Positions 1 to 64,000 of a stretch of 64,000 bases of DNA are shown here, one piece after another. Source of the DNA: an uncultured bacterium (lineage in GTDB: Bacteria; Patescibacteriota; Saccharimonadia; UBA4664; SCTI01); NCBI GenBank assembly GCA_963721685.1, contig CAVRJJ010000005.1, positions 167,943 to 231,942 of the forward strand. Reading direction: 5' to 3'. The position numbers and the translations under genes are program-made. Within the stretch, counting starts at the first letter, position 1. Each line of letters starts with the position of its first letter. The notes under the pieces were generated by a model. The model saw only the letters and a program-made list of their open reading frames with translations. It made no database searches and was not told where the DNA came from.

Positions 1-874
1 TTCCTACAAATCATTTGACGCCGGGGTTGAAGCCACCACCCGAACCCTTGCCCAGGCTGACAAAGCCCCCATGGCAAAAGCCCTGCTAGACCCCAACACC
101 ACGGCGATACAGGTGGGTCACGCCGAGTCTTACCTGGGAACCAGCCGCTATCCCGGCACCACCATTTGGGCTGAAGCTGCCCACGACAACCCAGCAGCCT
201 ACGAATCAAAATGGAAAACCCTTATCCGGCAGGTCCGCACAAACTATAAAGATACGGCCGCTTTGGTAATTGGCACCACCGAGAAGGAGCTCATTACCGG
301 TAAGCGGGAGCCGGGGAAGCTTCAATTTGACGGAAGCGGCACGGTAGACGCCGATGACGACACCGCCAACGGTAAGTGCACCACGGAAACCGACCCCTCC
401 GCAGATGCCGCCGGTGTAGCCCAGATGGCCATTAAGCTTTCGTGGCCGGACGCCTCCCATGGCAGCACGCCCAACCAGGCATACCGAAATGCCTTCAACG
501 ACTTTAACCCGTCTGGCCCCGGTTACGATGATTGCGGCGCGTTTGTAGCCACGGTCATGAGGGCAAGCGGAGCCGACAAAAGCTACCCCCCGGGCGGCAC
601 CTCCAACCAAGAGGCATATGTGCGGGCGCATCCCGAAAAATACGATGTAAAGAACAGCGTTGAAAGCACCGCCGACCTTGAGCCGGGGGACATATTAATT
701 GTTAACCAGGGCAGCGGGCAGGGCGCCTCCGGCCACACACTTATTTACGTGGGGAAGCAAAAACCCAAAGGCTTTGATGCCGCCAGCGCCTCACTCAACT
801 CTCGCGCCGGAAACCTGGGACCCGTAACTTTATCCGATCACCGTGGAACCTATTTGCGGGCGAGGTTAAAATAA
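1..874 (+). CDS. Secreted CHAP/NlpC-P60-like cysteine peptidase domain protein, 5'-truncated by the window edge (putative peptidoglycan hydrolase)
   Basis: The reading frame is open from position 2 to the stop at 874; the track's ATG at 71 is internal. The C-terminal region (DDCGAFVATVMRASG ... GDILIVNQGSGQGASGHTLIYVG) resembles the Cys/His core of CHAP or NlpC/P60 amidases. Family assignment is by motif recall only. Confidence 0.4.
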   Translation, partial: SYKSFDAGVEATTRTLAQADKAPMAKALLDPNTTAIQVGHAESYLGTSRYPGTTIWAEAAHDNPAAYESKWKTLIRQVRTNYKDTAALVIGTTEKELITGKREPGKLQFDGSGTVDADDDTANGKCTTETDPSADAAGVAQMAIKLSWPDASHGSTPNQAYRNAFNDFNPSGPGYDDCGAFVATVMRASGADKSYPPGGTSNQEAYVRAHPEKYDVKNSVESTADLEPGDILIVNQGSGQGASGHTLIYVGKQKPKGFDAASASLNSRAGNLGPVTLSDHRGTYLRARLK

Positions 875-878
875 CCAC

Positions 879-1517
879 ATGAACTTGCTTTACCAGCTGC
901 GCGTTCCCATGGCTTTTGCGTTAATTGCGGCGTTATTCTTCTTCCTGACTATTCAGGCTGGCCCGTCGTCACCCAAGGGCACCATAACAGCCGAGGTTGC
1001 CCCCGAAGGAGCCACCATAAGCATCGACGGCCGCGAAATGAGCAGTGAAGTCACGGTGGAAACCGGCGATCATACCGTTGAAGCTAAAATGGATGGATTC
1101 GCCACCCAGTCACAACAAGTTGATCTCAAAGAGGGCCAAACCCTAAAGGTTGGTTTCGTGCTAGAGTCCAACAGCCCCGAAACCGCCGACTGGTATACCG
1201 AGCACCCCGAAGACCAGCAATTAGCCGAGGTCATCCTTGGGCAACTGTCAGACTTTAACACCGAATCCGCGATCCAGACCAATCCTTTGCTACAGCAACT
1301 TCCTTACTCTTACTCTGACGGGAATAGCGGTTTTGTAAACATTGATCATGGCGTGCCGGTCAAAGGATCCAGCCAACCCGCCATCTACGTTTCAGCTCGA
1401 ACCCCTTTGGCCCGCCAGGAGGCGGTTGCCTGGATAAGAAGCCAGGGCTACGACCCCACCACAATGGACATCATATTTAAGGGCGAAGTAAACCCGTTTA
1501 GGGGCCAGACAAAATGA
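879..1517 (+). CDS. PEGA-domain secreted or membrane-anchored protein
   Basis: N-terminal hydrophobic signal/anchor, then TITAEVAPEGATISIDGREMSSEVTVETGDHTVEAKMDGFATQSQQVDL, which fits the PEGA domain pattern. Tightly spaced after the upstream gene. Confidence 0.55.
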   Translation: MNLLYQLRVPMAFALIAALFFFLTIQAGPSSPKGTITAEVAPEGATISIDGREMSSEVTVETGDHTVEAKMDGFATQSQQVDLKEGQTLKVGFVLESNSPETADWYTEHPEDQQLAEVILGQLSDFNTESAIQTNPLLQQLPYSYSDGNSGFVNIDHGVPVKGSSQPAIYVSARTPLARQEAVAWIRSQGYDPTTMDIIFKGEVNPFRGQTK

Positions 1518-1807
1518 TGGGGCTGAAGCGACTGCATTTATTTATTTTTGCCCTGGCTGCTGTGGCGGGCGCCGGTTTGGGCGCGTGGTACAACCATGCG
1601 CGCTCCTTTGGTGAGGTTTCCTTCAAAATTCCGGCGGGGGAACATGTTTTGGTTTACAAAGATGCTGGAGACGACAGCCCCTTTAGCGTTAGTTCGGCGG
1701 GAACACCAATTGCCACGGCCGGACCAAACGAAACAACCAAGCTATCGTGGGGGACTTACGCCGCCGTAGTGAGAGGACCCCGACGACACCTATGCCAGCC
1801 CGGTTAA
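1514..1807 (+). CDS. Hypothetical membrane-anchored protein (possibly the N-terminal half of a gene split from 1815..2159)
   Basis: Start codon overlaps the upstream stop (ATGA). N-terminal transmembrane helix LHLFIFALAAVAGAGLGAW. No recognizable domain. Confidence 0.35.
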   Translation: MMGLKRLHLFIFALAAVAGAGLGAWYNHARSFGEVSFKIPAGEHVLVYKDAGDDSPFSVSSAGTPIATAGPNETTKLSWGTYAAVVRGPRRHLCQPG

Positions 1808-1814
1808 AAAGTTT

Positions 1815-2159
1815 GTGGTTGACCGGTCCGTCGTAGTGGTGGAGCCAACCCTTACCCTTTCGGAAAAATCCCGTGCCCAGGCACTGTTACGGGAGCGCGG
1901 GGCCGCCAAGGCTATGCTCCAGGGCCGATACTCGCTATCCCAGCGCGGGTACGTTATTTCGGCCGACGGGCTTTTTGGGGCCGCCGAATGGTACGGGTGT
2001 GTTCTTAAACCGCAAAACGCTGCCCAAGACACCCTGCGGGTCATCCTTCAGAAAAAAAACGGTGGGTGGGTTGTGGCGGCCAAACCAGCCATCACCATTG
2101 GCGCCCCATCGCACCCAGACATTCCCTTTGATGTAGTGAGGCAGGTAAATGAGCTGTAG
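1815..2159 (+). CDS. Hypothetical protein (GTG start; possibly the C-terminal half of a split gene)
   Basis: Open frame with GTG start. The same frame is open upstream back to position 1773, directly behind the end of the 1514 ORF, which suggests a frameshift fusion. Confidence 0.35.
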   Translation: MVDRSVVVVEPTLTLSEKSRAQALLRERGAAKAMLQGRYSLSQRGYVISADGLFGAAEWYGCVLKPQNAAQDTLRVILQKKNGGWVVAAKPAITIGAPSHPDIPFDVVRQVNEL

Positions 2160-2169
2160 GTTTTTGCTT

Positions 2170-2427
2170 TTAACCTATGCGCACAACCAGCCGCGACACC
2201 CCCATTTTTGCCAGGCCGTCCAAGAGCTCTACCTGGCCCAGCCGCAGTTCGCTAGCTAAGCTGGCGCTGGCAGTGGTTATCTTAAGAACACCTTCATTAA
2301 GACTGGTGGCGCGACACTGCCCGGCGTAGCGCCCATCAAGATAGCGCTGGATTTCACTTAGTTGGCTGGCCCGCTCAAGCCCAAGTTCATGTGCCCGCTT
2401 CTTTAAATAATCCCGCATGCTATCCAC
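2170..2427 (-). CDS. DUF721 (RemB/DciA-like) protein encoded immediately downstream of recF
   Basis: 85 aa. Position directly after recF in the dnaA-dnaN-recF array is the classic location of DUF721/DciA-type proteins. The start overlaps the recF stop. Confidence 0.55.
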   Translation of the reverse strand: MDSMRDYLKKRAHELGLERASQLSEIQRYLDGRYAGQCRATSLNEGVLKITTASASLASELRLGQVELLDGLAKMGVSRLVVRIG

Positions 2428-3490
2428 GGCTTACCTCGTTAGTAAAAAGCGTGGCGTGGCTCGTAGTCAGCTCCTTAGAAACATCGGCATTGGTCGTGGT
2501 TATAACGGCCTGATAGTCGCCCAGGGTCTTAAGAAGGTGGCGGCGGCGGAAATCATCCAGTTCGCTAAACACATCATCTAGGAGTAAAAGCGGCTTGGCT
2601 CCGGTTTGATCCTTAATATAGGCCAGCTCGGCTAGTTTAAGCGACATTACCACGGTGCGCATTTCTCCACGGGAGGCCACGGCAGTAATGGGCGCGCCTT
2701 TAAAACTAATTGCCACGTCGTCGCGATGGGGGCCGATTGTCGTAAAACCGGCAGCCACATCACGAGCCTGGTTGGCTTCGAGCATCCGAATAAAGGCCGA
2801 GGGGTAGTCATCCTCCTCGCAGACTCCGCGATAGAGGAGGCCCAGATTCTCCCGCTCGCCCGAAATAGCCCCATAGGTGTCGGCGGCCAGGCGATTAACG
2901 TGACCCACTACCGCCCGACGCATTATGTTGATTTCGGCCGCGGCCTGGGCAAGCTGGACGTTCCAGGCAAACAACTCCGAGGTGTTGCCTTGCCATGCGC
3001 TTAGTAAAAAATTTCGCTGCTGCAGTATCCGCCGATACTGGTTGAGGATTTTCGCGTAGCGTTTGTCGGTTTGGGTTAGCACAAAGTCCAGATACCGGCG
3101 GCGGCGGTCGGGGCCGCCGGTAATCAACAGGAGGTCGCCAGGCTCAAATAGCACCACCCGAACCGTGCCCAGGTGTTCGATAAGGCTTTTGGCCACCCCT
3201 CCGTGACGCGCCCGTTTTTCGGTGCCCTTCTCGCTGGCCTGATAGCCCATTGTTAGTTCAGTCGTGTCGTCTAGGCTTGCCGCCACCCGATAAAAGGACT
3301 CCCCGTGGCGAATCAACTCGCCGTCTTTGGCTCGGAAAGATTTGGTAGTTGCAAGCACAAAGAGACCCTCAAGCAAATTGGTCTTCCCGGTAGCGTTTGG
3401 TCCAACAATTAAGGTAGCGTTTGGATCTAGGCGCACGGTGTGGTCGGCGTAAGAGCGGAAGTTGGTAAGGGTTAGTTGGGTGAGGCTCAT
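2420..3490 (-). CDS. recF: DNA replication and repair protein RecF
   Basis: N-terminal LTLTNFRSY, Walker A GPNATGKTNLLEG, signature and Walker B LLLLDDVFSELD. 356 aa. Confidence 0.95.
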   Translation of the reverse strand: MSLTQLTLTNFRSYADHTVRLDPNATLIVGPNATGKTNLLEGLFVLATTKSFRAKDGELIRHGESFYRVAASLDDTTELTMGYQASEKGTEKRARHGGVAKSLIEHLGTVRVVLFEPGDLLLITGGPDRRRRYLDFVLTQTDKRYAKILNQYRRILQQRNFLLSAWQGNTSELFAWNVQLAQAAAEINIMRRAVVGHVNRLAADTYGAISGERENLGLLYRGVCEEDDYPSAFIRMLEANQARDVAAGFTTIGPHRDDVAISFKGAPITAVASRGEMRTVVMSLKLAELAYIKDQTGAKPLLLLDDVFSELDDFRRRHLLKTLGDYQAVITTTNADVSKELTTSHATLFTNEVSRG

Positions 3491-3611
3491 TATTTACAGT
3501 ATAGCCCTCGCGGCCTTGGGCGCGCCGTGGTAGAGCTTTTATGGCATGTCGGCAGCCGGCACGAGCCATGATGACCATGCTCAGAAAAGTTGCTACCCGG
3601 TAAGCCCGGCC

Positions 3612-4721
3612 TTATGTTCGCAACGGCATAATAATGTGTACGTAATCATCGGTGTCGTCTTCGTGGAGCGGGCGCAAGGCACAAGGGTTAAGCTTGCCAC
3701 TCATGGCAAAGGAAATTTGCTTGGTCTTAATGGCCGCCAGGGCGTCGCTTAAATAGCGGGCATTAAGTGAGATCTCGCCATCATCGCCCGCAACCTCGCA
3801 TTCGGCGCTAGAAGTATTTTCTCCCACCTGGGAGGCTGAAGACATTATACGGATTTCGCCTTCAGCTTGAACTTCAACCCGAATGCTTCCGGCGTTTTCC
3901 CGCGCAAACAAGCTGGCCATTTTGGTGAGCCGCGCCAGCTCGGCGGTATCAAGGGTGGCAACTGTTTTTTCCTCTTGGGGAATAATTTGGCGGTAGTTGG
4001 GAAATTGCCCCTCAATGAGCCGGGATACAATCTCAATATTATCCAGCTGGAACATAACTTGGTTGTCGGCCAGGAAAACCCGCACTTCGCCGTCATTATC
4101 TGCTAAAATGCGCGCCAACTCCTGCATAGTACGCGCCGGAACGATAGCCTCGAGCTCAGCTGCTTTGGAGGATGCCAGGGGAATGTGGCGTTCTGCCAAC
4201 CGGTAGCTGTCGGTAGCGACTAAAATTAGGTTGCCTTCCTCGATGTACATGTACACACCGGCTAAAACCGGCCGGTTTTCATCAGGAGATGCCGCCACAA
4301 CAACTTCAGCGATGGCCTCTCTAAATTCGGCTGCCGGCAATACCACGGACGGGTCGGCCTTAACCTCTGGAATTAAAGGGAATTCATCAGCAGAAATACC
4401 GTTTATGTGAGATTCGTAGTGCGGGGTTGTGATGGTAAGGTTGGTTTCACTGGCACTTATTTCCAGCTTGCCGCTTGGTAGGTTGGAAACAAACTCGCTT
4501 AATAGGCGGGCCGGAGAGGTAACCGCACCTTCCTGGGTAACCTTACAACCAATCCAACAGGTAACTCCTATTTCTAGGTTGGTCGCTGAAAGACGCAGCC
4601 GATTGGTGTCGGTGCTTAATAGTATATTACTTAAAACCGGAAGACTGCTACGACTACTCACCACTCGTCCAACAGTTCCCAAGGCTTTATGAAAGTTTTC
4701 CTGGGTAACGCTGAGTTTCAT
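3612..4721 (-). CDS. dnaN: DNA polymerase III beta subunit (sliding clamp) DnaN
   Basis: MKLSVTQENFHKALGTVGRVV... has the three-domain clamp length (about 369 aa). The ATG at 4721 is preferred; the maximal ORF starts with GTG at 4730. Confidence 0.93.
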   Translation of the reverse strand: MKLSVTQENFHKALGTVGRVVSSRSSLPVLSNILLSTDTNRLRLSATNLEIGVTCWIGCKVTQEGAVTSPARLLSEFVSNLPSGKLEISASETNLTITTPHYESHINGISADEFPLIPEVKADPSVVLPAAEFREAIAEVVVAASPDENRPVLAGVYMYIEEGNLILVATDSYRLAERHIPLASSKAAELEAIVPARTMQELARILADNDGEVRVFLADNQVMFQLDNIEIVSRLIEGQFPNYRQIIPQEEKTVATLDTAELARLTKMASLFARENAGSIRVEVQAEGEIRIMSSASQVGENTSSAECEVAGDDGEISLNARYLSDALAAIKTKQISFAMSGKLNPCALRPLHEDDTDDYVHIIMPLRT

Positions 4722-4985
4722 TCTTTCCACATCCTTTTGTTGTTCCTAAGTATAACTTAAAAATCATTAAATTAAACAAGGGCTAGTCTTAGGGGGAGTG
4801 GACAGTGGGCATAACTTTGGAATTTTACCTGCCCGGACGCTTAATACTAATGCTTTCCATGTGGGTAAATACGCTTATGGTTGTTATAAAAAAGGGGATG
4901 AAAGGGGACTTAAAATATTTGGCCTGAGCATAACCATTAAGAGTTTGTGTATAAGCGGCGGAAAGCTTTAGTTGTTTCCACACAA
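4722..4985. promoter_or_regulatory. dnaA-dnaN intergenic region with DnaA-box-like 9-mers (putative oriC half)
   Basis: AT-rich 264 bp. TGTGGGTAA (4859-4867) and TGTGTATAA (4946-4954) are each one mismatch from TGTGGATAA. TTTCCACAT/TTTCCACAC variants lie near 4724 and 4975. Confidence 0.45.
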
Positions 4986-6407
4986 TTATCGGCCGATTTG
5001 TTCCTTAATTTGGTTGATTTCGCTACGCAGCTTAGAGTCTACTTCAATTAATTTTTCAATTTTAGTGACGGAATGCATTGCGGTAGTGTGGTCGCGGCCG
5101 CCAACTGTCGAAGCGATTTTGGGGAAACTCAACTCTAGCTCTTCACGCATAAGGTACATGCTGATTTGCCGCGGGACTACGATGTCGCGGTCGCGCTTGG
5201 TGCCGGTAATATCGGTGGGCAGCAGATCAAAAAAAGCAGCGGTCTTTTCAATAATTAAGCGCGGAGTGACGTGTCTTTGGCGGCGCGACCCAGAGCTAGG
5301 CCCATTAAGTTCTTGGGCAACATTTACGCTTGGCGCGATGCCGCGCACCTCGCAGTAAGCCATGAGTTGAGTCAACGCTCCCTCTAGCTCGCGAATATTG
5401 TGCTGGAACTTGTGGGCTAGAAATTCAACGATTTCAAACGACAAGCTTGTTCCTTGTGCCAGGGCTTTGCGCTGGATGATGGCGGCGCGGGTTTCTAGGT
5501 CGGGGCGCTGAACATCGGCGGCCATTCCCATTTCGAAACGGCTACGAAGACGGTCCTCAAGGTGGGGAATTGCCTTCGGCGGCTTATCGCTGGACATTAT
5601 TATCTGCTTATTTGACTGATGAAGGGTGTTAAAGGTGTGGAAGAATTCTTCCTGAGTTTTTTCTTTGTTTCCTAAAAACTGGATATCATCAACTATGAGG
5701 ACGTCGAGGTTTCGGTAGAGGTCGGCGAAACTCCGGGTTTTTTTGGTTTGAATGCTGTGTAGAAACTCGTTGGTAAACTGTTCGCTCGTGACATAGCGGA
5801 CACGCTTAGATGGGTCGCCGCGCAAAATCTCATTGCCCACCGCCTGCATGAGGTGGGTTTTGCCCAGGCCGACGCCGCCGTAAATAAAAAGCGGGCTATA
5901 TTTTTCGCCGGGATACTTGGCGACAGCTTGGCAGGCGGCATAGGCTAGTTCGTTGCTGGAGCCAACAACGTAATTGTCAAAAGTATAGCGCGGGTTTAAA
6001 AGTGGGGTTGAGGCGGCCCGGCGATCGGGCTCAGCGCTCCGAAACTCCGCGCCGGTTTTAGCGGTGGCGTGTGTGCCAAGGGCTACAACAGGACGAGCGA
6101 AGCTCCCGCTGGCACCGGTGCCAGGACTAATAAACGAGTCCCTGGTGGGCTCGGCCGCAGCCCGAGTAACCACCCGGTACTCAATTGACGTTACGGTGGG
6201 GTCCATACGGGCCACCGTTTTAAAAATTTCATCAAAGCATTTTTCTTCCAGCCAGCGTTTTGTATAAATATTAGGAACGCTCACTATAACGTGGCCATCC
6301 TCGCGCCCAATAATTGAGGTATTGCGCAGCCAGGTGTTGAAGTTGCCGGTGCTCATGGTTAGTTCCAGCTCACCCAATAATCCCTGCCATAGCTTGCGCG
6401 AATCCAT
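4986..6407 (-). CDS. dnaA: Chromosomal replication initiator protein DnaA
   Basis: AAA+ Walker A GGVGLGKTHL, sensor motifs and the C-terminal DNA-binding domain. The N-terminus MDSRKLWQ... aligns with the canonical DnaA start. The maximal ORF extends to a GTG at 6464 that overlaps a DnaA box. Confidence 0.93.
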   Translation of the reverse strand: MDSRKLWQGLLGELELTMSTGNFNTWLRNTSIIGREDGHVIVSVPNIYTKRWLEEKCFDEIFKTVARMDPTVTSIEYRVVTRAAAEPTRDSFISPGTGASGSFARPVVALGTHATAKTGAEFRSAEPDRRAASTPLLNPRYTFDNYVVGSSNELAYAACQAVAKYPGEKYSPLFIYGGVGLGKTHLMQAVGNEILRGDPSKRVRYVTSEQFTNEFLHSIQTKKTRSFADLYRNLDVLIVDDIQFLGNKEKTQEEFFHTFNTLHQSNKQIIMSSDKPPKAIPHLEDRLRSRFEMGMAADVQRPDLETRAAIIQRKALAQGTSLSFEIVEFLAHKFQHNIRELEGALTQLMAYCEVRGIAPSVNVAQELNGPSSGSRRQRHVTPRLIIEKTAAFFDLLPTDITGTKRDRDIVVPRQISMYLMREELELSFPKIASTVGGRDHTTAMHSVTKIEKLIEVDSKLRSEINQIKEQIGR

Positions 6408-6654
6408 AGACCTCAACTTTGTTTTAATAGCCATATAATCATAACCAGAATTAAGATTGTCCACAACCGCTTTTGCACGCCAAACTTATCCACAGGCGGA
6501 AACGTCTAAGATCTAGGTTGGTGTAAAACTTCCTACTTTTTGGGGAAAAGAAAATGAAGAAAAAATTTTGTTCAAGCCCACCGCCAAATTCATGGCAGCT
6601 AGTGAGCTATGCGGGAAATTGACGCTGGCGCAGGATTGACGTATGATATAGCCC
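6408..6654. promoter_or_regulatory. dnaA upstream region: DnaA boxes, AT-rich stretch and the divergent rpmH promoter (putative oriC / dnaA autoregulation)
   Basis: Perfect TTATCCACA at 6486-6494 and TTGTCCACA at 6457-6465. AT-rich run at 6541-6575. TTGACG(6619-6624)-N17-TATGAT(6642-6647) promoter for rpmH. Confidence 0.55.
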
Positions 6655-6792
6655 ATGCCGAAACGAACGTACCAGCCAAAGAAAAAGCGACGAATGCGCG
6701 TACACGGGTTCCTCCAAAGGATGAGCACGCGCGCTGGTCGGCTGGTGCTAAAGCGCCGCCGCCTTAAAGGGCGAAAGCAGCTAAGCGTTTAA
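6655..6792 (+). CDS. rpmH: 50S ribosomal protein L34
   Basis: [45 protein letters not shown] (45 aa) is unmistakably L34. It is missed by the ORF track (below the length cutoff) and lies behind the near-consensus promoter. Confidence 0.9.
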
Positions 6793-6801
6793 CGCGAATT
6801 C

Positions 6802-7149
6802 ATGCTAGCCAGCCGCAACCGTCTTAAGCAACCGCGGGCAATTGCCCGGGTGTTTAGACAGGGGCGGCAGGGCTCAAGCGGAAACATAAGGCTGAAGGCC
6901 TCCATCAACGGCACCCAAGAAAGCCGGGTGGTGGTAGTGGTTAGCAAAAAAGTTTCTAAGCGGGCAGTGGTGCGCAATCGTATCCGCCGCCGGGTTGGCG
7001 CTCTTGTGGCCGAACGCTGGGCGACAGTACCATCTGGATACGATATAGTTATAGTAGTTCACGGCGACATCGCCGAAGCTCCGGCCGCTGAACTAGCTAA
7101 GCAACTTGCCGAAGCAGTCGAACGAACCAAAATGATAACGGTGTCTTAA
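6802..7149 (+). CDS. rnpA: Ribonuclease P protein component
   Basis: 115 aa basic protein directly after rpmH, with the RnpA-type N-terminus LKQPRAIARVFRQG. Confidence 0.85.
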   Translation: MLASRNRLKQPRAIARVFRQGRQGSSGNIRLKASINGTQESRVVVVVSKKVSKRAVVRNRIRRRVGALVAERWATVPSGYDIVIVVHGDIAEAPAAELAKQLAEAVERTKMITVS

Positions 7150-7152
7150 TCT

Positions 7153-8032
7153 ATGTTTACCACGATCTTTGTCGAACCATTATTCAATGTCTTGTTTGTG
7201 TTATACGCGCTGGTACCGGGACATGACTTTGGTGTGGCGGTTATCCTGCTGACTATTTTGGTGCGTATGGCGTTATGGCCGCTGGTAACAAAGCAACTAC
7301 ATTCCCAGCGCGTGTTGCAAAAACTTCAGCCCGAAGTGGCGAAGGTGCGCGCGGCGGCCGGGGGCGATCGTCAAAAAGAAAGTAAAATGTTGATGGAGCT
7401 CTATAAAGAAAAAGGCACCAACCCCTTCGCCTCCATCTTGCCGTTGCTGGTACAGCTCCCAATCTTTTTCGCCCTCTATATTGTTTTGCGGGACGCCGTT
7501 AGACCAGATGAAATTGCTAAGCTGAGCTATGGGTTCGTCCAGCACCTGGGCCCAGTGGCGGACATTATTAGCGAAAAGGTTAGTTTTCATCCTTCACTTT
7601 TTGGGCTTAATCGACCTAACTAAGCCGCACTTGGGCGTAGCCATATTGGCAGGGCTTGCCCAGTTTTACCAGGCCCGGCAGTTGCTGCCGCAAACAATGG
7701 CGGCAGGCGGCGACCAGGCCAAGCTAATGAGGAACATGACCTATATCTTCCCGTTTTTAACTGCCGGCATTGGCATGACCCTTCCGTCCGCACTAGCTCT
7801 ATATTGGTTGTTTACCAGCCTGGTAGCTGCCTTCCAGCAGTATTGGGTTTTGCTGCGCGATGCTGAAGAGCTTGAGGCCATCGAGGATAAAATTCATCCG
7901 CCGGCCGCTTCTAAAAAAACTTCTCCAAGCAAACCAACCCTAAGTAAAGCGCAACGTAAGGCCGTCGCCCGCAAGGCCAACCCGAAAAGTAAGGGGAAGG
8001 TTTCTAAGGCGCCCGGGAGTAAGGCGGAATGA
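7153..8032 (+). CDS. yidC: Membrane protein insertase YidC (short Gram-positive type, Lys-rich tail) with an apparent +1 frameshift near 7584-7587
   Basis: The N-terminal half (7153..7623, frame 1) and C-terminal half (7529..8032, frame 2) both match YidC/Oxa1. Removing one T from the TTTT run at 7584-7587 gives a continuous ...ISEKVSFILHFLGLIDLTKP. Confidence 0.8.
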
Positions 8033-8487
8033 ACGAGGAGTTGGTTGAGTCCGCTAAGCGGCAGCTGAGCGATTTATTAAGTTTTTTTGAGCTCAACACT
8101 GCCGTGGATGCCAGTTCAACCGAGGACACTATAATGCTTTCGGTTGATACCGATGACGGCGGCCGGCTCATCGGGCACCGCGGCGAAACCCTAGCAGCTC
8201 TCCAGCATATTATGAACATGCTCGTGCGCCGCCAAACCACCGAGCGGGTTTATGTCCATGTTGATATTGGCGGCTACCGCCAAGCCCGGCTGGAGAAGCT
8301 GGAAGAGCAGGCTCGCGAAGCGGCCGATAAAGTAAGGGCAGGGGGAGAGGGGGTTGCGCTAACGATGATGAGCCCCTCGGAGCGCCGCCACATCCACGCC
8401 ATGCTTACCGAAGTTGAGGGGGTAAGGTCAGAAAGCCGGGGCGAGGGAAACCAACGGCGTCTCATTGTTTTAAGGGACGAGAGCTAG
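8029..8487 (+). CDS. khpB: Jag/KhpB RNA-binding protein (Jag_N, KH, R3H)
   Basis: Overlaps the yidC stop by 4 nt. Has the C-terminal R3H-like ERRHIHAMLTEVEGV. This is the canonical yidC-jag pair. Confidence 0.8.
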   Translation: MNEELVESAKRQLSDLLSFFELNTAVDASSTEDTIMLSVDTDDGGRLIGHRGETLAALQHIMNMLVRRQTTERVYVHVDIGGYRQARLEKLEEQAREAADKVRAGGEGVALTMMSPSERRHIHAMLTEVEGVRSESRGEGNQRRLIVLRDES

Positions 8488-8512
8488 TCTTCGTCGGTAG
8501 CGCCCACCGCCA

Positions 8513-9610
8513 TTATTTGCTAAGCGCTTTCATATAAACCTCCCGGGTTTGTTGTGCCATGCGCTCCCATGAAAAAAGTTTTACATGAACAAGGCCGGCT
8601 TGGCGAAGTTCAGCTAGCCTTCGCGGGCTATCGAGTACGTCGGAAATAACCCGGGCAATATTGTCGGTGTCGTTGGGATCAAAGTAGACGGCGGCCTCTC
8701 CCAATACTTCGGGCAGGCAGCTGGCTTTGGCGGCCGCCACCGGCAGCCCATAGCTCATGGCTTCAAGCGGCGGCAGGCCGAAGCCTTCGGACAAGGAAGG
8801 AAAGACATACAGGGTGGCGTTGCGGTAGTGGTTTGCCAGTTCGTTATCGCTGACAAATCCGGTCAAGGACAGGCTGTCGGCCACGCCCAGTTTGGCGGCA
8901 AGCTTTTTTAGGCTGGCCCCAAACACATCTTCTTTACCCACAATTATTAACTTAAGGCCGGGCCGGGCGACGGTAAGCGCCGGCAAGGCCATTACTAGCC
9001 GCTCGAGGTTTTTATAGGGATAAAGGTTGCCCACATACAAAAGGGTTTGGTCTTTCCGCTCGTGCTTTTTCGCCCCCCGGGGCAACTCCGGGGCGCCATG
9101 GTGGATGGCGGTTATTTTTGAGCTTGGGGCGTAACCGCGCTTAACTAGCTCCCGTTTAGTGTATTCGGCGGGCGTTATGATGGCCTTTGAGGTGTGGATT
9201 ATACGCTTAAGGATATAGCGCATGGCCCAGTATTTTAGCCCATAAAGCAAGGTCCTTATTCCGCCCCGGCGATTCTTGTAGTCGACGAGGGTGAGGTCGT
9301 GAATGGTTGTTACGTGGGCACCCCGGTAGAGGACGGGCGCGTTAAAGCTCAGAAAATGCACCAAATCCGGTTTCAACCGGTGAAGCAGCGCTGCCAGCCG
9401 GATCTGTTCCCCCAGAGAGTAGGGCTTAATAGCGGTTTTTATCCGCAAAAAGTTTGAGCGCTTCGGTTCCCACTTCGACCAATCGCTAGGAGCCACCAAT
9501 ACCATGTACTGGTTTTCACGGTCAATGACTTGCAGGTGGTCCAGCAGGCCTCTGGCATACCGCCCAATGCCAGTCCACGAAAGCGCGCGAGCATCAATGA
9601 CTATAATCAT
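8513..9610 (-). CDS. Glycosyltransferase family 1 (GT4-type)
   Basis: C-terminal EGFGLPPLEAMSYGLPV (the EX7E motif region of GT4). Confidence 0.85.
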   Translation of the reverse strand: MIIVIDARALSWTGIGRYARGLLDHLQVIDRENQYMVLVAPSDWSKWEPKRSNFLRIKTAIKPYSLGEQIRLAALLHRLKPDLVHFLSFNAPVLYRGAHVTTIHDLTLVDYKNRRGGIRTLLYGLKYWAMRYILKRIIHTSKAIITPAEYTKRELVKRGYAPSSKITAIHHGAPELPRGAKKHERKDQTLLYVGNLYPYKNLERLVMALPALTVARPGLKLIIVGKEDVFGASLKKLAAKLGVADSLSLTGFVSDNELANHYRNATLYVFPSLSEGFGLPPLEAMSYGLPVAAAKASCLPEVLGEAAVYFDPNDTDNIARVISDVLDSPRRLAELRQAGLVHVKLFSWERMAQQTREVYMKALSK

Positions 9611-9624
9611 ATAGGCATTATAGG

Positions 9625-11148
9625 CTATCGCCGCTTGTATAAGGTGAGAATGGTTTTGTCGGGAAGGGTGGAGCGCATGACGACTGCGCCGGAGCCGGCA
9701 CCTCCCGACGTTCGCTCAAGCACATAATTTGCCTCGGCGGGGGTAGCGATGGGGACACCGAACCGCCGATGGAAGTAAGCCATTCCCCAACCGTTGAGCC
9801 ACATAGTGTCGGATCCCGAGTAGGCCAAGCTGCGGGCAGCGGGCGGTTGCCGCTCGAGGTAAGCAAATATTTCCTGGAGACCCCAGTCTTCATTGGTTGG
9901 CGGTCCAATGATGTAGCCTCGCTGTGCAAAGACAGTAACCGGTTTTCCAGCTAAGGAGGCCTCTATATTGGCGGGAAGAACCTTCCAGCCAAAGCTAATA
10001 ACCCAAAACATGGCCGCGCCGTACAAAGCGATGCCGGTGTAGACGAGGCGCCGCGGCGTGGTTTTCAGCATGCCTATCCAAATAACAGAAAAAAGGGAAA
10101 CCGCGGGCAACATAGGAAGCGTATAGCGCGCATCTTTGTTGGCTAGTAGCGCAAAGGCCGTGTAGGTTCCTAGTATCAAGAGGGCGGGATACATTAGCTC
10201 AGGACGAAGCCTTCTCTGCCAAGCCAGCGCGCCAATACCCACCAAGAACAATAAGGCTCCTGGCAGGAAAACCTGTTGGTTAACCAGGTTTGGCACATAC
10301 CAAACGGCGGCCGCCAGGCTACCCGGCAGGGGATCACCTTCCCGCAGCGCCTGCTCGGCGCCGTTAACCTTGGTGTCAATTTGCAATTGCTGGATATTGG
10401 CCGCGTACCAGGGGCTGGCCACCGTGTAGGCCAGCAATACGGCCGCCCCGGCTACCACCAAGCGGCGCGGGCGCCTTTCCCTAAAATCGGCTTTGGCCGC
10501 CAGAACAACCGCCCAAATTACGGGAAGAAGCATGCACGCCACGAACGTCCATTTTGTAAGCATCCCCAGGCCACAAACAACACCGAAGGCTATGGAATAG
10601 GCGGGTTTTCGAAACGCCTCGGAGTACAACAGCAAGCAAAGGGCTAGGGCCACCATCGCGGTAAGTGGGGCATCGAGCTGGAGCTCCTTAAACTGGGTAA
10701 TAAGCATGGGGTAACTGAGGCAGAGGATCGCGGCAATTAGCCCGGCCGCCCGGCTTGCAATGCGGACGCCCAGAAAGTAAACGGAAAAGAGGAGGATGAG
10801 AATAAAAATTGTATTCGACATTACCGCCGCCTCAACATTCACGCCAAACAAAATGTAAAAAGGAATGACCGCCCAATACAACAAGGGGGGATAGTAGGCG
10901 TAATGCTGCAACAACGGCAGCAGCTGATGATTTTGAAAAAGCTCCCAGTAGTGCAAGCTTGTCCAAAGGTGGCGCCCCATGTCCCAGTGTGGCGGCCGCG
11001 TTTCGGTGGTGATCCATAGGTAATTGGCACTTATTATGAGAGCGGCCAAAAAAACCAGAATAAGGGGGCAGGTATAGCGGCTCAACCACAAGGCCCTTAC
11101 CCGGTTTCTCGGCGGCACCGCCTTACCCGCGATGGGAATTCTTGTCAT
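9625..11148 (-). CDS. GT-C fold glycosyltransferase, PMT/ArnT (GT39/GT83-like) family, polytopic membrane protein
   Basis: More than 10 predicted transmembrane helices and a C-terminal soluble domain. The N-terminal loop has the acidic motif typical of the dolichyl/undecaprenyl-phosphate-sugar transferase architecture. Start placed at the internal ATG (MTRIPIAG) to limit overlap; the maximal ORF reaches 11199. Confidence 0.65.
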   Translation of the reverse strand: MTRIPIAGKAVPPRNRVRALWLSRYTCPLILVFLAALIISANYLWITTETRPPHWDMGRHLWTSLHYWELFQNHQLLPLLQHYAYYPPLLYWAVIPFYILFGVNVEAAVMSNTIFILILLFSVYFLGVRIASRAAGLIAAILCLSYPMLITQFKELQLDAPLTAMVALALCLLLYSEAFRKPAYSIAFGVVCGLGMLTKWTFVACMLLPVIWAVVLAAKADFRERRPRRLVVAGAAVLLAYTVASPWYAANIQQLQIDTKVNGAEQALREGDPLPGSLAAAVWYVPNLVNQQVFLPGALLFLVGIGALAWQRRLRPELMYPALLILGTYTAFALLANKDARYTLPMLPAVSLFSVIWIGMLKTTPRRLVYTGIALYGAAMFWVISFGWKVLPANIEASLAGKPVTVFAQRGYIIGPPTNEDWGLQEIFAYLERQPPAARSLAYSGSDTMWLNGWGMAYFHRRFGVPIATPAEANYVLERTSGGAGSGAVVMRSTLPDKTILTLYKRR

Positions 11149-12460
11149 GCGTCGCCCCTTTTCTAGCCTGAGTCCCGGTAAGGCCAAGCACCAATCCAAT
11201 TGTCACCCAAATATGAGGGATGTAGAGCGTGGAAAAGGCGTAATACTGCACAACGTATGCCAAACAGGTTGCAAAGAGCGCCGCCAGCCAAACGCGATGG
11301 TAGTTCATAAGCTGCATACGCCACGTGCCCACGAGGCGCGCAAAAAGCGCCACTACAAAGCCTGCCAGCGCCAAAGCTCCCGCTAAACCGGTTTCAGCCA
11401 ATATTTCATAGTACTCATTGTTGACGGTGGGGTGGTTTCCCTTAGCCGGATAATTAAGCGGCGCTGCGGATTTGGCATATGCTCCGAAGCTGCCAATACC
11501 ATAGCCGAGCAGGGGGCGGTCTTGAAAAGCCTCAATCGCTAAGCGGCGATTAAGCACCCGGTCGCTATCAGCACTTCCTTTATTGGATGTTACGGTGGTG
11601 GACTGCTTCACATAACGCTTAATCGCCTTATCACCGGCATTGGGGTCAGCGTTAAAGGCGTTAGTCGCGGAGTATATTAAGCCGGCCGCGCACAAGGCCG
11701 CCAGACCAATAGTCGTGACAACGCCCGTCATTACCCTCAACGATGAGAGCCTGACAAGCAGTCCCATAAGTGCCATTAACCCAACCGCGCCCCCAATCAT
11801 CCCTCCCCGGGATAGGGTGAGCGCAAGGGCCAATATAAACAGGAAAAGCAGAATATAAGTAATGGTGGATTTTTGCTGGTTGCGCCCGAGTAAAAGGCCG
11901 GTCGCCAGCATAACCGGAAGGAGCAAATAATTGGCAAAGAATAGCGGCTCAAGACCGGTAGACTGAATCCGCGGAAAGCCAAAGATCTCTTTGATATAAT
12001 TGGGCCGCAAGCCGGTAGCCGACGGGGGCAATCCGATAATGTCGCCAATAAATTGGTACAGCCCGAAAGCAACCGCGACCGCGGTAGCAGCGAACAGCAC
12101 TTTTTGTATTCTCGGTAACGCTTCCAAGCGAACAACGCGGGCAACGATCACCGCCGCTCCTATGGCCAGAGCGGTTGCTACAATCACGATAAGCGAGCGG
12201 GGTTTGTCTATTGACCCAAGCAAGGAAGCAGCCAGCACGGCCATGTACGCCGCCAACCAGAAGTAGGGGCTGAAGGGATTAAGGCGGACCCGCCGGGCAA
12301 TCATAGGGCCGAAGACGATGATCCCGACGGCAATTATAATAAGACTTAGACGAAGGGTGACGGTATGTGATCCAAGCGAAACATCAAGAGAAGGAATGCG
12401 CTCAAACGGCAGGACCGCTACAAGCGCCACCAACCACCATCGTTTCAAGAAATTCATCAT
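11123..12460 (-). CDS. O-antigen ligase/polymerase (Wzy_C) family membrane protein
   Basis: Polytopic membrane protein with LTLSRGGMIGGAVGL (Wzy_C signature region) and a large periplasmic loop. Confidence 0.65.
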   Translation of the reverse strand: MMNFLKRWWLVALVAVLPFERIPSLDVSLGSHTVTLRLSLIIIAVGIIVFGPMIARRVRLNPFSPYFWLAAYMAVLAASLLGSIDKPRSLIVIVATALAIGAAVIVARVVRLEALPRIQKVLFAATAVAVAFGLYQFIGDIIGLPPSATGLRPNYIKEIFGFPRIQSTGLEPLFFANYLLLPVMLATGLLLGRNQQKSTITYILLFLFILALALTLSRGGMIGGAVGLMALMGLLVRLSSLRVMTGVVTTIGLAALCAAGLIYSATNAFNADPNAGDKAIKRYVKQSTTVTSNKGSADSDRVLNRRLAIEAFQDRPLLGYGIGSFGAYAKSAAPLNYPAKGNHPTVNNEYYEILAETGLAGALALAGFVVALFARLVGTWRMQLMNYHRVWLAALFATCLAYVVQYYAFSTLYIPHIWVTIGLVLGLTGTQARKGATHDKNSHRG

Positions 12461-12509
12461 ATAATGGTATCATAGAAGCCATTACTGTAATCGTCTAGGA
12501 GAGAAATGT

Positions 12510-13502
12510 ATGTCCCAAAAAAAGCGCGCCCTTGTAACCGGCATTACCGGCCAAGACGGCATGTATTTGGCAGAACTGTTATTAGCAAAAGACTATGAGG
12601 TTTTCGGCTTAATCCGGGGGCAAAACAATCCTAAACGTACCATGATCGAACAGACCTTCCCCGGGGTGCAGCTAATAGAAGGGGATCTGACCGACTTAGC
12701 CTCTTTGGTGGCCGCTTTGGAGGTCAGCCAACCCAGCGAAGTATACAACCTGGGCGCGATCAGTTTTGTGGCCTTTTCCTTTAAGCAGCCCGAGCTTACC
12801 GGTAACGTCAGTGGGCTTGGCGCGCTGCGCGTACTTGAGGCAATTCGCATTGTGGACGGCGACAAACGTTCCATCCGCTTTTATCAAGCATCAACCAGCG
12901 AGCTTTATGGCAAGGTGCGCGAGACCCCCCAAACCGAGTTGACCCCCTTCCATCCCCGCAGCCCCTACGGGGTGGCCAAGGCCTATGCCCATCATATGAC
13001 GGTGAACTACCGCGAAAGCTATAATATGCACGCGTCCTGCGGCATTTTGTTTAACCACGAATCACCGCGCCGCGGCTATGAGTTTGTAACCCGCAAAGTG
13101 ACCAGCTCGGTGGCCCGGATTAAGCTTGGTCTCCAGGCGGACATGTCGCTTGGCAACCTGGACGCTAAACGCGACTGGGGTTTTGCCGGCGACTATGTTG
13201 AAGGGATGTGGCGGATGTTGCAGCAGGACGAGCCGGATGACTACGTGCTTGCTACTGGCGAAACTCATTCGATAGCCGAACTGCTGGATGCGGCGTTTGG
13301 CGAAGTCGGCATTGACGATTGGAAGCCCTACGTTAAACAGGATCCACGTTTTATGCGCCCTGCCGAAGTGGATCTCTTGCTGGGCGACCCGACAAAAGCC
13401 AAAGAAAAACTTGGTTGGGAGCCAAAGGTTGGTTTCAAAGAATTGGTAGCAATGATGGTAAAGAATGACCTGGAAATTGAGGGAGCGACAAAGCGGGGCT
13501 AA
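12510..13502 (+). CDS. gmd: GDP-mannose 4,6-dehydratase
   Basis: [31 protein letters not shown]-terminus is characteristic of Gmd. GGAGAG RBS upstream. Confidence 0.9.
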
Positions 13503-14422
13503 ACTTGGCTTCGCCAATAGTTTAAGGTGTCCTCGAGGGTCTTGCGCAGGGCAATTTGAGGCTCCCATCCAGTATCGCGCCTAAGTTTGGAGGCGTCCCC
13601 ATAAAGATCGGGGATATCAGAAGGCCGCATCCGGGCGGGATCCGGCTCCGTAATAATTTCCTTGGCCGAAAAGGAGAGCAGGGTGTCTAAAATTTCCTGG
13701 CCCGATGTTGATTTGCCGCTACAAACATTATAGATTTCAGCATTTCCCCCTTTTTCAGCAAGCAAGGCATATGCCCTTACGATATCACGTACATCGGTAA
13801 AATCGCGCTTGGAGCTGAGGTTGCCCACTCTCAAGGTAGTATCCGCTCCGGCTTTTTCCAGTTCAGCAATTTGTTTGGACAGGTCGGAGACTAAATACCC
13901 GGGCTGTTGGCCGGGTCCGATGTGGTTGAAAGGCCTGGCAATTACCGACTCTATACCGCGCTTAGCATACATTGAGGCTAGATGTTCTTGTCCGACTTTT
14001 GCCACGGCATAGGGACTGGCAAAATCTAATTGCATTGTTTCCGCTACAGGCAGAGAACTGGAGTCCGCCCGCCCGTATATTTGACCACTGCTGACAATCA
14101 GCATGCGCGGGGTGAGCTTAAGTTCCAAGCAGGCCTCATATAAATTAATTTGCATGGCCATGGTGTCGTTAATCGCGGCCACCGGTTGCGAGAATGATAA
14201 GGCTGGGGAAGCGAAGGCGGCCAAGTGGTAGATAATATCAGGCTTAACCTGGGTGATGGCAGTCTTAACCTCTTCATAGCTGCAAAGATTAGCCCTAACA
14301 TAGGGGGATTCATTTTCATGCATACTGATGCCGAAAACGCTCTCATGAGGATGGGCTTCGCGCAATAGGTCCATCAGGTGCTTACCCACAAAGCCGCTGG
14401 CACCGGTAACGAGAATATTCAT
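13499..14422 (-). CDS. rmd: GDP-4-keto-6-deoxy-D-mannose reductase (GDP-D-rhamnose synthase, Rmd-like)
   Basis: [14 protein letters not shown]..., [18 protein letters not shown] and DPARMRP closely parallel Pseudomonas Rmd. Convergent with gmd and overlapping at the stop. Confidence 0.75.
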
Positions 14423-15571
14423 TTAAGTCCGTCCTATAGCTTTAAAGATATCTACCAGTTTAGCAGCCTCCTCCTGCCATACGAATTTTTTGGCTTGCTC
14501 AAAGCCAGCGGCAGACATTTGTTGAGCCAGCTTATCGTCACTTAGAACTTTTGTTAGCGCGGCGGCAATCGCTTCGGTATCGCGGGCATCCACCTTAATA
14601 CCCGCGTTTCCGACCACCTCAGGTAGAGACGAATTGTCCCCCACAATAACGGGCGTGCCGCAGGCCATGGCCTCAAGCGGGGGCATGCCAAAGCCCTCAT
14701 AAAAGCTGGGATAAGCAAAAACGGATGCCCCTGAATAGAGTGCCGGGAGATCAGCTTCTGCGGCATATCCCGTCCGAATGATGGTATATTCTTGGCTGAG
14801 CGAATCATAAAGGTCATTAATTTCAGTGTCCAGCCAGCCTTTGCCACCCGTAAGGACAAGGGCATACTTTTTCTTAACTTGTACACTTAGTTGCGCGTAA
14901 GCTTTTAGGAGGCCAACCAAATTTTTGCGGGGTTCAATGGTCCCAACGCTTAAAATGTAGGGCTGGTTAATCCCATATTTCGCCTGGACCGTTGCAATTG
15001 CTTTGGCATTTCTGGGCATAAAGAATTCATGGTTAACGGCGGGGTATACAACTGAAACTTTGTTAGGATTTGTCCCGTATTCAGCCAAAATTTCGCGGCG
15101 GGAATTTTCAGAAATAGTCACCACTTGGGTCGCTCGCCTAATTGATTTTGGCACTGTCCGGGTTAAATAGCCTCGGTGGCCCCTCACGGAATGCTCGCCG
15201 GCGTGAAGATAGGAGAGGTCGTACACGACAATCACGGAAGCCTTGGTCCAAATCAGGGGCCACCGAACAAAATTGGGAAAAAAGAAAACGTCTGGACGAA
15301 GCATGGAAGCGAGGTCGTACGGTATGCCGACGAACCATCGGACTAAGAGATGGTAAAAACGCCCTGGAAACCAGCTAATTTTCCGTGGGATCACATTTTT
15401 GCCGTAGATACCAAGATCCGAGGGCTTTTTATGAATGAAACTAATATAAGTAAGATAAAAAAGGTCGTTTGGCATTTGCTTAACGACTTCTTCAAGCAAG
15501 TTGCGCGTGTAGTAGTCGACACCGGTTTTAGCTTCACGGTGCAGAACCGAAGCCTCAATACCAATTTTCAT
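14423..15571 (-). CDS. Glycosyltransferase family 1
   Basis: FYEGFGMPPLEAMACGTPV. Confidence 0.85.
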   Translation of the reverse strand: MKIGIEASVLHREAKTGVDYYTRNLLEEVVKQMPNDLFYLTYISFIHKKPSDLGIYGKNVIPRKISWFPGRFYHLLVRWFVGIPYDLASMLRPDVFFFPNFVRWPLIWTKASVIVVYDLSYLHAGEHSVRGHRGYLTRTVPKSIRRATQVVTISENSRREILAEYGTNPNKVSVVYPAVNHEFFMPRNAKAIATVQAKYGINQPYILSVGTIEPRKNLVGLLKAYAQLSVQVKKKYALVLTGGKGWLDTEINDLYDSLSQEYTIIRTGYAAEADLPALYSGASVFAYPSFYEGFGMPPLEAMACGTPVIVGDNSSLPEVVGNAGIKVDARDTEAIAAALTKVLSDDKLAQQMSAAGFEQAKKFVWQEEAAKLVDIFKAIGRT

Positions 15572-16428
15572 GAGGCTGAATTCCTCCGATTTAGGCCTTT
15601 TTTCAGTAATGCTGAGTAAATTCGCAATAAGGGCTTGATGTGTCCTTTGCTCCAGTGCCGCTTATAGAATTTATAACGTATCATCACATTATACGGGGAC
15701 TTAATTGAAAACAGTAATTCTTTAATGAATCCAGCCTTTCTTGAGGTTTGACGTTTAAGCCAAGAGGAAGAAACGTCCGCATAAAGTATGCTATCGGGCA
15801 CAACCAAAAGCTCATAACCTTTCTCCCGAGCTCTTAGCGAAAAGTCCGCGTCACCAAAGTATTGGGGAAAATTTTTGGTATCGTATAGACCCACTGCTTT
15901 AAAGGCAGCCACGGGTATGAGAATCCCCATGCCCGTTAGCCAGTCGGTGAATATGGGTTGGTGGCCGGATGGCAGTTCAGTCTGGTGTTCCATTTCGCCG
16001 CTGGAATAGTTAAAATAAGCGCCGGCAAACCAAATTCGCTCAGGCTGTCCGGCATACCGCACAATCGACCCGACCACCGCTTTGGGGCGTGCCCGCGCGA
16101 CTTTTATGAGAGCCTCGAGGGATCCCGGAGCGATTACCACGTCATTATTGATGGTAAGGACATAGTCATATTTGTGCTTTATAGCCCATTCCACGCCCAG
16201 ATTGGTGGCTCCAGACCACCACAGGCTTCCATTCCCTTTAAGAACTATAGTTTTCGGGTGGGCCGCGGCAATCGCTTCTGCTGAACCATCAGTGGAGCCG
16301 TCGTCTACCACAACAGTTACCAAGTTCGGGTAGCCAGCCTCCTCCATTGATTTCAAGAAAGGCAGGGTGTGTTCAATCCCATTGTGAATTGGAATGACCG
16401 CGGCAATCGACGGTTTTGCGCTAGTCAT
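15568..16428 (-). CDS. Glycosyltransferase family 2
   Basis: IAAVIPIHNG ... VVVDDGSTDGS. Start reassigned to the ATG at 16428 (ATGACTAG overlap with the upstream stop) instead of the track's 16515. Confidence 0.8.
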   Translation of the reverse strand: MTSAKPSIAAVIPIHNGIEHTLPFLKSMEEAGYPNLVTVVVDDGSTDGSAEAIAAAHPKTIVLKGNGSLWWSGATNLGVEWAIKHKYDYVLTINNDVVIAPGSLEALIKVARARPKAVVGSIVRYAGQPERIWFAGAYFNYSSGEMEHQTELPSGHQPIFTDWLTGMGILIPVAAFKAVGLYDTKNFPQYFGDADFSLRAREKGYELLVVPDSILYADVSSSWLKRQTSRKAGFIKELLFSIKSPYNVMIRYKFYKRHWSKGHIKPLLRIYSALLKKGLNRRNSAS

Positions 16429-17551
16429 TGAATGCACTTCTATAAACTTCAAGTGTTTGCTGCGCCATAGTGTTCCATGAAAATTGCTGGAGACGCTTAC
16501 TCCCGCGGCTAACAAGAAGCTCTTGTTCTTTTTCTGACTTTATTAAAAGCAGCATTTTAGCGGAAATATCTTCAATATCCTGGGGATTGATAAAAAGCGC
16601 GGCATCACCGGCAATTTCCGGCAAGCAGGTGGTGTTAGAGCAAATAATGGGCCGCCGCATTGCCATTGCCTCCAACAAGGGAATGCCAAAACCTTCAAAT
16701 AAGGATGGGTAAACCAGGGCAAAGCATTTTCCATATACGGCCGGCAAACTAGCGTAAGGGAGATACCCTAAGATATGAACATGGTTGGCAATGCCAAGTT
16801 CTGCCGCGGCTTTGCTTATAGTGCCGACAGCTCCGGTATTTATCCCCGACAAGACCAACGAAAATTCAGGATGATTTTCAACAACCTTTGCAAAGGCTTT
16901 TAACAGGCGCTGGTGATTTTTATGAGGCCAGGTTGCCGCGGGATAATAAAAGTAGCGACTGGGCAGTGTGTCCGTGGGCGGGTATTGTCTATTGGGCTGG
17001 AACAGTTCTTCATCGTAGCTCAAATGTACCGTTGTAATCTTTTGGGCATTTATACCGTATCGCCCAACGATGCTGGCTTTTGTAAAGTCGGAGATGGCAA
17101 TAATTGCGTCAGCGGCCTCCGCGGAAGGGGCGTAGGTAGCTTTTCTCCCTCTTAGCTCGCTTGGGGTAAAAAATTCCGGATGAAATTCGTGCTGCATGTC
17201 CATAAAGCTCAGAACGGTTTTCGTTCGAACTCCTTCAGGGAAGATAGTTTGGAAGGGAAAGTGCACTACATCAAGATGCGCGGCGTTGATGCGCTGGGAT
17301 TGTCTGGATTGTAAAAAAGGTAATTGAAGTTTGCGCAGAACTTTGTCAGCGAACGATTCTTCTTCAAGCAGGACAACCTTAAAATGGGGGTTATCAAGCA
17401 CTAACTCGTGGGCACACTCGCGCCGTAGGAATATGATGTAGTGATTCTTCTTGTCGATGTGCTGCAATGATCTAATCAGGTTTCGGAAATATGTTTCAGT
17501 ACCGCCGGTTTTGCCCGGCATAAGACCCCAGCCTACAATTCCTATCTTCAT
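16421..17551 (-). CDS. Glycosyltransferase family 1
   Basis: LFEGFGIPLLEAMAMRRPII. Confidence 0.85.
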   Translation of the reverse strand: MKIGIVGWGLMPGKTGGTETYFRNLIRSLQHIDKKNHYIIFLRRECAHELVLDNPHFKVVLLEEESFADKVLRKLQLPFLQSRQSQRINAAHLDVVHFPFQTIFPEGVRTKTVLSFMDMQHEFHPEFFTPSELRGRKATYAPSAEAADAIIAISDFTKASIVGRYGINAQKITTVHLSYDEELFQPNRQYPPTDTLPSRYFYYPAATWPHKNHQRLLKAFAKVVENHPEFSLVLSGINTGAVGTISKAAAELGIANHVHILGYLPYASLPAVYGKCFALVYPSLFEGFGIPLLEAMAMRRPIICSNTTCLPEIAGDAALFINPQDIEDISAKMLLLIKSEKEQELLVSRGSKRLQQFSWNTMAQQTLEVYRSAFND

Positions 17552-18645
17552 ACCAGCTTATTATACAGGGCAACAATCTTGTCTTTCACCATACGTTCCA
17601 GGTCAAATTGCTGCCGGGCTTTTGCTTGGGCTTGGCGGCCCAGTGTGACACGCTGGGATTCGTTGGAAAGCAAGTTTACCAGCGCACCGGCCAAGGCTTC
17701 TGGTTGCTTAGGAGCGACTAAAAGGCCGGTTTCGCCGTCTTGAATCAATTCTGGAATTCCGCCTACATTGGTCGCAACAATTGCCGTACCTTTGTGCATG
17801 GCTTCGCATATGGAAAGCGAAAAAGCCTCGCTGTGGGAAGGGAAGGCAAATACCCAGCATTCGGAAAGACTTTTGCTAATCTGCTCGGGCGGCATGAAAC
17901 CCAAGAACTCAAAACTACCCTTAAGCTTTTGCCGCGCCTGGACGAGTAAGCTTTCGTCGTCAACCCCGGCGGCCACTATTAGCCTGACGCCTTTAATCTG
18001 CTTTTTCACTAAGACCATCGCTTCAATCAGATCTACAAACCCTTTTTCGTACTGAATACGGGCGGTGCTAAATACCATCGGATGTGCCGAGGGGGAACGG
18101 GTCCCGCTAAATAGCCGCCCTTTCACGCCATTGTAAATTACGGAAGATCTGGAGGCTAAATGGGGGAAATTTTTGATAGCTACATCGCGCTCCGCCTTAG
18201 AAACAAAAATGGCATGGTCGACATGGCGCGTCATTACCTTCAGTAGTTTTGTCTGCCACCGAAGCGTAAACTCCAACACATGCTTCAGGTCGCCATGGTC
18301 AGTCCAAACAGCCTTACGTCCTAATAGTTTAGCCGCTATAGTTCCGTATACCTGGGCGTCTCGGCCGGACAAATTTACAATGCTTACACGGTACCTGGCA
18401 ATTAAGTACATGTACCGCAATACGGTGCGGGGCCCAATCCAAAGGTATTTGCGCCCCGCGCTGTTTTCCGCCCATGGCACTTGCTCAACGGTAAACTCCA
18501 AATCCTGCATTATTTTAGCCAATTCTGGCTGCTGCGTAACCATGACCGAATGAATCTTGTGCTTTTTTAGTTCCGGCAAGAGAGACGCGTAATATAGCTC
18601 GGCACCACCCAGCTTATAGGCGTTTCTAGCGTGCAAGACTACCAT
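17548..18645 (-). CDS. Glycosyltransferase family 1
   Basis: HSEAFSLSICEAMHKGTAIVATNVGGIPE. Confidence 0.85.
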   Translation of the reverse strand: MVVLHARNAYKLGGAELYYASLLPELKKHKIHSVMVTQQPELAKIMQDLEFTVEQVPWAENSAGRKYLWIGPRTVLRYMYLIARYRVSIVNLSGRDAQVYGTIAAKLLGRKAVWTDHGDLKHVLEFTLRWQTKLLKVMTRHVDHAIFVSKAERDVAIKNFPHLASRSSVIYNGVKGRLFSGTRSPSAHPMVFSTARIQYEKGFVDLIEAMVLVKKQIKGVRLIVAAGVDDESLLVQARQKLKGSFEFLGFMPPEQISKSLSECWVFAFPSHSEAFSLSICEAMHKGTAIVATNVGGIPELIQDGETGLLVAPKQPEALAGALVNLLSNESQRVTLGRQAQAKARQQFDLERMVKDKIVALYNKLV

Positions 18646-19435
18646 AAATCCATCTTCCTACCCGCTTAATACGCTTCTGAGTTAAACCCATATACTCTGA
18701 AATTGAACGCTTTAGCATAGCGCGGTTTTGCCGGGAATTAATCTTCCCGCCGTATTTACGGCTAATACGAAAAACTTCGGGGTAGAATTTAGTAAGCTGA
18801 GTAATGGTTTTGCTCTCCGGCTGCAGGCGAAAACTGGCATTGATGCCGTCAATTTTTTTAATTGAGTATTTTTTGCCAATTCTCAACCAAAACTCATAAT
18901 CCATCGCGTAATGGTAGGCCTCATCCAGATAGCCAATATCAGAAAAAAGATGGGCCCGAAAAAAAACGGTAGGTTGGGGTATGAGGTTGATGTCATTAAG
19001 CTGGCGCTGGTAATCGAACGTACCAACCTTCTCGGTAAACATGTATCCGCCCTTATCGTTGATATAGTTAAAATCAGTGTATATAAAGTCAACGCCGGGG
19101 TTTTTTTGGAGATACTCAACCGACCGCTTAATCGCTCCGGACTCATAGATATCGTCTGAGTTGAGCCACCCGATTATCTCCCCTTTGGCTCGCTTAAAAC
19201 CTTTGTTAATGGCGTCGGATTGACCGTTGTCTTGCTCCGATACCCAGCTCAAGTGAAAGTGTTTTTCCAGAATTTTGAGTGTACCGTCGGTAGACCCGCC
19301 ATCAATTACAATATGCTCTAAGGGGGAATAATGTTGCTCTTTAACCGAGAGGATGGTTGCTTCAATATACTCAGCTTGGTTGTAAGAGGGGGTGATAATG
19401 GAAACGAGGGGTTTAGCCTTTTGCGACATCTTCAA
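18626..19435 (-). CDS. Glycosyltransferase family 2
   Basis: VSIITPSYNQAEYI ... IVIDGGSTDGT. Confidence 0.85.
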   Translation of the reverse strand: MKMSQKAKPLVSIITPSYNQAEYIEATILSVKEQHYSPLEHIVIDGGSTDGTLKILEKHFHLSWVSEQDNGQSDAINKGFKRAKGEIIGWLNSDDIYESGAIKRSVEYLQKNPGVDFIYTDFNYINDKGGYMFTEKVGTFDYQRQLNDINLIPQPTVFFRAHLFSDIGYLDEAYHYAMDYEFWLRIGKKYSIKKIDGINASFRLQPESKTITQLTKFYPEVFRISRKYGGKINSRQNRAMLKRSISEYMGLTQKRIKRVGRWIYGSLAR

Positions 19436-20648
19436 ATACCTTCAGCATATTTTGGGCATAAATCGGCCAGCTAATATTTTTTTCAACAAACTCACGTCCG
19501 TTTTTCGATAGCTTTTGGCGCAGGCGGGGATCTTTAATTAGCTGTTCAATCCGCTCGGCAATCTCCTCGGGCTGGCAGGGTTCAACCAATAGGGCGTTCA
19601 CCCCGTCTTCCAAAACTTCATGGGCGCCCGCTGTTTTTGAAACAATTACGGGAGTACCGGAAGCCATCGCCTCAAAAACAGCTAAACCCCAAGTTTGGTT
19701 GTGGTTGGGAAAAGCAAAAACATCGGCGTTCCGGTACTGGTGCTGTAGCTCTTCCTCCGTGACACGACCAAGAAAGCTAACGTTGTCGGTTACGCGGTGT
19801 TTTTTAACCCGGGAGCGCAACTCACTCCCATAGGATGCGTCGAACTCGTCGCTGCCGACAATGTTTAAGTGGACGCTATGGCCTTGGCCTAGCAGAATTT
19901 TAACGCTATCAATTAAGTCCTCAAACCGCCGCAGGCGGAAAAGTATGCCGGTGCCCAGAATCGTAAAAGTCTTATTTGATTTGGTGTAATTGGGGCTGAA
20001 GCGTTCCAAGTCCAGTCCGCTGCGAATGATGCGCGCATCCTTGTCCATGTAGTGCTTGAATTGGTCCTGGTTACGCTTATCCAGGACCACCACCTCGTTA
20101 ATCGGACGAACGAACCGCAGTTCACGCTGGACTTCAAGCCAAAACAAAAAGTTTTGAAGCTTGATGGAAATCCAGCCCTTCCAAGAACCGGCTTGACGCG
20201 GATGTTGCTGGTTGTGGGCTTGAATCTGAAAAATGCCGGGAACATCATTTGACATCCATACTGTTTTGGCGCCAGGGCTTCGTTTTAAATAGTAATAGGC
20301 CACCCGCTCGGTGAAGAGGTCGTGGAGGTTAAGGACGTCGAAGCCTTCCTCTATGATTCCCGCCAGCTCCTTGATTTGGCTGTCGAATAGGTGAAATTGC
20401 TGGTACGAGTCAAAGCGCAACTGGGCTAGTTTGCCGGTATCTCCAGGCCGTTCCACTTTTGCGACATCTTTTACTAAATACTTGATGTTTAAATTTTTTA
20501 CCAGCTCGGGGTAGCACCGTTCTGCGTTAAAGCCGTAAGTATATACCACCACCTCGTGTTTATCCGCAAGGTGATTGGCGAGCTCAATAGCTTGGCGCTG
20601 GGTTCCGCCGCTGACGCTTAAATCCCACACTATAACCGCGATTTTCAT
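19413..20648 (-). CDS. Glycosyltransferase family 1
   Basis: VFEAMASGTPVIVSKTAGAHE. Start set at the ATG forming an ATGA overlap with the wzx stop; the maximal ORF reaches 20666. Confidence 0.8.
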   Translation of the reverse strand: MKIAVIVWDLSVSGGTQRQAIELANHLADKHEVVVYTYGFNAERCYPELVKNLNIKYLVKDVAKVERPGDTGKLAQLRFDSYQQFHLFDSQIKELAGIIEEGFDVLNLHDLFTERVAYYYLKRSPGAKTVWMSNDVPGIFQIQAHNQQHPRQAGSWKGWISIKLQNFLFWLEVQRELRFVRPINEVVVLDKRNQDQFKHYMDKDARIIRSGLDLERFSPNYTKSNKTFTILGTGILFRLRRFEDLIDSVKILLGQGHSVHLNIVGSDEFDASYGSELRSRVKKHRVTDNVSFLGRVTEEELQHQYRNADVFAFPNHNQTWGLAVFEAMASGTPVIVSKTAGAHEVLEDGVNALLVEPCQPEEIAERIEQLIKDPRLRQKLSKNGREFVEKNISWPIYAQNMLKVFEDVAKG

Positions 20649-22156
20649 CGTTTTAGCTTTCTCCATAAACTGCGTAATAGGTTTGTTTCTTCCTTGTCCG
20701 CTAGGCCTAAGACTAAAAAGGCGGCTCCGCTGACTAGCACCACGACGCCGTAAGCAACTACAAAGCTCAGCAGGCTTGTTATGTACTGCTGCAGCAGGAA
20801 CGAAAGTCCCAACGATACGGCTACGAGCACGGAAAGTCGTGACAAAAGTCTAATGTAAAATTGCCGAGAAGAGAACTGTAAGATGCTTTTTTCAACATAG
20901 CGGACAAACCAAATACAGGGTAAAACCGAAAGTAAGTAAGCAAGCGCTGCCCCGTTAATCCCCATTGACGGAATTAATAGAAAGAGAAGGGCAATGTTTA
21001 GCACTCCGGAAATGACGGAAAATAGGGCGGCAACTTTGGGCTTGCCGGCACCGAATAGGACAAAGAAGGGGATAGCCGTCAGCGCGAGCAACGAATAGGT
21101 AGCAAGTAGCAGCTGGAGGACCACCGTGCTTTTATCGGCGAAGTCTTGCCCGAGCCATTGCAAAAGAAAGGAGTAGGCTAAGACATACATAGGTGTGATC
21201 CCCAGGGCAAGGAGGGTGAAAACGATTCTGGTGGCTCGGATATACAGTTTTTGCAGGCGTTCGACATTACCTTCGGCGAGCAAGCTCGAGCTCAAGGGGA
21301 AGATGACGGTTGTTAAAGCAACGATGCTGCCATGGATTTTTATTGTTAACGTTCCCGGAATTACGTAGTAGGCGACAGCCGCGGCGCTAAGCGTGGAAGC
21401 CAAAATAAATTTATCCAATTGAAACAAAACAGTGCTTGCCACGGAGCTAACAGTGGCATACCCGCCAAAAATTAACATTAATTTTAACGCGCGGCGGTCA
21501 ATACGCGGCCTAAAGCGCAGCGAGGGTATGAGGTGTCGGTTGATCGCCGCGTAGACAAATATAGCAAAAAAGCTAATAGAAAGACCCAGAACCACGATAC
21601 TTATTAAGCCGCCACCAAGTTTTAGTAATATAACGGTTAAAAGAACCGAGAAAGTCGATACAATAAGATTTAATTTGCCGGTAATGTCAAATCGTTGAAG
21701 CGCCCCCGGAAGGGCAGAAAAAGCCGACAATACCATATTGAGCAAAAATCCCAGCGCCGCCATATAGAGGACAATTTGCAGCAGTTCAACATTACTTGGG
21801 CTTACTTTAAATAGATTGGGGGCGAAATACCGTCCAAAGATTATTATTGCAAGGGCGGCAACGCTGCCCGCCAGAAAATAGAAAAATACAGCGGTATTAA
21901 AAAGGCGTCCAATAAAATCAAAGTTTTTCCGCGCGTGGTATTCCGCGGTGTATTTTACCAAAGAAGGCGAAACGCCAAAATCCAAAAAACCGAAAAAACC
22001 AATGAAAGCGATGACCAGGGCATAAATACCGTATTTCTCCGGGCCTAGCGTATGGACGATAAACGGAGTTACAAAAAAGGAAAGAATGACCGGCCAGGTA
22101 AATGCGGCTCCGTTATAAACGGAGTTTTTAGCCGTTTTTTTGGTTAATGTATCCAT
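20645..22156 (-). CDS. wzx: Polysaccharide flippase (Wzx, MOP/PST family)
   Basis: 503 aa with about 14 predicted transmembrane helices and the typical PST-family N-terminus. Confidence 0.8.
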   Translation of the reverse strand: MDTLTKKTAKNSVYNGAAFTWPVILSFFVTPFIVHTLGPEKYGIYALVIAFIGFFGFLDFGVSPSLVKYTAEYHARKNFDFIGRLFNTAVFFYFLAGSVAALAIIIFGRYFAPNLFKVSPSNVELLQIVLYMAALGFLLNMVLSAFSALPGALQRFDITGKLNLIVSTFSVLLTVILLKLGGGLISIVVLGLSISFFAIFVYAAINRHLIPSLRFRPRIDRRALKLMLIFGGYATVSSVASTVLFQLDKFILASTLSAAAVAYYVIPGTLTIKIHGSIVALTTVIFPLSSSLLAEGNVERLQKLYIRATRIVFTLLALGITPMYVLAYSFLLQWLGQDFADKSTVVLQLLLATYSLLALTAIPFFVLFGAGKPKVAALFSVISGVLNIALLFLLIPSMGINGAALAYLLSVLPCIWFVRYVEKSILQFSSRQFYIRLLSRLSVLVAVSLGLSFLLQQYITSLLSFVVAYGVVVLVSGAAFLVLGLADKEETNLLRSLWRKLKR

Positions 22157-23101
22157 TTAACTTTGCTCAGCGTGTTTCCGGTACCATTCTATTGTTTTAC
22201 GCAGGCCGTCTTCAAAAGTAGTTGTAGAGCTAAAACCAAATTCATGCTTTGCCCGCGTAGTATCAAGCTTGCGGCGCGGCTGGCCATTGGGCTTGGTTGT
22301 GTCCCAAGTCAGCTTGCCGGTAAATCCGGTCTCTCTGGCAATGATCTCAACCAGATCTTTAATTGAGACTTCGTATGATGAACCGAGGTTGACCGGTTCG
22401 CTGCTATTGTAGGCTTCGGCAGCCATCATAATGCCCGTGGCGGCGTCTTCTACATACAGAAATTCCCGGGTAGGTGAACCATCTCCCCAAACGATAATTT
22501 CGTTAGCATTGCTGTTAACCGCGTCTACACATTTTTTTATTAATGCCGGAATCACGTGGGAGCTTTCGGGGTTGAAGTTGTCGCCGGGACCGTAAAGGTT
22601 AACCGGTAAAAGAAAAATGGAATTGAAACCGTATTCTTGACGGTAGCCCTGGCTTTGGACCAACATCATTTTCTTCGCTAGACCGTAGGGGGCGTTAGTT
22701 TCCTCGGGATAGCCATTCCAGATATCTGTCTCTTTAAATGGAACGGGGGTATGCTTGGGGTAAGCGCAGACAGTACCGAGGGCCACGAACTTTGGGATTT
22801 GACGGAGATAGGCCTCATGCATTAGCTGGGTGCCCATCATCAGGTTGTCGTAGAAGAACGATCCCGGGTGTTCGCGGTTGGCGCCAATGCCGCCGACCCT
22901 GGCGGCAAGGTGGATAACCATTTCCGTTTCGGGCAGATCGTCATACATGCGCCGGACGTCTTCGAGCTTGACCAAGTCGTATTGCGAGTGCGGCGGCGTT
23001 GATACGCTTGCGCCACCAGCTCTGAGGCGCTTTGCAAGGTGGGTGCCCAAGAATCCGTTGCCGCCTGTAAGAATAATCTTTTTATTTTCCCAGAAGCTCA
23101 T
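22157..23101 (-). CDS. fcl: GDP-L-fucose synthase (GDP-4-keto-6-deoxymannose 3,5-epimerase/4-reductase)
   Basis: [31 protein letters not shown] and [20 protein letters not shown] parallel Fcl/WcaG. Confidence 0.75.
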
Positions 23102-24303
23102 TATTTGCTCCGAAAAAAGCTGTTAAACGTGTTAATAATATAATCGAGGTCGTCGGTGGTAAACCCTTGGTGGCACCCAATGTAGAAGCCGCCGGCGTTG
23201 ATTTGCTTGGCCACTGGGTAATCGTCCTCAATGTCGCCGAAGCGTTCAATGTAGAAAGGTTGGTTGATAAGCGGCATCATGGGCCGCGTTTCTATAGCGT
23301 GCTCCTCCAAGTGTAATGTAAGCTCCTTGCTGCCTTCAGGATCTTTGTCGATAACCGGAAAAAGCATATAGGCGTGTTCAGCGTAGTCTGGTACTGAAGG
23401 CAGTTGGATATGGCCGGCATCTTCAAGTGGCTTGAGACCTTTAATAAGATACGCGGCGTTTGCCTGGCGTGTTTTAAGGATAGAGTCTTTGATCTCGAGT
23501 TGCGCCACCCCCAGGGCAGCCTCAAGCTCAGTAACCCGGTAGCTGTAGCCGAGCCGAATGAAATTAAACCGGCGCTCAATGATTGTTGAAAGCTCTTTAC
23601 CATGCTTATCTTTATCGTCATCAATGCTGAGGTATATGCCGTCACGACCGTGATTACAGAGGCTGCGCATCGTAACTGCCAGCTCATCATCGCTGGTAAT
23701 CGATAGGCCCCCGACCCCAGTTACCAGGAAATGGGCAACATACGTAGAGAAGCAGCCAATGTCACCGTGCGAGCCAACCGGCTTGCCATAGGCCTTCACA
23801 AACATAGTTTCGCAGGAGTCTTCAACAACGCGAAGATTGTGCTTGCGTGCAATTTCCATAATGGGCTCCATGTCAGCCGGCAGGCCAAACAAATGAACCG
23901 GCACAATAGCTTTGGTGCGGGAGGTAATTTTTTCTTCAATCAACTTAGGGTCAATATTGTAAGTCTGAGGGTCGACATCGACAAAGACGGGTTTTAGGTT
24001 TAACATGATGGCCACGTTTGAAGTGGCGATAAAGGTAACCGCCGGGATAATAATTTCGTCGCCGTCCTGCCAGCCATATTTTTCATGCAAAGCGGCTAAC
24101 GCAACTTGTAAAGCGCTGGTGCCGGAGTTTGACATCACGGCATGACGGGTATCGTGAATGGAGGCAAATTCTTGTTCAAACCGTTTGGTGAAGGGGCCAT
24201 ATGACAGTCGATTGTTATCGAGCGCTTGATTGACGTAACGCTTCTCGTTATCAGATATAGTTAGACAACCAACGCCGAGTTGCTCTGTGGGCTTGTACAA
24301 CAA
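23101..24303 (-). CDS. DegT/DnrJ/EryC1/StrS-family PLP-dependent sugar aminotransferase (possible GDP-perosamine synthase-like)
   Basis: Fold-type I sugar aminotransferase motifs ([14 protein letters not shown], lysine region). The context with gmd suggests a GDP-4-keto-6-deoxymannose substrate; this is an inference. Confidence 0.8.
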
Positions 24304-24357
24304 TTCCTCCGGTATTTAACTGATTCAGTATAACAATTTTGGGAGGTTTTCGGAAGC

Positions 24358-26280
24358 CTACTGCACCGTACTGTGAAAGTTCATCCCGACGTCATTCATC
24401 CATATAATACTTTCAGCTACCGGGTTAAAGTATTCTGAATACGTGCCCAATGTCAGAGGGGCCTTATAGTCAAACTCGAACGTTCCAACTTGGCCCGGGG
24501 CAACGCTAATTTCCTTTAGGCCGGTGGGACGTTTATTCCATAGCCATCCCGGTGCCGCGAAACCGCTCACCCGCTCAAAAGGATGGGAAGTGCCCACGCG
24601 CACGGGATACGGTCCGCCTTGATACCAGGTTGCGTTGCCGGTATTCCGGGCCGTAAAGCCAATGAAGACCGTTTGTCCGGGTGCTAGGTTGGAAAGGTTA
24701 ACGGACGTGGTTTTTGTGCTGTTTGAATAGGCGTATTGGCTGACAAGCGACCAGCTGTAACCGCTCTTTACCTGGGTATAGAAGCTCAGGCCAATATCTT
24801 TCATCCAAGTAATTCCTTCAGCTAACAGGTTGTAACGGGGAATAAAGGTGCCTTCACCTGGCGGAACGGTAATGGGAAATTCGAAAGTTCCGGTAGCTCC
24901 CGGCGCTACACTGGCCTCAAGCATATTGGCCGGACGGCTAACGCCCAGCCAAGCTGGTGTGTGGTAGCGGTCAACGCGTTCTTTAGGCCCCTCGGTCCCC
25001 AGACGAATTGGATGTGCTCCGCTGTTAGTCCAGGTAACATTACCCGTGTTGGTGGCTCGTATGACTAACCAAGCCGATTGGCCTGGAGACAAGCCGCCCA
25101 GATTGGTGGGTGTGGTTTTTGCGCTTGTGGTGTAGGCCGATTGCCCAGCAAGCGACCAGGAATATATGTCTGGCACGACTGTCGCGTTGAAATAAAGCCC
25201 GGGGTCATTCATCCACATATTGCCTTCAACCAGAAGATTAAAATATTCCTTAAAGGTGCCCCCCGCCGGGGGCATTTTGGCGGTGAAGGTGAACGTACCG
25301 GTTTGTCCGGCCGCGACGCTGGCTTCGTTTAACGTGGCGGGCCGCGACGGGCTTAGCCAGCCGGTATTGGAAAACGCGCTGGATCGATCGTTGGGGCGGC
25401 TGGCTCCGAGACGAACGGGATTAGGGCCGCTATTCGTCCAGGTATTAAAGCCGGAGTTAAGCGCGCTTACCGTAAAGGTAGCGACCTCGCCACCCCTAAT
25501 ACCATTAAGGGACTTGTTTGTAGTCTGCCCCGCGTACGTCCAGGCGTAAGTAACTCCCCGCACGCTACCGAACCAGCTTTCAAAAATGCCGGGGAACGAT
25601 TGGTTTAAGTGAGGAGTGTAGGTAAAAAGAGAAGCAGTAGTGCCGTTGGCAATAAAGAGCCGCTGACCGTCGATGGTAGCGTATCCGTCATAGCTAACCT
25701 CTGCACAACTGCCGCAACGCTTTCGTACCCCAGCCGTCATATACCCCACATACGTGATGTCGTCGTCACCGTCCCAGGCGGTATTGCCGTAAGCGCGCTC
25801 CTTATTAAATTTTAGTTGCCAAGAACCCCACAGCACTTGCCGGGTGAATCCAGCGTATTTTGGATTACAGCCTCCCGAGTCAGGACAGCCATATCCCATT
25901 GCCGAGTTGTATCTCCATCCGTCACAGGAAGTACCTGAAATTAAGCTTTGCTCCTTTTGGAGGGTAGTTATAATTACTTGCGGGTTTAGGCCCCACTGCT
26001 GGGCAGCCTTATAGATGATACGCGAAGCCGGGACGCTACCGGTATAAGACCATGATGATCCATTCCAGGACGGCTCCACATCGTGAAGGTTTACCAGACA
26101 GGGACCCTTTGAAGCCAGGAACGCCTGGATCTGCGCCTCAGACATACTATTGACCTTATCGAAAACGGAATCATCCATCATGTTGGAGTTACTATAATCG
26201 GCGGCGTGGGCGGTACTTCCAAACCCCATACTTATAAATGCCAGGACAAAGCTAAAGATGCTGAGACGTAGTAATTTCAT
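24358..26280 (-). CDS. Secreted surface protein: Cys-rich N-terminal domain plus three copies of a ~125-aa four-Trp repeat domain
   Basis: Signal peptide MKLLRLSIFSFVLAFISMGFGSTAHA. Three repeats of the pattern YAWTYAGQ ... NSGFNTWTNSGPNPVRLGASRP ... WL ... EASVAPGQTGTFTF ... EGNMWMNDPGLYF. Paralogous to the repeats in 48863..50572. Confidence 0.7.
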   Translation of the reverse strand: MKLLRLSIFSFVLAFISMGFGSTAHAADYSNSNMMDDSVFDKVNSMSEAQIQAFLASKGPCLVNLHDVEPSWNGSSWSYTGSVPASRIIYKAAQQWGLNPQVIITTLQKEQSLISGTSCDGWRYNSAMGYGCPDSGGCNPKYAGFTRQVLWGSWQLKFNKERAYGNTAWDGDDDITYVGYMTAGVRKRCGSCAEVSYDGYATIDGQRLFIANGTTASLFTYTPHLNQSFPGIFESWFGSVRGVTYAWTYAGQTTNKSLNGIRGGEVATFTVSALNSGFNTWTNSGPNPVRLGASRPNDRSSAFSNTGWLSPSRPATLNEASVAAGQTGTFTFTAKMPPAGGTFKEYFNLLVEGNMWMNDPGLYFNATVVPDIYSWSLAGQSAYTTSAKTTPTNLGGLSPGQSAWLVIRATNTGNVTWTNSGAHPIRLGTEGPKERVDRYHTPAWLGVSRPANMLEASVAPGATGTFEFPITVPPGEGTFIPRYNLLAEGITWMKDIGLSFYTQVKSGYSWSLVSQYAYSNSTKTTSVNLSNLAPGQTVFIGFTARNTGNATWYQGGPYPVRVGTSHPFERVSGFAAPGWLWNKRPTGLKEISVAPGQVGTFEFDYKAPLTLGTYSEYFNPVAESIIWMNDVGMNFHSTVQ

Positions 26281-26795
26281 TAAGGGCTCACTGTTAATAG
26301 TTGGGGATTTGATTTAGCGCTTTGGCCATCTTTTGAAGCTACCGCCCGGATGGACCATTGGCCCAGTGAAAGCTGTTTTGCGTTCCAGTTAAAGATTACA
26401 CCATCGCTGGCCGTGGTGCTTCCAATTACTTTGGTGTCACTTACCTTGATAGTCTGGGTATCTCTAGTCGCTTCAATATAGCAAGAAGCCCCGGCAAGCG
26501 AACGGCAGACCGACTCCATGCCGGTAGGCCCGGAGAGGCTGACAGAACTTGTATTATTGATAGGACCAATAGGCTGTGCCAGCGTTGAGCTCGTTGGGCG
26601 GCTAGGGTTGGGCTGCGGTGTTGTCGTGGGCGCGGGAGAGGTATCTGTATTAGGCCCGGCGTGAATCTCGGTATCGGCGGAGCTTGATGGAGTATAGCCT
26701 GGTTGGGTTGCTTTAATGTAAGCGGCAACACCCACCACAATGAGGGCTAACGTGGCTAATATAAGAATAGTTTTGTTTTTGGCGGATCGTTTCAT
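26280..26795 (-). CDS. Membrane-anchored Pro/Thr/Ser-rich protein with C-terminal beta-rich domain
   Basis: N-terminal transmembrane anchor, low-complexity PT linker. The stop overlaps the start of the downstream repeat protein (operon). Confidence 0.5.
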   Translation of the reverse strand: MKRSAKNKTILILATLALIVVGVAAYIKATQPGYTPSSSADTEIHAGPNTDTSPAPTTTPQPNPSRPTSSTLAQPIGPINNTSSVSLSGPTGMESVCRSLAGASCYIEATRDTQTIKVSDTKVIGSTTASDGVIFNWNAKQLSLGQWSIRAVASKDGQSAKSNPQLLTVSP

Positions 26796-26861
26796 GTTTC
26801 GCCCCTATCCATAACCATTATAAAAGATAGACCTATCTTAAGCAAACCCGGTCAGCCCCGA

Positions 26862-27833
26862 CTATTTGAGCCGTTCGAAAAAGTCCTTGTGCCACTGAAC
26901 CGCGTCCGACACGATGTGCTCAAGATGAAGTTGCGGGTGCCAATCCAAGATTCGGCTGGCCAGGGTGTTGGAGGCGATCAGGCTGCCACTATCGCCCGGA
27001 CGCCGCTCGGTTAGCTGGTAAGGGACTTGGGAGTGAATAGCCTTTTCAACTGCCTTTATAATTTCCAACACCGAAGACCCGTGATTAGTCCCCAGGTTAA
27101 TAGAGGTGTTAATAGTTTGACCTGACACCATAGCTTCGGCGGCAAGCACATGGGCGCGCGCGACATCAACCACGTGGATATAATCGCGCAAACAGGTGCC
27201 ATCGGGAGTTTCGTAATCAGAACCAAACACATCGAGTTTCCGGCCCTGCTTCAGCGATTGAAAGATGCAGGGGATTAAGTGTTGGGTTTCCGGATAGTCG
27301 CCAACCTGTTTGTAGGCACCGGCGGCGTTGAAGTAGCGAAACGCCACCCAGTTCATTTCGTGGGTAGTTTGGTAGCTCTTTAATATCTGCTCGGCCAGAT
27401 ATTTACTGGCTCCATAAGGGTTAACCGGGTGAATGGCAGCCTCTTCATCAATGGGAATGGATTCCGGTTCACCATAAACCGCGGCGGTGGATGAAAATAT
27501 AATCCGCTTTACTTCAGCTTGAGCGGCGGTTTCTACTACATTGAGAGTTCCTAGCGTATTGGTATTGAAATAACTATGTGGATTGGCTACCGATTCGGCA
27601 ATGCGCAGTTTAGCCGCGAAATCTAAGACAATATCAAATTGATGGCCCTTAAAAGCTTTTTCCAGATCATTACGATTGGTAATATCACCGGTAATAAGTT
27701 CAAAATCGGCTACGTTGTGGCGGTATCCGGTGGAGAGGTTGTCGAAGATTGTGACACTATGACCTTTTTCCCGCATAAGATGGGCCGTAGTTGCACCAAT
27801 GTAGCCGGCGCCGCCAGCGATAAAAACCTTCAT
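26862..27833 (-). CDS. galE: UDP-glucose 4-epimerase
   Basis: MKVFIAGGAGYIG... and the YxxxK region. The ATG at 27833 is preferred over the track's TTG at 27857. Confidence 0.85.
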   Translation of the reverse strand: MKVFIAGGAGYIGATTAHLMREKGHSVTIFDNLSTGYRHNVADFELITGDITNRNDLEKAFKGHQFDIVLDFAAKLRIAESVANPHSYFNTNTLGTLNVVETAAQAEVKRIIFSSTAAVYGEPESIPIDEEAAIHPVNPYGASKYLAEQILKSYQTTHEMNWVAFRYFNAAGAYKQVGDYPETQHLIPCIFQSLKQGRKLDVFGSDYETPDGTCLRDYIHVVDVARAHVLAAEAMVSGQTINTSINLGTNHGSSVLEIIKAVEKAIHSQVPYQLTERRPGDSGSLIASNTLASRILDWHPQLHLEHIVSDAVQWHKDFFERLK

Positions 27834-27901
27834 AGGGTAAATTTTACTGGTTGCCAAGCTAATATGCCAGCTATCTGGGCCGCCCCATGTATAATTGGTG
27901 C

Positions 27902-28951
27902 ATGATAATTGTGATTATTGCTGGCGGGTCAGGTACGCGGTTGTGGCCGCTAAGCCAAGAGAATTACCCCAAACACCTGTTAGCGCTGACCGGGAAAACT
28001 TCATTATTGCAAAATACGGTAGCCCGCGCCCGCGCCATTACACCCACCGTTTACGTGATAACCGAACGCTCCCAGGTGGGCGAGGTCCACAAGCAGCTTC
28101 CCGACATCCCCAGTAACTATATTATTGCCGAGCCCGGCCGTCGCGGGACCGCGTCGTGTATTGTTTTGGCGCTTGCAACCCTGGCAGAACATCATCCGGC
28201 GTCTGAGCCAGTTGTCTTTTTCCACGCTGATTCGCATATTGCCGACCGGGAAGAGTTTGCAAAGGCGGTTGAAACGGCCGCCTCAGCCTCCGTCCATCAT
28301 TCCCAAATAGCCCTGATCGGTGTACGCCCAACTTACGCCGCCACTGGTTTTGGCTATATCCATCGAGGAGCCCAAGTAAAAAGCCGTCAAGAACTGTACG
28401 AGGTTCAATCATTTATGGAAAAGCCCAACGCCGCCACGGCCCACAAATACATGAAAGCCGGAACCTATTTATGGAATATCGGGCTTTTTGCCGCGCCAAT
28501 TGAGGTGTGGGAGCGAGCCTTAAAGACTTACGCGCCCGAATTAGCGCAAGGGTATAGGCAACTGGCCAAAGCACTAGATGATCCCTCTAAACTCAGCGAG
28601 GTCTACTTGTCCCAAAAGAGCCAAGCGATTGATATAGCCTTAATTGAGAAAGCATCGGGCTTACTGGTGGTGCCAGGTGCTTTTGATTGGGCTGATATTG
28701 GATCTTTCCAAGACCTTCATAAGATTTTACAGGACAAGAACCATAACGTTTTAAAAGGCGACATTGCCATAAAAGATTCGCAGGATGTCATGGTTTACAG
28801 TACCACCGGAAAGCCGGTGATCGCGATTGGCCTTTCCGACCTGGTAGTAGTTGACACGCCAAACGGGTTACTCGTTTGCGATAAAAAACGTTCCCAGTTG
28901 GTAGGGGACGCCGCTAAAAGGCTGCAAGCGCGTAAAACTGGCGCTAAGTAA
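27902..28951 (+). CDS. manC: Mannose-1-phosphate guanylyltransferase (GDP-mannose pyrophosphorylase)
   Basis: IIVIIAGGSGTRLWPLS nucleotidyltransferase motif. Start chosen at the ATG at 27902, which lies 6 nt after a TATAAT (27890-27895); this may be a leaderless mRNA. The track ORF starts at 27887. Confidence 0.8.
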   Translation: MIIVIIAGGSGTRLWPLSQENYPKHLLALTGKTSLLQNTVARARAITPTVYVITERSQVGEVHKQLPDIPSNYIIAEPGRRGTASCIVLALATLAEHHPASEPVVFFHADSHIADREEFAKAVETAASASVHHSQIALIGVRPTYAATGFGYIHRGAQVKSRQELYEVQSFMEKPNAATAHKYMKAGTYLWNIGLFAAPIEVWERALKTYAPELAQGYRQLAKALDDPSKLSEVYLSQKSQAIDIALIEKASGLLVVPGAFDWADIGSFQDLHKILQDKNHNVLKGDIAIKDSQDVMVYSTTGKPVIAIGLSDLVVVDTPNGLLVCDKKRSQLVGDAAKRLQARKTGAK

Positions 28952-28993
28952 AATGCAAGCGGTTTCGATAGATTTAGCTATACTATAGGTGTT

Positions 28994-30736
28994 ATGAATA
29001 GGACGACTTTTTTACGTTATCGTTGGCTGTTCCTCACCCTAGCCGCAGTTGGCGCGGGTTTGTTTGGGTTGGTCGGTTTTTCGCTTGCCCACGTTGGTAA
29101 AATTTATCCGGGTGTAACGGTTAATGGGACTGACGTTGGTGGGTTAACGCGGGGAGAGGCCGAAGTAAAGCTTAAAGCGCGGGCCGAGGCGTACGCTTCA
29201 CAGCAGCTACCGGTTCGGTATTACGATACTACTCTGCGGATACCAATTAAGGCCGTGGGGGTTAGTTATGATACCAAGGCTATTGACCGGGCTCTACGGT
29301 TTGGGCGTGAAGGGGGGATTGCCGGCCAGCTAAGCAATCGCTTGCGGGCACTTGCTGGACGTTCTACCAGTTTTACCAGCCCTCACTTTGATGACTCCCT
29401 GCTCACGCCGTTTCTGGCACATATTGATGACGAGGTTGGACGTCCCGTTGCTAATGCCAGCCTCACCTTTACTGGTGGGGCAGTTGGTGTGGAACCTTCG
29501 CACCCAGGCTACCGGCTGGACCGGGGACGGCTGACGATGGCTGTAATCGAGCGGCTTTCTACCATGAGCTCCAAACAGCTGATCGCGCCGGTTTATACTG
29601 TTAGCCCTACCATTGATGGAGAAACGCTGAAAGCTGCCCGCAAAGAAGCTGACACCTACGCGGCATCAGCTTTGGTTTTAAAAACCGGCAATTTAACCCC
29701 CGTGGTTGATCAAGCCAAGATTCTTAGTTGGATTGACGTATCCACACCCGCCGGGCGTACCGACCTGCCAATTGACCCGCTTAATCAATTTTATGACACT
29801 CTTGTCGCGCCCGAAGTACGGCTGGGGTTGAATGAGGCCAAGGTGGCCGTCTATGTGTCGGAATTGGCTGCTAGTATTGATAAAACACCCAGGAATGCCG
29901 TGCTGGCTATGCAGAATGGACAGCTGACAATAACCCAGCCCAGCCAAGACGGGGTATCGCTCGACCAGGTCCAGTCGGTGCAGCGCATTATAGCGGCGCT
30001 AGGAAAATCCGGTACCGACCGCACGGCAACTCTTCCGGGCAAGGTGACCCCGGCCGAAGTAAACGAAAACAATCTAGCAAGCCTAGGAATTAAAGAACAA
30101 ATCAGCCAAGGGCAAACATTCTTTCCCGGTTCGCCCTCCACCCGGCTAACCAATGTGCGCGTTGGCCAAGCACTCTACAATGGGGTCTTGTTAAAGCCTG
30201 ACGAGGTTTTCTCCTTCGGTAAAATATTAGGCGATGTCGGTCCGGCCCAAGGATATGTGCCGGAGCTGGTTATATTGGCCGACCGGACGGAAAAACAGTA
30301 TGGCGGGGGATTGTGCCAGGTTAGTTCTACGGCTTACCGGGCCGCTCTCAACGCCGGCCTGCCGATTTTGCAGCGAGTGAACCATTCGTACGCGGTTAGC
30401 TACTACACCGCACCTTATGGTGTGCCTGGAGTTGATGCCACCATTTATTACCCTCAAGTGGATTTTAAGTTTAAGAACGATACCGGACACTACATATTAA
30501 TTCAAACCCGTATGGAAGGTACTACCCTAACCTTTGACTTCTTTGGCACTAAAACCAAATCCGGTGAAATTCGCGGACCCTCATTTATAAGCGGCAACGG
30601 GGATCCCAAGCAGGCTTCCAGAACGGTATTCTACCGCGATATTAAAGACTTGAGCGGCAATGTCATTAAGACCGATACGGTCTTTACCAACTACAAGCCA
30701 AGCACTGACTTCCCGATTGATAAGCAGTTTAACTAA
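28994..30736 (+). CDS. VanW/YoaR-like protein (N-terminal transmembrane helix, PG-binding-like region, VanW domain)
   Basis: 580 aa. Single N-terminal transmembrane helix and a C-terminal region with VanW-family features (GGGLCQVSSTAYRAALNAGLPI). Confidence 0.7.
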   Translation: MNRTTFLRYRWLFLTLAAVGAGLFGLVGFSLAHVGKIYPGVTVNGTDVGGLTRGEAEVKLKARAEAYASQQLPVRYYDTTLRIPIKAVGVSYDTKAIDRALRFGREGGIAGQLSNRLRALAGRSTSFTSPHFDDSLLTPFLAHIDDEVGRPVANASLTFTGGAVGVEPSHPGYRLDRGRLTMAVIERLSTMSSKQLIAPVYTVSPTIDGETLKAARKEADTYAASALVLKTGNLTPVVDQAKILSWIDVSTPAGRTDLPIDPLNQFYDTLVAPEVRLGLNEAKVAVYVSELAASIDKTPRNAVLAMQNGQLTITQPSQDGVSLDQVQSVQRIIAALGKSGTDRTATLPGKVTPAEVNENNLASLGIKEQISQGQTFFPGSPSTRLTNVRVGQALYNGVLLKPDEVFSFGKILGDVGPAQGYVPELVILADRTEKQYGGGLCQVSSTAYRAALNAGLPILQRVNHSYAVSYYTAPYGVPGVDATIYYPQVDFKFKNDTGHYILIQTRMEGTTLTFDFFGTKTKSGEIRGPSFISGNGDPKQASRTVFYRDIKDLSGNVIKTDTVFTNYKPSTDFPIDKQFN

Positions 30737-30750
30737 GGTATGCTAGCAAC

Positions 30751-32085
30751 ATGAAACTTGGACCTAACGTATTTAGAGCCTACGATATCCGAGGGATTGT
30801 ACCCCAGGAGCTAGACGCGGACGCCGCCGAGCAGATTGGCCGGGCTTTTGCTGCGCACTTGAATCCGCAAACGGTGGTGGTTGGCCGAGATGTACGCTTA
30901 ACGGGTGAAGAACTGCAAAAAAGGGTGATGCATGGGCTGGTCCGTTCGGGGGTAGACGTGCTGGATATAGGCCAAGTTTCCACCGACGCTTTTTACTACG
31001 CTTGCGCCACTAAGAGTATGCCCGGCATCATGGTTACCGCCTCACACAACCCGGCTGAATATAACGGCTTTAAAATGGTGCGGGATATGCCGTTTTTAGT
31101 AATGGCAAAGGAATTTAAAACCCATGTTTTGGATGAAACGTATACAGATGCTTCTACCGAAGGGGCAATCCACCCCACTTCAATAATCGAGGCTTTCCTT
31201 GACCATTTGTTAACAATTGTACCGGCCAAGAACTTGCGTCCATTGAAGGTGGTCATCGATACATCCAGCGGCGCGCAAGGACCCATATGGGATCAACTGG
31301 CTGCAAGGTTGCCGATTTCGATTACCCCGTTGTTCTTTGAGCCTGACGGTACCTTCCCCGGTCATGGCAACGATGTTATTCAGCCCGCCAACCAGGAACC
31401 ATTGCGGAAAAAAGTAGTAGAAACCGGCGCCGATCTCGGACTGATTTTCGATCCGGACGGCGATCGTTGCTTGCTCGTTGATGACCGAGGTGAAACCGTC
31501 CCGGGCGATTTCGTAACTGCCCTGCTTTCAGCTGAAATCTTAAAACACCATCCGGGAGGAACCGTTCTTTATGACATTCGGGCCAGCGACGCCGTACCGG
31601 CCATTATTGAACAGGCCGGCGGCAAAGCTTTTGTGTGGAAGCCAGGGCATGTGTATATAAAACAAAAAATGAAAGAGCTTGACGCGGTTTTTGGAGGGGA
31701 GGTGTCCGGCCATTATTATTTTCGGGATTTTTGGGGGGCTGACTGCGGGCTACTGGCGGGCCTGACCATTTTAGAATATGTTAGCCAGCTAGAGGGGCGC
31801 CTCAGTGCCAAGGTGGAAGAATTGGAATCAATCTATCATTTAAGCGGTGAAATTAATTCCAGTGTTGAAGATATACCGGCGGTTCTTAAACGCCTTCGCG
31901 AGCGCTACCATGACGCCACCATGAACGAACTAAGTGGTCTGGAAATCCGCTACCCCGATTGGCGTTGCGTAGTCCGCCCATCAGATAATGAGCCGTTGAT
32001 TCGGTTAACGCTCGAGGCCGACTCTCAGGAAAAAATGATGCAAAAACGAAATGAAGTACTGTCCCTAATCCGGCAGGGGTCCTAA
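30751..32085 (+). CDS. manB: Phosphomannomutase/phosphoglucomutase
   Basis: Active-site loop TASHNPAEYNGFK. The metal-binding DPDGDR is present. Confidence 0.85.
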   Translation: MKLGPNVFRAYDIRGIVPQELDADAAEQIGRAFAAHLNPQTVVVGRDVRLTGEELQKRVMHGLVRSGVDVLDIGQVSTDAFYYACATKSMPGIMVTASHNPAEYNGFKMVRDMPFLVMAKEFKTHVLDETYTDASTEGAIHPTSIIEAFLDHLLTIVPAKNLRPLKVVIDTSSGAQGPIWDQLAARLPISITPLFFEPDGTFPGHGNDVIQPANQEPLRKKVVETGADLGLIFDPDGDRCLLVDDRGETVPGDFVTALLSAEILKHHPGGTVLYDIRASDAVPAIIEQAGGKAFVWKPGHVYIKQKMKELDAVFGGEVSGHYYFRDFWGADCGLLAGLTILEYVSQLEGRLSAKVEELESIYHLSGEINSSVEDIPAVLKRLRERYHDATMNELSGLEIRYPDWRCVVRPSDNEPLIRLTLEADSQEKMMQKRNEVLSLIRQGS

Positions 32086-32088
32086 GGC

Positions 32089-33915
32089 ATGTGCGGGATT
32101 ATTGGCTATGTCGGGCCCCAAAAAGCAGCCCCCATACTGCTGTCCGGTTTGCGCCGCATGGAGTACCGCGGCTACGACTCGGCTGGAATGGCATTGTTGG
32201 ATAACCACTCCATTGAGCTGATTAAGCGTAAGGGTAAAATAGCGGAATTGGCGGCGGCGGTGCCCGACGGCGTGGCGGGAACAACCGGCATCGGCCATAC
32301 CCGGTGGGCGACCCACGGTAATCCCAGCGAACGTAACGCCCACCCGCACGTGGCTAGCAAAATCGCGTTGGTCCATAACGGTATTATTGAAAATTACGTC
32401 CAGCTCAAGGAAAAACTGGCAAAGGTGGGTGTTAAAACTTATAACAGCGATACCGATTCGGAGGTACTTGCCCATTTAATCAATCATGAGCTGAGTGAAG
32501 GCCGTAAGCTGCCGGAGGCGGTACGGCGCAGCCTGCAGCAGGTGGAGGGTACATTCGGCCTGGCGGTCATCAGTTCCGATGATCCCAACGTAATGGTGGC
32601 AGCCCGCCGTGGTAGCCCCTTGCTGTTGGGAATTGGCGAAGATGCCATGTTCATTGCCAGCGATGCCAGCGCCATTATTGGTTATACCGACCGTGTCGTG
32701 TACTTGGAAGACGATCAAGTCGCGGTTTGCCATGCCCGCCAGTACCGCTTATTTGACTTAAGTCGGCGCATTCACGAACCTTCAGTCACAACCTTAAAGC
32801 TTGAATTGGCCGCCATTGAGAAGGCCGGCTATGATCATTTCCTGCTAAAAGAAATTATGGAGCAGCCGGTATCGGTAGCCAACGCCTTGCGCGGCCGTCT
32901 TGATCTTAAGGGCGGAACCAGCCATTTGGGCGGGCTTAATGTACATGATAGCTTTTTGCGCCAACAGGAACGCTTCTTAATTATTGGCTGCGGCACAGCC
33001 TATTACGCGGGATTGGTAGGAAAGTACTTATTAGAGCGCATGACCGGAATTCCGGTGGATGTTGAAGTTGGCTCGGAGTTTCGTTACCGCGACCCAGCCT
33101 TAACGCCAGGAACGCTGGCTTTGCTGATTACCCAATCAGGGGAAACCGCCGACACGATGGCGTCATTAAAGGAGCTAAAGCGCCGCGGTGTCCCAACGTT
33201 GGGACTGGTTAATGTGGTGGGCTCTTCCATTGCCCGCGGGGTGGATGGGGGAGTGTATTTGCATGCCGGACCGGAGATATCGGTAGCTTCCACCAAGGCT
33301 TTCACCGCCCAAGTGGTTGGCCAGTTGATGGTTGGGTTGCAGGTGGGCAAGGCCCGCAATTTAAGCTTGCGGACAGGGCGTGAAATTGTACGGGCGTTGG
33401 AATCATTGCCGGAGGCCATTACCGAAGCGCTTAAACTGGCTCCGGAAGTAGAAAGGCTGGCTAAGAAGTACGCTAAATTTGAGCACGCCATGTACTTAGG
33501 CCGCGATAGCTTGTTCCCGGTAGCACTGGAGGGTTCGCACAAGCTCAAAGAATGTTCCTACATCCACGCCGAAGCCTATCCGGCCGGCGAGATGAAGCAC
33601 GGCGCCAACGCCTTAATAGACAAAGACTTACTTATGATATTTCTGGCACTCAAAAATGAGCTTTACGCTAAAACCATGAGTAACCTTCAGGAAGTGCGAG
33701 CGCGGGCCGGCACGGTAATCGCCGTGGCTACCGAAGGCGACACCGCTATTAAAAAGCAAGCCCAAGACGTTTTGTATGTACCTGATGTGTCTCCCTGGAT
33801 ACAACCTTTAGTCGCCAATATTCCCCTTCAACTTTTAGCTTATTATATTGCTGTCGAACGGGGGACGGACGTTGACCAGCCCCGCAATTTAGCGAAAAGC
33901 GTGACGGTGGAGTAG
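32089..33915 (+). CDS. glmS: Glutamine--fructose-6-phosphate aminotransferase
   Basis: N-terminal MCGIIGYVG (Ntn amidotransferase Cys2), two SIS domains and the C-terminal ...VE. Confidence 0.95.
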   Translation: MCGIIGYVGPQKAAPILLSGLRRMEYRGYDSAGMALLDNHSIELIKRKGKIAELAAAVPDGVAGTTGIGHTRWATHGNPSERNAHPHVASKIALVHNGIIENYVQLKEKLAKVGVKTYNSDTDSEVLAHLINHELSEGRKLPEAVRRSLQQVEGTFGLAVISSDDPNVMVAARRGSPLLLGIGEDAMFIASDASAIIGYTDRVVYLEDDQVAVCHARQYRLFDLSRRIHEPSVTTLKLELAAIEKAGYDHFLLKEIMEQPVSVANALRGRLDLKGGTSHLGGLNVHDSFLRQQERFLIIGCGTAYYAGLVGKYLLERMTGIPVDVEVGSEFRYRDPALTPGTLALLITQSGETADTMASLKELKRRGVPTLGLVNVVGSSIARGVDGGVYLHAGPEISVASTKAFTAQVVGQLMVGLQVGKARNLSLRTGREIVRALESLPEAITEALKLAPEVERLAKKYAKFEHAMYLGRDSLFPVALEGSHKLKECSYIHAEAYPAGEMKHGANALIDKDLLMIFLALKNELYAKTMSNLQEVRARAGTVIAVATEGDTAIKKQAQDVLYVPDVSPWIQPLVANIPLQLLAYYIAVERGTDVDQPRNLAKSVTVE

Positions 33916-33996
33916 CCTCAAATTTAATTGACATTTCGCTTTTTGTTCGCCATACTAAAACCAAACACTATTATTCATAATTATGAGGGAGGTTGC

Positions 33997-34617
33997 ATGG
34001 CGGAACCGCTGACAAAACGGCAAAAGGAGGTACTGGACTACGTAACCCAGTACATCGAAGTTAATGGGTACGCGCCAAGTTACCGCGAGATTGCCGAGGC
34101 GTTTCACCTTGGTTCAGTTGCCACCGTGGCCGACCATGTTGAAACTCTGGTTGCTAAAGGCTTACTGAAAAAAGGTGATAACTCTGCCCGTTCCCTGCAA
34201 TTGGTAAAAGAAGAAGATTTCAACAGCGACCATTTCGTTGGGCTGCCTATCCTTGGTATGATTGCCGCCGGCCAGCCCATCCAAACCATGACCGGCCACG
34301 CCGAAACCTTGGAGGTGCCCCAATTTATGGTAGGCACGAAGAATTCTTACGTGCTGCAAGTGAAGGGCGACTCGATGATTGAAGAAGGCATTTTTGAGGG
34401 GGATTACGTGGTCATCCAAGAGAAGGAAGTCCCTTCCAACGGGGATATGGTTGTGGCGCTTGTTAATAACGAAGAAGCGACCTTAAAGCGCTACTATAAG
34501 GAAAAGGGCCATACCCGGTTGCAGCCGTCAAACGACGCTTATGACCCTATCATTGTGCCAGCTTCCACCCCCTTAAAAATCCAAGGAGTATGCATTGGGG
34601 TCATCCGCAAATACTAA
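33997..34617 (+). CDS. lexA: LexA repressor
   Basis: N-terminal wHTH (LTKRQKEVLDYV), S24 peptidase Ser (KGDSM) and Lys (ATLKR). Strong RBS GAGGGAGG at 33985-33992. The track start at 33928 is an upstream in-frame ATG without an RBS. Confidence 0.9.
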   Translation: MAEPLTKRQKEVLDYVTQYIEVNGYAPSYREIAEAFHLGSVATVADHVETLVAKGLLKKGDNSARSLQLVKEEDFNSDHFVGLPILGMIAAGQPIQTMTGHAETLEVPQFMVGTKNSYVLQVKGDSMIEEGIFEGDYVVIQEKEVPSNGDMVVALVNNEEATLKRYYKEKGHTRLQPSNDAYDPIIVPASTPLKIQGVCIGVIRKY

Positions 34618-34722
34618 TAATAAACGCTACCTCCGCCGTCTTTTCCGCAAATACCTTTTTTCTTACACCTTCGAGCCGCTAACGCCGCCTAAAAAGGACT
34701 CAGCGAAGTCAAAAAACCAGAG

Positions 34723-34752
34723 TTGACCAGATAGAGCCGGGAATCGTATACT
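34723..34752 (+). promoter_or_regulatory. Putative sigma70-type promoter of tRNA-Asn
   Basis: TTGACC (34723-34728) - 18 nt - TATACT (34747-34752), 18 nt upstream of the tRNA 5' end. Confidence 0.4.
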
Positions 34753-34770
34753 GTCGAAGTACTTACGCGA

Positions 34771-34845
34771 TCCGGCGTAGCTCAGTGGTAGAGCAGTTGA
34801 CTGTTAATCAATTGGTCGCAGGTTCGAATCCTGCCGCCGGAGCCA
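34771..34845 (+). tRNA. tRNA-Asn (anticodon GUU), CCA encoded
   Basis: Manual fold: acceptor TCCGGCG/CGCCGGA, D arm GCTC-AGTGGTA-GAGC, anticodon arm GTTGA-CTGTTAA-TCAAT (GTT), T arm GCAGG-TTCGAAT-CCTGC, discriminator G, CCA. Confidence 0.9.
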
Positions 34846-34932
34846 AAGGCGAGAAGATAACTTCTGTTATCGCCTCGCCTTTTGTTTTGGCAGGCAGGCT
34901 CCAAACCTAGGTTCGGTGGATGAGGAAATAGA
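34839..34932 (+). repeat. Direct repeat copy 1 (tRNA 3' end GGAGCCA + terminator hairpin + ~50 bp), bracketing the GAF cassette
   Basis: About 80% identical to 35569..35663. Both begin with GGAGCCAAAGGCGAGAAGATAAC and share ...AAACCTRGGTTCGGTGGATGAGGAAAT. Confidence 0.7.
34848..34888 (+). terminator. Rho-independent terminator after tRNA-Asn
   Basis: GGCGAG-AA-GATAAC TTCT GTTATC-GC-CTCGCC followed by TTTTGTTTT. Confidence 0.6.
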
Positions 34933-35050
34933 ATACAACGACTAAGCCAGACGTACACGTGGTATACTTCGATTAATATATACTTCAAGTATCACGTCCT
35001 ATTATTAACAAGGGGAGCATGCCATTAAAACAAGCATTCTAGATGATGAG

Positions 35051-35476
35051 TTGAAGCAAATCCGAGAGTTAGACAAAATCACCAGCGATGCGTCAGAATT
35101 CTTTAATGTCCCTTACGCGATGATAAATCTCGTAACATCGGATAGAGTTATATTCAAGTCTTGTACTGGTCTGGTTGTGGGCGATTCATTGGATCGTAAT
35201 GGTTCATTTTGCTCAGCGGCTTCGCAAAAAGATAGTCCGCTGGTCATAAAAGATGCGACTCAGGACTCTTACTTTAAAACTAATCCGCTGGTCGTTGGAA
35301 GCTTAAAAATACGATCATATGCTGGAAAATCATTACATGCACCTGACGGCACACGGATGGGCACTCTCTGCCTCCTCGATACAGTACCAAGAGATTACAC
35401 GAAGGAGCAGCTTCGTTCTTTGACGGACCGGGCAAAGCTGGCGAGCATAACGCTACATGCGATTTTAACTACCTAG
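35051..35476 (+). CDS. Stand-alone GAF-domain protein
   Basis: 141 aa with a GAF-like pattern of conserved Gly/Cys/Asp. TTG start with a weak RBS; the start is uncertain. Confidence 0.5.
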   Translation: MKQIRELDKITSDASEFFNVPYAMINLVTSDRVIFKSCTGLVVGDSLDRNGSFCSAASQKDSPLVIKDATQDSYFKTNPLVVGSLKIRSYAGKSLHAPDGTRMGTLCLLDTVPRDYTKEQLRSLTDRAKLASITLHAILTT

Positions 35477-35568
35477 CCAATTGCGCCTGGTGCCGCGGTG
35501 CGCAACATCCCCAACAATTTCTTTTGTGGTCATGGCAGGTTAAGCAGTTTGAAAATCGTCCCAGATGG

Positions 35569-35663
35569 GGAGCCAAAGGCGAGAAGATAACATCGGTTAT
35601 CGCCTCGCCCTTTGTTTTAGATGGAGGGATGCGAAACCTGGGTTCGGTGGATGAGGAAATGGA
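35569..35663 (+). repeat. Direct repeat copy 2, including a second terminator hairpin with covarying loop (ATCG instead of TTCT)
   Basis: GGAGCCAAAGGCGAGAAGATAACATCGGTTATCGCCTCGCCCTTTGTTTT... The stem is preserved and the loop changed. Confidence 0.7.
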
Positions 35664-35717
35664 TGAGAATGCACGCCAGTATATTCTTTCCAATGACGAA
35701 GGAGGTGGCGAAGCCAC

Positions 35718-35747
35718 AATCCTGCCGCCAGAGCCATTGCACTTATG
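35718..35747 (+). repeat. att-like junction 1: 19-nt copy of the tRNA-Asn 3' half (AATCCTGCCGCCaGAGCCA, 1 mismatch) fused to TTGCACTTATG
   Basis: Compared by eye to 34827-34845 of the tRNA. Confidence 0.65.
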
Positions 35748-35825
35748 CCTGTTCCATCATTCTGTTATTGTTAACGAATGCGGAGACATCCATAAATAGC
35801 ATCGCTTATTCTCGCAGTAATATTA

Positions 35826-36239
35826 GTGCCCTCTCTTTTTTTCGGCTTTCAAGCAGTCAAAGAGGAAAGTACTAAGAGTAATATAAAATCGGAGCTAGCT
35901 TCATTTAAAACCCCCAATGGTTGCACAGAAGTCGACAGAGCTTACCAAGCAGGAGGAATTGATGTTAAGTCCTTATGGTACGTTTACTATGAGTGCAGTG
36001 CCACGGTAGGGGTCATTCATTCTGACTTAATGAGTGCTTTGAAGAAAAATGGCTATATTGTCAGTGATGACCCTTTTGACAAAGAAGAGCATTTTGACCG
36101 GCACCTCAGCATTCCATTTTATAAATCACAAGAGTATTTGGCTTCCTGCGCCTTTGATTTTTCAGAATGGGAAGAAAGTGGTAAAACTTTTGAAAATCGT
36201 AATGTCAAAAAGATCACTCTTTCTCTAAGAAAAATATAA
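35826..36239 (+). CDS. Hypothetical protein (cassette gene)
   Basis: 137-aa ORF downstream of junction 1. No recognizable domain; start uncertain. Confidence 0.4.
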   Translation: MPSLFFGFQAVKEESTKSNIKSELASFKTPNGCTEVDRAYQAGGIDVKSLWYVYYECSATVGVIHSDLMSALKKNGYIVSDDPFDKEEHFDRHLSIPFYKSQEYLASCAFDFSEWEESGKTFENRNVKKITLSLRKI

Positions 36240-36357
36240 GCATTTAGAGTAGATTTCTTCCAGACCCTGTTTTACGCACCGAAGGTAGCGGTTAGTCGCT
36301 TAGCTTCCTCTAAATCACAATCAAACTCTGTTTCTTTGTTCTGGAACAAGACCGCTA

Positions 36358-36378
36358 GGGGGAGCCATTGCACTTATG
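36358..36378 (+). repeat. att-like junction 2 (GGGGGAGCCATTGCACTTATG)
   Basis: Motif copy preceded by CGCTAGGG, as at junction 6. Confidence 0.55.
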
Positions 36379-36383
36379 TTTGC

Positions 36384-38156
36384 TCAATTCAAGTTAAAAG
36401 AAAAATTGTCAGGATTTATATCATAGTCTGGAGCAAGTTTTTTAAATTCGGCTAAGAAAATACGATGAGCTTGGACTTTTAGTTGCGGAGGTACTTTTTG
36501 GCCTTCTGCTAAGCCAAGTCTCTGTAAGGTTCTACTTCCTGCCTCTTCAAGGGCTTTAGTGCGATGGCTGGTTAGCGATTCGGGTGCGTCCGTGGTCGGT
36601 TCACTTCCTAAGGCAATCCCTTCAGCTATTTGCGTAGGGATTTTAGGTGACGGCCTACCGACAAAAGCTTCTTGTAAATCTTCGGGCAAAGCCTTTACTA
36701 GTTCAAGAATTTTATCGGCCTCCGCGTCGCTCGCGTATAAAACGATGCCGTCAGCCCGCAATGATATCTTCTCGCCGCGTGCTGCTCGTTGTGTATCCTG
36801 GCATAGTTCCATAGCCCGATCCAGCATTTTGCCGTGGACTGTCAGACCTGATTCATTAGCTGCCTTCATAAGCGCTGAAAAAACCTTTACAGAATCCTCG
36901 GGTCTCGGGTTCAGGTAAATCCGCTTGGTCATTTCAGTATTTTGATTTCGCCCTTCCGCTTTAGCCTTAGCGTAGGAGTCACTTGACCAGTGAATAAATT
37001 GTCCTGAAACTTCTTCCTGAAAGCGTATATTAGGCCTTACCCCACGAACTTTGCCATCTGTGCTTAATATATTAATTGGTCTTGGTTCGCCGGGTATAGG
37101 AATAGGTAAGCCCTCAAACTGTATATCCTGTCCGCGAGCATGTGCACCAGCGGCAACTTTACTAAAGAATTCCCTTCCATCTGGATCGCCATCTCTTAGT
37201 TCTTGTTGATATCTAGTCCTGGCATCAACCAATAATTTCCTTTCGCCGCGACCGAGTTCGCCTGAAACCGCAATTTTTAAATTATCGGCGATCATTGCTC
37301 TGATTTGGCTATGAATATCAGCGAGCGTACCAGGCTTTTGGGCCGCTTCATAGTCATCCTGGGTCGCAGGCACTTTATCTAAAAATACCTTTAAGACGGT
37401 TGCTTCGCCTTCTGGATTTGTAAGCACTTCATTCAATAGATTCATAACGAAATCCTCGGAAAAGCCGCGCGATATTTTTTCAGCCTCTTCAAATGATGAG
37501 GCTCTAAATGGCAACTTTTCTTTTGATTTCGCTTCTTTTTCTTCTAAATCGACTAAGTCTTTGTATTCACCTAGCCTATAGTCATCATATCCCGGTGCTT
37601 TCAAGCGAATCATTTGCATCATAACTTTTTTTGCTATATTCACCTTTGCTAACTCTTCTTTGCGCCATTCTTTATCCTCACGGTTGGGACTGATACGGAC
37701 TGCATGTTCGCCATTGCTCCAAGCGTATCCAACATCAACGGCGTTCGCGCTTCCGCTTGCAATGATTTTTTGAGCGATGGCATCAATATCTGCGACATCA
37801 AGCTGGGTGGGGTAGATAGTACTTTCGGTATCTACGGGCTCTTCGGGTCTTTGATCTTCCGGGACACGCCTTCTAGTTTCCCTGACAACATTTAATAAGT
37901 TCTGGCTAGATCTATCGAATTCATCCGAATTAGTAATACTTTGAGCGACAGAATCTATAAGATTACCTCTGATGGTTTGAAGCTGTTCATCTGAGAATCG
38001 TTCGTAAGGATTTGGCGCTGTTTCGCTTTCTACTTTCGGCTGGCCAGCTTCGGGTTTTCCCTGTATAGCCTCAAGCTCTTCGGCCAAAGCTTCCCCTGAA
38101 AAGGTTTTAGTCTCAGATTGTGCTTCTGGTGTTGTAGTGCCCTCAGGATTACTCAT
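36384..38156 (-). CDS. Large acidic hypothetical protein (590 aa), no recognizable domain
   Basis: Long uninterrupted ORF with an E/D-rich N-terminus, possibly phage- or plasmid-derived. No catalytic motif identified by eye. Confidence 0.55.
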   Translation of the reverse strand: MSNPEGTTTPEAQSETKTFSGEALAEELEAIQGKPEAGQPKVESETAPNPYERFSDEQLQTIRGNLIDSVAQSITNSDEFDRSSQNLLNVVRETRRRVPEDQRPEEPVDTESTIYPTQLDVADIDAIAQKIIASGSANAVDVGYAWSNGEHAVRISPNREDKEWRKEELAKVNIAKKVMMQMIRLKAPGYDDYRLGEYKDLVDLEEKEAKSKEKLPFRASSFEEAEKISRGFSEDFVMNLLNEVLTNPEGEATVLKVFLDKVPATQDDYEAAQKPGTLADIHSQIRAMIADNLKIAVSGELGRGERKLLVDARTRYQQELRDGDPDGREFFSKVAAGAHARGQDIQFEGLPIPIPGEPRPINILSTDGKVRGVRPNIRFQEEVSGQFIHWSSDSYAKAKAEGRNQNTEMTKRIYLNPRPEDSVKVFSALMKAANESGLTVHGKMLDRAMELCQDTQRAARGEKISLRADGIVLYASDAEADKILELVKALPEDLQEAFVGRPSPKIPTQIAEGIALGSEPTTDAPESLTSHRTKALEEAGSRTLQRLGLAEGQKVPPQLKVQAHRIFLAEFKKLAPDYDINPDNFSFNLN

Positions 38157-38295
38157 ATACTCATTAAACGCTACCTATGCTTCAAAGTCTAACCTGGGAA
38201 ATAGCCGCGCGATTGACAAGTTTTCGCCAGGTTGAAGTAACTTCCCGATTTCTATCACCTCGTGCAGATATCCAGTTCGTAACGTCCGGGGCAAA

Positions 38296-38314
38296 GGGAG
38301 CCGTTGCACTTATG
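38296..38314 (+). repeat. att-like junction 3 (GGGAGCCGTTGCACTTATG)
   Basis: Motif copy in the divergent region between the 590-aa gene and the 171-aa gene. Confidence 0.55.
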
Positions 38315-38338
38315 TTTATAACCTGACACTATGAAGCT

Positions 38339-38854
38339 ATGATGAATCTCTATCATTTTGTTCCAGAAAACATGCAAGGGTCTGTTCTCTATTCACTTAA
38401 TGACATGAAGACAAAAATTCCCAAGCTTTTTAACCAACAGGCAGCTAAATATAAAGAGAGGGAGGAGGTGAAAGAAACGGCTATTCCGGGCTTAGGTGGC
38501 TGGAATGATGTTATCCATTTGTCTCCAATAGATCCGAACAAGGTTATGGCGGCGCTAAAAAATGCTAGTGTCCCGACCGACTTTGCATGGAAAGCGTTTC
38601 AGATCAACGCAGACACACTTGATTGGGCTAAGCTTATTATCATGGTGACTGTTAAAGACGAAGATGGTTACCACAAAGAGTTTCTGCCTTTTACCAAAGA
38701 GAACTACGAAAAGCACAATGACGTCCCCGAACTTACAAAGCAGTACTATTCAGAATGCGTTGCAAAAGGGGAACAGCCTTTAACCTATGGCGGTGCTCCT
38801 CATGTACTATATAAGGGCGTCATTGACACAAAAAGTTTGAAAATTATCTCTTAG
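38339..38854 (+). CDS. Hypothetical protein (171 aa)
   Basis: ORF directly after junction 3. No recognizable domain. Confidence 0.5.
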   Translation: MMNLYHFVPENMQGSVLYSLNDMKTKIPKLFNQQAAKYKEREEVKETAIPGLGGWNDVIHLSPIDPNKVMAALKNASVPTDFAWKAFQINADTLDWAKLIIMVTVKDEDGYHKEFLPFTKENYEKHNDVPELTKQYYSECVAKGEQPLTYGGAPHVLYKGVIDTKSLKIIS

Positions 38855-38877
38855 GGGGAGCCAATTTTGCATTTATA
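38854..38877 (+). repeat. att-like junction 3b, degenerate (GGGGGAGCCAATTTTGCATTTATAG)
   Basis: Starts at the stop codon of the 171-aa gene. Shares the GGAGCCA...TTGCA..TTAT skeleton. Confidence 0.4.
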
Positions 38878-39010
38878 GACGCCAAAGCTGCCTCTTCTAA
38901 GGGTAGCTCTCTGTTATGGGTTGGAGTCATTTAGATATGCAGCACGCCATCTTTTATTTTTTCTTCTAGCATAAGGAAAAAGGAAAAAATATATTTCAAA
39001 AAGCTAATGA

Positions 39011-39080
39011 TGACGACATATGATACGACATAGTATTAATAGAGTTGACATAGGACACGACATAGTGTAGTATTAAGACA
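39011..39080 (+). repeat. Two tandem ~32-bp iteron-like units with GACATA cores (39015, 39027, 39047, 39059) upstream of the DUF4325 gene
   Basis: GACATATGATACGACATAGTATTAATAGAGTT / GACATAGGACACGACATAGTGTAGTATTAAGA. Core spacing 12/20/12. Confidence 0.55.
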
Positions 39081-39082
39081 TT

Positions 39083-40111
39083 ATGACTATTCAGGAACAG
39101 ATTCAAGCTGTCGCCAAAAACAAGAAAGTTTTCAAAACTTCAGACGTAGCCAAGGAAGCACCAGAGTTTTCAAGGCAATACATTAGTTCGATAATTAGCG
39201 ATCAAGTAAGAAAAGGTACCCTCGTAAGGGAGGGATCAGGTCGCTGGTCTACTTACGCGCTTCCACAATATAAAGATTATTTAGGCCATAGATTACGAAG
39301 GCGCCTAAAGCTTAATGGCCTCAAAGAGCATGAAGTACTTGACGATATCATGCGGGTTAGTACCTTGCTAACAAGGATACCTGAAAATATTCAAAGCATA
39401 TTCAACTATGCTTTTTCTGAAATGCTAAATAACGCCATAGATCACTCTCGCTCTAAAAATGCTGTAACTGAAGTCATAGAAGAAGATGAAGGGCTCAAAT
39501 TCATAGTTGATGACTTCGGGGTTGGGGTTTTCCGTAATGTTATGCAAGAAAGGAACCTTAACTCTGAGCTAGAGGCAATCCAGGACTTACTTAAAGGCAA
39601 AACAACTACAGCCCCTCAGGCCCATTCAGGCGAAGGTATTTTCTTTACTTCTAAAGCAGCCGATGTGTTTATGCTAGAAAGCTTTGGTTTAAGATTAAGA
39701 ATAGACAATAAGATTAAAGATATTTTCGTGGAAGAGGTTGGCACGGAGAAAAAGGGTACCAGAGTAACTTTTGAAGTTTCCACAAAATCAAAGAAGCACT
39801 TAGCAGATTTATTCGCTAAATATCAGACTCACTCTGAAGAACCAGCGTTTGATAAGACCGAAATCCAAGTAAGGCTTTACACCATGGGTACTATCTATGT
39901 CTCCAGGTCACAGGCTAGAAGGGTGTTAACTGGTCTGAACAAATTTCGCACAGTAATCCTTGATTTCGAAAATGTTCCAACTATTGGGCAAGCATTTGCA
40001 GACGAGATTTTTAGAGTATTCAAAAATGCGAATCCAAATATCACAATTAAGATCGCAAACGCGAATGAGGCAGTTCAGTTTATGATTATACGATCCCAGT
40101 CATCCAGTTGA
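39083..40111 (+). CDS. wHTH - GHKL (RsbW/SpoIIAB-like) ATPase - STAS-like (DUF4325) single-chain protein
   Basis: N box FSEMLNNAIDHS, G1 IVDDFGVGV, G2 HSGEGIFFTS. The C-terminus TVILDFENVPTIGQAFADEIF resembles an anti-sigma-antagonist/DUF4325 fold. N-terminal ~90 aa is helical and basic. Confidence 0.65.
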   Translation: MTIQEQIQAVAKNKKVFKTSDVAKEAPEFSRQYISSIISDQVRKGTLVREGSGRWSTYALPQYKDYLGHRLRRRLKLNGLKEHEVLDDIMRVSTLLTRIPENIQSIFNYAFSEMLNNAIDHSRSKNAVTEVIEEDEGLKFIVDDFGVGVFRNVMQERNLNSELEAIQDLLKGKTTTAPQAHSGEGIFFTSKAADVFMLESFGLRLRIDNKIKDIFVEEVGTEKKGTRVTFEVSTKSKKHLADLFAKYQTHSEEPAFDKTEIQVRLYTMGTIYVSRSQARRVLTGLNKFRTVILDFENVPTIGQAFADEIFRVFKNANPNITIKIANANEAVQFMIIRSQSSS

Positions 40112-40150
40112 CATAAGATTTAGACATAGAATTTTAGTTGCCGACATAAC
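40106..40150 (+). repeat. Iteron-like GACATA units downstream of the DUF4325 gene (cores at 40110, 40123, 40143)
   Basis: TTGACATAAGATTTAGACATAGAATTTTAGTTGCCGACATAAC. Same 13/20 spacing and orientation as the upstream array. Confidence 0.5.
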
Positions 40151-40181
40151 ATCCAATTTATTGATATGGCATGTTCACTGC

Positions 40182-40201
40182 GGAGAGCCATTGCACTTAT
40201 G
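40182..40201 (+). repeat. att-like junction 4 (GGAGAGCCATTGCACTTATG)
   Basis: Motif copy adjacent to the 3' end of the minus-strand DUF1905 gene. Confidence 0.55.
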
Positions 40202-40202
40202 T

Positions 40203-40514
40203 TTAGAACTCTCGCAACTTGAAAGATATGCGTACTTTATCACCTAGCTCAAGCTTTTCGCTTTTTCGCACCTTAGTATTTATAGCAATGAAGTGTGTGC
40301 CATCGCCCATAGGCAGCAGGGAGGTTGGCCAGGTACTACTTCCTAGGGTTGCCTCAACAGCAATCAACCCCCGGTCTGCAAGTTCATGCAGCGGTTGACT
40401 AACGCTCAACGGTGCGGCGACATAATACCAACCCCCTTCCTGGGGGAAAAGTTGCAGTACCCCACTAAAGCTAAATGGCTTCATGAGCCAATTATATATG
40501 ATGATCAATAGCAA
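40203..40514 (-). CDS. DUF1905-like small protein (N-terminal half of a YdeI-type protein)
   Basis: 103 aa with a pattern that fits DUF1905 (GGWYYVAAP ... HFIAIN ... GDKVRISF). Confidence 0.5.
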   Translation of the reverse strand: MLLIIIYNWLMKPFSFSGVLQLFPQEGGWYYVAAPLSVSQPLHELADRGLIAVEATLGSSTWPTSLLPMGDGTHFIAINTKVRKSEKLELGDKVRISFKLREF

Positions 40515-40548
40515 TCTTTATCTTGATAGCTTTTAGAACGGCTAAAAC

Positions 40549-41457
40549 ATGCTTGCTATAATGAGCGGGATGCCAGAACCAACTCAGCCAAATTATTCCA
40601 AGCAAATAAGTTCAGATTTTCCTAACTTGGTTGTTGAAAAAGTAGAAAAACTTGGTACGGGTTGGGATCATGTTGCGCTGGAAGTAAATGATTCTTTGAT
40701 CTTCCGTTTTCCGCGGGATATTTCTGATGTAGATGAGATTTCCCAGACTGTCGTTTACGAGACGAAGGTATTGCGGCATCTGCAGGACAAACTGCCCGTT
40801 GCTATACCGGACCCACAGCATATTGCTCCCGATCATGCTTATTTTGGCTATCCAAAACTCCAAGGCGAAAAGCTCATTGATATTTTGCCAAGCTTTAGCG
40901 AAGCTGACAAAGCCGCCTTGTGGGACGATTGGGTGGATATAGCGACTGCCATTCATCAGAATGTATCTGTTGATATGGCTCGCAAACTTGGTGTGCCGAA
41001 CTTGGATATTCATATAGAGACAGCAAAGGAGGTTTTCAGCTTAGAAAATATTGACTCTCAGGTTGTAAGCTTTGCCCAGAATACTATAGAAGCGGCGGAA
41101 GCAATTGACATGAATAAGCTGCCACTTTTGTTTATCCATAACGACCTACAATTTCATAATTTGCTCGTCGACCCTGAAACAAAACGGGTTATCGCGGTCA
41201 TTGACTGGACAGATGTTTGTATAGGTACGACGGAGAGGGAGTTAGCAATGTGGGAGTGGTGCCATGATGATCAGCTAGATGAAGTGGCTAAAAGATATAC
41301 AGCTAAGACAGGTAGGGCGGTTGACAGAGACCAGGCAAAAGTTTTTAGGAAGATTGAAGAAGTAGGCGATTACGTCGAGCAGATAAAAAGTGGTGATCTT
41401 GAAGGGGTCGAAGAATCCTTAGCACATATTCGAAAATGGATTGCCGAAGTCGCATGA
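40549..41457 (+). CDS. Aminoglycoside/choline-kinase-like phosphotransferase (APH family)
   Basis: Catalytic loop HNDLQFHNLLVD and the Mg-binding IDWTDVCIG (Brenner motif and DFG-like D). Confidence 0.7.
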   Translation: MLAIMSGMPEPTQPNYSKQISSDFPNLVVEKVEKLGTGWDHVALEVNDSLIFRFPRDISDVDEISQTVVYETKVLRHLQDKLPVAIPDPQHIAPDHAYFGYPKLQGEKLIDILPSFSEADKAALWDDWVDIATAIHQNVSVDMARKLGVPNLDIHIETAKEVFSLENIDSQVVSFAQNTIEAAEAIDMNKLPLLFIHNDLQFHNLLVDPETKRVIAVIDWTDVCIGTTERELAMWEWCHDDQLDEVAKRYTAKTGRAVDRDQAKVFRKIEEVGDYVEQIKSGDLEGVEESLAHIRKWIAEVA

Positions 41458-41505
41458 GGTATACGCGTCCATTTTGCGTAATATTATGAATGATATGATA
41501 ATGCA

Positions 41506-41853
41506 ATGAGCCACTTGGAAACCTTTTTTATCCTAAGTCTCGCAACGCAATTAGTCCATTCAATTGAAGAGTTAACAACGGGTTTTCACAAACAATACTA
41601 TCTCTTTAAGATGTCCTTTAAGGCATTTCTAGCCTTTGAAATATTATTTACCCTGTTCTGGGTGGGAGTGCTTCTGCTGCCAGACTCTCCGTCCAAGGGC
41701 TACCTGCAAGCTTTCTTCCTCATCCTGATGTTTGCCAATGGTGTGCAACATCTAGTGTGGTGGGGAACTGTAAAAAAGTATGTTCCGGGTTTAATAACGG
41801 CTTTCGTCCATGCCGCACTATTTTTGGCCTTTTACTATAAGAGCATTTTTTAA
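41506..41853 (+). CDS. HXXEE-domain small membrane protein
   Basis: HSIEEL motif near the N-terminus and 3-4 transmembrane helices. Confidence 0.45.
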   Translation: MSHLETFFILSLATQLVHSIEELTTGFHKQYYLFKMSFKAFLAFEILFTLFWVGVLLLPDSPSKGYLQAFFLILMFANGVQHLVWWGTVKKYVPGLITAFVHAALFLAFYYKSIF

Positions 41854-42527
41854 TGGCATACTACAAACGTTTTCAACTTGTTACCCACTTTTTTCTCTGG
41901 CCTCGGCTGCTTGCGTGGTTTTACCGCAAAGGCATGGATGACGTTAAGAGTCTTGGGCTTAAACCTGACTTTAACAAGGAAGATTTTTCCTGTCTGCTCT
42001 GCGGGGTGAGCGGAGAAATAACAGCCGAGGTCTTCATTAACTTTGTTATCAGTAAAAATAAGCAAGCCAACATTATCATTATTGATCTTGGCGAAGAACA
42101 GGTAGCCGCTGTTCAGTCGCTCGTAAACCGGAAATACAAAGATCATAACATTAGCGTTAAACAAATGAACGTCCTCGATATATCAAAGCATTTTAAGCCA
42201 AACTCCTTTGATTGGATTGAAACGGACGGTCTGGTTGAATACTTAGACAAGCCAGGAATTCAAAGTCTATTAACGCAATGGAAAGCGTTGCTAAGACCGG
42301 GCGGCTTCATTACTACCCGTGACTTTGCCAGCTCATCTATACCAGGCCGATTACTCGATAAGTTTCGTATGTGGTTTATGAAAAATTACCTAACCCTCAA
42401 TGGCTACGTTCATACCAAGCAGGAACTAGATGAGGCATTTAGAAAAATCGGCTTTATCTTTAATTCCGGGCCGACGCCAATCCCGACCTTCAAGCGTTAT
42501 GCGCTCATAGAAAAGGACACTCGCTAA
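41853..42527 (+). CDS. Class I SAM-dependent methyltransferase-like protein
   Basis: Rossmann-like IIIDLGEEQ / NVLDISKHF segments, about 224 aa. Start overlaps the upstream stop. Confidence 0.5.
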   Translation: MAYYKRFQLVTHFFLWPRLLAWFYRKGMDDVKSLGLKPDFNKEDFSCLLCGVSGEITAEVFINFVISKNKQANIIIIDLGEEQVAAVQSLVNRKYKDHNISVKQMNVLDISKHFKPNSFDWIETDGLVEYLDKPGIQSLLTQWKALLRPGGFITTRDFASSSIPGRLLDKFRMWFMKNYLTLNGYVHTKQELDEAFRKIGFIFNSGPTPIPTFKRYALIEKDTR

Positions 42528-42716
42528 GAGGTGGGGAGGAATCAATAATTGAAATACCAACACACACCGAAGCCGATCTAATTAAGTTTAATGAGGTATT
42601 TTCTTTCCTATCATAAGTGGCACTTTCGGGATCAGCCAGAAGGTAAGAGTAGTCGCTTAGTATGGTATAGGTCCAAATCAAACGCTGTTCCTTTGTTCGG
42701 AAGCAAGTCAACCAGT

Positions 42717-42734
42717 GGAGCCATTGCACTTATG
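42717..42734 (+). repeat. att-like junction 5 (GGAGCCATTGCACTTATG)
   Basis: Motif copy 47 bp upstream of the pilin-like gene. Confidence 0.55.
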
Positions 42735-42780
42735 CTTATATTATTGCTACACTGAGCTTAATTAACTCAAGAGAGCACTC

Positions 42781-43320
42781 ATGATAAAGCTGAACCAAAA
42801 GGGATTTACCGGCTTTGAAGTTGTATTAATCGTTATTGCCCTGGTAGCTATTGGAGCAGCGGGCTACTTCGCGTATGAAGCGCGGCAAGATAAAACCGTT
42901 CTTGTAGCCGCACCAAAGAAAACAGAGAAGACGATTCAAGCTCAACCACAGCCTGTAAGTAGTAAGCCAGAAACAACTAGTGTTTATAATATTAAAGATC
43001 TTGGAGTTGAATTTGCGCTGCCCTCAAGTATCTCCGATCTATCGTATAAAGTCGTCAACTTAGGTGGTGAGCAAGCGGTTAGCTCTGTGACTTTTTCAAC
43101 TAAGCGGTTGGAAGCGGCAGGCTGTTCACTTGATTCAGCGCCTCTTGGACATTTAACATATACGGAAGGAAAGGGAGGTATTCTAGTTGCCTCCGCGAGA
43201 GGATCCAACCTTTATTATATAGAGCCCAAAGGAAGCTGTAGCGCAGACCCAAGCCTTAGAAACTGGCAGAAGCTGAAGGAAGCTCTCAAAACTACTGTGA
43301 GTGACTACAAGGGAGGGTAA
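42781..43320 (+). CDS. Prepilin-type (type IV pilin / ComGC-like) N-terminal cleavage/methylation protein
   Basis: MIKLNQKG|FTGFEVVLIVIALVAIGAAGYFAY: Gly at -1, Phe at +1, Glu at +5, then a hydrophobic helix. Confidence 0.6.
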   Translation: MIKLNQKGFTGFEVVLIVIALVAIGAAGYFAYEARQDKTVLVAAPKKTEKTIQAQPQPVSSKPETTSVYNIKDLGVEFALPSSISDLSYKVVNLGGEQAVSSVTFSTKRLEAAGCSLDSAPLGHLTYTEGKGGILVASARGSNLYYIEPKGSCSADPSLRNWQKLKEALKTTVSDYKGG

Positions 43321-43423
43321 GTAAAGCTGGCTCGTTGGGTGGGCCAGTCGGGAGCCATAAATAGTAGACTCAGCTCATTGACTGGGCATCGGCCGGCAAA
43401 TTAGATGCCTCTTTCTAGCTATT

Positions 43424-43675
43424 TCAACGATGATCGCAGCCGGCCCAGCAACAGGGACGGCGCATTCCCTCTATAAGCTCCGTGCGCGTTCTTTCAATAC
43501 GCCGTGCCCTCGTCTCAGTCTTCTTAGCTTCTTCAACCCAGCATATCCATTCATTGCGCGCCAGCGGTGTAATATCTTCCCATGCCGCTAAAGCCGTCGA
43601 GGTAGAAAGCAGGGCTTTTTTTAAGTCCGCTGGCATTTCGTGTGCCACACCCCCAGCGATTTCTTTTGTAGCCAT
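43424..43675 (-). CDS. YdeI/OmdA C-terminal-domain protein
   Basis: ITPLARNEWICWVEEAKKTETRARRIERT matches the OmdA/YdeI C-terminal pattern. Confidence 0.5.
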   Translation of the reverse strand: MATKEIAGGVAHEMPADLKKALLSTSTALAAWEDITPLARNEWICWVEEAKKTETRARRIERTRTELIEGMRRPCCWAGCDHR

Positions 43676-43710
43676 AAACTTATACTACTCCAGGCTACAA
43701 GTAACACGCT

Positions 43711-43727
43711 AGGGCATTGCACTTATG
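43711..43727 (+). repeat. att-like junction 6, degenerate (AGGGCATTGCACTTATG) followed by TGTTATAAT
   Basis: Preceded by CGCTAGGG as at junction 2. An extended -10-like TGTTATAAT lies downstream. Confidence 0.5.
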
Positions 43728-44700
43728 TTATAATTTGCTGGTGAAACCATTAGATTCTCCTCAAGCGGAGGCAGCTCAGATACAAAAGCAGACGAAGCAT
43801 TCCAAGCGCAAGCTTGCTGTAGTTGTTTTCATCCTACTGCTTGCTCTAGCTATAATTGGGATAGGCGGTACCTACCTCTATCGGGTGCAGCAAACTCAGA
43901 ACACAATAAAAGCCGGAATACACGACCTTAGCCAGTCGGCTAATCGAATTACGCCTTTTACGGCCGGAACGGTAGCTGAGGGTGACCGCGCGGATTTCAC
44001 TCGTGAGCTCAACAATCTCGAGAATACAATCAATGATACCCAGTTCAAAATAGACCAGCATTCCTCCCTATTGAATTCAAAAAAGGCTATGGATGAATAT
44101 AAATCCTTTCTTTCTCAAATGGAGGGGTATGTTAAGCTGGCATCCGGCATGAGCAAAGATGTGTCGGTTATAACGGAAGCTGATCTTAAGAAGCTCAATC
44201 AGTCGGGGGACGCGGCTAAGCGTTCACAGGAAAAGCTAAGAGAGAATTTTACTTTTATTCCGGAGTCTTTATCGAATGAAGTGTTTAATATATCGCTTAT
44301 TTTACAAAAGTCGAAAAAAAGCATAGATGATACGAAGTTGGCCGAAGACGCAAAAGCAAAGTCGGAAGAGAAGTTGCAAATAGACCAGAGAACCGCCGAG
44401 ACCAATGCCGCGGCTTTCCTCGACGCTTTTATTGCAGGTAATGCCGACAGGATGAAACGCTATATGACCGCCGCATTTATCAAAGAGTACGACTTCGCCA
44501 ACATTAAGCCCGAGTATCGCGAGGTATCTACCCCCGTATCCTACCGGGTGGTTCAAAGCCAGCGGGTGAATAGTACCATCGAGGTTACCTCAACAGTCAC
44601 ATACGCTTATGGCCAGGGCCAGAGTACAGCCAACTACAAATATATTTTGGTTGAAGACCCTAAAGCCGCGACATGGATGATCAACGCCCAAGCGCAGTAA
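43717..44700 (+). CDS. Hypothetical membrane-anchored protein (327 aa)
   Basis: N-terminal transmembrane helix, then a coiled-coil-like region and a C-terminal domain. TTG start inside junction 6. Confidence 0.45.
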   Translation: MHLCYNLLVKPLDSPQAEAAQIQKQTKHSKRKLAVVVFILLLALAIIGIGGTYLYRVQQTQNTIKAGIHDLSQSANRITPFTAGTVAEGDRADFTRELNNLENTINDTQFKIDQHSSLLNSKKAMDEYKSFLSQMEGYVKLASGMSKDVSVITEADLKKLNQSGDAAKRSQEKLRENFTFIPESLSNEVFNISLILQKSKKSIDDTKLAEDAKAKSEEKLQIDQRTAETNAAAFLDAFIAGNADRMKRYMTAAFIKEYDFANIKPEYREVSTPVSYRVVQSQRVNSTIEVTSTVTYAYGQGQSTANYKYILVEDPKAATWMINAQAQ

Positions 44701-45848
44701 AAATTCTTGAGGCAAACAAAAAAACCACTAGCAAATTGAAGTTATTCGTAATTCTGCTTATACCGTTAATGCTGGTTGGCGTTCTTTTTTTTGCAGTCTG
44801 GGAATACTCAAAAGCCAAGAGCTTGTACCGGCAGGCCGTGGTATATAACGAGGAGGGAAAGTTTAAGAAGGCGATAAGCAATCTCCAAATCGCGGATAAC
44901 ACCTTTTTCGCCCTTGACTACCAAGAGAAAATTGTCGCACTTCGAAAAGAAGTAGTTCTTTGGACAAAAACCCAGGCGTCGATTGAACAGGCCAGCGGTT
45001 TACTTGCAAAAGGGCAGGCAGACGAGGCACTGAAATTACTTGAAGGTATTGATCCCCGTTTTCCCCGTTTTAAGGTTGCAATCCAGCTTAGATACAGGGC
45101 CCATGAAATAAAAGAAACAGAGCGGCTTCGATCACTTCCAGCCGCAACTGTTCCTATTACGCAAATTTCGCTTCAAAGCACCACAATGGCAGACGACCAG
45201 CCCGATGATATCAGCGGACATCAAGTCCACATGGTTTATGCTGTGCCTACGGGTACCCCGTCGAGAGGCTACAACGATAATGGGGCAATGTCGACTTCAG
45301 TTGCCGCTATCCAGAACTGGCTAAGCCAGCAAACCGGCGGAAAGAGCTTGCGCATGGACACACACAATGGAAAGCTCGATGTCACTTACCTTCAACTGAA
45401 AAAAAGCGAATCCGAATTAGGCACAGGGCCCGAGCTATGGGGAAGACTATCGCTTGAACTCAGGCAAAGCGGCCTTTATAGCCACGATAAGTTATACCTT
45501 GTTTACTACGAGGGAAAGTCCCATCTTTGCGGTCAAGCAAACTGGCCAGGACTTTACGCGTATGTCTATCTGGGTACTTGTGGCGCCCATGGGTTGACGC
45601 AAAATGCAGGGAGGGTACAGACCGCTGAGTTAACCGCTCTTCATGAGCTCATGCATGCCTTTGGAGCCGTGCCGGGATGCGCTCCACATTTTGACGGAAG
45701 TGCCCATATTAACGATATTCCTGCCGACCTTATGTACTATGGGGTTCATATGGGAGAAGCAGCTCAATTGGATCCGGGTCGTGATGATTATTATGGCCAC
45801 GGACGCGAGGACTGTCTCGATATTGCGACGAGCCCCTACTTACAGTGA
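44673..45848 (+). CDS. Membrane-anchored HExxH putative zinc metallopeptidase
   Basis: N-terminal transmembrane helix. TALHELMHAFGAV (HExxH) in the C-terminal domain. Confidence 0.5.
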   Translation: MDDQRPSAVKILEANKKTTSKLKLFVILLIPLMLVGVLFFAVWEYSKAKSLYRQAVVYNEEGKFKKAISNLQIADNTFFALDYQEKIVALRKEVVLWTKTQASIEQASGLLAKGQADEALKLLEGIDPRFPRFKVAIQLRYRAHEIKETERLRSLPAATVPITQISLQSTTMADDQPDDISGHQVHMVYAVPTGTPSRGYNDNGAMSTSVAAIQNWLSQQTGGKSLRMDTHNGKLDVTYLQLKKSESELGTGPELWGRLSLELRQSGLYSHDKLYLVYYEGKSHLCGQANWPGLYAYVYLGTCGAHGLTQNAGRVQTAELTALHELMHAFGAVPGCAPHFDGSAHINDIPADLMYYGVHMGEAAQLDPGRDDYYGHGREDCLDIATSPYLQ

Positions 45849-45932
45849 GAGCTATTTGGCTCTTTTCCAAAAATCGGTTTGCTCTTATGCCTTCTCTATG
45901 TAATTATCAATTTAATAACTTGGTGAGCATTC

Positions 45933-46421
45933 ATGGTAAAACACAATCAAAAAGGGATGGCAGCGCTTTGGGTGGTCCTGATTGTAGTAGTGGTGGCGGC
46001 TGTGGGAACCGCTGGCTATTTTGCGTACAAGGCCGCCACCCCTAAAGCCGCTCACAATCCTACGGCAGGCTCCCAAGAATTAACGGTAAGCGAGTGGGGG
46101 GTGAAGCTAAGCGTACGAGACGCCGCTAAAATAACCTATTCAGTTGCCGGCTCTACTGGGAGAGAGGGCGGGCCAGCTTATGAAGCCTCAGCCATACCCG
46201 TAATCAAACAAACGTTCTTGAAAGATAAAAACTGCAGCTTAGGGATCGCGCTCTATCGAACCAAAACAGAGCAATCAACGTTAATTGGCCAAACCAAAAA
46301 ACTAGGAGACTACTTCTATTTTGTCGGCGGATCCCCGGACAGTTGCGCTAGTAAATCTGATGATCAGCTAAAAGGACGGATACTGGCTGATTTCAGAATT
46401 GAAAACCTCTCTGCCAAATAA
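45933..46421 (+). CDS. Pilin-like paralog (degenerate prepilin motif)
   Basis: The N-terminus MVKHNQKGMAALWVVLIVVVVAAVGTAGYFAYKAA parallels the 42781 gene but lacks Glu at +5. Confidence 0.45.
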   Translation: MVKHNQKGMAALWVVLIVVVVAAVGTAGYFAYKAATPKAAHNPTAGSQELTVSEWGVKLSVRDAAKITYSVAGSTGREGGPAYEASAIPVIKQTFLKDKNCSLGIALYRTKTEQSTLIGQTKKLGDYFYFVGGSPDSCASKSDDQLKGRILADFRIENLSAK

Positions 46422-46438
46422 TTTATGCCGTAAAAGGT

Positions 46439-47905
46439 TTAGTCTGGTCCTGGTCGCACGGACGACCGGCGATTGCCGCCTGTAGCGGCACGGCTGGCAT
46501 CGTACCCGGCACCAACATCATAGTAGCCCTGCCACCACGACTCTAGGAAGTTTGTTTCGGTAACGGCTGTCCCGGCATACGTTAACACTCGTATAAGCGG
46601 CCCGTTTGGCGGGGACTCAAGCGCCGTAAGTACCTCGGCTTTGGCGGTACTGGTTCTCACATTCCCGGCGCTCACCCGGACGCCAGAGCGGAATCCTGAA
46701 TAGTAGGCGTAAAAGCTAGACAAGGCAGTTCCATCTGTCCTATAAACCATGACATGGGGACCGGCGCCGGGACCCGCCCCCGTGATAATTTCGGCGTTAG
46801 CCGTACCTTCCACATCAGCCGCGGCAACATCAATCCCTCCTTTGAAACTCTGGTCGTAGGCGTAAAAACTAGCAACCACGGTAGTTCCATCGGCCTTATA
46901 CGCGATAACATGAGGGCTAGCACTTGGTCCCGCCCCAGCAATTATTTCGGCTTTTCCGTCCCCATCTAAATCTCCGGCACTGACCGATATTCCGCCCTTA
47001 AAGCTCGGGTGGAAAGCATAAAAACTAGCAATTGGCGTGCCATCAATCTTAAACGCTTTCACGTGGGGTCCCGCCCCCGGCCCGGTGCCGGTTATGATCT
47101 CATCAACTCCATCGCCATCAAGGTCTCCGGCCGCCACATCAATACCTCCCCTGAAGCGGGGATCGTAGGCGTAAAAACTAGCTAGAGCAGTGCCATCGGC
47201 CCGGGTCGCGATTACGTGGGGGGCGCCACCGCTACCCGCCCCAACGACGGTTTCGGAAGTAGTGCTAGGGCCCTCGAAGTTGCCCATAGCCACCTTAAGA
47301 GGCCCTTGGAATCCCTGAAAAGGCAGCTGCTCATTCGGGAGCGCCGGGTACGCCACCGGAGCCGAAAGACGCAGGGCCTGATTGAGTGAAGCGTAGGGGT
47401 TAATTAACGAACCGTCGGGTGCAAAAATTTCAAAATGCAGGTGCGGCGGGGTGGTTTCGGCATTGCCGGAATCGCCAACATACCCGATAAACTGACCCCT
47501 TACCACACGGTTGCCTGTTTTCATGTCCGGAGCGTAAGCGTTCATTGGCCCGCCCTGCCCATCATCGGTGCCGGGATGGTCATTGTTAAGATGGATAAAG
47601 CGAAACGCGTATCCTTCGGCATCTTCAACCGTAACGCTGTAGCCCCATGAGGCCTCAGGCACAATCACTGAGGTTACGGTTCCGTCGATTGGTGAAACCA
47701 ACGCCCTGCCCTTAGGGGCAAAAATATCGGTTGCCCCGTGGGTTCCGTTGGAGCGCGGGGCGTTAAAGTCGTTTGAATAGCTGGCCGAGCCGGTAACCGG
47801 AAAGACTATTGGCGGAACCGCTTTGGCTTCGGAGGGAATAAACAATATGGCCGCGGCGGCAGGAACCAAGAACACAAAGATACTTCGAAATGGTAATGCT
47901 TTCAT
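46439..47905 (-). CDS. Secreted M23 (LytM) peptidase fused to FG-GAP/VCBS-type beta-propeller repeats
   Basis: M23 motifs GTHGATDIF ... HLHFEI. At least five repeats of the ...GAGPGAGPHV..DGT..ASFYAY...F.GG..V.AGD.DGDG..EII.G type. Confidence 0.8.
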   Translation of the reverse strand: MKALPFRSIFVFLVPAAAAILFIPSEAKAVPPIVFPVTGSASYSNDFNAPRSNGTHGATDIFAPKGRALVSPIDGTVTSVIVPEASWGYSVTVEDAEGYAFRFIHLNNDHPGTDDGQGGPMNAYAPDMKTGNRVVRGQFIGYVGDSGNAETTPPHLHFEIFAPDGSLINPYASLNQALRLSAPVAYPALPNEQLPFQGFQGPLKVAMGNFEGPSTTSETVVGAGSGGAPHVIATRADGTALASFYAYDPRFRGGIDVAAGDLDGDGVDEIITGTGPGAGPHVKAFKIDGTPIASFYAFHPSFKGGISVSAGDLDGDGKAEIIAGAGPSASPHVIAYKADGTTVVASFYAYDQSFKGGIDVAAADVEGTANAEIITGAGPGAGPHVMVYRTDGTALSSFYAYYSGFRSGVRVSAGNVRTSTAKAEVLTALESPPNGPLIRVLTYAGTAVTETNFLESWWQGYYDVGAGYDASRAATGGNRRSSVRPGPD

Positions 47906-47949
47906 ACCCTTATCTTACCATCTTTAAGCCTAGGGCTTTGCCTTTTAGG

Positions 47950-48360
47950 TTATTTATATAGAGCGCGGCAGTCGATATAAGTGCCCGAAGTTCTCAGGCC
48001 CTTTGGGATATTGGCTTGGTCTTTTAAGCATTCGCGCAGTGCATTTGCCTTTCGCTGCTTATTTTCCTCTGCCCGTTGCTGTTGGGGCATGATAATAAAA
48101 ATATAGCTTACTGCTATAACAACTGTGCCCGTCACGATAGCCGATAACATTTTTAACGTGAGCATAGCGCGCAGATTTACCGTCTTCATAAACCCACTAT
48201 ACCTTAACGGAAGCACAACACATTTCAGATATATCTGTGGCTGAATAAAATCAGTGTGGTTTGCTATGATTGGTGAATGAAGGCGACTGACACATTGCAC
48301 CCTCCAATTATTCCGGTAGAGCTGGAAAGAATAACGCTTAGTACTATGAGCGACGGGCAA
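47950..48360 (-). CDS. Hypothetical small membrane protein
   Basis: 136-aa ORF with a C-terminal transmembrane helix. Weak evidence. Confidence 0.3.
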   Translation of the reverse strand: MPVAHSTKRYSFQLYRNNWRVQCVSRLHSPIIANHTDFIQPQIYLKCVVLPLRYSGFMKTVNLRAMLTLKMLSAIVTGTVVIAVSYIFIIMPQQQRAEENKQRKANALRECLKDQANIPKGLRTSGTYIDCRALYK

Positions 48361-48502
48361 ACCATTGAAGCGGTGGCGGGGATAGCCGTGTTGGCAATAG
48401 GTAGCGGCGTGATGCTGGCGATTGCCACTAGAGCGTTCAGTTATGGCAGCCTGGAGTATAGCCGGAAACTGAGCTTGCGGGAACTATGGCGGCATTAGGT
48501 TC

Positions 48503-48790
48503 ATGCGATATCACCACATTGTGCTTTTTAGATTAAAGGAAGGGGTAAGTGATGCGGACCGTCGCCAAGCGTTAACCCTGCTTAAAGCGTTGGGCTCAGA
48601 CGCGGAAGGATTGGAGTCGTGGCAAATCAACAAATCTCTTGATACGCGCAAAGGTAATATCATTATTGAAGAAGCAGTTTTTTCTACTGAAGAAGACTTT
48701 ACCGCATTCCGCGAATCGGCCAAGCACAATGAGGTTGGCAGATTCATGCGGAGAATCGCAGATTGGTGGGTTGGGGACTATACAGCCTAA
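48503..48790 (+). CDS. Dabb (stress-responsive dimeric alpha/beta barrel) family protein
   Basis: MRYHHIVLFRLKEGVSDADRRQAL..., about 95 aa, typical of Dabb. Confidence 0.55.
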   Translation: MRYHHIVLFRLKEGVSDADRRQALTLLKALGSDAEGLESWQINKSLDTRKGNIIIEEAVFSTEEDFTAFRESAKHNEVGRFMRRIADWWVGDYTA

Positions 48791-48862
48791 GCATGATTGC
48801 GCTTAAGCTTATATAAGATATAATTGAGGTTGCACCACCCTAAGCAGGGAAAATAAATACTC

Positions 48863-50572
48863 ATGCACCTCATCTCAAAACGTTTCCCTCTCTCTATGGC
48901 TGCCATAATGGCATTCGGCCTGATGCTCGCCCTGCTGTCAATTCAGCCGGTACGGGCGGCGGATCCGGTAAAGCTTTCACTCGGCCCTCCATCGCAAAAT
49001 GTCAGCACTGGCTCTACCTTTCAAATGGCAATCAATTTAACCACTTTCGGCCAAGCGGTTGATACGGTTTCGGCATCGTTAACCTATCCCAGTGATCGCC
49101 TTACGTGCCAAAGCGTCACCACCACCTCGGATTTTACCTTTATTCCCCAACCGGATGTATGCAGCGGAGGAACCATCCTGGTTCAAAGGGGGCGAAGCAG
49201 TAATTACACGGCAAACGGGGTAATCGCCCTTGTTACCTTCAAGGCATTAATTCCAGGTTCAGCACCTGTACACCTTAATGACTCTTCAGTAGCGCTTACT
49301 GGGGGCGAGGATGTGCCTTACACCACCGAAGACGCTAATTATTTGGTGGTAAGCGGCCCTAAAATCTACGCCTGGACCTATGCTGGCCAGACGAGCAGTA
49401 AGCCTTTGAATAACATTCTTCCCGGCCAAACGGCAACCTTCACCGTGAGCGCCCTTAACTCAGGGTTTTATACCTGGACCAATAGCGGTGCCAATCCTGT
49501 TCGGCTCGGCGCTAGCCGACCCAACGACCGTACCAGCCCGTTTGCTACCCCCTCATGGCTGAGTCCGGCCAGAGCGGCAACATTAAATGAAGCCAGTGTC
49601 GCTCCCGGCCAAACAGGAACATTTACCTTTTCCGTTCAAACCCCGTCCCAGCCGGGGAATTATAAAGAGTACTACAATCTTTTGGCCGAAGGCATCACTT
49701 GGATGAATGACCCCGGTCTTTATTTTGGCGTTACTGTTTCCCCTCCTACCTACACCTGGTCCTTGGTTGGCCAAGGCGCTTACACCGATGCCTCAAAAGC
49801 TACACCGTTAAACCTGTCCCAACTAACCCCCAACCAGACAGGTTGGCTTGAACTTAAAGTCAGAAATACCGGCAACATGACGTGGACGAACTCCGGCCCT
49901 AACCCCGTACGCATCGGGAGCTCGCGTCCGCTTGAACGGGTGAGCCGTTACGCGACCCCCGCTTGGCTAACACCAAGCCGCCCCGGCAATTTGGTAGAGG
50001 CATCAGTTGCTCCGGGAGCCGTAGGTACCTTTGAGTTCCCCATAACCGCTCCATCAACCACGGGCACTTACATTGAATACTTTACCCCCTTGGCCGAAGG
50101 CATCACTTGGATGAACGACATTGGGCTAAGCTTTTATACGGTGGTTAGCCGAACCTACACCTGGTCCTTGGTTGGCCAAGGCGCTTACACCGATGCCTCA
50201 AAAGCTACACCGTTAAACCTGTCCCAACTAACCCCCAACCAGACAGGTTGGCTTGAACTTAAAGTCAGAAATACCGGCAACATGACGTGGACGAACTCCG
50301 GCCCTAACCCCGTACGCATCGGGAGCTCGCGTCCGCTTGAACGGGTGAGCCGTTACGCGACCCCCGCTTGGCTAACACCAAGCCGCCCCGGCAATTTGGT
50401 AGAGGCATCAGTTGCTCCGGGAGCCGTAGGTACCTTTGAGTTCCCCATAACCGCTCCATCAACCACGGGCACTTACATTGAATACTTTACCCCCTTGGCC
50501 GAAGGCATCACTTGGATGAACGACATTGGGCTAAGCTTTTATACGGTGGTTAATCCCGGGGGCGGGAAGTAG
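48863..50572 (+). CDS. Secreted surface protein: cohesin-like N-terminal domain plus three four-Trp repeat domains (the last two identical)
   Basis: Signal peptide, a cohesin-like beta-sandwich segment (KLSLGPPSQNVSTGSTFQMAINLTT...), then repeats homologous to those of 24358..26280. TTGCGC-N16-TATAAT promoter at 48797-48831. Confidence 0.7.
   Translation: MHLISKRFPLSMAAIMAFGLMLALLSIQPVRAADPVKLSLGPPSQNVSTGSTFQMAINLTTFGQAVDTVSASLTYPSDRLTCQSVTTTSDFTFIPQPDVCSGGTILVQRGRSSNYTANGVIALVTFKALIPGSAPVHLNDSSVALTGGEDVPYTTEDANYLVVSGPKIYAWTYAGQTSSKPLNNILPGQTATFTVSALNSGFYTWTNSGANPVRLGASRPNDRTSPFATPSWLSPARAATLNEASVAPGQTGTFTFSVQTPSQPGNYKEYYNLLAEGITWMNDPGLYFGVTVSPPTYTWSLVGQGAYTDASKATPLNLSQLTPNQTGWLELKVRNTGNMTWTNSGPNPVRIGSSRPLERVSRYATPAWLTPSRPGNLVEASVAPGAVGTFEFPITAPSTTGTYIEYFTPLAEGITWMNDIGLSFYTVVSRTYTWSLVGQGAYTDASKATPLNLSQLTPNQTGWLELKVRNTGNMTWTNSGPNPVRIGSSRPLERVSRYATPAWLTPSRPGNLVEASVAPGAVGTFEFPITAPSTTGTYIEYFTPLAEGITWMNDIGLSFYTVVNPGGGK
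49748..50557 (+). repeat. Perfect (by eye, 100% identical) 405-bp x 2 intragenic tandem duplication
   Basis: 49748..50152 equals 50153..50557 (ACCTACACCTGGTCCTTGGTTGGCCAAGGCGCTTACACC...). It encodes two identical 135-aa repeat units. Confidence 0.8.
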
Positions 50573-50578
50573 TAAACG

Positions 50579-51589
50579 TTACAACCTAAGTTGGAACTGA
50601 TTTTCCGGGTCAGCCATATATTCGTTAAGGTACGGCGAATAAGTTTCTACTTGTATTAGACGTTTGGTGGGCTGGAACGTTAAGATGCGCAAAAAGCCGT
50701 TACCGCCGTTACCCAGTTGCTGGTAATTAGCCAACATCTGATGGACAGGGTGGCCATCGATGATATCAGTGCGGCGGGCGGCTCCATGAGTGGAAGTAAT
50801 ATCGTGGCCAGATAAAAACAGAGAGAGATTGAGATGATTTTGGTCAACCACTAGTTTTTGCCAGATTTCTTCGCCGGCGTTATCTCCTCCCCCACCATAA
50901 GACCTGCAAATTGCGCTATTTGAGCGCTCACCCCGAAAATCAGTAAAAGAGTGGGTTGTAATAATCGCCCTCCGGTTAGGGTGAAGAGTAAGCGTATCGC
51001 CGACCCAATCAATAACTGGATCCGGCGGGCAAAACTCTAAGTTAAAAGCTATATATTGTGCCCCCCCGCCGTTAAACAGCTGGAAGCTGTTCTTGCTACC
51101 AGCGTGTTCGTCGTGAGGCTGGGGGTTATCATTTAAATAACTACCGCCCCAAGTTTGGGAACGCTTGAGACGTGATAGGGGAAAATATTTTTGGTATAAG
51201 GGGGCATTTCCGCCCGGGGCAATATCATGATTTCCCGGGGCTAGGCCGTAGGGGACAACCCCGTCCAGCTTTTGCATGGCCGCGTCGGCAATCTGCCATT
51301 GCGCTTCAATGTCGGGGGTTTGAACAATATCGCCTTCCTGCGAAACAAATACAATATTCCTATTCTTTTTATGCTCGGCAATCCACGCGGTTTGGGCCAT
51401 AAAGATTTCCGGAAACGACATCGAATAAAACTGGGTATCGGGCAACACAATGATCGAGAAAGCGCGCGCTGTTTCATCCCCGTCCGGCAATGGGCGGGTT
51501 AGGGGTTGATGAGGTTCCGGTAATGTTGCTACATAGGAAGCTATGATTAAGGAAACCGCTAAAACGATACGGCTAAATAGGTGATTCAT
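50579..51589 (-). CDS. Secreted calcineurin-like metallophosphoesterase
   Basis: GNHD, GDxxD-like and GH motifs. N-terminal signal peptide. Confidence 0.7.
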   Translation of the reverse strand: MNHLFSRIVLAVSLIIASYVATLPEPHQPLTRPLPDGDETARAFSIIVLPDTQFYSMSFPEIFMAQTAWIAEHKKNRNIVFVSQEGDIVQTPDIEAQWQIADAAMQKLDGVVPYGLAPGNHDIAPGGNAPLYQKYFPLSRLKRSQTWGGSYLNDNPQPHDEHAGSKNSFQLFNGGGAQYIAFNLEFCPPDPVIDWVGDTLTLHPNRRAIITTHSFTDFRGERSNSAICRSYGGGGDNAGEEIWQKLVVDQNHLNLSLFLSGHDITSTHGAARRTDIIDGHPVHQMLANYQQLGNGGNGFLRILTFQPTKRLIQVETYSPYLNEYMADPENQFQLRL

Positions 51590-51703
51590 GGTAGTAAGGA
51601 TACCTTATGCTACTACAACAGGTCAGTCCAGCCAAGCGGTTTCTATTCGCCACCCGTGTTTATACGTTATAATCTGGCGGTTATGCATTATAATCAAGGC
51701 TAG

Positions 51704-52675
51704 ATGTTAATTCCAAAAACATTACAGCAATTCCTTTTGGAGGGGTTGAAAGACCATCCCGAACGTTTAGACCTCGTGATGGTTATGTCGAATATTGCTA
51801 CGATCGGCAAGCTGATTTCTGCCCAGACTAACCGGGTTGGACTGGCGGATATTCGCGGCTTGTCAAAGAGCGCCAACGTTCACGACGAAACCCAGGCCAA
51901 GCTGGATTTGTACGCCAATGATTTATGCAAAAGCTATCTGGAAAGTACCGGTTCATTCGCGGCGCTAGCGAGCGAAGAAGAGGAGCAGGTGGTTGATCTC
52001 AACAGCCCGGACGCCAAGTATGTGATTGCCTTTGATCCGCTTGATGGCAGCAGTAATATTGATGTGAACGTGGCGGTGGGAACTATTTTTTCAGTCCATA
52101 GCAAACGAGAAGATGTCCCGGCAGGCGACCCGCGGCAGTTTTTCCAAAAAGGCGCGGACCAAGTGCTAGCGGGGTATGTAATGTATGGATCCAGTACCGT
52201 ACTGGTGTTTAGCTGGGGCAGCGGCGTTCATGAATTTACCCTTGATGTAGACTTAGGTGAATTTTTCTTAAGCGACGAGCACATGAAGGTACCGGAAACC
52301 TGCGCCTACTATAGTGTTAATGAGTCCTATGTTCCGTATATGGCCGAGAAAGACCAGAAGTATGTCGCGGTTTTACGGGAACGCACCACTAAGCAGCGCT
52401 GGGTCGGCGCGTTTGTAGGGGATTTCCACCGCAACTTAATTAAGGGCGGCGTTTTCTTTTCCCCGCCCGTTGACACCAGCGGACAGCAACAGTTTAAGCC
52501 CAAATTACGGCTTAACTATGAGCTGAAACCGCTGGCGTTTTTAATTGAGCAGGCCGGCGGATCAGCTACTGCCGGAGGGGAGCGGATATTGGATATCATG
52601 CCAAGTGAACTCCACCAACGAGCTTCTGCCATCCTGGGAAATACAGAGATAGTTAAACTTTACGAGGAGTCCTAA
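51704..52675 (+). CDS. fbp: Fructose-1,6-bisphosphatase class 1
   Basis: FDPLDGSSNIDVNVAVGTIFSV metal-binding motif of type I FBPase. Confidence 0.9.
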   Translation: MLIPKTLQQFLLEGLKDHPERLDLVMVMSNIATIGKLISAQTNRVGLADIRGLSKSANVHDETQAKLDLYANDLCKSYLESTGSFAALASEEEEQVVDLNSPDAKYVIAFDPLDGSSNIDVNVAVGTIFSVHSKREDVPAGDPRQFFQKGADQVLAGYVMYGSSTVLVFSWGSGVHEFTLDVDLGEFFLSDEHMKVPETCAYYSVNESYVPYMAEKDQKYVAVLRERTTKQRWVGAFVGDFHRNLIKGGVFFSPPVDTSGQQQFKPKLRLNYELKPLAFLIEQAGGSATAGGERILDIMPSELHQRASAILGNTEIVKLYEES

Positions 52676-53701
52676 ATGAACCACGCAGAACAACTTAAAA
52701 AAACCGCCCAGGCAATGATGGCTGAAGGCAAAGGGCTGCTCGCGGCCGATGAGAGTACGGCAACGATCGCGAAGCGCTTTGAAGGCGTCGGCATGGAAAA
52801 CACCGAAGACCATCGTCGCCAATACCGCCAGCTCTTGTTTGAAACACCCGGCGCAGAAGCTTTTATTAGCGGTGTCATTTTATATGACGAAACTGCCCGA
52901 GGGAACGATGATCAGGGCAAGCCCTTCGTGCAAGTTTTAAGCGAACGGGGAGTGGTACCAGGCATAAAGGTAGATATTGGGCCACGTGAGTTGGCGCTTC
53001 ACCCAGGTGAAAAAGTAACTGAAGGGCTCGACGGACTGGGCGAGCGTTTTGCCGAATATGCTGGCATGGGCATCGGGTTCGCTAAATGGCGGGCAGTAAT
53101 TATTATTGACGGCAATAGTTTGCCGACCGCGGCTTGTTTAGAGGCTAATGCCCACGCGCTAGCCCGCTACGCCGCTTTAGCCCAAGAAGCGGGAATTGTT
53201 CCTATCGTTGAACCTGAAGTGCTGATGGATGGTACTCATTCTATGGAGCGCTGCATGGAAGTAACCGCCCAGGCGCTCGATGCCTTATTTGTGCAGTTGG
53301 AGAAACAGGGTGTAATGCTTGAAGGCGTCATTTTAAAGCCAAGTATGGTAATTGGCGGAAGTGCTTCCGGTGCTGCTTCCGAACCTGAGGCGGTTGCCGA
53401 ACAGACCCTGAAATGCCTAACCGAGCATGCCCCGCATAACTTAGCTGGTGTAATGTTCCTGTCTGGGGGGCAAAGCGACGAAGACGCGACGGCTCACTTA
53501 AACGCGATGAATAAAATTGGAGGCACGCCGTGGGGGCTGTCGTTTTCCTATGGCCGTGCTTTGCAAAATCCCGTGTTAAGCCTCTGGGCTAAGGGAGAAA
53601 AAGACAAAGCCCAGGCCGCCTACCTTCATCGCGCCGAAGCCAATAGCTTAGCCGCCCGAGGCCAATGGACACACGAGTTTGAAGAAATCCGTCCCTACTA
53701 A
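52676..53701 (+). CDS. fba: Fructose-bisphosphate aldolase, class I (eukaryotic-type Schiff-base aldolase)
   Basis: GKGLLAADESTATIAKRF and a downstream Lys region diagnostic of class I FBA. Confidence 0.88.
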   Translation: MNHAEQLKKTAQAMMAEGKGLLAADESTATIAKRFEGVGMENTEDHRRQYRQLLFETPGAEAFISGVILYDETARGNDDQGKPFVQVLSERGVVPGIKVDIGPRELALHPGEKVTEGLDGLGERFAEYAGMGIGFAKWRAVIIIDGNSLPTAACLEANAHALARYAALAQEAGIVPIVEPEVLMDGTHSMERCMEVTAQALDALFVQLEKQGVMLEGVILKPSMVIGGSASGAASEPEAVAEQTLKCLTEHAPHNLAGVMFLSGGQSDEDATAHLNAMNKIGGTPWGLSFSYGRALQNPVLSLWAKGEKDKAQAAYLHRAEANSLAARGQWTHEFEEIRPY

Positions 53702-54680
53702 AAATACGGGGAAACTAGGCCTGGTTGTTGGAAAATTTTACCCGCCTCATAAAGGCCATCATTTTTTAATTGAAACCGCCAAGCGCCATAGCGATGAGCT
53801 GGTGGTAATGGTAGTAGCGGGTAAAGGCCAGCAGCCGGATGGCAACACCCGCGCGGCATGGCTGAGCAAAGTACATCCCGATGTCGATATGCGTGTAATT
53901 GAAGATATCTATGATGATGACAACTCCCAGGCCTGGGCCGATTATAGCGTTAAGCTCTTGGGACGCGCGCCCGATATTGTATTTACCTCCGAATCCTATG
54001 GCGATCCCTGGGCCCAGTTGATGGGAAGTGAACATATGCTCGTTGATTTAGAGCGGCGCGTAGTTCCGGTGTCGGCTACCCGGGTACGGGCTAATCCATT
54101 GGAAGAGTGGCAGTTTTTGGATCCTCCTGCACGCGCCTACTACACCAAGCGGGTTGTGGTAGTGGGCGCCGAATCCACCGGCAAAACCACTCTGGTTGAA
54201 GCACTGGCAAGCCATTATAAAACCAGTTGGGCACCGGAATACGGGCGGATGTATACCTACGGCAAGCCCGCCTCTGGACCAGGGAGCGAATGGGATAGCG
54301 AGGAGTTCCGTTTTATTGCGGAAGAACAAAACCAGCTGGAGGATATGCTGGCAGGCTACAGTAATAAGTTATTGCTATGCGACACCGATGCCCTGGCCAC
54401 AGCACTCTGGCATGAAGTGTACCTAGGAAGCTGGTCTAAGGAAGTTGAAAAGCTATTTTTAAAGATGAGTTATGCCCTATACCTGGTAACGGATTATGAT
54501 ACCCCGCATGTCCAGGATGAGATTCGGGTAGGGGAGGGGAGCCGCGAAGCCATGCACCACCGGTTCATCCAATTACTGGAAAAGTACCAGCGTCCTTATA
54601 AAGTTATCAGCGGGTCGCCCGAAGAGCGGCTCGAGCAAGCGGTTCAAGCTTGCGATAATGTCTTAGCTAGCACCCATTAG
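53679..54680 (+). CDS. nadR: NadR-type bifunctional NMN adenylyltransferase / ribosylnicotinamide kinase (no N-terminal HTH)
   Basis: GLVVGKFYPPHKGHHFLI (HxGH nucleotidyltransferase) plus the C-terminal P-loop VVVVGAESTGKTTL. Confidence 0.8.
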   Translation: MKKSVPTKNTGKLGLVVGKFYPPHKGHHFLIETAKRHSDELVVMVVAGKGQQPDGNTRAAWLSKVHPDVDMRVIEDIYDDDNSQAWADYSVKLLGRAPDIVFTSESYGDPWAQLMGSEHMLVDLERRVVPVSATRVRANPLEEWQFLDPPARAYYTKRVVVVGAESTGKTTLVEALASHYKTSWAPEYGRMYTYGKPASGPGSEWDSEEFRFIAEEQNQLEDMLAGYSNKLLLCDTDALATALWHEVYLGSWSKEVEKLFLKMSYALYLVTDYDTPHVQDEIRVGEGSREAMHHRFIQLLEKYQRPYKVISGSPEERLEQAVQACDNVLASTH

Positions 54681-55085
54681 GCCGATTATAAGTCCCATCA
54701 CCATAATGGTTACGAACTCGTTGCCGATATTAAGCAGCGTTAATTTGGCGGGCCGGCCTTCGAAGGCGTCGTGAGTGATAAAGCGGGCAGCCGTAAAGCC
54801 CAGCCATACCCAGAAGGCGGTGCTTAGAGAGTCCTGCAAAAAGCTGTGGCCAAAAAACTGATTTGAAAGAAAAGCCACATGGGCAAGCACGTAAGCTGTA
54901 ATAAGGCTGACCAGCGCGGTGATAGCAATTGGCTTAAAGACGGGGCCAGTATTTTTTGACATGTCGATTTTAGCGAGCTTAATCCAGATATTACCAAATA
55001 CGGGCCTCGCGTACCAAATGCTGCCGACTACCATTGAACTTAGCATTGCCAAAAGCACCGCCAAGTAATTAATTTGCACGTCCAT
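54663..55085 (-). CDS. DUF1761-family membrane protein
   Basis: Four transmembrane helices. Start set at the ATG (55085) preceded by AAGGAG at 7-nt spacing; the track's longer ORF (to 55154) is less likely. Confidence 0.6.
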   Translation of the reverse strand: MDVQINYLAVLLAMLSSMVVGSIWYARPVFGNIWIKLAKIDMSKNTGPVFKPIAITALVSLITAYVLAHVAFLSNQFFGHSFLQDSLSTAFWVWLGFTAARFITHDAFEGRPAKLTLLNIGNEFVTIMVMGLIIGLMGAS

Positions 55086-55214
55086 CGGATTACTCCTTAT
55101 TATAAATTGGATTGTAGCAAATGCTTGGAATTTTTGCATTATATGGTTTATCAAAGACTTTTTTCAAAGCCTCTAGTGCGGGCGATAAACTATTTTGATA
55201 AACTGGAAAGCTAT

Positions 55215-55988
55215 ATGAGCGCGACGAAACCAAAACCAACCCATGCTATAGCCATCCAGGGTTTACAGAAACGCTATAAGAGCGGGGTGGAAGCGTTAAA
55301 GGGCATTGACTTAACAATTCCTGATGGCGGTTTTATTGGACTGCTTGGACCAAACGGGGCGGGGAAGTCCACGCTTATCCATTGCATTATGGGATTGGCT
55401 ATCCCTACCAGCGGCAAGGCTAGTGTGTTTGGCCACGACGTAGTGACTGACTATCAAGCAGCGCGCCGGCTATGCGGCCTGGCACCCCAGGAAATTAATA
55501 TGGACTGGTTCTTAACCGTTGAGGACACCTTGGATTTTCATGGCGGTTACTATGGGATGACAAAGGCCGAACGTAGGCCGAGGATCGATGAGCTCCTCGA
55601 AACCTTTTCTCTTACCGACAAGCGAAAAGCCAAAATGTTAGCCCTTTCCGGCGGCATGAAGCGCCGCGTAATGCTCGCCCGGGCGGTAATGCACAACCCC
55701 AAAGTCTTAATTTTAGATGAACCCACCGCTGGGGTTGATGTTGAGCTTCGGCTGGAGCTTTGGCAGTACATGAAAAAAATTAACAAGGCCGGGACTACCA
55801 TCCTATTAACTACCCATTACATTGAAGAGGCGGAAGGTTTATGCGACCAGATTGCCCTCATTAATAAAGGCGAAATTATCAAGGAAGGCACATCGGACGA
55901 GCTGAAGAAACAGTTTGGTAAGAAAACATTGGAAGATGTTTATTTAACCGTGATTGGGCGTGAAGAGCTAACCCGGATGACTAAATGA
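55215..55988 (+). CDS. ABC transporter ATP-binding protein (ABC-2 exporter type)
   Basis: Walker A GPNGAGKST, signature LSGGMKRR, Walker B ILILDEPT. Start at MSATKPKP (the track starts upstream at 55074). Confidence 0.85.
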   Translation: MSATKPKPTHAIAIQGLQKRYKSGVEALKGIDLTIPDGGFIGLLGPNGAGKSTLIHCIMGLAIPTSGKASVFGHDVVTDYQAARRLCGLAPQEINMDWFLTVEDTLDFHGGYYGMTKAERRPRIDELLETFSLTDKRKAKMLALSGGMKRRVMLARAVMHNPKVLILDEPTAGVDVELRLELWQYMKKINKAGTTILLTTHYIEEAEGLCDQIALINKGEIIKEGTSDELKKQFGKKTLEDVYLTVIGREELTRMTK

Positions 55989-56761
55989 ACAGCTATTTGC
56001 GAAGATACCTGCCGTTTGCCACGGTTTTACGGCGCGAGTGCCAACGGTTTTGGTCGATTCGCCGCCAAACCATTTTAGGGCCACTGTTGGAAACATACCT
56101 TTACATTAGTGTGTTTGGAGCCGCACTTGGCAGTCGGATTAACGAGCTCGAAGGCCATTCGTATATCGCCTTCATTATCCCTGGACTTTTGCTGATGGCG
56201 GTGGCGATTAACGCTTTTTCTAATAACTCGTCCTCACTGTTGCAACAAAAACTGCAGCGGGCGATTGACGACCAGCTGGCCTCACCGGTTTCGAACCGGG
56301 CGCTATTAAGCGCCTTTACGTTAGGCGGTTTTATCCGGGGGATACTGATCGCGACCATTACCTTTATAACAGCCTCGTTTTTGGTGGATTTGCCGGTGGC
56401 GCACCCTTTGTTGTTAATAAGTAGCTTAGTGATCTGCGGCCTTTTTTTTGCTTCACTCGGTGTGCTGGTTGGCTTGCGCGGAGAAACCTTTGATAACATC
56501 AGCTTCTATCAGACCTTTGTTTTGCAGCCGCTCATTTTCCTGGGGGGTATTTTTTACTCAGTAAAGTTACTTCCGGAGCCGTTTAAAACCCTTACCCATT
56601 TCGACCCGATGCTGTATATGATTAACACCGTGCGTTATGGCATGCTGGGTAGCGCTGATGTTAACCCTTACCTCTCCCTGCTTGTCATTTCGATTGCCAC
56701 AGCCGCCCTGATTGGCCTGAATATGCACCTGTTTAAGAAGGGTTACCGACTGCGTAGCTAA
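55985..56761 (+). CDS. ABC-2 family transporter permease
   Basis: Six-transmembrane permease translationally coupled (ATGA overlap) to the ATPase. Confidence 0.8.
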   Translation: MNSYLRRYLPFATVLRRECQRFWSIRRQTILGPLLETYLYISVFGAALGSRINELEGHSYIAFIIPGLLLMAVAINAFSNNSSSLLQQKLQRAIDDQLASPVSNRALLSAFTLGGFIRGILIATITFITASFLVDLPVAHPLLLISSLVICGLFFASLGVLVGLRGETFDNISFYQTFVLQPLIFLGGIFYSVKLLPEPFKTLTHFDPMLYMINTVRYGMLGSADVNPYLSLLVISIATAALIGLNMHLFKKGYRLRS

Positions 56762-56881
56762 AAAAGCATTACCATAAACTGGTTGACAGAGTAAAGCAAT
56801 TATTTGATTATTAAGCAGCAGATGTAGGTGCCTTACTGTCTAACAAGGAGGTTTACCGCATTTGAGCTAGGTTCCCAACAT

Positions 56882-57075
56882 AAAGGAGGTTGCACATCGC
56901 AATCTCACTCGTAGAGCGCGACGTTGATCGCGGCTACGTCCACACGTCACGCGAAGCGCTTCGCACCAACGCTGGAGTCATTGTCGGCTTCACCAGCGTT
57001 GTCGCTAAGCGCGACGATACGTGCTGCGACGTCCGCATCACCGTTCCCCGCTCTGTCGAGCGCAAGCTCGACTAA
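56882..57075 (+). other. Perfect SD (AAAGGAGGT) followed by a GC-rich 61-codon ORF with TTG (spacing 0) or ATC (spacing 6) start; candidate small protein or structured RNA
   Basis: See findings. Composition deviates from neighbours. Internal direct repeat, a GNRA hairpin at the ORF end and a 14-nt palindrome. Confidence 0.25.
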
Positions 57076-57200
57076 GACAACAATGGTCGAGGGCCTTAAC
57101 GGGGGTTCACCCTCAGACCATCCGCGGGTCCAGTCAAATAGAGAAATATCATGGTCCGCGAGGATCATCGGTTACTCTCTGGGTTCCATGTCTCGCTGAA

Positions 57201-57226
57201 GCGTCCCGCTTCGGCGGGGCGTTTTA
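57201..57226 (+). terminator. Rho-independent terminator with UUCG tetraloop
   Basis: GCGTCCCGC TTCG GCGGGGCG TTTT. It sits between the convergent ABC operon/small-ORF region and the NUDIX gene. Confidence 0.7.
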
Positions 57227-57230
57227 GTAT

Positions 57231-57842
57231 CTAATTGCTGGAGGCCGAATATTCCGGCAGCGCCAGCAACTCATCGATGGTCCCAACGCTAGATAATATC
57301 TCCTTAGGCAGATAGCGCGTAGTAGGTTTGCCAAGCATATTCTTAACTTCGTCTAGAGACTTTAAATGAACGGTAATTTTTTCTCCCCCGTCAGGTTTTG
57401 GCTCGGTTTGAGAATCAAATTCATGCGCCAGAAAAAGGTAGGCCAGGTGGTCCGTCTTGCTCTGCGGCTGGATTGCCCGCAGTAAGTGCCAGTTTTTGAA
57501 AGACAAGCCGGTTTCTTCTCGCAGTTCGCGTTGGATGGCCTGGAGCTCGGTTTCTTCTTCATGGTCATGCCGCCCGCCGGGTATATCAAAAAACTTACCG
57601 TGAAAAGGCTGTTCCTCCTCTAAGATAACTATCTTATCGTCTTTTACGGCAATAACTTTCACCGTGTCAGGACGCTTAATCATCTCAAAGGTCGCGTGGG
57701 AGCCATCAAACAATTTCTGCTGCCATTGGTATACATCGTAAATCTCTCCCTTAAACACTCGTTCGGCTTGCGGGGGGAGCAGTTTTGCTTCGGGCGGAAT
57801 TACTTCGCGCATTGCTACTGCGATCGAGCTTTCCGCACCCAA
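57231..57842 (-). CDS. NUDIX hydrolase
   Basis: Nudix box GGRHDHEEETELQAIQRELREETGL. Confidence 0.85.
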   Translation of the reverse strand: MGAESSIAVAMREVIPPEAKLLPPQAERVFKGEIYDVYQWQQKLFDGSHATFEMIKRPDTVKVIAVKDDKIVILEEEQPFHGKFFDIPGGRHDHEEETELQAIQRELREETGLSFKNWHLLRAIQPQSKTDHLAYLFLAHEFDSQTEPKPDGGEKITVHLKSLDEVKNMLGKPTTRYLPKEILSSVGTIDELLALPEYSASSN

Positions 57843-58030
57843 ATGTAAAGGATAAGAATTGAAATTGCCAAGACCACTCCCATGCTAATAAAAATTTCTT
57901 TGGATGGAATTGGGGGCTGGGACGCGGTCGGCTTACCGGAAAGGGTACCGGTGGTTTGCTGGCCAGGGTTGGTTGCGGGGGGAATCTCTTGAGTTGTTTT
58001 GATTTCTTGGGTGTCAGTCGTGGGTGTCAT
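57815..58030 (-). CDS. Small Thr/Pro-rich protein with C-terminal transmembrane helix
   Basis: 71 aa. The stop overlaps the NUDIX start. Low-complexity N-terminus, single transmembrane helix; weak evidence. Confidence 0.3.
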   Translation of the reverse strand: MTPTTDTQEIKTTQEIPPATNPGQQTTGTLSGKPTASQPPIPSKEIFISMGVVLAISILILYIWVRKARSQ

Positions 58031-58037
58031 TGCTTAA

Positions 58038-58580
58038 TTATACACCGTTATTCTTCACTAGACGGATCATCTGAATCGAGGGAATTCGCTTGCCGTTGGG
58101 GAGGATTGAATCCTTGTCGGGGTTGGGACCCACAATGGTAAAACCCCAGCTTTCATAAAAATGTATAGCTTTTTGGTTATAGGCAGCCACATCTAAGGTA
58201 ATATCGAGCTCACTTCCCAGCCATTCCATCGCGGTCGCCATCAACTGGGCACCCACTCCTTTTCTTTGGTAGCTAGGCAGAACATACAAAGCCCCAAGAT
58301 ATGGCAAACCGTCCTTTTTTAGTCCAACCGCCCAGCCGACAACTTTATCCCCGCCTACGGCAATCCACTCCCGCGCACTATCGGAAGCAGATTCTAACCG
58401 CGATCGTTTGCGCTGAATCCCTTCAGCACTATTGATGGGAAACTTTTCTTCTATGTCGGCCTTTGTAATGCCATATTCGGGATTAGGGTAGGTGGCCAGC
58501 CAGGTTTGACGCTGAAGGGTATAGATTCCTGGCGCATCATCTGGTGTGGCGATTGCAACACGCATGTCAGCAGCCGGCAT
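58038..58580 (-). CDS. GNAT family N-acetyltransferase
   Basis: Acetyl-CoA motif QRKGVGAQLMATAMEW. Confidence 0.8.
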   Translation of the reverse strand: MPAADMRVAIATPDDAPGIYTLQRQTWLATYPNPEYGITKADIEEKFPINSAEGIQRKRSRLESASDSAREWIAVGGDKVVGWAVGLKKDGLPYLGALYVLPSYQRKGVGAQLMATAMEWLGSELDITLDVAAYNQKAIHFYESWGFTIVGPNPDKDSILPNGKRIPSIQMIRLVKNNGV

Positions 58581-58585
58581 GATTT

Positions 58586-59386
58586 TTAGGCCAATACTAA
58601 TAAAATGACGACCGCTAAACCAATCCGGTACCAGCCAAAGGGAGTAAAGGTATTCGTCTGCACTAATTTAAGCAGCCATTTAATGGCAATAACCGCGGCG
58701 AAAAACGAGGTAATAAAGCCCACCGCGAAGAGTGGAAGGTCGCTGAGCCGGAGAATGTCTAGGTTCTTTATGAGGTCGTAGCCGGTAGCGGCCAACATTA
58801 CCGGCACGGCCGCTAAAAAGGAGTATTCCACTGCCGTCTTACGGTCGAGACCGCTGATCATGCCACCGATAATGGTAGCGCCGGCCCGGGACACACCGGG
58901 CCATAGCGCCAGTACTTGAAACAAGCCGATCGCGGCGGCTTGGCGAAAGTTAATGTGGTCGAGCCCTTTTTCCTTACCCGGTTTGTAAAAGCGTTCAAAC
59001 AAGATAATGGCGATACCACCGATGCCGAGCGCCAACGCCACGGTGAAAGGGGTGAATAATGAACTTTTAATGAAGTCATGAAGTAAAAAACCGAAAACGA
59101 GGGCCGGAAGGGTAGTTATCGCCAGCATCATAATGCCGCGACGACCCCGAAGACCAGATGCCGAAGAACTGAAGCTGAGCAGGGCGAGAAAGCGTTTGCG
59201 GTAAATCCAGGCAACCGCCAAAATCGCCCCCAACTGGATAAACACTTCAAAGGTAGCGGCTTTTTGGCCGGTAAAGCCCAGCAAATGGCCAACCACTATT
59301 AGATGGCCGGTAGAGGAGACTGGCAAAAATTCGGTAAGCCCTTCTACGATTCCTAGGATAATGGCGTCAACAAGCAACGAAAACAT
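58586..59386 (-). CDS. uppP: Undecaprenyl-diphosphate phosphatase
   Basis: N-terminal GIVEGLTEFLPVSSTGHL BacA/UppP motif, 8 transmembrane helices. Confidence 0.9.
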   Translation of the reverse strand: MFSLLVDAIILGIVEGLTEFLPVSSTGHLIVVGHLLGFTGQKAATFEVFIQLGAILAVAWIYRKRFLALLSFSSSASGLRGRRGIMMLAITTLPALVFGFLLHDFIKSSLFTPFTVALALGIGGIAIILFERFYKPGKEKGLDHINFRQAAAIGLFQVLALWPGVSRAGATIIGGMISGLDRKTAVEYSFLAAVPVMLAATGYDLIKNLDILRLSDLPLFAVGFITSFFAAVIAIKWLLKLVQTNTFTPFGWYRIGLAVVILLVLA

Positions 59387-59420
59387 ATTCCTAGCTTATA
59401 CCATTTGCTATTATGGCGAC

Positions 59421-60935
59421 ATGAGCAAGCAACAGCGTCTCGTCCTTATTGTGAGCATTATGGCCTCATTCGTCGCGTTTTTGGATATCGCGGTGGTGAA
59501 TGTGGCCTTGCCGGCGATCCAACGTGAGCTGGGGGGCGGCCTGGCGATCCAGCAATGGGTGGTAGATGCCTATCTGATAACCCTTGGTTCATTAATATTG
59601 GTAGCCGGGTCGCTTTCCGACCTTTTTGGGAGAAAGAAAATCTTGGCCGCCGGCCTGATTGGCTTCGCGGTGACTTCAATTATGTGCGCGGCAGCTCCTA
59701 CCGGCGAATTCTTAATTATTTCCCGTGCTCTCCAAGGTATCGCTGGCGCGCTTATTGTCCCCAGTTCGCTGGCACTCATTATTTCCAGTTTTTCCGGCCC
59801 GGCCCAAGGCAAAGCAATAGGGAGTTGGACGGCCTGGACCGGCATATCCTTTGTTATTGGGCCGTTAGTCGGCGGAATATTGGTTGATAGCGTTTCTTGG
59901 CGGTTGGTTTTTGCGATTAACGTTATTCCCATCGCGGTAACACTGCTCATTATGAGGGGCATAAAGCTGGCGGAAGTGGTGCGGGAGAACGTTAAAGTTG
60001 ATATTATCGGCGCTTTGCTTTGCGCGGTAGGGTTGGGCGCTACGGTTTACGCGCTAATTGAGCAGCCGCATTATAGCTGGAGCCATCCATTAATATATCT
60101 CACTCTAAGCGCTGGCTTGGCGGCGCTGGCGGTTTTCTTTTGGTACGAAAGCCGCACACGCCATCCCATGTTGCCACTATCGCTGTTTAAAGTCCGCAAC
60201 TTTAGTGCCGGGAACGTGGCGACTTTCGCTATTTACGCTGGCTTGTCGGTAGCAACCTTTCTAATTACCGTTTTTGTCCAGCAAGTTGGTGGCTATTCGG
60301 CATTAGCGGCGGGGATGACCTTGCTGCCGATAACCATCCTCTTGTTTGTGCTCTCGTCCCGTTTTGGAGCGCTGGCAGGGAGGTACGGCCCACGGCTGTT
60401 TATGACGCTTGGGCCAATTATCTCTGGGTTGGGTTTTTTGTTATTGCTTGGCGTTAACCCGGAGCTTAATTATTGGACCCAACTGTTTCCGGCAATTATG
60501 ATCTTTAGCTTGGGCCTTGCTATGACCGTCGCGCCGTTAACTACGGCAGTCCTCGCCGATATCGATAGCAGGCAAGCCGGTGTGGGATCAGCTATTAATA
60601 ACGCGGTAGCCCGGATCGCGGGGTTGCTGGCGATAGCGGCGGTCGGGGCGATAGTGGCGACCCAATTTAACGCGGGTATAAATCAGGAAATAGCTCGTTC
60701 ACAGGTAAGCGCCCAGACGCAAAGTGCCTTATTGGAAGCCCCGGTTTTTGAAGTTAAGGCGGCGGAAGGCCTTGGCGGCAGCGCTAAAGAGGCTCAAGAA
60801 ATCCTGTACAGCGCCTCGTTTTCAGCGTTTAAAAGCGGTGTCTGGTTGATGTCACTGCTGCTAATTGCCGGCGGACTGATTTCGGCGGTTGGGATTCGTA
60901 ACCCTAAACCGCGACAGGATATACTCAAGACATGA
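59421..60935 (+). CDS. MFS transporter, DHA2 (EmrB/QacA, 14-TMS) family
   Basis: Motif A region ...GSLSDLFGRKKIL, 14 predicted transmembrane helices. Start at MSKQQ (the track ATG at 59361 overlaps the uppP start). Confidence 0.85.
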   Translation: MSKQQRLVLIVSIMASFVAFLDIAVVNVALPAIQRELGGGLAIQQWVVDAYLITLGSLILVAGSLSDLFGRKKILAAGLIGFAVTSIMCAAAPTGEFLIISRALQGIAGALIVPSSLALIISSFSGPAQGKAIGSWTAWTGISFVIGPLVGGILVDSVSWRLVFAINVIPIAVTLLIMRGIKLAEVVRENVKVDIIGALLCAVGLGATVYALIEQPHYSWSHPLIYLTLSAGLAALAVFFWYESRTRHPMLPLSLFKVRNFSAGNVATFAIYAGLSVATFLITVFVQQVGGYSALAAGMTLLPITILLFVLSSRFGALAGRYGPRLFMTLGPIISGLGFLLLLGVNPELNYWTQLFPAIMIFSLGLAMTVAPLTTAVLADIDSRQAGVGSAINNAVARIAGLLAIAAVGAIVATQFNAGINQEIARSQVSAQTQSALLEAPVFEVKAAEGLGGSAKEAQEILYSASFSAFKSGVWLMSLLLIAGGLISAVGIRNPKPRQDILKT

Positions 60936-61507
60936 AAATAGTTATTTTTCATGCTATCCAAAGCTATCCCGGCGACCACTGGCAGCGGTGGCTGCATGAC
61001 GAGCTTAAAGAAGAAGGTCTGGAGGTGGTAATGCCCGCCTTGAGCAACCCCGACCATCCGGACCGGTCGCAGTGGCTGGCTGATGCAACAGAAGCGATTG
61101 GGGCGGTAAACGCCGCCGAACTTATTTTAGTAGGCCACTCACTTGGTGTTACGACAGCGCTTGATTACCTCGAGCAAACCGACCAATCCGTTCGCGGACT
61201 GGTATCGGTAGCGGGTTTTTACCAAGATTACGGCTCAGAATTAAACAACTACTTTTTAGCGGAAAAGCCAGTAGACATGCAATCGGTCCGGCATCATGTA
61301 ACCAACGCCTTTGTCTTTTACGGCGACAACGACCCATACGTCCCCCAAGAAGTATTGCGCTCTATGGCAGACGGGTTGTTGGTTGACCCGGTTGTCATAC
61401 CCGATGGGGGCCACCTTAATACCGAGTCCGGCTACACTAGCTTCCCGCAATTGTTTGAAACCATTATGAGCCTTATTGATACTCCCAGCTTGGATTTGCC
61501 AATTTAG
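60932..61507 (+). CDS. Alpha/beta hydrolase (RBBP9/YdeN-like serine hydrolase)
   Basis: Nucleophile elbow LVGHSLGV, about 190 aa. Confidence 0.65.
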   Translation: MKIVIFHAIQSYPGDHWQRWLHDELKEEGLEVVMPALSNPDHPDRSQWLADATEAIGAVNAAELILVGHSLGVTTALDYLEQTDQSVRGLVSVAGFYQDYGSELNNYFLAEKPVDMQSVRHHVTNAFVFYGDNDPYVPQEVLRSMADGLLVDPVVIPDGGHLNTESGYTSFPQLFETIMSLIDTPSLDLPI

Positions 61508-62028
61508 TGGAAACCATTATATTGGGGGGTGGTTGCCACTGGTGTTTTGAAGCGGCCTATCAAACCTTAAAAGGTATAACCAAAACCGAAGTCGGTTATG
61601 CTGGCGGCTCGGTGCCTAATCCGAGCTACGAGGCGGTCTACAGCGGTAAGACCGGACACGCCGAAGTAGCGCAAATTACTTTTGACCCTCACATTATTAG
61701 CCTTGATGATATCTTGAGCGTCTTTTGGACGGTTCATGATCCGACGACTTTCAACCGTCAAGATTATGATGTTGGCACAGCGTACCGCTCAATTATTCTC
61801 TACAACTCCGACGAACAACGAAAAGTGGCAGAGCGATCAAAGCAAAAGGCTGCTGGGCTGTGGAAGGACAAAATCGTGACCGAAATAGTACCGTTTACTA
61901 CGTTTTACCGTGCAGATGAGCACCACCAGAACTTCTACCGGAAGAACCCTGAAGCCCGTTACTGCCAGCTCATTATTAACCCCAAGCTGGACAAGCTGCG
62001 CCAAAAATTCGCTGACAAGCTTAGGTGA
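61507..62028 (+). CDS. msrA: Peptide-methionine (S)-S-oxide reductase
   Basis: N-terminal GGGCHWCFEA (a variant of the GCFWG/C active-site motif) and overall MsrA length. Confidence 0.8.
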   Translation: METIILGGGCHWCFEAAYQTLKGITKTEVGYAGGSVPNPSYEAVYSGKTGHAEVAQITFDPHIISLDDILSVFWTVHDPTTFNRQDYDVGTAYRSIILYNSDEQRKVAERSKQKAAGLWKDKIVTEIVPFTTFYRADEHHQNFYRKNPEARYCQLIINPKLDKLRQKFADKLR

Positions 62029-62044
62029 AGGGTATAATGCGGAC

Positions 62045-62725
62045 ATGAGTACACCTGTTAAGCTGATAGCCTTTGACTGCTGGGGCACTCTTTTTACCAA
62101 TGCCCAGAAACCGCACCCGTTCGCGTTGTTTGCCCAGCGGATTGGAAAGAGTTTGGCCGACCGCCGCTACGTGGCATTATTTGAGCAAAGCTTAATGACA
62201 GAAGTGTACCCGGACTTACAACTGCCAATTAAACAGCTGCTTGATAGTCTTGTCATTACCTCCACGCCCAAGCTTGTGTCGGACCTGGAGACGATCTTAC
62301 TTGAATCGACCAGGTTTCATGTGGCTTTCCCCGAAACGCTTACGGCTTTAGAGCAGCTCTCTGAAAAGTATCGGTTAGCGATGATCACCAACACCTTTCA
62401 GCAAGGTTTTAAAAAGCTTACCGACGTATTTCCTATCCATAATTACTTTGAAATTGTGATTACGTCGTATGAAGAACATTTTGTGAAACCCGATACGCAT
62501 TTGTTTTACACACTGTTCCAGCGCGCCGGGCTTAAGCCTGAAGAAATTTTGTATGTTGGTGACAGCGTTCGCAGCGACATGGATCCCGCCAAACGGCTAG
62601 GCATGCAAACGATGCTTATAGACCGGCGCAAACGTTATCCTCGGTATCCCCGCCGTATAGCCAGCCTTACGGAGCTGGCAAAAACGGCGTTACAGCCAGC
62701 CGCGGCGGTTAAACAACCAGATTAA
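62045..62725 (+). CDS. HAD-superfamily hydrolase
   Basis: Motif I IAFDCWGTLF, motif III-like VGDSVRSD. Start at MSTPVK (the track's 61910 start overlaps msrA). Confidence 0.7.
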   Translation: MSTPVKLIAFDCWGTLFTNAQKPHPFALFAQRIGKSLADRRYVALFEQSLMTEVYPDLQLPIKQLLDSLVITSTPKLVSDLETILLESTRFHVAFPETLTALEQLSEKYRLAMITNTFQQGFKKLTDVFPIHNYFEIVITSYEEHFVKPDTHLFYTLFQRAGLKPEEILYVGDSVRSDMDPAKRLGMQTMLIDRRKRYPRYPRRIASLTELAKTALQPAAAVKQPD

Positions 62726-63619
62726 GTAGCTGCACAGGCCAAGCGTTGCAAGGACAATCGCCGGGAACGCCCAAGGATAATCTTGCAAAGGTATGGGAAC
62801 GTTCATGCCAAAGAATCCGGCTATGACATTGGGAACCATTAAAATAATGGTCAGTGAAGTGAGCAACTTAATCTGGCGGTTTAGGTTGTTGGTCATAATA
62901 TTTGAATAGGCTTCACGGATGTTCACAATGGTTTTCAAATTACTTTTGCTGGATTCTATTGATTGGCGAGTTCCTAGCACGAGATCTTCAATAATATCGC
63001 GGTCTTCTTCGTAAAATGACAAGCTATGCTTTCCCGCCAGCAGGTTGGTTAGCATATTATTAGTTGGCATTAGTTCAGATAAATAATCGTTGAGCACGTC
63101 TTCAATTACCACAAATTGTACGAAATTACGATTACTAATGGAGGTGACGTTTAGCCCTGCCCGTGCGCCGCGGATCTGGCGGTTTATGGTATTTAAACCA
63201 ATGTTATAAGTATTGGTAATGTGCCGCATGACTTGCAAGAACAGCTTTGCCCGCTGGGTGGTGAAGACCTCAAGTTTACCTTTGGTAAATAATTCCAGGT
63301 TAGGGAACGGTTGTGGAGCAATTGTTATGAAAGCTTTTGGCCCAACAATTAATGCAACTGGAGCGGTAAATAGGCGCCCGTCATTGTTGTAGGTATAACG
63401 CATGAAGACATAGGTAGTATCGCCCTCGGTTTCTAGCCGGGGCATCTCATCCGGGTCAAGGGCATCGCGCACATGGCCGGCGTCCAGGTTAAACTTGGCA
63501 ATGACTTGCGCTAGCTCTTCCTCGGTGGGGCTTTGCATATGGATCCACGAGCCGGTGCGGAACTTATCTACTTTGATCAGCTTAGGGTCTTTAATGTTGC
63601 GGTAATAGGTGGTAATCAT
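62690..63619 (-). CDS. corA: Magnesium/cobalt transporter CorA
   Basis: C-terminal two transmembrane helices with the GMN motif (FFGMNVPIP). Confidence 0.85.
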   Translation of the reverse strand: MITTYYRNIKDPKLIKVDKFRTGSWIHMQSPTEEELAQVIAKFNLDAGHVRDALDPDEMPRLETEGDTTYVFMRYTYNNDGRLFTAPVALIVGPKAFITIAPQPFPNLELFTKGKLEVFTTQRAKLFLQVMRHITNTYNIGLNTINRQIRGARAGLNVTSISNRNFVQFVVIEDVLNDYLSELMPTNNMLTNLLAGKHSLSFYEEDRDIIEDLVLGTRQSIESSKSNLKTIVNIREAYSNIMTNNLNRQIKLLTSLTIILMVPNVIAGFFGMNVPIPLQDYPWAFPAIVLATLGLCSYLIWLFNRRGWL

Positions 63620-63681
63620 TTCTTAATGGTATCAGAAGTGCACCCCTCAGGGGTAGCTAGGGCTTCTGGTATGCTGAAGCA

Positions 63682-64000
63682 ATGGTATTCTTCATAATTT
63701 TTGTGCTCATAGCAGCAGGCGTACTTTTGGTTGTAGCGGTTGAAGTTTGGCTTGCGGCGCGGAACCTCCCTCCCGCTTATGTAAACCCGGCTCCAGAGCT
63801 GCAGCGGTTTGGAACAAACGGCACAAAGCTGAAGTACTTGGTACTAGGCGACAGCACGGCGGCCGGAGCAGGGGCGGCCTACAGAGATGGCATCGCGGTA
63901 GGGTCCGCGCAACGTTTAGCAAAAAACTACCGGGTTGAATTGGTTAACGCCGCGGTTTCCGGTGCCAAGGCGGTTGATATTGAAACAACCCAGCTTGGGC
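63682..64000 (+). CDS. SGNH/GDSL hydrolase-family protein, 3'-truncated by the window edge
   Basis: Not in the ORF track (no stop within the window). ATG at 63682, N-terminal transmembrane helix, then KYLVLGDSTAAGAGA (GDS block). Confidence 0.55.
   Translation, partial: MVFFIIFVLIAAGVLLVVAVEVWLAARNLPPAYVNPAPELQRFGTNGTKLKYLVLGDSTAAGAGAAYRDGIAVGSAQRLAKNYRVELVNAAVSGAKAVDIETTQLG

Follow-up and report, generated by a model that had tools for sequence, protein, structure and literature searches.

SCC/SCCmec elements are moved by Ccr large serine recombinases into the 3' terminus of a single conserved gene; successive elements form tandem stacks with direct repeats of ~18 bp between them, and psiSCC and ACME units without recombinase genes still lie between repeats (PMC7029136). 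The tycheposon islands of Prochlorococcus adjoin tRNA genes, where repeated integrations push older material outward and partial-tRNA/att repeats and degraded remnants are scattered; some tycheposons use a large serine recombinase (LSR), in a streamlined host that has few mobile elements of other kinds (bioRxiv 10.1101/2020.12.28.424599). Compared with attP, the attB sites of LSR systems have the zinc-ribbon-domain motif 5 bp nearer the center (Rutherford et al. 2013, PMC3783163).

The locus analyzed here, a ~9-kb patchwork of small foreign gene cassettes with unrelated accessory functions downstream of tRNA-Asn, appears to resemble both SCC composite islands and tycheposon islands. As in SCC, LSR elements would occupy the 3' end of one gene in tandem, bounded by repeats and with some recombinase-free units. 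In contrast to SCC, a tRNA 3' end replaces rlmH as the target, in a CPR host; the units measure 0.5-2.5 kb and often hold one gene (versus 10-60 kb in SCC), and the 3' end of the recombinase gene, where present, overlaps the tRNA. The tRNA-adjacent island, the repeated integrations, the att repeats and remnants, the involvement of an LSR, and the streamlined host with its scarcity of other mobile elements are shared with tycheposons or some of them; tycheposons, however, are defined by a common set of hallmark genes (replication genes and, for the most part, tyrosine recombinases), none of which was seen here, and our junctions are far denser and carry P-type half-sites with a +5 spacing instead of partial tRNAs. 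The LSR of sister genomes has the Resolvase, Recombinase, and zinc ribbon domains of phage-type serine integrases (A118/LI, Bxb1, phiC31), and the sites likewise span ~40-50 bp with the outer box 5 bp farther out in the element half-site (PMC3783163), whereas the tRNA-end target, the serial attR-type sites, and a box that is clear on left arms only set the locus apart from them. Small, mostly single-gene cassettes at an anchored site, bounded by repeats and with no recombinase nearby, recall integrons and CALINs. The integron resemblance proposed in the initial annotation nevertheless breaks down, as IntI is lacking, the junctions neither form imperfect palindromes nor fold like attC sites, cassettes point either way with some operons among them, and the anchor is a tRNA end and not an attI with a Pc promoter.

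Within the window, the whole 64-kb stretch of DNA analyzed, ARAGORN places tRNA-Asn(GTT) at 34771-34845 (+ strand), with the 3' end ...CGCCGGAGCCA and a sigma-70-like promoter at 34723-34752 (two-hexamer scan). The last ~20 nt of the tRNA (GTTCGAATCCTGCCGCCGGAGCCA) probably constitute the B half-site of the attachment site, with the GTTC box positioned 24 nt before the CCA end. The array that follows has a GC content of 0.40-0.45 versus ~0.50-0.55 in the flanks (about 0.52). Six exact copies of TTGCACTTATG, all on the + strand (35737, 36368, 38304, 40191, 42724, and 43717), fall within 35737-43727, inside the interval flagged initially, and none occurs elsewhere in the 64 kb. Allowing ≤1 mismatch, the whole window holds 8 matches versus 1.14 +/- 1.04 in shuffles, a count reached by 0 of 100 shuffles. 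GGAGCCA or a one-base variant stands at 34839, 35569, 35730, 36361, 38297, 38857, 40184, and 42717, the variants including GGAGCCg at 38297, GAGAGCCA at 40184, and aGAGCCA at 35730, which is preceded by 12 further tRNA bases to give the 19-nt AATCCTGCCGCCaGAGCCA. Thus, every motif position reported initially was recovered, as was the upstream sequence shared by two copies (CGCTAGGG at 36350 and 43703), and a degenerate copy was added at 43351-43357. The statement that each copy starts with GGAGCCA or a one-base variant holds for the listed sites except 43711, where GGAGC is deleted and the sequence reads CGCTAGGG-CA-TTGCAC.

As first described, the copies occupy intergenic gaps between cassettes of 1 to 4 ORFs in either orientation. 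Cassette 1 (34846-35575, +) opens with the tRNA terminator hairpin (34846-34891), holds a GAF-domain gene (35051-35476) and a 5' fragment of an OmdA-like gene (35498-35533, -), and is closed by the P-type left arm of junction J1 (35547-35575, +; GTTTGAAAATCGTCCCAGATGGGGAGCCA, 29 nt). The J1 right arm (35576-35663, +) is a direct repeat of the tRNA-downstream sequence 34846-34932 (84-93% identical by repeat search), so that cassette 1 was probably inserted into a tRNA+AAGGCGAG... target. The tRNA-Asn of the window now runs into AAGGCGAG..., unlike the other right arms, and right arms also differ among lineages (AAGGCGAG, GGAATTAT, TGCAATTAT, and TTGCACTTAT); both points weigh against an LSR origin. 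J2 (35718-35752, +) joins the 19-nt tRNA-Asn 3' fragment, a B-type arm, to a B' arm (TTGCACTTATGCC); it reads as a relic of an older tRNA end or attB, and a pure LSR model does not account for its origin. Another B-type arm is found at position 5930 of L080, and neither is the product of a crossover internal to GGAGCCA, which speaks against that model.

Cassette 2 (35753-36337, +) holds an ORF of 137 aa (35826-36239) without a Pfam family and ends at J3 (36338-36383, +; P arm GTTCTGGAACAAGACCGCTAGGGGGAGCCA, 30 nt, then TTGCACTTATGTTTGC). The cassette 3 gene (36384-38156, -) encodes 590 aa with a HopA1-like domain (PF17914, 4.5e-08). It is followed by J4 (38275-38320, +; P arm GTTCGTAACGTCCGGGGCAAAGGGAGCCG, 29 nt, then TTGCACTTATGTTTATAAC), which belongs to the GTTCGTAA class also seen at the distal LSR-island end of L076. 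The cassette 4 gene (38339-38854, +) encodes 171 aa without a Pfam family, and J5 (38835-38880, +) has a 29-nt P arm of the J1 class (GTTTGAAAATTATCTCTTAGGGGGAGCCA) and a degenerate right arm (ATTTTGCATTTATAG). The cassette 5 gene (39083-40111, +; 342 aa) combines a HATPase-like domain with DUF4325 (STAS-like) in Pfam, and J6 (40184-40210, +) consists of GAGAGCCA and TTGCACTTATGTTTAGAAC without a canonical P arm. Four genes assigned by Pfam make up cassette 6 (40203-42527): a DUF1905 gene (40203-40514, -), an APH-family phosphotransferase (40549-41457), an HXXEE gene (41506-41853), and a SAM methyltransferase (41853-42527).

J7 (42695-42740, +; P arm GTTCGGAAGCAAGTCAACCAGTGGAGCCA, 29 nt, then TTGCACTTATGCTTATATT) precedes a gene with a pilin-like N-terminus (42781-43320, +; 179 aa), whose homologues come after the last junction in L076, L002, and L003 (tblastn). 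Since this gene is the usual distal neighbor in sister genomes, J7 is probably the oldest attR. J8 (43351-43357, +) is the degenerate GGGAGCCA followed by TAAATAG. The OmdA/YdeI-family gene (43424-43675, -; Pfam) is kept near the distal side of tRNA-Asn arrays in L002, L003, L064, L068, L080, and L082 (tblastn), and J9 (43703-43735, +) reads CGCTAGGG-CA and then TTGCACTTATGTTATAAT, having lost GGAGC from its core. Altogether, five window junctions have a P arm (J1, J3, J4, J5, and J7), three are degraded (J6, J8, and J9), and one is the true tRNA-end relic (J2). Two points count against LSR scars here: no recognizable P arm was found in J6, J8, and J9, and no dyad-symmetric outer box was convincingly shown on the junction right arms.

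The conserved stretch is longer than the 18-mer. When 15 TTGCAC-type junctions of five genomes are compared, high information content is seen at -6 to +15/+17 and in a second block at -30 to -22, a GTTC(T/G)AA box. The resulting footprint, -30 to +17 or ~47 bp, matches the sum of an attP half-site (25), an attB half-site (20), and the center. GTTC stands 24 nt before the CCA end in each of the 14 true tRNAs examined, compared with 29 nt in 22 junction left arms and 30 nt in one more. In the window, GTTY exactly 29 nt upstream of a GAGCCR end occurs four times, always in the array and on the + strand, where ~0.09 would be expected for the array's 11 GAGCCR sites; a fifth array GTTY sits at 30 nt. 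This +5-nt spacing matches the attP/attB shift known for LSRs and points to the junctions as attR-type scars. Most left arms are not tRNA copies but appear to be element-derived P half-sites. The earlier reading of them as tRNA 3' remnants therefore survives for the 19 nt at 35718-35736 and fails for most of the others. Likewise, the sequence after GGAGCCA had been taken as foreign, but TTGCACTTATG directly follows an intact tRNA-Asn in L003, so it is better read as the native chromosomal right half-site B' (TTGCACTTATGYTTA).

Sister Saccharimonadia genomes place an enzyme at this site. At least four lineages (L065/66/67, L078, L072-74, and L076/77) have an LSR gene against the 3' end of tRNA-Asn; the 3' ends of the two genes overlap, and the Resolvase, Recombinase, and Zn_ribbon_recom domains of the LSR all exceed Pfam cutoffs; phmmer found no related solved structure at E≤0.001. 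In a sample of seven lineages drawn through the neighboring LexA gene, without regard to recombinase, the LSR was present in two. Comparison with an empty tRNA-Asn site, as suggested initially, was informative: L065 joined across its island aligns unbroken to the L064 tRNA plus ~50 nt downstream, and thus an 8.8-kb island was inserted precisely after CCA. The distal ends of LSR islands (L065 19706, L072 3744, and L076 4211) have the same anatomy as the window junctions, and in L003 an intact tRNA-Asn leads directly into TTGCACTTATAC, with four more junctions within 2.7 kb. An independent replicate is provided by L075, where a 56%-identical LSR overlaps tRNA-His. The island end, 10 kb away, has GTTC 29 nt from CTCGCCCCA and then AAGAACTTATGCTTAAA, the same motif as in tRNA-Asn right arms, and ACTTATGCTTAAA, near-identical to TTGCACTTATG, flanks this island of the homologous recombinase, in keeping with a chromosomal origin of the motif. 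The att-type junctions and the sister LSR islands at the same site bear out the initial proposal of serial site-specific insertion at the tRNA-Asn 3' end.

That the window itself lacks a recombinase was also borne out. None was detected among the 50 ORFs scanned with Pfam (the remaining ORFs, at 19.4-30.7 kb, were judged by eye from translations alone), tblastn with the sister recombinase gave no match even at E≤10, and the 64 kb yielded neither an LSR or other recombinase nor a directionality factor. Consequently, the link to an enzyme rests on the sister genomes, where the search beyond the window could name its class. Classic tyrosine-integrase islands, or integron or CIME-type accretion, with the repeats as attL/attR identity segments, would account for J2, since a displaced true 19-nt tRNA 3' end is the usual signature of such integrases, and tRNA genes are their commonest targets (bioRxiv 10.1101/2020.12.28.424599). 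A gene just beyond the L065 island even has a weak Phage_integrase match. That gene, however, is missing from the window and from all other loci compared, the Pfam-scanned ORFs of the window include no tyrosine recombinase, the enzyme physically on site in several lineages is an LSR, and the fixed 5-nt longer spacing of most left arms fits LSR site architecture and not tRNA copies. With no attC-like folding of the junctions (z-scores -0.8 to +0.7) opposing its integron form as well, we consider this explanation improbable.

A regulatory origin is more improbable still. The motif would then be a promoter, a transcription factor site, or a terminator-promoter module that had multiplied through homologous recombination or local duplication and not through site-specific recombination. 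TGnTATAAT-like boxes do follow several right arms, such as the extended -10-like TGTTATAAT of J9 (43727-43735); in L003, TGTTATGAT stands 6-9 nt before ATG and the repeat contains a terminator hairpin; and right-arm repeats of 55-95 nt could sustain RecA-type exchange. Yet all copies keep the tRNA orientation whatever the direction of the next gene (minus-strand genes follow three), and the remaining 55 kb of the window lack the motif. When 596 Gb of genomes were scanned for GAGCCATTGCACTTATG, 35 contigs matched, 32 of them singletons in unrelated taxa and three from Saccharimonadia; two of the three have the copies immediately 3' of tRNA-Asn, and L002, a contig beginning at GAGCCA, has two copies. 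Metagenomes gave the same picture. Among Saccharimonadia contigs, the motif is therefore confined to the tRNA-Asn neighborhood and is not an ordinary genome-wide promoter. The outward promoter suggested initially gained no backing from the two-hexamer scan, with 18 sites versus 16.9 +/- 4.4 in shuffles and only one overlapping a junction; the extended -10-like boxes behind some junctions may still act as promoters. Finally, regulation leaves unexplained the P-arm box at exactly -29 and the presence of this type of junction at LSR-island ends.

Given the observed repeats with their footprint and spacing rule, the one precise insertion, and the occupation of this site by an LSR in sister genomes, we regard the interval as probably a composite genomic island built at one attB by LSR elements, which would also have made the window junctions. 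This attB would comprise the last ~20 bp of tRNA-Asn (B) and ~17-20 bp downstream (B', TTGCACTTATGYTTA in this lineage). LSR-encoding integrative elements would insert exactly at the GGAGCCA end of the tRNA, each insertion creating a hybrid attR at the end of the element away from the tRNA. This attR would have the P half-site of the element on the left (with its GTTC(T/G)AA box 29 nt before the CCA end), the shared GGAGCCA as the crossover place in the center, and the chromosomal B' half-site on the right. The junctions would then separate leftover cargo of 0.5-2.5 kb, low in GC and unrelated in function. The recombinase module was presumably lost from the locus in this genome, which would leave the array at rest unless an LSR comes in trans.

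It is important to consider that canonical LSRs recombine only attP with attB, and that attB is lost with a single integration. To arrive at nine junctions, extra steps would thus be required, such as alternative-attR excision, use of pseudo-attB sites, or deletions. As an unproven proposal, an integrated element could excise (with LSR and directionality factor) using any attR to its right, a step that would collect or leave older cassettes and give the tRNA a usable attB again. This route of accumulation, like any continuing movement of single cassettes, is one that we infer. So many attR-type sites in series would not be expected under a strict attP x attB rule.

A possible but doubtful alternative is an active integron-like platform, each small cassette moving as a unit that has the P-core-B' junction as its one recombination site, with an LSR from elsewhere in the genome or from a visiting element inserting circles at the tRNA attB. 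Because the right arm of the cassette is B', each insertion would regenerate attB, and the array would grow from the tRNA end. The five sites of L003, including the tRNA, share a ~55-nt right arm (TTGCACTTATRCTTAAACGAC-hairpin-TGTTATGAT) around single-gene cassettes of 0.5-0.9 kb, and in the window a right arm of 95 nt, common to the tRNA and J1, encloses the GAF cassette. Furthermore, L002 and L006 have one and the same kinase gene behind different right arms, identical P-arm classes recur behind unrelated genes, and LSR-free arrays retain a B'-like arm beside the tRNA. On the contrary, the LSRs studied so far do not recombine an attR-type site with attB (PMC3783163), the right arms of the window cassettes are only ~15 nt, and both orientations with 1-4 genes per cassette are as in leftover cargo. 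Among minor features of the array, CGACATA repeats lie on both sides of the cassette 5 gene, and ~65 nt farther upstream of J3 show 72% identity to the region upstream of J7.

The junctions that follow the tRNA-Asn gene of the window are best read as attR-type hybrid sites, in which an element half-site (P) and the chromosomal right half-site (B') would flank the core GGAGCCA. The array as a whole would be a composite island built by repeated visits of large serine recombinase (LSR) elements to one attB, now without the recombinase. The anchor, tRNA-Asn(GTT) at 34771-34845, is served by a good sigma-70-like promoter (34723-34752), has a terminator hairpin immediately after its CCA and lies downstream of GlmM (30751-32085), GlmS (32089-33915) and LexA (33928-34617), the last gene before it. 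From 34846 to approximately 43735, the GC content is 0.40-0.45, compared with roughly 0.50-0.55 in both flanks. The right-arm motif TTGCACTTATG, of the TTGCAC type, occurs in the window in six exact copies (35737, 36368, 38304, 40191, 42724 and 43717), all on the forward strand; allowing up to one mismatch, there are 8 matches in the 64 kb against 1.1 +/- 1.0 in shuffles. Five of these six copies are preceded by GGAGCCA or by a variant that differs at one base; at 43711, five bases of GGAGCCA are missing. It also occurs without TTGCAC at the tRNA end, 35569 and 38857, and an extra degenerate copy lies at 43351. The copies described in the initial annotation were thus all found again, including, at 35718 (the second of the nine junctions J1 to J9), the 19-nt piece of the tRNA 3' end, which has a single mismatch.

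A genome scan for GAGCCATTGCACTTATG, using one genome per species for 185,579 species, returned 35 contigs, 32 of them with single matches in unrelated taxa and flanks without further similarity. The other three belong to Saccharimonadia: in L003 and L006, motif copies lie directly downstream of tRNA-Asn, and the L002 contig begins at GAGCCA and carries two copies. A scan of metagenomes contributed nothing beyond contigs of the L006 type and the new lineage L059, in which a junction lies about 200 nt downstream of tRNA-Asn. None of the 17 matches to GAGCCATTGCACTTAT in viral contigs had extended context, and these contigs, which hold a single distant (32%) relative of the LSR discussed below, revealed no phage origin for either the motif or the enzyme. 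The pattern search proposed earlier therefore does not depict a general genome feature or an ordinary gene-start promoter, as the Saccharimonadia copies sit at tRNA-Asn. A promoter or transcription-factor motif was also rejected because the copies are oriented with the tRNA, irrespective of the genes, the motif does not occur elsewhere and promoter-like sites show no enrichment; promoter and terminator site counts at 34.5-44.5 kb did not exceed those of shuffles. Furthermore, since the intact tRNA-Asn of L003 runs directly into TTGCACTTATAC, TTGCACTTATG is native to the region downstream of tRNA-Asn in this lineage and not foreign, as had been supposed. Four further junctions follow in L003 within 2.7 kb, one gene being bounded by each.

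No recombinase domain was detected by Pfam among 50 ORFs of the window, and tblastn with the sister LSR gave no match there even at E<=10. Consequently, the absence of a recombinase noted initially holds across the 64 kb. The ORFs outside the Pfam scan (19.4-30.7 kb) correspond by translation to a glycosyltransferase, a flippase, an epimerase, an aminotransferase, a nucleotidyltransferase and VanW. Sister loci were reached via the neighboring LexA, in seven lineages chosen without reference to the recombinase. All seven show LexA, sometimes a CMAS-type methyltransferase, and then tRNA-Asn; LexA is a conserved upstream neighbor of this hot spot in the window (33928-34617) and in all sister loci. 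Two of the seven, L065 (with copies L066 and L067) and L078, which is among the closest long-contig relatives of the window, carry on the strand opposite tRNA-Asn a 523-aa gene whose final ~30 nt overlap the tRNA 3' end. Because its Resolvase, Recombinase and Zn_ribbon_recom domains all score above the Pfam cut-offs, the product is an LSR. Homologues occupy the same position on tRNA-Asn in L072-74 (73% identical) and L076/77 (53% identical), and a 56%-identical LSR likewise overlaps tRNA-His in L075, a 1.1-Mb contig. The domain triad, absent from the window, is thus present at the same site in L065, L072, L076, L078 and L075. The islands behind the L072-74, L076/77 and L075 LSRs measure 7-10 kb and contain restriction-modification and other accessory genes; the tRNA-His island (~10 kb; 1414-1443 and 11573-11649) has Mrr_cat, HNH_5, DUF3644 and DUF5677 genes. 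In L076, a small HTH_17 gene (precomputed Pfam match) just upstream of the LSR hints at a candidate directionality factor. A weak Phage_integrase gene beyond the L065 island was dismissed as the array recombinase, being absent from all other loci. Relatives of the LSR at 42-48% identity are annotated in Streptomyces, Kitasatospora and Frankia in the homologue hit list, from which the family would reach beyond CPR bacteria; against PDB sequences, phmmer gave no match at E<=0.001.

The clearest view of the insertion point comes from L065. When its island was removed in silico, joining the tRNA side to the sequence past the distal junction, the product aligned without a break to the tRNA and ~50 nt downstream in the island-free L064 (...TGCGGAGCCA|TG(G/A)A(A/C)TTATCAGGTTAGAAATT...). 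This unbroken alignment indicates that the 8.8-kb LSR island was inserted exactly after CCA. There is, then, a precise insertion at a short shared core, after ...TGCGGAGCCA, with an empty site in a relative. The candidate attP would comprise L065 19678-19706 plus the sequence after 10913, and the candidate attB the 3' 25 nt of tRNA-Asn plus TGGAATTATCAGG... or TTGCACTTATGCTTAAAC. The final ~10-20 codons and the stop of the LSR lie opposite the tRNA 3' end (L065 10884-10913, L072 11555-11596, L076 11462-11491 and L075 11573-11638), so that the integrated gene would be completed by host sequence and the attP crossover would fall inside the recombinase reading frame.

Alignment of 28 junctions and 13 true tRNA ends, anchored at the CCA end and extended with one of each from L082, separated two kinds of left arm. 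The T-loop box GTTCGA(A/G) begins 24 nt from the CCA end in all 14 true tRNAs. A GTTC(T/G)AA-like box begins 29 nt from it in 22 junction left arms, and 30 nt in one (J3, 36338). The 29-nt arms include the distal LSR-island ends of L065, L072 and L076, the tRNA-His island of L075 and four window junctions with boxes at 35547, 38275, 38835 and 42695. GTTY at -29 from GAGCCR occurs four times in the window, always in the array and on the forward strand, where ~0.09 would be expected for the array's 11 GAGCCR sites. Since the left arms share only 7-10 nt with the tRNA (GGAGCCA plus 0-3), diverge beyond and have a constant spacing 5 nt longer, most of them are not decayed copies of the tRNA. The tRNA 3' remnants proposed initially therefore stand for J2 and fail for most other junctions; a tyrosine-integrase island is improbable, as J2 alone fits it. 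In LSR sites, the zinc-ribbon-domain motif of attB lies 5 bp nearer the center than it does in attP, and a minimal attB takes up ~10 bp less than an attP site (Rutherford et al. 2013, PMC3783163). The 24/29-nt spacing, with the outer box 5 bp further out in P than in B (the tRNA half-site) and seen for left arms only, conforms to this architecture.

Across 15 TTGCAC-type junctions, two stretches have high information content, from -6 to +15/+17 and from -30 to -22; the resulting ~47-bp footprint corresponds to an attP half-site and an attB half-site together. At the tRNA-His island of L075, the right arm (AAGAACTTATGCTTAAA) differs little from that of the window (TTGCACTTATGCTTA), which argues that this arm is a half-site read by the recombinase family. 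Left arms of the window fall into the classes GTTTGAAAAT, GTTCGTAA and GTTCGGAA/GTTCTGGAA. The second class agrees with the P arm that ends the L076 island, and the third is similar to the GTTCGAAA arm that ends the L072 island; the first recurs at L003 and L006 junctions and at none of the LSR-island ends examined. A dyad-symmetric outer box sought on right arms and LSR-proximal P' arms was too inconsistent to claim, with TTA(A/G)AAC ending at +18/+19 in some right arms and TTCGAGC-like strings at +17 in P' arms. J6 (40184), J8 (43351) and J9 (43703) are without P arms. J2 and one L080 junction have B-type arms with true tRNA spacing, and these are not products of crossover inside GGAGCCA.

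In sister genomes, the usual far-side neighbors of the site are pilin-like and OmdA genes, as found by tblastn. Since these genes follow J7 in the window, J7 (42695-42740) is probably the oldest junction, and the ~7.9 kb between tRNA-Asn and J7 would have been acquired. A canonical LSR recombines only attP with attB, and a single integration consumes attB. LSR elements would have integrated repeatedly at the single attB at the tRNA-Asn end, and the recombinase would since have been lost. Our best guess for the build-up of several attR sites is excision via an alternative attR, by which older cassettes would be shed or taken up and attB regained. Tolerance of poor right arms might also contribute to attR accumulation, because right arms differ widely between lineages. 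A different mechanism, which we consider rather unlikely, is an LSR-based, integron-like platform of CPR bacteria and Saccharimonadia, in which single-gene cassettes with one P-core-B' site are inserted in trans at the tRNA-Asn end and each insertion regenerates attB, so that cassettes stack, shuffle and pass between cells. The identical ~55-nt right arms at all five L003 sites, the 95-nt repeats on either side of the window GAF cassette and the same kinase gene following different right arms in L002 and L006 speak for such a platform; its LSR, however, would have to pair sites by rules that differ from those of the phage integrases characterized to date. Each L003 cassette (7150-4440, minus strand) begins with a right arm, which is followed by a hairpin resembling a terminator (AAACGAC...GTCGTTTTT) and, no more than 6-9 nt ahead of the ATG, by a TGnTATGAT/TGnTATCAT box; this arrangement suggests extended -10 promoters carried by the cassettes and leaderless mRNAs. 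The likeness to a true integron drawn initially does not hold, as IntI is lacking, the junctions do not fold and cassettes lie in both orientations. Neither IntI with attI and Pc nor any Phage_integrase match was found among the Pfam-scanned window ORFs, five junctions folded as single-stranded DNA gave z-scores of -0.82 to +0.69 against shuffles, and the repeat search reported no inverted repeats at the window junctions.

The putative composite island of LSR scars resembles two described systems. In SCC composite islands, units moved by LSRs accumulate at a single gene's 3' end, separated by direct repeats of ~18 bp, and a recombinase is missing from some of these units (PMC7029136). The window works alike but is not a member, since its target is tRNA-Asn rather than the rlmH 3' end and it has no ccr-type LSR, or any recombinase. 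The tycheposon-shaped, tRNA-anchored islands of Prochlorococcus (bioRxiv 10.1101/2020.12.28.424599) also work alike. Neither the ORFs scanned in the window nor the precomputed Pfam lists for the LSR islands included a primase, helicase or polymerase match, and only J2 is a true partial tRNA repeat. Unlike both, the present locus has as its target the very end of a tRNA, overlapped by the recombinase gene, and it occurs in another host clade, with much smaller units, much denser junctions and clearly preserved P half-sites. The literature on Saccharibacteria tRNA islands or serine recombinases yielded no description of the locus, although its coverage was incomplete and is no proof of absence.

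Saccharimonadia and other CPR bacteria have tiny genomes with few recognized mobile elements. A large share of the locally variable gene content appears to sit at a single tRNA-Asn hot spot served by one LSR family, with a phosphotransferase, methyltransferases and an effector-like protein in the window and restriction-modification genes in sister LSR islands. The locus thus offers a concrete place and a candidate enzyme for the study of gene flow in Saccharimonadia, and its natural series of B, P and B' half-sites, with the tRNA-His replicate, is a comparative data set on how LSRs read their sites. If the LSR tolerates attR-type substrates, this would matter for LSR-based genome engineering; otherwise, the locus is no more than an SCC-like composite island in a new host.

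The array ORFs are a mixture of unrelated families: a GAF domain protein, a 590-aa protein with a HopA1-like domain, a HATPase/DUF4325 protein (39083-40111), a DUF1905 protein, an APH-family phosphotransferase, an HXXEE protein, a SAM methyltransferase, a gene with a pilin-like N-terminus and an OmdA/YdeI gene, with several others matching no family. A PADLOC search for anti-phage defense systems with ten proteins of the 35-46 kb region, seven of them from the cassettes and three encoded just past the array, returned no match. On both sides of the HATPase/DUF4325 gene lie (C)GACATA(G) repeats (38990-39075 and 40110-40150), with CGACATA at 39014, 39026, 39058 and 40142 and looser GACATA copies nearby; they may be putative operators of this protein itself, whose N-terminus is winged-helix-like. 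Just upstream of J1 (35547), a 36-nt piece (35498-35533, minus strand) shares 81% identity with the OmdA gene's 5' end (43640-43675, minus strand) and would be the remnant of a second OmdA-like cassette end. Because the ~69 nt upstream of J3 (36293-36361) and of J7 (42650-42718) are 72% identical, these junctions seem to have a longer stretch of left arm in common, like the ends of related elements. In L072, the small cassette between two junctions (2165-3744) contains very short ORFs and an ATP-grasp MvdD-like gene and is possibly a microviridin-type peptide cluster. Finally, YidC (60KD_IMP; 7153-8032 of the window) is split into overlapping ORFs at 7153-7623 (profile 1-96) and 7529-8032 (profile 93-161), which suggests a frameshift or an assembly error.

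Follow-up and report, generated by a model that had tools for sequence, protein, structure and literature searches.

The locus considered here raises the question of how a stand-alone gene came to lie between two imperfect copies of a sequence that begins in the 3' end of a tRNA-Asn gene, and which enzyme could have placed it there. The genomes of Saccharibacteria and other members of the candidate phyla radiation (CPR) are very small, and the ways in which these bacteria acquire genes are poorly described. The window, i.e., the whole analyzed stretch of 64,000 nt (64 kb) from an uncultured member of Saccharimonadia, contains a tRNA-Asn gene (GTT) with an encoded CCA end (34771–34845, plus strand; ARAGORN; Rfam, 77 bits). 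It is preceded by a promoter-like site (34723–34752, plus strand: TTGACC, 18-nt spacer, TATACT), which is a consensus match only (10 of 12 positions). The neighbors of tRNA-Asn in the window are lexA and glmS, and GC content drops from about 0.51 to about 0.42 across the island. The nearest homologue of the window's LexA (98% identical) is located on a 925-bp contig.

The region downstream of tRNA-Asn is best read as an accretion array, which could have been built by repeated site-specific insertion at the tRNA 3' end, most likely by a large serine recombinase (LSR). Judged from the sequence features described below, the probability of this reading is about 0.72. The narrower question of the original prediction, which had been directed at the repeat and its hairpin, is answered by an insertion scar with a portable terminator, not by a covarying RNA.

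The repeat pair and its hairpin

The repeat is real. Its copies (34839–34932 and 35569–35663, both plus strand) were recovered by a repeat search and MAFFT, with an E-value of 2e-17 in a blastn-short self-search. The global alignment contains 12 substitutions and one 1-nt indel, i.e., 13 differences in 94 nt and 86% identity, compared with the approximately 80% estimated before. Both copies begin with GGAGCCA, the final 7 nt of tRNA-Asn. In copy 1, the core is followed by a hairpin (34848–34879), a T tract (34880–34888) and a conserved 30-nt tail (34903–34932); copy 2 contains the core, a hairpin (35578–35609), a T tract and the tail in the same order. After the hairpin, copy 1 continues with TTTTGTTTT and copy 2 with CTTTGTTTT.

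The hairpin GGCGAG-AA-GATAAC/loop/GTTATC-GC-CTCGCC is the same in both copies and only the loop differs (TTCT vs ATCG), as had been noticed originally. The word "covarying" does not fit this pattern, since no base pair is changed on both sides. As regards selection on the terminator structure, also proposed there, none of the 13 differences falls within the 28 nt of the stem and internal loop (hypergeometric P = 0.007), but the 30-nt tail is also nearly unchanged. Seven differences are packed into 13 nt (34890–34902) and only two are found in the tail, so the unevenness is not stem-specific. In the suggested folding check, 62-nt segments of both copies folded, at −26.3 kcal/mol (z = −3.5) for copy 1 and −20.2 kcal/mol (z = −2.1) for copy 2. 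Both structures are predicted intrinsic terminators: a G+C-rich hairpin with a T tract directly 3' of it, downstream of a transcription unit. A simple terminator consensus scan missed both, probably owing to the 2 × 2 internal loop.

The segment of 640 bp between the copies had been described as containing the GAF gene alone. In addition to this gene, it contains what is left (22 codons) of the beginning of an OmdA-like gene and a 24-nt arm of a recombination site (35546–35569) directly in front of copy 2. This P-type half-site supports the predicted insertion of the GAF unit. In a relative, locus L062, an 8-kb recombinase-encoding element has the same arm at its right end. The sequence shared as a target is GAGCCA only and not the whole 94-nt repeat; the other approximately 88 nt probably represent homologous modules, each made of a right half-site and a tRNA terminator, which successive insertions carried at their left ends, by analogy with the phage attL/attP pair described below. 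On this reading, the seemingly unusual reach of the target beyond the tRNA vanishes, the site being centered on the tRNA 3' end.

Other origins of the repeat were considered and rejected. Copy 2 is not a decayed tRNA: upstream of its GGAGCCA the alignment reveals no tRNA likeness, and ARAGORN and Rfam find one tRNA only. The repeat flanks were also compared by blastx with four LSRs as possible remnants of recombinase 3' ends, of the kind found at L062, and only the tRNA-encoded part matched. A profile of 97 LSR C-termini gave a best E-value of 1.4 against 34.7–44 kb; in the phage pair described below, the LSR gene ends well before the terminator, so this result does not count against an origin from an LSR element.

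The row of sites and the cargo units

The 3' part of the tRNA, GTTCGAATCCTGCCGCCG (34822–34839), corresponds to a B-type left half-site with the core GAGCCA at 34840–34845. Downstream of it lies a row of at least eight GAGCCA-centered sites (35570, 35731, 36362, 38298, 38858, 40185, 42718 and 43711, the last being degenerate) spanning 8.9 kb. All of them are on the tRNA strand, and they bound units of one to four genes in the low-GC island. GAGCCATTGCACTTATG with up to three mismatches occurs six times (0.23 expected), always on the plus strand, between 35.7 and 43.7 kb, and the window matches of a 20-site profile at E < 0.01 are confined to 35546–42741 of the same strand. The GAF unit, which had been predicted to be a minimal attL/attR element, does resemble an insertion between attL- and attR-like junctions; it is the tRNA-proximal member of an array, not a lone element.

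The GAF-domain ORF (35051–35476, plus strand; 141 aa from TTG; Pfam GAF, E = 7e-11) stands alone in its unit. Its frame is open from 35009, and a Shine–Dalgarno sequence with ATG at 35019 is one base out of frame. It is followed by the OmdA-like remnant (MTTKEIVGDVAH..., 35468–35533, minus strand), whose intact paralogue is found at 43424–43675. Site 2 (35546–35575), composed of the P-type arm AGTTTGAAAATCGTCCCAGATGGG and GAGCCA, is the right boundary of the unit. The right flank shared by sites 1 and 2 (AAGGCGAG...) has neither TTGCACTTATG nor GGAATTATT, one of which is seen at all other sites; this counts against the accretion reading. Site 3 (35718–35747) consists of a displaced 19-nt copy of the tRNA 3' end (AATCCTGCCGCCAGAGCCA; chance expectation 0.01) and TTGCACTTATG.

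Between sites 3 and 4 there is a 137-aa ORF without a Pfam match (35826–36239, plus strand). Site 4 (36338–36378: arm GTTCTGGAAC..., GAGCCA, TTGCACTTATG) is separated from site 5 (38274–38314: arm AGTTCGTAAC..., GAGCCG, TTGCACTTATG) by a 590-aa ORF with a HopA1-like domain (36384–38156, minus strand). The next unit, a 171-aa ORF without a Pfam match (38339–38854, plus strand), reaches into site 6 (38834–38880), where arm AGTTTGAAAATTATCTC... and GAGCCA are followed by a diverged right arm, ATTTTGCATTTATAG, and then by a hairpin (38886–38908). A 342-aa ORF with HATPase-like and DUF4325 domains (39083–40111, plus strand) extends nearly to site 7 (40185–40210), in which GAGCCA and TTGCACTTATG precede TTTAGAACT, the reverse complement of the arm motif, and the left arm motif itself is lacking. 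The four-gene unit at 40203–42527 encodes a DUF1905 protein (40203–40514, minus strand) and, on the plus strand, an APH phosphotransferase, an HXXEE protein and a methyltransferase. Site 8 (42694–42734: arm TGTTCGGAAGC..., GAGCCA, TTGCACTTATG) resembles site 4 also in the 69 nt to its left (72% identity). The outermost unit (42781–43675) comprises a pilin-like 179-aa ORF on the plus strand and the 83-aa OmdA-like ORF on the minus strand (43424–43675). Beyond it lies the degenerate last site AGGGCATTGCACTTATG (43711–43727; three mismatches), the weakest of the family. The sites listed are all on the plus strand.

The cargo is found in other arrays as well. The unrelated array L048 includes a GAF gene (77% identical) as a one-gene unit between such sites; its arm is different and the likeness is confined to the coding sequence (73% at the nucleotide level), so that, judged from this locus, the GAF gene and its site do not obviously travel together. 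Another GAF homologue lies beside a different tRNA (L065). OmdA-like genes were present on six of the contigs studied, and five of these contain such sites.

Site geometry and recombinases of related loci

The two kinds of half-site differ in the position of their outer motif. The T-loop motif GTTCGA[AG] is located at −18 from GAGCCA in all 11 tRNAs, and a GTT[CT][TG]AA-like motif is located at −23 or −24 in 23 of the 26 internal sites having one (five more internal sites have no motif). GAGCCA is invariant, the preceding base is variable, and the symmetry center falls at G1/A2. Rutherford et al. (2013, PMC3783163) showed for the Listeria A118-family integrase that the zinc-ribbon-domain motif of attP is 5 bp more distant from the center than that of attB. 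The same 5-bp outward shift is found here in the P-type half-sites, which points to LSRs; the right half-sites, unlike those of serine integrases, are poorly symmetric with the left ones. Two other interpretations of the sites were dropped. A Xer/dif-like site would fit TTATGTTTA, which we take to resemble the XerD arm of dif, but a matching XerC arm and an inner palindrome are lacking. A tRNA-like minihelix at each site is contradicted by the arms, which, read by hand, do not fit T-arm/acceptor geometry.

A related phage pair, L081 and L082, represents the attL and attP forms. The two sequences match at 100% as far as 6 nt into tRNA-Gln, and past this point they are unrelated. The phage supplies CAGCCA, a hairpin and a T tract right after the tRNA end, and the motif GTTCGAA, which the tRNA has at −18, is located at −23 of attP.

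The tRNA-Asn loci of other Saccharimonadia have the same architecture of sites and units. The comparison of loci suggested by the original prediction was performed: the GAF gene was absent from all 10 other tRNA-Asn loci, and the content adjoining tRNA-Asn was different in 11 of 11 loci compared. Three Saccharimonadales genomes contain the exact site 17-mer: in L003 and L006 it lies downstream of tRNA-Asn, whereas L002 holds no tRNA. It is also present at six loci of metagenome contigs and is common to genomes whose LexA is only 75–90% identical to that of the window. Apart from these three records, the 35 genome-contig matches are at chance level, as are the six viral-contig matches. At L006, a site on which the profile had not been trained was recovered at E = 8e-9. 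L003 consists of five one-gene units, each set apart by GAGCCA, TTGCACTTATR and a terminator; its 60-nt site-plus-terminator modules are near-identical, and it has no recombinase remnant.

LSR genes (504–523 aa; Resolvase, Recombinase and zinc-ribbon domains) were found at four of 11 tRNA-Asn loci (L056, L059/L060, L062 and L064), where they are convergent with tRNA-Asn and overlap its 3' end. Two of these elements end in the same arms as sites of the window: the 8-kb LSR element of L062 ends in GGTTTGAAAATCGTACTAGAGGGTT and GAGCCA, with the arm that also precedes copy 2, and the element of L064 ends in the commonest arm type (AGTTCTAACTTCC...). Next to the terminal GAGCCA of the L062 element, 75 nt are left over from the 3' end of an older LSR gene (tblastn E = 1.5e-5), and at L048 an LSR fragment is located just past a site. 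The array of L064 additionally includes, at its far end, a gene for a tyrosine recombinase. Within the 64-kb window, no recombinase of any kind was detected by Pfam (30 ORFs), by tblastn with three LSRs or by the LSR C-terminus profile.

Among 112 full-length LSR homologues, 68 end in W-x3-4-[DEG]SN, which corresponds to the tRNA from CCA through the T-loop read as reverse complement, and 37 of the 68 are of the "WL" type, matching GAGCCA. A convergent tRNA adjoins 8 of 22 relatives on viral contigs; these relatives were obtained by an alignment-based search, single-protein searches with two LSRs having given only distant fragments. The family also has 42–48%-identical relatives in Actinobacteria, the phylum hosting Saccharibacteria.

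Proposed accretion at the tRNA end, alternative readings and known systems

Insertion could proceed as follows. The site center GAGCCA is made up of the two acceptor bases that precede the discriminator G, this G itself and CCA of the tRNA. The B-type left half-site would be formed by the T-loop and acceptor strand, with GTTCGA at −18, and the P-type left half-site of the incoming DNA would carry a similar motif 5 nt further out (−23 or −24). Since the right side opens with (G)AGCCA, the tRNA would be rebuilt upon insertion, and the hairpin with a T tract directly after the core would terminate its transcript. The expected product of each insertion is tRNA-GAGCCA-(new left-end module)...cargo...(P arm)-GAGCCA-(previous left-end module), older units being pushed outward each time. 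Copy 1 may then be read as the left-end module carried in by the newest (GAF) unit, an architecture like that of the phage attL/attP pair, and copy 2 as the module of the previous occupant, which would have adjoined the tRNA before the GAF unit arrived. The copies would be homologous yet independently diverged, and both stems could have been kept because each copy has had to terminate the tRNA.

The enzyme is most likely an LSR of the family adjoining tRNA-Asn in relatives. The sites, their geometry, their conservation across genomes and the recombinase elements with the same arms are observed, and from these we infer catalysis by this LSR, a crossover near the start of GAGCCA, within its first bases, and the succession of events. 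The displaced B-type arms at site 3 and at three L048 sites are not producible by crossover inside GAGCCA. To our knowledge, canonical LSRs do not recombine attP with attL, and therefore insertion at an occupied site would need a tolerant enzyme. Such an enzyme is inferred by analogy from L062 and from the behavior of the staphylococcal Ccr recombinases of SCC elements. Since the recombinase is not encoded in the window, the units would represent either cargo left after deletion of recombinase genes or units moved by a recombinase encoded elsewhere.

The latter variant can be extended to an active, integron- or SCC-like cassette platform, in which one-gene units with a complete site but no recombinase would not be decayed leftovers; an LSR from another part of the genome, or from a co-resident element, would cut them out and reinsert them in trans. 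This is possible, though considerably less likely than the main reading. The sites are far better conserved than the intergenic DNA around them, as the exact 17-mer illustrates; the internal junctions are complete sites with a P arm and a right arm; the L003 units and their modules fit such a platform, and GAF and OmdA-like genes occur in different arrays at different positions. Against it, L062 and L048 display the decay route directly, with LSR remnants beside sites, the GAF unit holds debris (the OmdA remnant and the out-of-frame start codon), and the L048 GAF gene has a different arm. It is unlikely that the sites are used by a tyrosine recombinase (a tRNA-targeting integrase or a Xer-like enzyme) and that the LSR elements only share the hotspot. 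tRNA genes are classic targets of tyrosine integrases. Displaced tRNA ends, such as the 19 nt at site 3 and the tRNA-like arms at tRNA spacing in three L048 sites, are the expected residue of tyrosine integrases crossing over further inside the tRNA; the tyrosine-recombinase gene of L064 is in keeping with this, and all tRNA attB sites of mycobacteria are used by tyrosine, not serine, integrases (PMC10654092). However, just 6 nt are common to the tRNA and most sites, the outward shift of the arm motif by 5 nt is an LSR signature, the elements between such arms carry LSR genes and lack a tyrosine integrase, and the 30 ORFs scanned in the window include no tyrosine recombinase.

Two further explanations dispense with site-specific insertion of the GAF gene or with recombination sites altogether. 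Local segmental duplication, homologous recombination or gene conversion could have produced copy 2, the more so as the repeat is long (94 nt) and imperfect, the window has no recombinase and both copies resemble the native tRNA-Asn downstream regions of relatives (TTTTGTTTTGGCAG is common to L063 and both copies). Saccharibacteria have also been reported to be naturally transformable. Such an origin is nevertheless very improbable: the core GAGCCA is precisely where the likeness sets in, the conserved P-type arm in front of copy 2 also occurs at the ends of elements in other genomes, the arrangement is repeated another seven times further downstream as well as in other genomes, and tRNA-Asn-adjoining content varies at every locus compared. 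Still less credence is given to the blocks of 40–60 nt being locally spread regulatory repeats (terminator or promoter modules). Hairpins with T tracts follow several sites, and several sites lie just upstream of plus-strand genes, as such modules would; but the blocks are found only downstream of tRNA-Asn, always include its last six bases, oriented like the tRNA even where the neighboring gene is on the minus strand (sites 4 and 7), and coincide with the ends of recombinase elements.

Under the accretion reading, the locus suggests a conserved, sequence-defined hotspot at which the last six bases of tRNA-Asn are the recombination-site center and small accessory units gather (sensor domains, toxin-antitoxin pairs, defence genes and modifying enzymes). 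In the literature searched, no prior description of it was found for Saccharibacteria or Patescibacteria. If a serine-recombinase-driven cassette platform anchored at tRNA-Asn did operate in Saccharimonadia, shuffling in trans recombinase-less units with an attP-like site and a portable terminator, which is a tentative proposal, it would be functionally integron-like on different enzymology and a main route of gene flux in reduced episymbiont genomes. If the hotspot is confirmed, GAGCCA with its arms would be a simple marker for charting the flexible gene pool of the lineage. It would also yield a candidate tool for integration in organisms in which genetic engineering is difficult, and a set of natural attB/attP pairs for serine integrases with a target present in every cell.

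The array is similar to integrons in its rows of mostly one-gene units with a site at the end of each, in the fixed primary site adjoining them and in the toxin-antitoxin and acetyltransferase genes among the cargo of its relative L048. It differs from them in that the primary site is the tRNA 3' end and genes lie on both strands: three of 12 island ORFs (36384–38156, 40203–40514 and 43424–43675) are on the minus strand, whereas integron cassettes mostly lack promoters and share one orientation. No intI was found next to the primary site (no PF00589 match among the 30 window ORFs scanned). The sites are not attC either, which is an imperfect palindrome with RYYYAAC and GTTRRRY boxes: in 43 aligned sites that were read, TTCTAAC of some arms fits six of seven positions of RYYYAAC, and GTTRRRY is lacking at the junction, which is GAGCCA. 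Streptococcal ICE/CIME accretion likewise places recombinase-less att-flanked units in tandem with an integrase element at the 3' end of a conserved gene, and CIMEs are possibly mobilized in trans; these systems differ in having tyrosine integrases, larger elements and Firmicutes hosts.

In Prochlorococcus, tycheposons are inserted serially at a tRNA and older elements are pushed into the island, through which partial tRNA copies and degenerate remnants are scattered (bioRxiv 10.1101/2020.12.28.424599). Tycheposons use tyrosine recombinases and sites of about 40 nt inside the tRNA, whereas here the sites share 6 nt of the tRNA and serine recombinases are associated with them; only site 3 contains 19 nt of the tRNA, and no tyrosine integrase was found in the window. 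SCC/SCCmec islands of two strains contain six and eight direct copies of the integration site, which separate tandem elements, remnants and recombinase-less pseudo-SCC units (PMC3900703). There the target is rlmH (orfX) and not tRNA-Asn; the units here are much smaller, often of one gene, the array contains no recombinase, and the host belongs to the CPR. The recombinases of the relatives share Pfam domains with Ccr. In SCC islands, as in the reading proposed here, a single conserved gene receives the LSR insertions at its 3' end, which is restored in the process, and downstream of tRNA-Asn at least eight same-strand sites separate recombinase-less units in the SCC manner.

The tRNA-Asn gene and its repeated 3' end

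The tRNA-Asn(GTT) gene (34771-34845, + strand; ARAGORN; Rfam, 77 bits) is located downstream of glmS and lexA and is preceded by a promoter-like site (34723-34752). The 90-bp imperfect repeat around the GAF gene, predicted originally to include the tRNA 3' end, a hairpin and a tail, is borne out by alignment and self-blast (E = 2e-17): copy 1 (34839-34932) and copy 2 (35569-35663) differ by 12 substitutions and one indel over 94 nt, and their likeness begins precisely at GGAGCCA, the last 7 nt of tRNA-Asn.

Both copies carry the hairpin GGCGAG-AA-GATAAC/GTTATC-GC-CTCGCC followed by a T tract, with folding energies of -26.3 and -20.2 kcal/mol (z = -3.5 and -2.1). As had been noted, the stem is kept while the loop changes from TTCT to ATCG; the stem and internal loop show 0 differences in 28 positions (P = 0.007). 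No base pair is altered on both sides, so the supposed covariation of the terminator is better described as stem conservation. Outside the stem the differences are unevenly spread as well: seven are concentrated in 13 nt (34890-34902), and the 30-nt tail that follows, AAACCTRGGTTCGGTGGATGAGGAAATRGA (34903-34932 / 35634-35663), is 93% conserved, with 2 differences. The regions downstream of native tRNA-Asn genes in relatives resemble both copies.

The site array and the GAF unit

A scan for the tRNA 3' end revealed a 19-nt copy at 35718-35736 (0.01 expected by chance). It belongs to a family of GAGCCA+TTGCACTTATG sites at 35731, 36362, 38298, 40185 and 42718; the member at 38858 has diverged, and that at 43711 is degenerate. 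Allowing <=3 mismatches, six matches were obtained versus 0.23 expected, all on the + strand; matches to a 20-site profile (E < 0.01) in the window are confined to 35546-42741, again always on the + strand. Numbering starts with site 1 at the tRNA end. The left arms are conserved: sites 2 and 6 have AGTTTGAAAATCG..., sites 4 and 8 have GTTCTGGAAC and GTTCGGAAGC, and site 5 has AGTTCGTAAC. The right flanks of sites 1 and 2 are devoid of the right-arm motif present at every other site.

GC content falls across 35-45 kb, to ~0.42 in the island versus ~0.51 outside. The units between sites comprise GAF, a 137-aa ORF, a HopA1-like ORF (minus strand), a 171-aa ORF, a HATPase/DUF4325 ORF, a four-gene block (DUF1905, APH, HXXEE and methyltransferase), and a pilin-like ORF with an OmdA-like ORF. 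The HopA1 effector-like domain (PF17914, E = 4.5e-8) is found in a 590-aa ORF (36384-38156, -) within the island of what is an episymbiont genome. No recombinase was detected in the window by comparison of 30 ORFs with Pfam, by tblastn with three large serine recombinases (LSRs) or by an LSR C-terminus profile.

The reading frame of GAF is open from 35009 and shows homology to relatives from 35042; TTG at 35051 is its first in-frame start codon. A Shine-Dalgarno sequence, AAGGGGAG, with ATG at 35019 lies one base out of this frame and meets a stop at 35040 (window 35009-35060); it is likely the original start of the gene, which may be frameshifted or decaying. Between GAF and the site arm, 22 codons are left of the start of an OmdA-like (PF13376) gene (35468-35533, -), an intact 83-aa paralogue of which is found at the end of the island (43424-43675, -). 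OmdA-like genes occur on six of the contigs studied (L002, L003, L051, L058, L061 and L063), five of which have such sites. Wear is visible in the GAF unit itself, in the out-of-frame start and the OmdA-like remnant. The bracketing of GAF by the repeat has the geometry of an insertion, but the notion of a lone minimal element does not agree with the array of sites.

Two observations concern other parts of the window. YidC (PF02096; 7153-8032) is divided between two overlapping ORFs (7153-7623 and 7529-8032), which could reflect a frameshift, a pseudogene or a sequencing error. The 569-aa ORF at 48863-50572, which has Ig-like (N_BRCA1_IG) domains, contains a perfect 300-nt direct repeat (49748-50047 / 50153-50452, spacing 405 nt); this suggests that a repeat unit was recently duplicated in frame, or that the assembly collapsed or expanded here.

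Related loci and large serine recombinases

The exact 17-mer of this site family is shared by three Saccharimonadales genomes. Two of the loci, L003 and L006, have it on the same strand as a tRNA-Asn gene and downstream of that gene; the third, L002, contains no tRNA. The 32 other genome matches of the 17-mer are at chance level. In L003, TTGCACTTATA and a terminator hairpin directly follow the tRNA; GAGCCA + TTGCACTTATR is repeated four more times, at three of the four with a terminator added. These sites divide five one-gene units (SGNH hydrolase, GNAT, histidine phosphatase, pilin-like, ASCH), which is the originally predicted arrangement of tRNA end, terminator and single gene, repeated. 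Seven further tRNA-Asn loci were fetched using LexA as an anchor. GAF is absent after tRNA-Asn in 7/7, and each locus carries different content there. L058 and L061 contain additional sites, whose right arms are TGCAATTATT and TGGAATTATC. Defence/addiction genes are abundant in the cargo of related arrays, such as CD-NTase + Cap15 (CBASS) in L062 (16719-18211) and YafQ, PemK, Fic/VbhA, zeta toxin and PIN genes in L048 (1-12000), a soil-metagenome array.

In L048 a GAF homologue (77% protein identity) is the sole gene of a unit delimited by GAGCCA sites; a GNAT gene precedes it and a zeta toxin follows. Nucleotide similarity to the window around GAF is confined to coding sequence. Another tRNA-linked setting is provided by locus L065, where a different tRNA is found upstream of a homologue (75% aa identity), its 3' end ~300 nt away; the tRNA ends in ...CCTACACCCTGCACCA, followed by a hairpin, and an 11-nt partial repeat, CCTACACCCTG, is located at 171-183 (L065 1-200).

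LSRs of 504-523 aa (Resolvase + Recombinase + zinc ribbon) are encoded in the related loci L059/L060, L062, L064 and L056. Their genes lie on the opposite strand and overlap the tRNA-Asn 3' end, the reverse complement of which encodes the C-terminus WLRRQDSNL. The L062 element (8.1 kb) ends in GGTTTGAAAATCGTACTAGAGGGTT + GAGCCA, the same arm as before window copy 2. After it come 75 nt left over from the 3' end of an older LSR of L064 type (tblastn E = 1.5e-5), which shows both that insertion at the tRNA was serial and that the older recombinase gene decayed. At the end of the L064 element is AGTTCTAACTTCC..., the commonest arm, and in L048 an LSR fragment directly follows one site. A tyrosine-recombinase gene (weak PF00589 match) is located just past the last site of the L064 array (19841-20621, -).

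The L064 LSR has 706 homologues at E <= 1e-20, the named ones (42-48% identity) being from Streptomyces, Kitasatospora and Frankia. C-termini were read in 112 full-length proteins among the best 120 of the 706 (P0139-P0258). The pattern W-x3-4-[DEG]SN, corresponding to CCA through the T-loop read backwards, is present in 68 of the 112, and the stop lies <=3 residues from W in 22. Classes WL, WY and WC are distinguished; WL (37 of the 68) matches GAGCCA. An LSR profile search of viral contigs yielded 32 loci (L072-L093 among them), and a convergent tRNA (Arg, Pro or Gln) adjoins the LSR 3' end in 8 of the 22 scanned for tRNAs. Judging from these sequences, tRNA 3' ends appear to be targets of the whole family.

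Two of the viral loci, L081 and L082, represent one phage and show 100% identity that stops 6 nt inside tRNA-Gln, past which the sequences are unrelated. On the tRNA strand (6541-6700 in each), the attL form reads GGTTCGAATCCAGCCGCCC followed by CAGCCAGACTGAACACGGGTTGCAATTTTGATTGTAACCCGTTGTTTTT, and the attP form CGTTCGAAGATTGTCCAGCGAGGG followed by CAGCCAGACTGAAC.... The comparison implies that the last six bases of the tRNA (CAGCCA), the terminator hairpin and the T tract are supplied by the phage. In the phage P arm GTTCGAA lies 5 nt further out, and the same pattern recurs in viral loci L084 and L092. At the sequence level, this phage anatomy is that of window copies 1 and 2 and the arm 35546-35569.

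Site geometry, proposed mechanism and known systems

Among 43 sites aligned on GAGCCA, 11/11 tRNAs have the T-loop motif GTTCGA[AG] beginning at -18, and a similar motif begins at -23/-24 in 23 of 26 motif-bearing internal sites; five more internal sites are without it. In serine integrases the motif of the zinc-ribbon domain is 5 bp nearer the crossover in attB than in attP (Rutherford et al. 2013, PMC3783163), and by this spacing the tRNA acts as a B-type half-site and the arms as P-type. In some right arms, namely at window site 7 and at sites of L061 and L064, TTAGAA[AC], the motif in reverse complement, is found at +19 to +26, so that the site is centred on the first two bases of GAGCCA. 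Such a centre would account for the invariance of GAGCCA, as incoming DNA has to rebuild the tRNA end, for the variable base ahead of it, and for the point at which the repeat of copies 1 and 2 starts. Site 3 and three L048 sites have tRNA-type arms in a displaced position, which a crossover in GAGCCA could not produce.

The tRNA 3' end, terminator hairpin and tail probably constitute the left-end module of elements inserting at the 3' end of the tRNA. Copy 1 would have arrived with the GAF unit, and copy 2 would be the module of the previous tRNA-adjacent occupant; both stems would be conserved because each served as the tRNA terminator. The original narrow finding is thereby explained and is for the most part ordinary; what deserves interest is the array together with its serine-recombinase geometry. 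Canonical serine integrases are not known to use an occupied site. The recombinase-less units may be only leftovers, or else may still be moved in trans, as are recombinase-less SCC pseudo-elements (PMC3900703).

The searchable literature yielded no account of such a locus in Saccharibacteria or Patescibacteria. Three known systems come closest. The units look like integron cassettes, but the features that define integrons are absent here. Tycheposons and other tRNA-anchored islands share the logic of accretion, whereas they employ tyrosine integrases and longer tRNA repeats. SCC composite islands are similar in the probable enzyme class, in repeated sites and in the presence of recombinase-less units.

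Follow-up and report, generated by a model that had tools for sequence, protein, structure and literature searches.

What are the arrays of short direct repeats that enclose a single gene in this DNA, and which protein reads them? The gene, for a protein of 342 aa, lies in a stretch of 64,000 nucleotides that we analysed whole (the window), and its product belongs to an uncharacterised regulator family that is common in ultra-small (CPR) bacteria. CPR/Patescibacteria hold a large share of bacterial diversity, and we know of little published work on gene regulation in them. The family comprises at least 8000 clusters at 90% identity (2219 at 50% identity) and keeps a single architecture, with 55-83% identity over many CPR lineages.

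Exact matching placed GACATA cores at 39015, 39027, 39047 and 39059, upstream of the gene, and at 40110, 40123 and 40143, downstream of it, all on the + strand. Start-to-start spacing is 12/20/12 bp in the 5' array and 13/20 bp in the 3' array, in units of 32-33 bp, and the extended site consensus is YGACATAG. A first-pass annotation of this DNA had described the seven positions, their common orientation, the alternation of 12-13 and 20 bp and the tandem units of about 32 bp on each side of the gene, and the measurements agree with it on every point. The sites (predicted operators) and the predicted promoter elements among them are as follows, alignment A2 being that of the 5' side in the window, L081, L083, L087 and L084.

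39005-39014, + strand: left edge of the conserved module, TAATGATGAC, immediately 5' of R1, where similarity sets in in A2
39014-39021, + strand: R1, predicted 5' operator site, CGACATAT; core invariant in A2
39026-39033, + strand: R2, predicted 5' operator site, CGACATAG, 12 bp after R1; conserved in A2
39045-39050, + strand: predicted -35 element, TTGACA, inside R3
39046-39053, + strand: R3, predicted 5' operator site, TGACATAG, 20 bp after R2; includes the -35 TTGACA
39058-39065, + strand: R4, predicted 5' operator site, CGACATAG, 12 bp after R3; within the -35/-10 spacer
39068-39073, + strand: predicted -10 element, TAGTAT, ending 9 nt before the ATG; GTGTAGTAT is invariant in close relatives
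39077-39082, + strand: degenerate fifth copy, GACATT, abutting the ATG; weakly conserved, and in A2 not conserved in L084
40109-40116, + strand: R1', predicted 3' operator site, TGACATAA, overlapping the TGA stop codon (40109-40111)
40122-40129, + strand: R2', predicted 3' operator site, AGACATAG then AATT, 13 bp after R1'; GACATAGAATT is invariant in alignment A3
40142-40149, + strand: R3', predicted 3' operator site, CGACATAA, 20 bp after R2', at the right edge of the conserved module; its counterpart in L081 and L084 is a degenerate AAAATAGAAT (A3)

It had been allowed that the motif might simply be common by chance. Its total in the window is indeed ordinary (24 sites, versus 18.5 +/- 4.6 in shuffles), but its clustering is exceptional: GACATA ranks first among all hexamers of the window for local clustering, with 4 of its 15 + strand copies within 60 bp, and seven copies fall inside 1.2 kb. 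We defined a pair-plus-third unit, namely, a pair of sites at 11-13 bp with a third at 19-22 bp, each site matching GACATAG or GACATAA with at most one mismatch. This unit was found twice in the 64-kb window, exactly at the 5' and 3' arrays, whereas block shuffles contained it 0.02 times on average and once at most. Chance clustering was rejected on the hexamer clustering rank and on these shuffles. A generic repeat finder returned a 20-nt double unit (39015-39034 and 39047-39066, 90% identity), and Tandem Repeats Finder returned fragments only (39007-39032 and 40110-40134), because the repeat units are interrupted. An Rfam scan of 38700-40700, at E values up to 1, gave no match.

The enclosed protein is best read, from its structural model, as a one-polypeptide regulator in which a winged helix is joined to a SpoIIAB/RsbW-like GHKL ATPase/kinase domain and a STAS domain; the boundaries below are those of the model.

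39083-40111, + strand: gene for the 342-aa protein, enclosed by both arrays
39083-39262, + strand: winged helix, residues 1-60
39380-39787, + strand: SpoIIAB/RsbW-like GHKL domain, residues ~100-235
39860-40102, + strand: STAS-like DUF4325, residues ~260-340

In the AlphaFold model (mean pLDDT 82) an N-terminal H-H-H plus beta hairpin, i.e., the winged helix, is followed by a SpoIIAB-like domain and a STAS fold. Foldseek matched the central domain to SpoIIAB (1til, E 7.6e-05, TM 0.74; also 1l0o, 1th8 and RsbW 6m37) and the C-terminal part to STAS folds (RsbS 6jhk and SLC26 STAS domains), while Pfam recognised DUF4325 (E 5.6e-15) and scored HATPase_c and HATPase_c_2 under their cut-offs; the earlier domain call, wHTH-GHKL-STAS (DUF4325), is thereby confirmed. 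The GHKL ATP-binding motifs (E113, N116/N117, D144xGxG148 and G183xG185) are invariant in the homologue alignment, as is G302, and T300 is conserved in at least 90% of homologue sequences. Thr300-x-Gly302 stands at the N-terminus of STAS helix 2, which we take to be the position of the phosphorylated Ser58-x-Gly60 in SpoIIAA. A PDB sequence search gave no relative better than E 0.09 and we found no solved structure for the family; neither PADLOC nor NCBIfam assigned the protein or its neighbours to a meaningful family. In the literature we found three mentions of DUF4325, all incidental, and no published function for the family; neither CPR promoters nor proteins that fuse a partner switch to an HTH turned up there.

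Comparison of the gene and its repeats across homologue loci, in the spirit of the strain comparison suggested with the first description of the arrays, found the upstream unit to be family-wide and the 3' array to belong to few lineages. Of 113 distinct upstream windows of homologues, 86 have the pair-plus-third unit shortly before the gene, versus 68 of 5773 control windows (1.2%). Within 130 bp upstream, at least three same-strand repeats occur in 115 of 117 homologue loci and at least four in 96 of them. Among 386 upstream repeat spacings, 168 are of 11-12 bp and 125 of 20-22 bp, each of these classes making up just 6.9% in control windows. In relatives of 82-83% identity there is no variation in the cores, the -35 or the -10, whereas the inter-site spacers and the DNA outside the module differ; in A2 similarity starts about 10 bp 5' of R1, and DNA further upstream is unrelated. 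The gene and both arrays are kept as a unit amid unrelated flanking DNA in four contexts, the breakpoints lying about 10 bp before R1 and about 45 bp past the stop. No neighbour gene is conserved among family loci, and the downstream ones vary in size and strand; those of the window are, by Pfam, an unknown ORF, DUF1905, APH and a HopA1-like gene.

The 3' array, with its 12/20 geometry, is kept in the window, the L081 group, L084, L136 and L138, and partly in L030. Some five lineages of relatives, 71-83% identical, retain it although their flanks are unrelated. Its motif in L136 is altered together with the upstream motif (GTCATAG). At least two sites within 99 bp 3' of the stop were found at 11 of 106 loci, versus 1.9% of control windows; the array is absent from most of the family and from the fairly close relatives L088 (71% identity), L001 and L041. 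The first-pass annotation was thus fair in calling arrays on both flanks unusual, the 3' array being limited to the subclade of the window protein and a few other lineages.

The 5' array lies over the predicted promoter, R3 holding the -35 and R4 falling in the 17-nt spacer, with R1-R2 just upstream. This promoter match, TTGACA-17-TAGTAT (10/12), is joint-best in the region in our promoter scan, and an equivalent layout recurs in L081, L136 and L138; in the majority class of the family, TTGACA comes from site 2 and TACAAT from site 3. The distance from the -10 to the ATG would leave the mRNA little or no leader. Support for such leaderless initiation is weak: Shine-Dalgarno-like motifs precede 8 of 108 family genes, versus 42 of 235 control ORFs, whose start sites are uncertain.

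The sequence of the repeats varies together with the wing tip (residues 51-57 of the window protein, where it reads GSGRWS). Wing GSTA pairs with repeat ACAAC in 10 of 10 cases, G.T[R/K/N] with ACAAT at about 55 loci, G.GRW with (A/T)CATAG, and GSGAF and GSGPR with ACAGTA or ACACTA. When a neighbour-joining tree is computed with the GHKL and STAS parts alone, leaving out the winged helix, these wing/motif classes fall in several separate places; the data behind the co-variation are phylogenetically structured, not independent. The commonest repeat, that of the majority class, is TTGACAAT/TTTACAAT, which resembles the -35 and -10 consensus, so that simple promoter constraint could account for some of its conservation. 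The pairing of protein and site is a prediction, resting on phylogenetically structured co-variation and on position.

We consider it probable that both arrays are cognate operators of the regulator they enclose, the 5' array serving autoregulation and the 3' array being auxiliary. The first-pass annotation had likened the helical-turn direct repeats to iterons or multimeric operators; the second likeness gains from the geometry, the wing co-variation and the promoter overlap, and the first finds no support, as described below. Its suggestion that the winged helix could bind the repeats is strengthened by the co-variation with the wing tip, which makes this domain most probably the predicted binder. 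With paired sites 11-12 bp apart and successive pairs 32-33 bp apart, all sites fall on one helix face, where several winged-helix domains would bind head-to-tail and cooperatively, held by the dimerising core. Given the placement of R1-R4 at and in the promoter, the bound protein would compete with RNA polymerase or reposition it, an effect that we infer to be repressive. The 3' array is probably an auxiliary operator, judging from its geometry and position: it may loop to the 5' array, some 1.1 kb away, and so sharpen autorepression, or alternatively serve as a roadblock where the gene ends. DNA binding is probably switched by ATP binding to the GHKL domain or by phosphorylation of the STAS domain (candidate Thr300). 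A transcription factor that targets only itself is biologically incomplete; further pair-plus-third targets were found neither in the rest of the 64-kb window nor within about 4 kb at other loci, and one weak pair on the minus strand, at 45885/45896, is no more than chance would give.

An alternative for the 3' array, possible though on balance unlikely, is that it combines operator and promoter for a second transcript under the same regulator; this transcript might belong to a downstream gene, be a small RNA, or run antisense to the convergent DUF1905 gene. The array shares the three-site geometry of the family's minimal promoter unit, and + strand ORFs begin within 150-250 bp after it in L081, L084 and L138. 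The 3' array of L138 matches TAGACA-18-CATAGT with an upstream TG, so a promoter role is possible in some lineages, and a downstream operator copy in L075 includes TAGACA-18-TATAAT. The promoter scan of the window, however, found no + strand promoter in the 3' array, and the downstream genes are unrelated from lineage to lineage. The array lies between convergent genes in the window, L075 and L079, and in L136 it stands between the stop codon and an intrinsic terminator that follows it directly; it is therefore not generally the promoter of a downstream gene.

A bolder extension of the operator reading, which we hold to be doubtful, takes the gene and both arrays as a self-contained, horizontally exchanged module, with a DNA-binding domain and a complete partner switch (kinase plus STAS) in one protein. 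By oligomerising in an ATP-dependent manner, the protein would link its two flanking operators and draw the gene into a loop; it would serve as an autoregulatory switch that senses energy or stress, or else as an addiction or defence-like element consisting of a single gene. Such a module would fit the variable accessory-island contexts, the prophage relatives and the occasional Fic-toxin neighbours, and would, if true, represent a regulatory principle not yet described and largely CPR-specific.

It is improbable that the repeats are bound by some other factor, either RNA polymerase, reading stacked -35/-10-like hexamers as tandem promoters, or a paralogous winged-helix protein such as Fic-wHTH. 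The majority repeat does equal the -35 and -10 consensus; at six loci the gene has a Fic-wHTH neighbour whose winged helix is homologous, and one Fic-wHTH gene has a CTTTACAAT array of its own. Yet the core of the window clade, GACATAG, is no promoter hexamer and keeps the geometry nonetheless, most 3' arrays are without a promoter match, the class of motif goes with the wing tip of the protein encoded next to it, and the 64-kb window holds no Fic-wHTH gene.

More improbable still is a small mobile cassette of which the arrays would mark the termini or the insertion scars, as attL/attR-like direct repeats that site-specific or homologous recombination in the operator had left behind. The joint conservation of the gene and both arrays in four unrelated contexts would suit such a cassette, as would the duplicated operator that brackets a Fic gene in L074, the distant homologues on viral contigs, and the position of the window locus in a low-GC stretch beside tRNA-Asn. 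Against it, no recombinase, transposase or integrase was found in the module or within about 5 kb, Pfam scans of the ORFs between 32 and 48 kb giving no recombinase or transposase gene; the two arrays have in common just their 7-bp cores and spacing, with no longer identical core; and the 5' array is explained by its promoter role at more than 100 loci that are without any 3' array. The mobile or invertible module that had been proposed is thus not borne out: all seven sites are on the + strand, direct repeats cannot mediate inversion, and a repeat search gave no matching inverted repeat joining the two arrays. The tRNA-Asn and low-GC context had also suggested a genomic island, for which no integrase was found.

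That the arrays are replication-origin iterons or a centromere-like (parC-like) partition site bound by the winged-helix protein, as the first-pass annotation had also proposed, can be set aside as extremely improbable: helically phased direct repeats do adjoin a winged-helix protein gene, with an A/T-rich stretch at 38949-39010, but that stretch is not conserved in relatives (A2), the protein has GHKL and STAS domains and no Rep, ParA or ParM domain, cumulative GC skew climbs steadily through the region with no turn at the site, the family gene sits in chromosomal contexts in more than 100 genomes, and the cores are of 7-8 bp, not the 17-22 bp typical of iterons.

As predicted operators of the enclosed regulator, the arrays can be compared with several known systems. 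PhoB/OmpR-type boxes are direct repeats 11 bp apart that overlap or adjoin the -35. There as here, a winged helix would read direct repeats one helical turn apart, head-to-tail, with several boxes on one DNA face at a promoter and a fused signalling domain controlling binding. Here, however, the signalling part has SpoIIAB-like GHKL and STAS domains and no receiver domain, the main target is the regulator's own gene, and a second array lies at that gene's 3' end. The signalling half resembles SpoIIAB-SpoIIAA and RsbW-RsbV, with SpoIIAB the closest fold to the central domain, a C-terminal STAS fold and invariant ATP motifs. It differs from those switches in that a single chain unites kinase, STAS and DNA-binding domain, no sigma factor gene is nearby (neighbours vary between loci), and the output would be direct DNA binding, not sigma-factor sequestration. 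If the kinase-STAS part gates DNA binding, this would be a one-protein version of a partner-switching logic so far known for sigma-factor control.

Operators on both sides of a regulated unit, or within it, have precedents in the dual-operator loops of lambda (OL/OR flanking cI), lac (O1/O2) and gal (OE/OI), in each of which a single oligomerising repressor occupies the sites; in lambda, three of them stand on either side of the repressor gene region. The present locus likewise has multi-site operators on both sides, but they are direct repeats 1.1 kb apart, the 3' array is without a clear promoter of its own, and looping is what we infer. With its conserved 3' operator the locus would add a natural example in which a repressor gene lies between operators of its own. 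Helically phased direct-repeat arrays also occur in iterons and R1 parC, where they are bound by an autoregulating winged-helix Rep or the ribbon-helix-helix ParR; unlike those, the present arrays have much shorter cores and a chromosomal context, with no replication or partition genes.

The AbiEi antitoxin of the type IV AbiE toxin-antitoxin system has an N-terminal winged helix and autoregulates through repeats in its own promoter (PMC3985639, PMC7319586). The protein described here would similarly bind several repeats of its own promoter cooperatively for autoregulation, though these are direct repeats, in contrast to the inverted repeats of AbiEi operators. AbiEi supplied the only Pfam and PADLOC matches to the winged helix, both weak (PADLOC AbiEi E 0.0088), the score for PF13338 (AbiEi N-terminal) being 16.6 bits against a cut-off of 25, and neither neighbour gave a Pfam match to an AbiEii/DUF1814 toxin gene.

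The family offers a readable, co-varying protein-DNA recognition code, in wing-tip residues versus repeat sequence, and this code, the fixed operator geometry and the apparently leaderless promoter together make it an unusually tractable experimental entry point. The promoter scan also gave a promoter-like match on the minus strand at 40114-40085, over conserved FMI codons, which is absent in L084.

Seven GACATA cores, all in the same orientation, lie on either side of the gene for a 342-aa protein, with the alternating spacing of 12–13 and 20 bp described in the first-pass annotation; exact sequence matches confirmed positions, orientation and spacing. The extended site in the window is YGACATAG.

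39015, 39027, 39047 and 39059, + strand: upstream cores (sites R1 to R4), 5' of the ATG at 39083, spacing 12/20/12
39077–39082: degenerate copy GACATT, directly adjoining the ATG
39083–40111, + strand: ORF for the 342-aa protein
40110, 40123 and 40143, + strand: downstream cores (sites R1' to R3'), spacing 13/20, the first beginning within the TGA stop (40109–40111)

It had been asked whether the motif is simply common by chance. Its total in the window is unremarkable (24, against 18.5 ± 4.6 in shuffles), but its clustering is exceptional, with the top count per 60-bp span among all hexamers and 7 of the 15 + strand copies inside 1.2 kb. The pair-plus-third unit, namely, two sites 11–13 bp apart and a third 19–22 bp further (at most one mismatch), was found in the window at these two arrays only; the chance level was a mean of 0.02 over 200 composition-preserving shuffles. 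The array observation stands; the arrays are a genuine and conserved feature. An eighth + strand site (CGACATAA, 40418–40425), within the convergent DUF1905 gene and 130 bp 5' of the APH gene, is a single site compatible with chance.

The proposed winged helix, GHKL and STAS (DUF4325) domains of the enclosed protein were recovered by Pfam for DUF4325 and by AlphaFold2 and Foldseek for the folds. Pfam gave DUF4325 (STAS-like) at E 5.6e–15, HATPase_c and HATPase_c_2 below threshold, and for the N-terminus weak AbiEi matches only. The AlphaFold2 model, built with 115 homologues (mean pLDDT 82), comprises:

Residues 1–60: winged helix, with recognition helix 31–44 and wing hairpin 48–59
Residues ~100–235: GHKL domain, ATP lid disordered
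Residues ~260–340: alpha/beta domain

Foldseek gives the anti-sigma-factor kinase SpoIIAB (1til, TM 0.74 on target) as the nearest fold to the central GHKL domain, with RsbW also matched, and groups the C-terminal part with STAS domains (RsbS, SLC26 transporters). ATP-binding motifs E113, N116, N117, D144xGxG148 and G183xG185 are invariant in the family, as is G302; T300 is nearly so. The last two lie where STAS helix 2 begins, and T300 occupies what we take to be the position of the phosphorylated Ser58 of SpoIIAA. We found no solved structure for the DUF4325-wHTH-GHKL family and, in the literature, no published function; the protein is an uncharacterised CPR regulator, very widespread and unusual in its domain architecture. 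Protein search gave at least 7997 clusters with E ≤ 1e–5 (counted among 8000 scored candidates, each one cluster at 90% identity), and 50% clustering gave 2219 clusters at E ≤ 1e–3 and 656 at E ≤ 1e–30. The window genome belongs to Saccharimonadia (CPR/Patescibacteria); the best 120 matches are nearly all ~340 aa and 55–83% identical, and the source-named entries among them come from many CPR lineages.

We compared 80 homologue loci from genomes, 50 from metagenomes and several obtained by exact protein look-up. Among fetched loci, same-strand repeats precede almost every family gene, with three or more copies within 130 bp upstream in 115 of 117 loci and four or more in 96. Two spacing classes alternate, 11–12 bp (168 of 386 spacings) and 20–22 bp (125 of 386), against 6.9% for each in control windows of the same loci. 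Comparing gene plus repeats across relatives, as had been suggested, upheld the pattern: 86 of the 113 distinct windows upstream of family genes contain the pair-plus-third unit, as against 68 of 5773 controls. With three helical turns per 32–33-bp period and one turn between the members of a pair, all sites fall on the same side of the DNA. We read the arrays as multi-site operators whose general type is known. A distant clade (loci L070–L080) keeps the pair and inverts the third site (TTGACAACTT ... AAGTTGTCAA), suggestive of a flexible tether between the DNA-binding domains and the core. At locus L138 (2330–2500) a block of ~35 bp (CACGACATAGAACACGACATAGAAATTTAGTAG) is present twice in the upstream array, giving at least five sites; arrays can thus grow through local duplication.

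The case for recognition of the repeats by the encoded winged helix is indirect and comes mainly from co-variation of repeat class with the wing tip (residues 51–57 of the window protein), taken as raw class matches uncorrected for phylogeny. The commonest repeat across lineages is TTGACAAT/TTTACAAT; other classes are ..ACAAC, ..ACATAG (the window's clade), ..TCATAG, ..ACAGTA/ACACTA and ..ACATT. Wing tip GSTA pairs with ACAAC (10/10), G.T[R/K/N] with ACAAT (~55 loci), G.GRW with (A/T)CATAG, and GSGAF and GSGPR with ACAGTA/ACACTA; the exception is GGGPH (L095, L096), found with TGACAAT/TGACAnT. When the winged helix is left out and a neighbour-joining tree is computed from the GHKL and STAS regions, both the ACAAC/GSTA and the CATAG/GRW class are split over several places, so that wing and site go together independently of how the remainder of the protein has evolved.

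Between 38800 and 40600, TTGACA (39045–39050), 17 nt, TAGTAT (39068–39073) is the joint top-scoring sigma-70-like match. This places the predicted –35 inside R3 and R4 within the spacer, with R1–R2 immediately upstream. The equivalent promoter also ranks first in L081, L136 and L138, and GTGTAGTAT is unchanged across close relatives; in the majority class TTGACA comes from site 2 and TACAAT from site 3, with a spacer of 17–18 nt. The –10 ends 9 nt before the ATG in the window and most often 6–10 nt family-wide, and in L138 the predicted start lies past the annotated ATG, immediately before the conserved N-terminal Met. Shine-Dalgarno-like motifs precede 8 of 108 family genes versus 42 of 235 (rough) controls. 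Given this short distance and the rarity of such motifs, the mRNA is likely leaderless or nearly so. A promoter-like match on the – strand (ATGTCA-18-TATAAT, 40114..40085), whose –35 is R1' reversed, points into the gene's 3' end; alignment rows compared by eye show it partly retained in L081 and absent from L084, and it is probably a coincidence, being located on conserved codons.

What is shown is this anatomy, from which we infer DNA binding, a regulatory sign, looping and a switch. Several winged-helix domains would bind the one-turn-spaced repeats head to tail, held by a dimerising GHKL/STAS core; occupancy of R3 and R4 would block the promoter, giving negative autoregulation, with R1–R2, and in the window's clade R1'–R3', adding cooperativity. 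Either bound ATP or a phosphate on the fused STAS domain may change how the protein oligomerises or how exposed its DNA-binding domain is, and expression of the regulator would then follow the cell's energy or stress state. No further targets were found by the pair-plus-third scan of the window or within ~4 kb of the gene in other loci; either the regulon sits in other parts of the genome, or the module (5' array, gene and 3' array) is largely self-contained.

The regulator also appears to have a conserved second operator at its own gene's 3' end. At 82–83% identity (the L081 group and L084) conservation extends to all four upstream sites, the promoter and the downstream array, whose third site is degenerate (AAAATAGAAT) at retained 12/20 spacing, and similarity breaks off ~10 bp before R1 on the left and ~45 bp past the stop on the right, with unrelated DNA beyond; L081 and L083 encode an identical protein next to different upstream neighbours. 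L136 (74% identity) has TAGTCATAG, GCATAG and AAATAG at 12/20, mirroring its own upstream variant GTCATAG; L138 (71%) has GGACATAG, AGACATAG and TGACATAG at 12/20; L030 has two downstream sites; none were found in L088 (71%), L001 or L041. Overall, 11 of 106 family loci have at least two sites in the 99 bp after the stop, versus 1.9% of control windows; L075, L076, L079 and L080, of the palindromic-operator clade, likewise have a second operator past the stop codon. We favour an auxiliary operator, which may loop to the 5' array ~1095 bp away or act as a roadblock at the gene end. The main rival, a second regulated promoter, draws on the 3' arrays of L138 and L075, which do match a promoter consensus; however, the next gene is convergent in the window, L075 and L079, and in L136 an intrinsic terminator (2715–2732) follows the array, so that as a rule the 3' array does not serve as promoter of a downstream gene.

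The suggestion of a mobile or invertible module did not hold: the Pfam scan of ORFs in 32–48 kb found no recombinase, the sites are all direct repeats, and the two arrays share nothing beyond 7-bp cores. Hints of mobility are the conserved unit amid unrelated flanks, a low-GC stretch by tRNA-Asn, an operator duplication in L074 and viral relatives. A replication- or partition-like element, also proposed, was rejected, with Rep and Par genes absent, the upstream A/T-rich stretch not conserved, no turn of GC skew at the site and chromosomal contexts in >100 genomes.

The viral relatives are more distant proteins (30–45% identity) on 43 IMG/VR viral or prophage contigs (L139–L181). Most of those inspected share the full-length architecture; many have Shine-Dalgarno-led starts, and several have upstream palindromic or paired direct sites. 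A Francisella prophage carries a stand-alone DUF4325 gene in its lysogeny region (PMC7924643).

The low-GC stretch (~36000–46000; 0.41–0.47 vs ~0.50–0.55 elsewhere) follows tRNA-Asn (34771–34845). A LexA homologue (33928–34617) and a GlmS gene (32089–33915) directly upstream of the tRNA mark the core-genome side. Pfam found no integrase in the stretch, which holds accessory-type genes:

36384–38156, – strand: HopA1-like gene
40203–40514, – strand: DUF1905 gene
40549–41457: APH gene
41506–41853: HXXEE gene
41853–42527: SAM methyltransferase gene

Elsewhere in the window, 49748–50552 is a perfect 405-bp tandem duplication (2.0 copies, 100% identity). In L074 a copy of the operator and the gene's first 14 nt (ATGGATATTGAGAA), then a terminator, lies 1.45 kb 5' of the real gene, and the operator copies (~2480–2560, 3920–3993) bracket a Fic-wHTH gene (2680–3741). 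Such genes adjoin the family gene in six loci (L031, L033, L039, L040, L043 and L074). The Fic-domain protein of L031 (307–1338, – strand) ends in a winged helix that is homologous to the one at the N-terminus of the family proteins, and the upstream region of its gene (~1340–1400) carries its own array of three CTTTACAAT repeats at 12 bp spacing.
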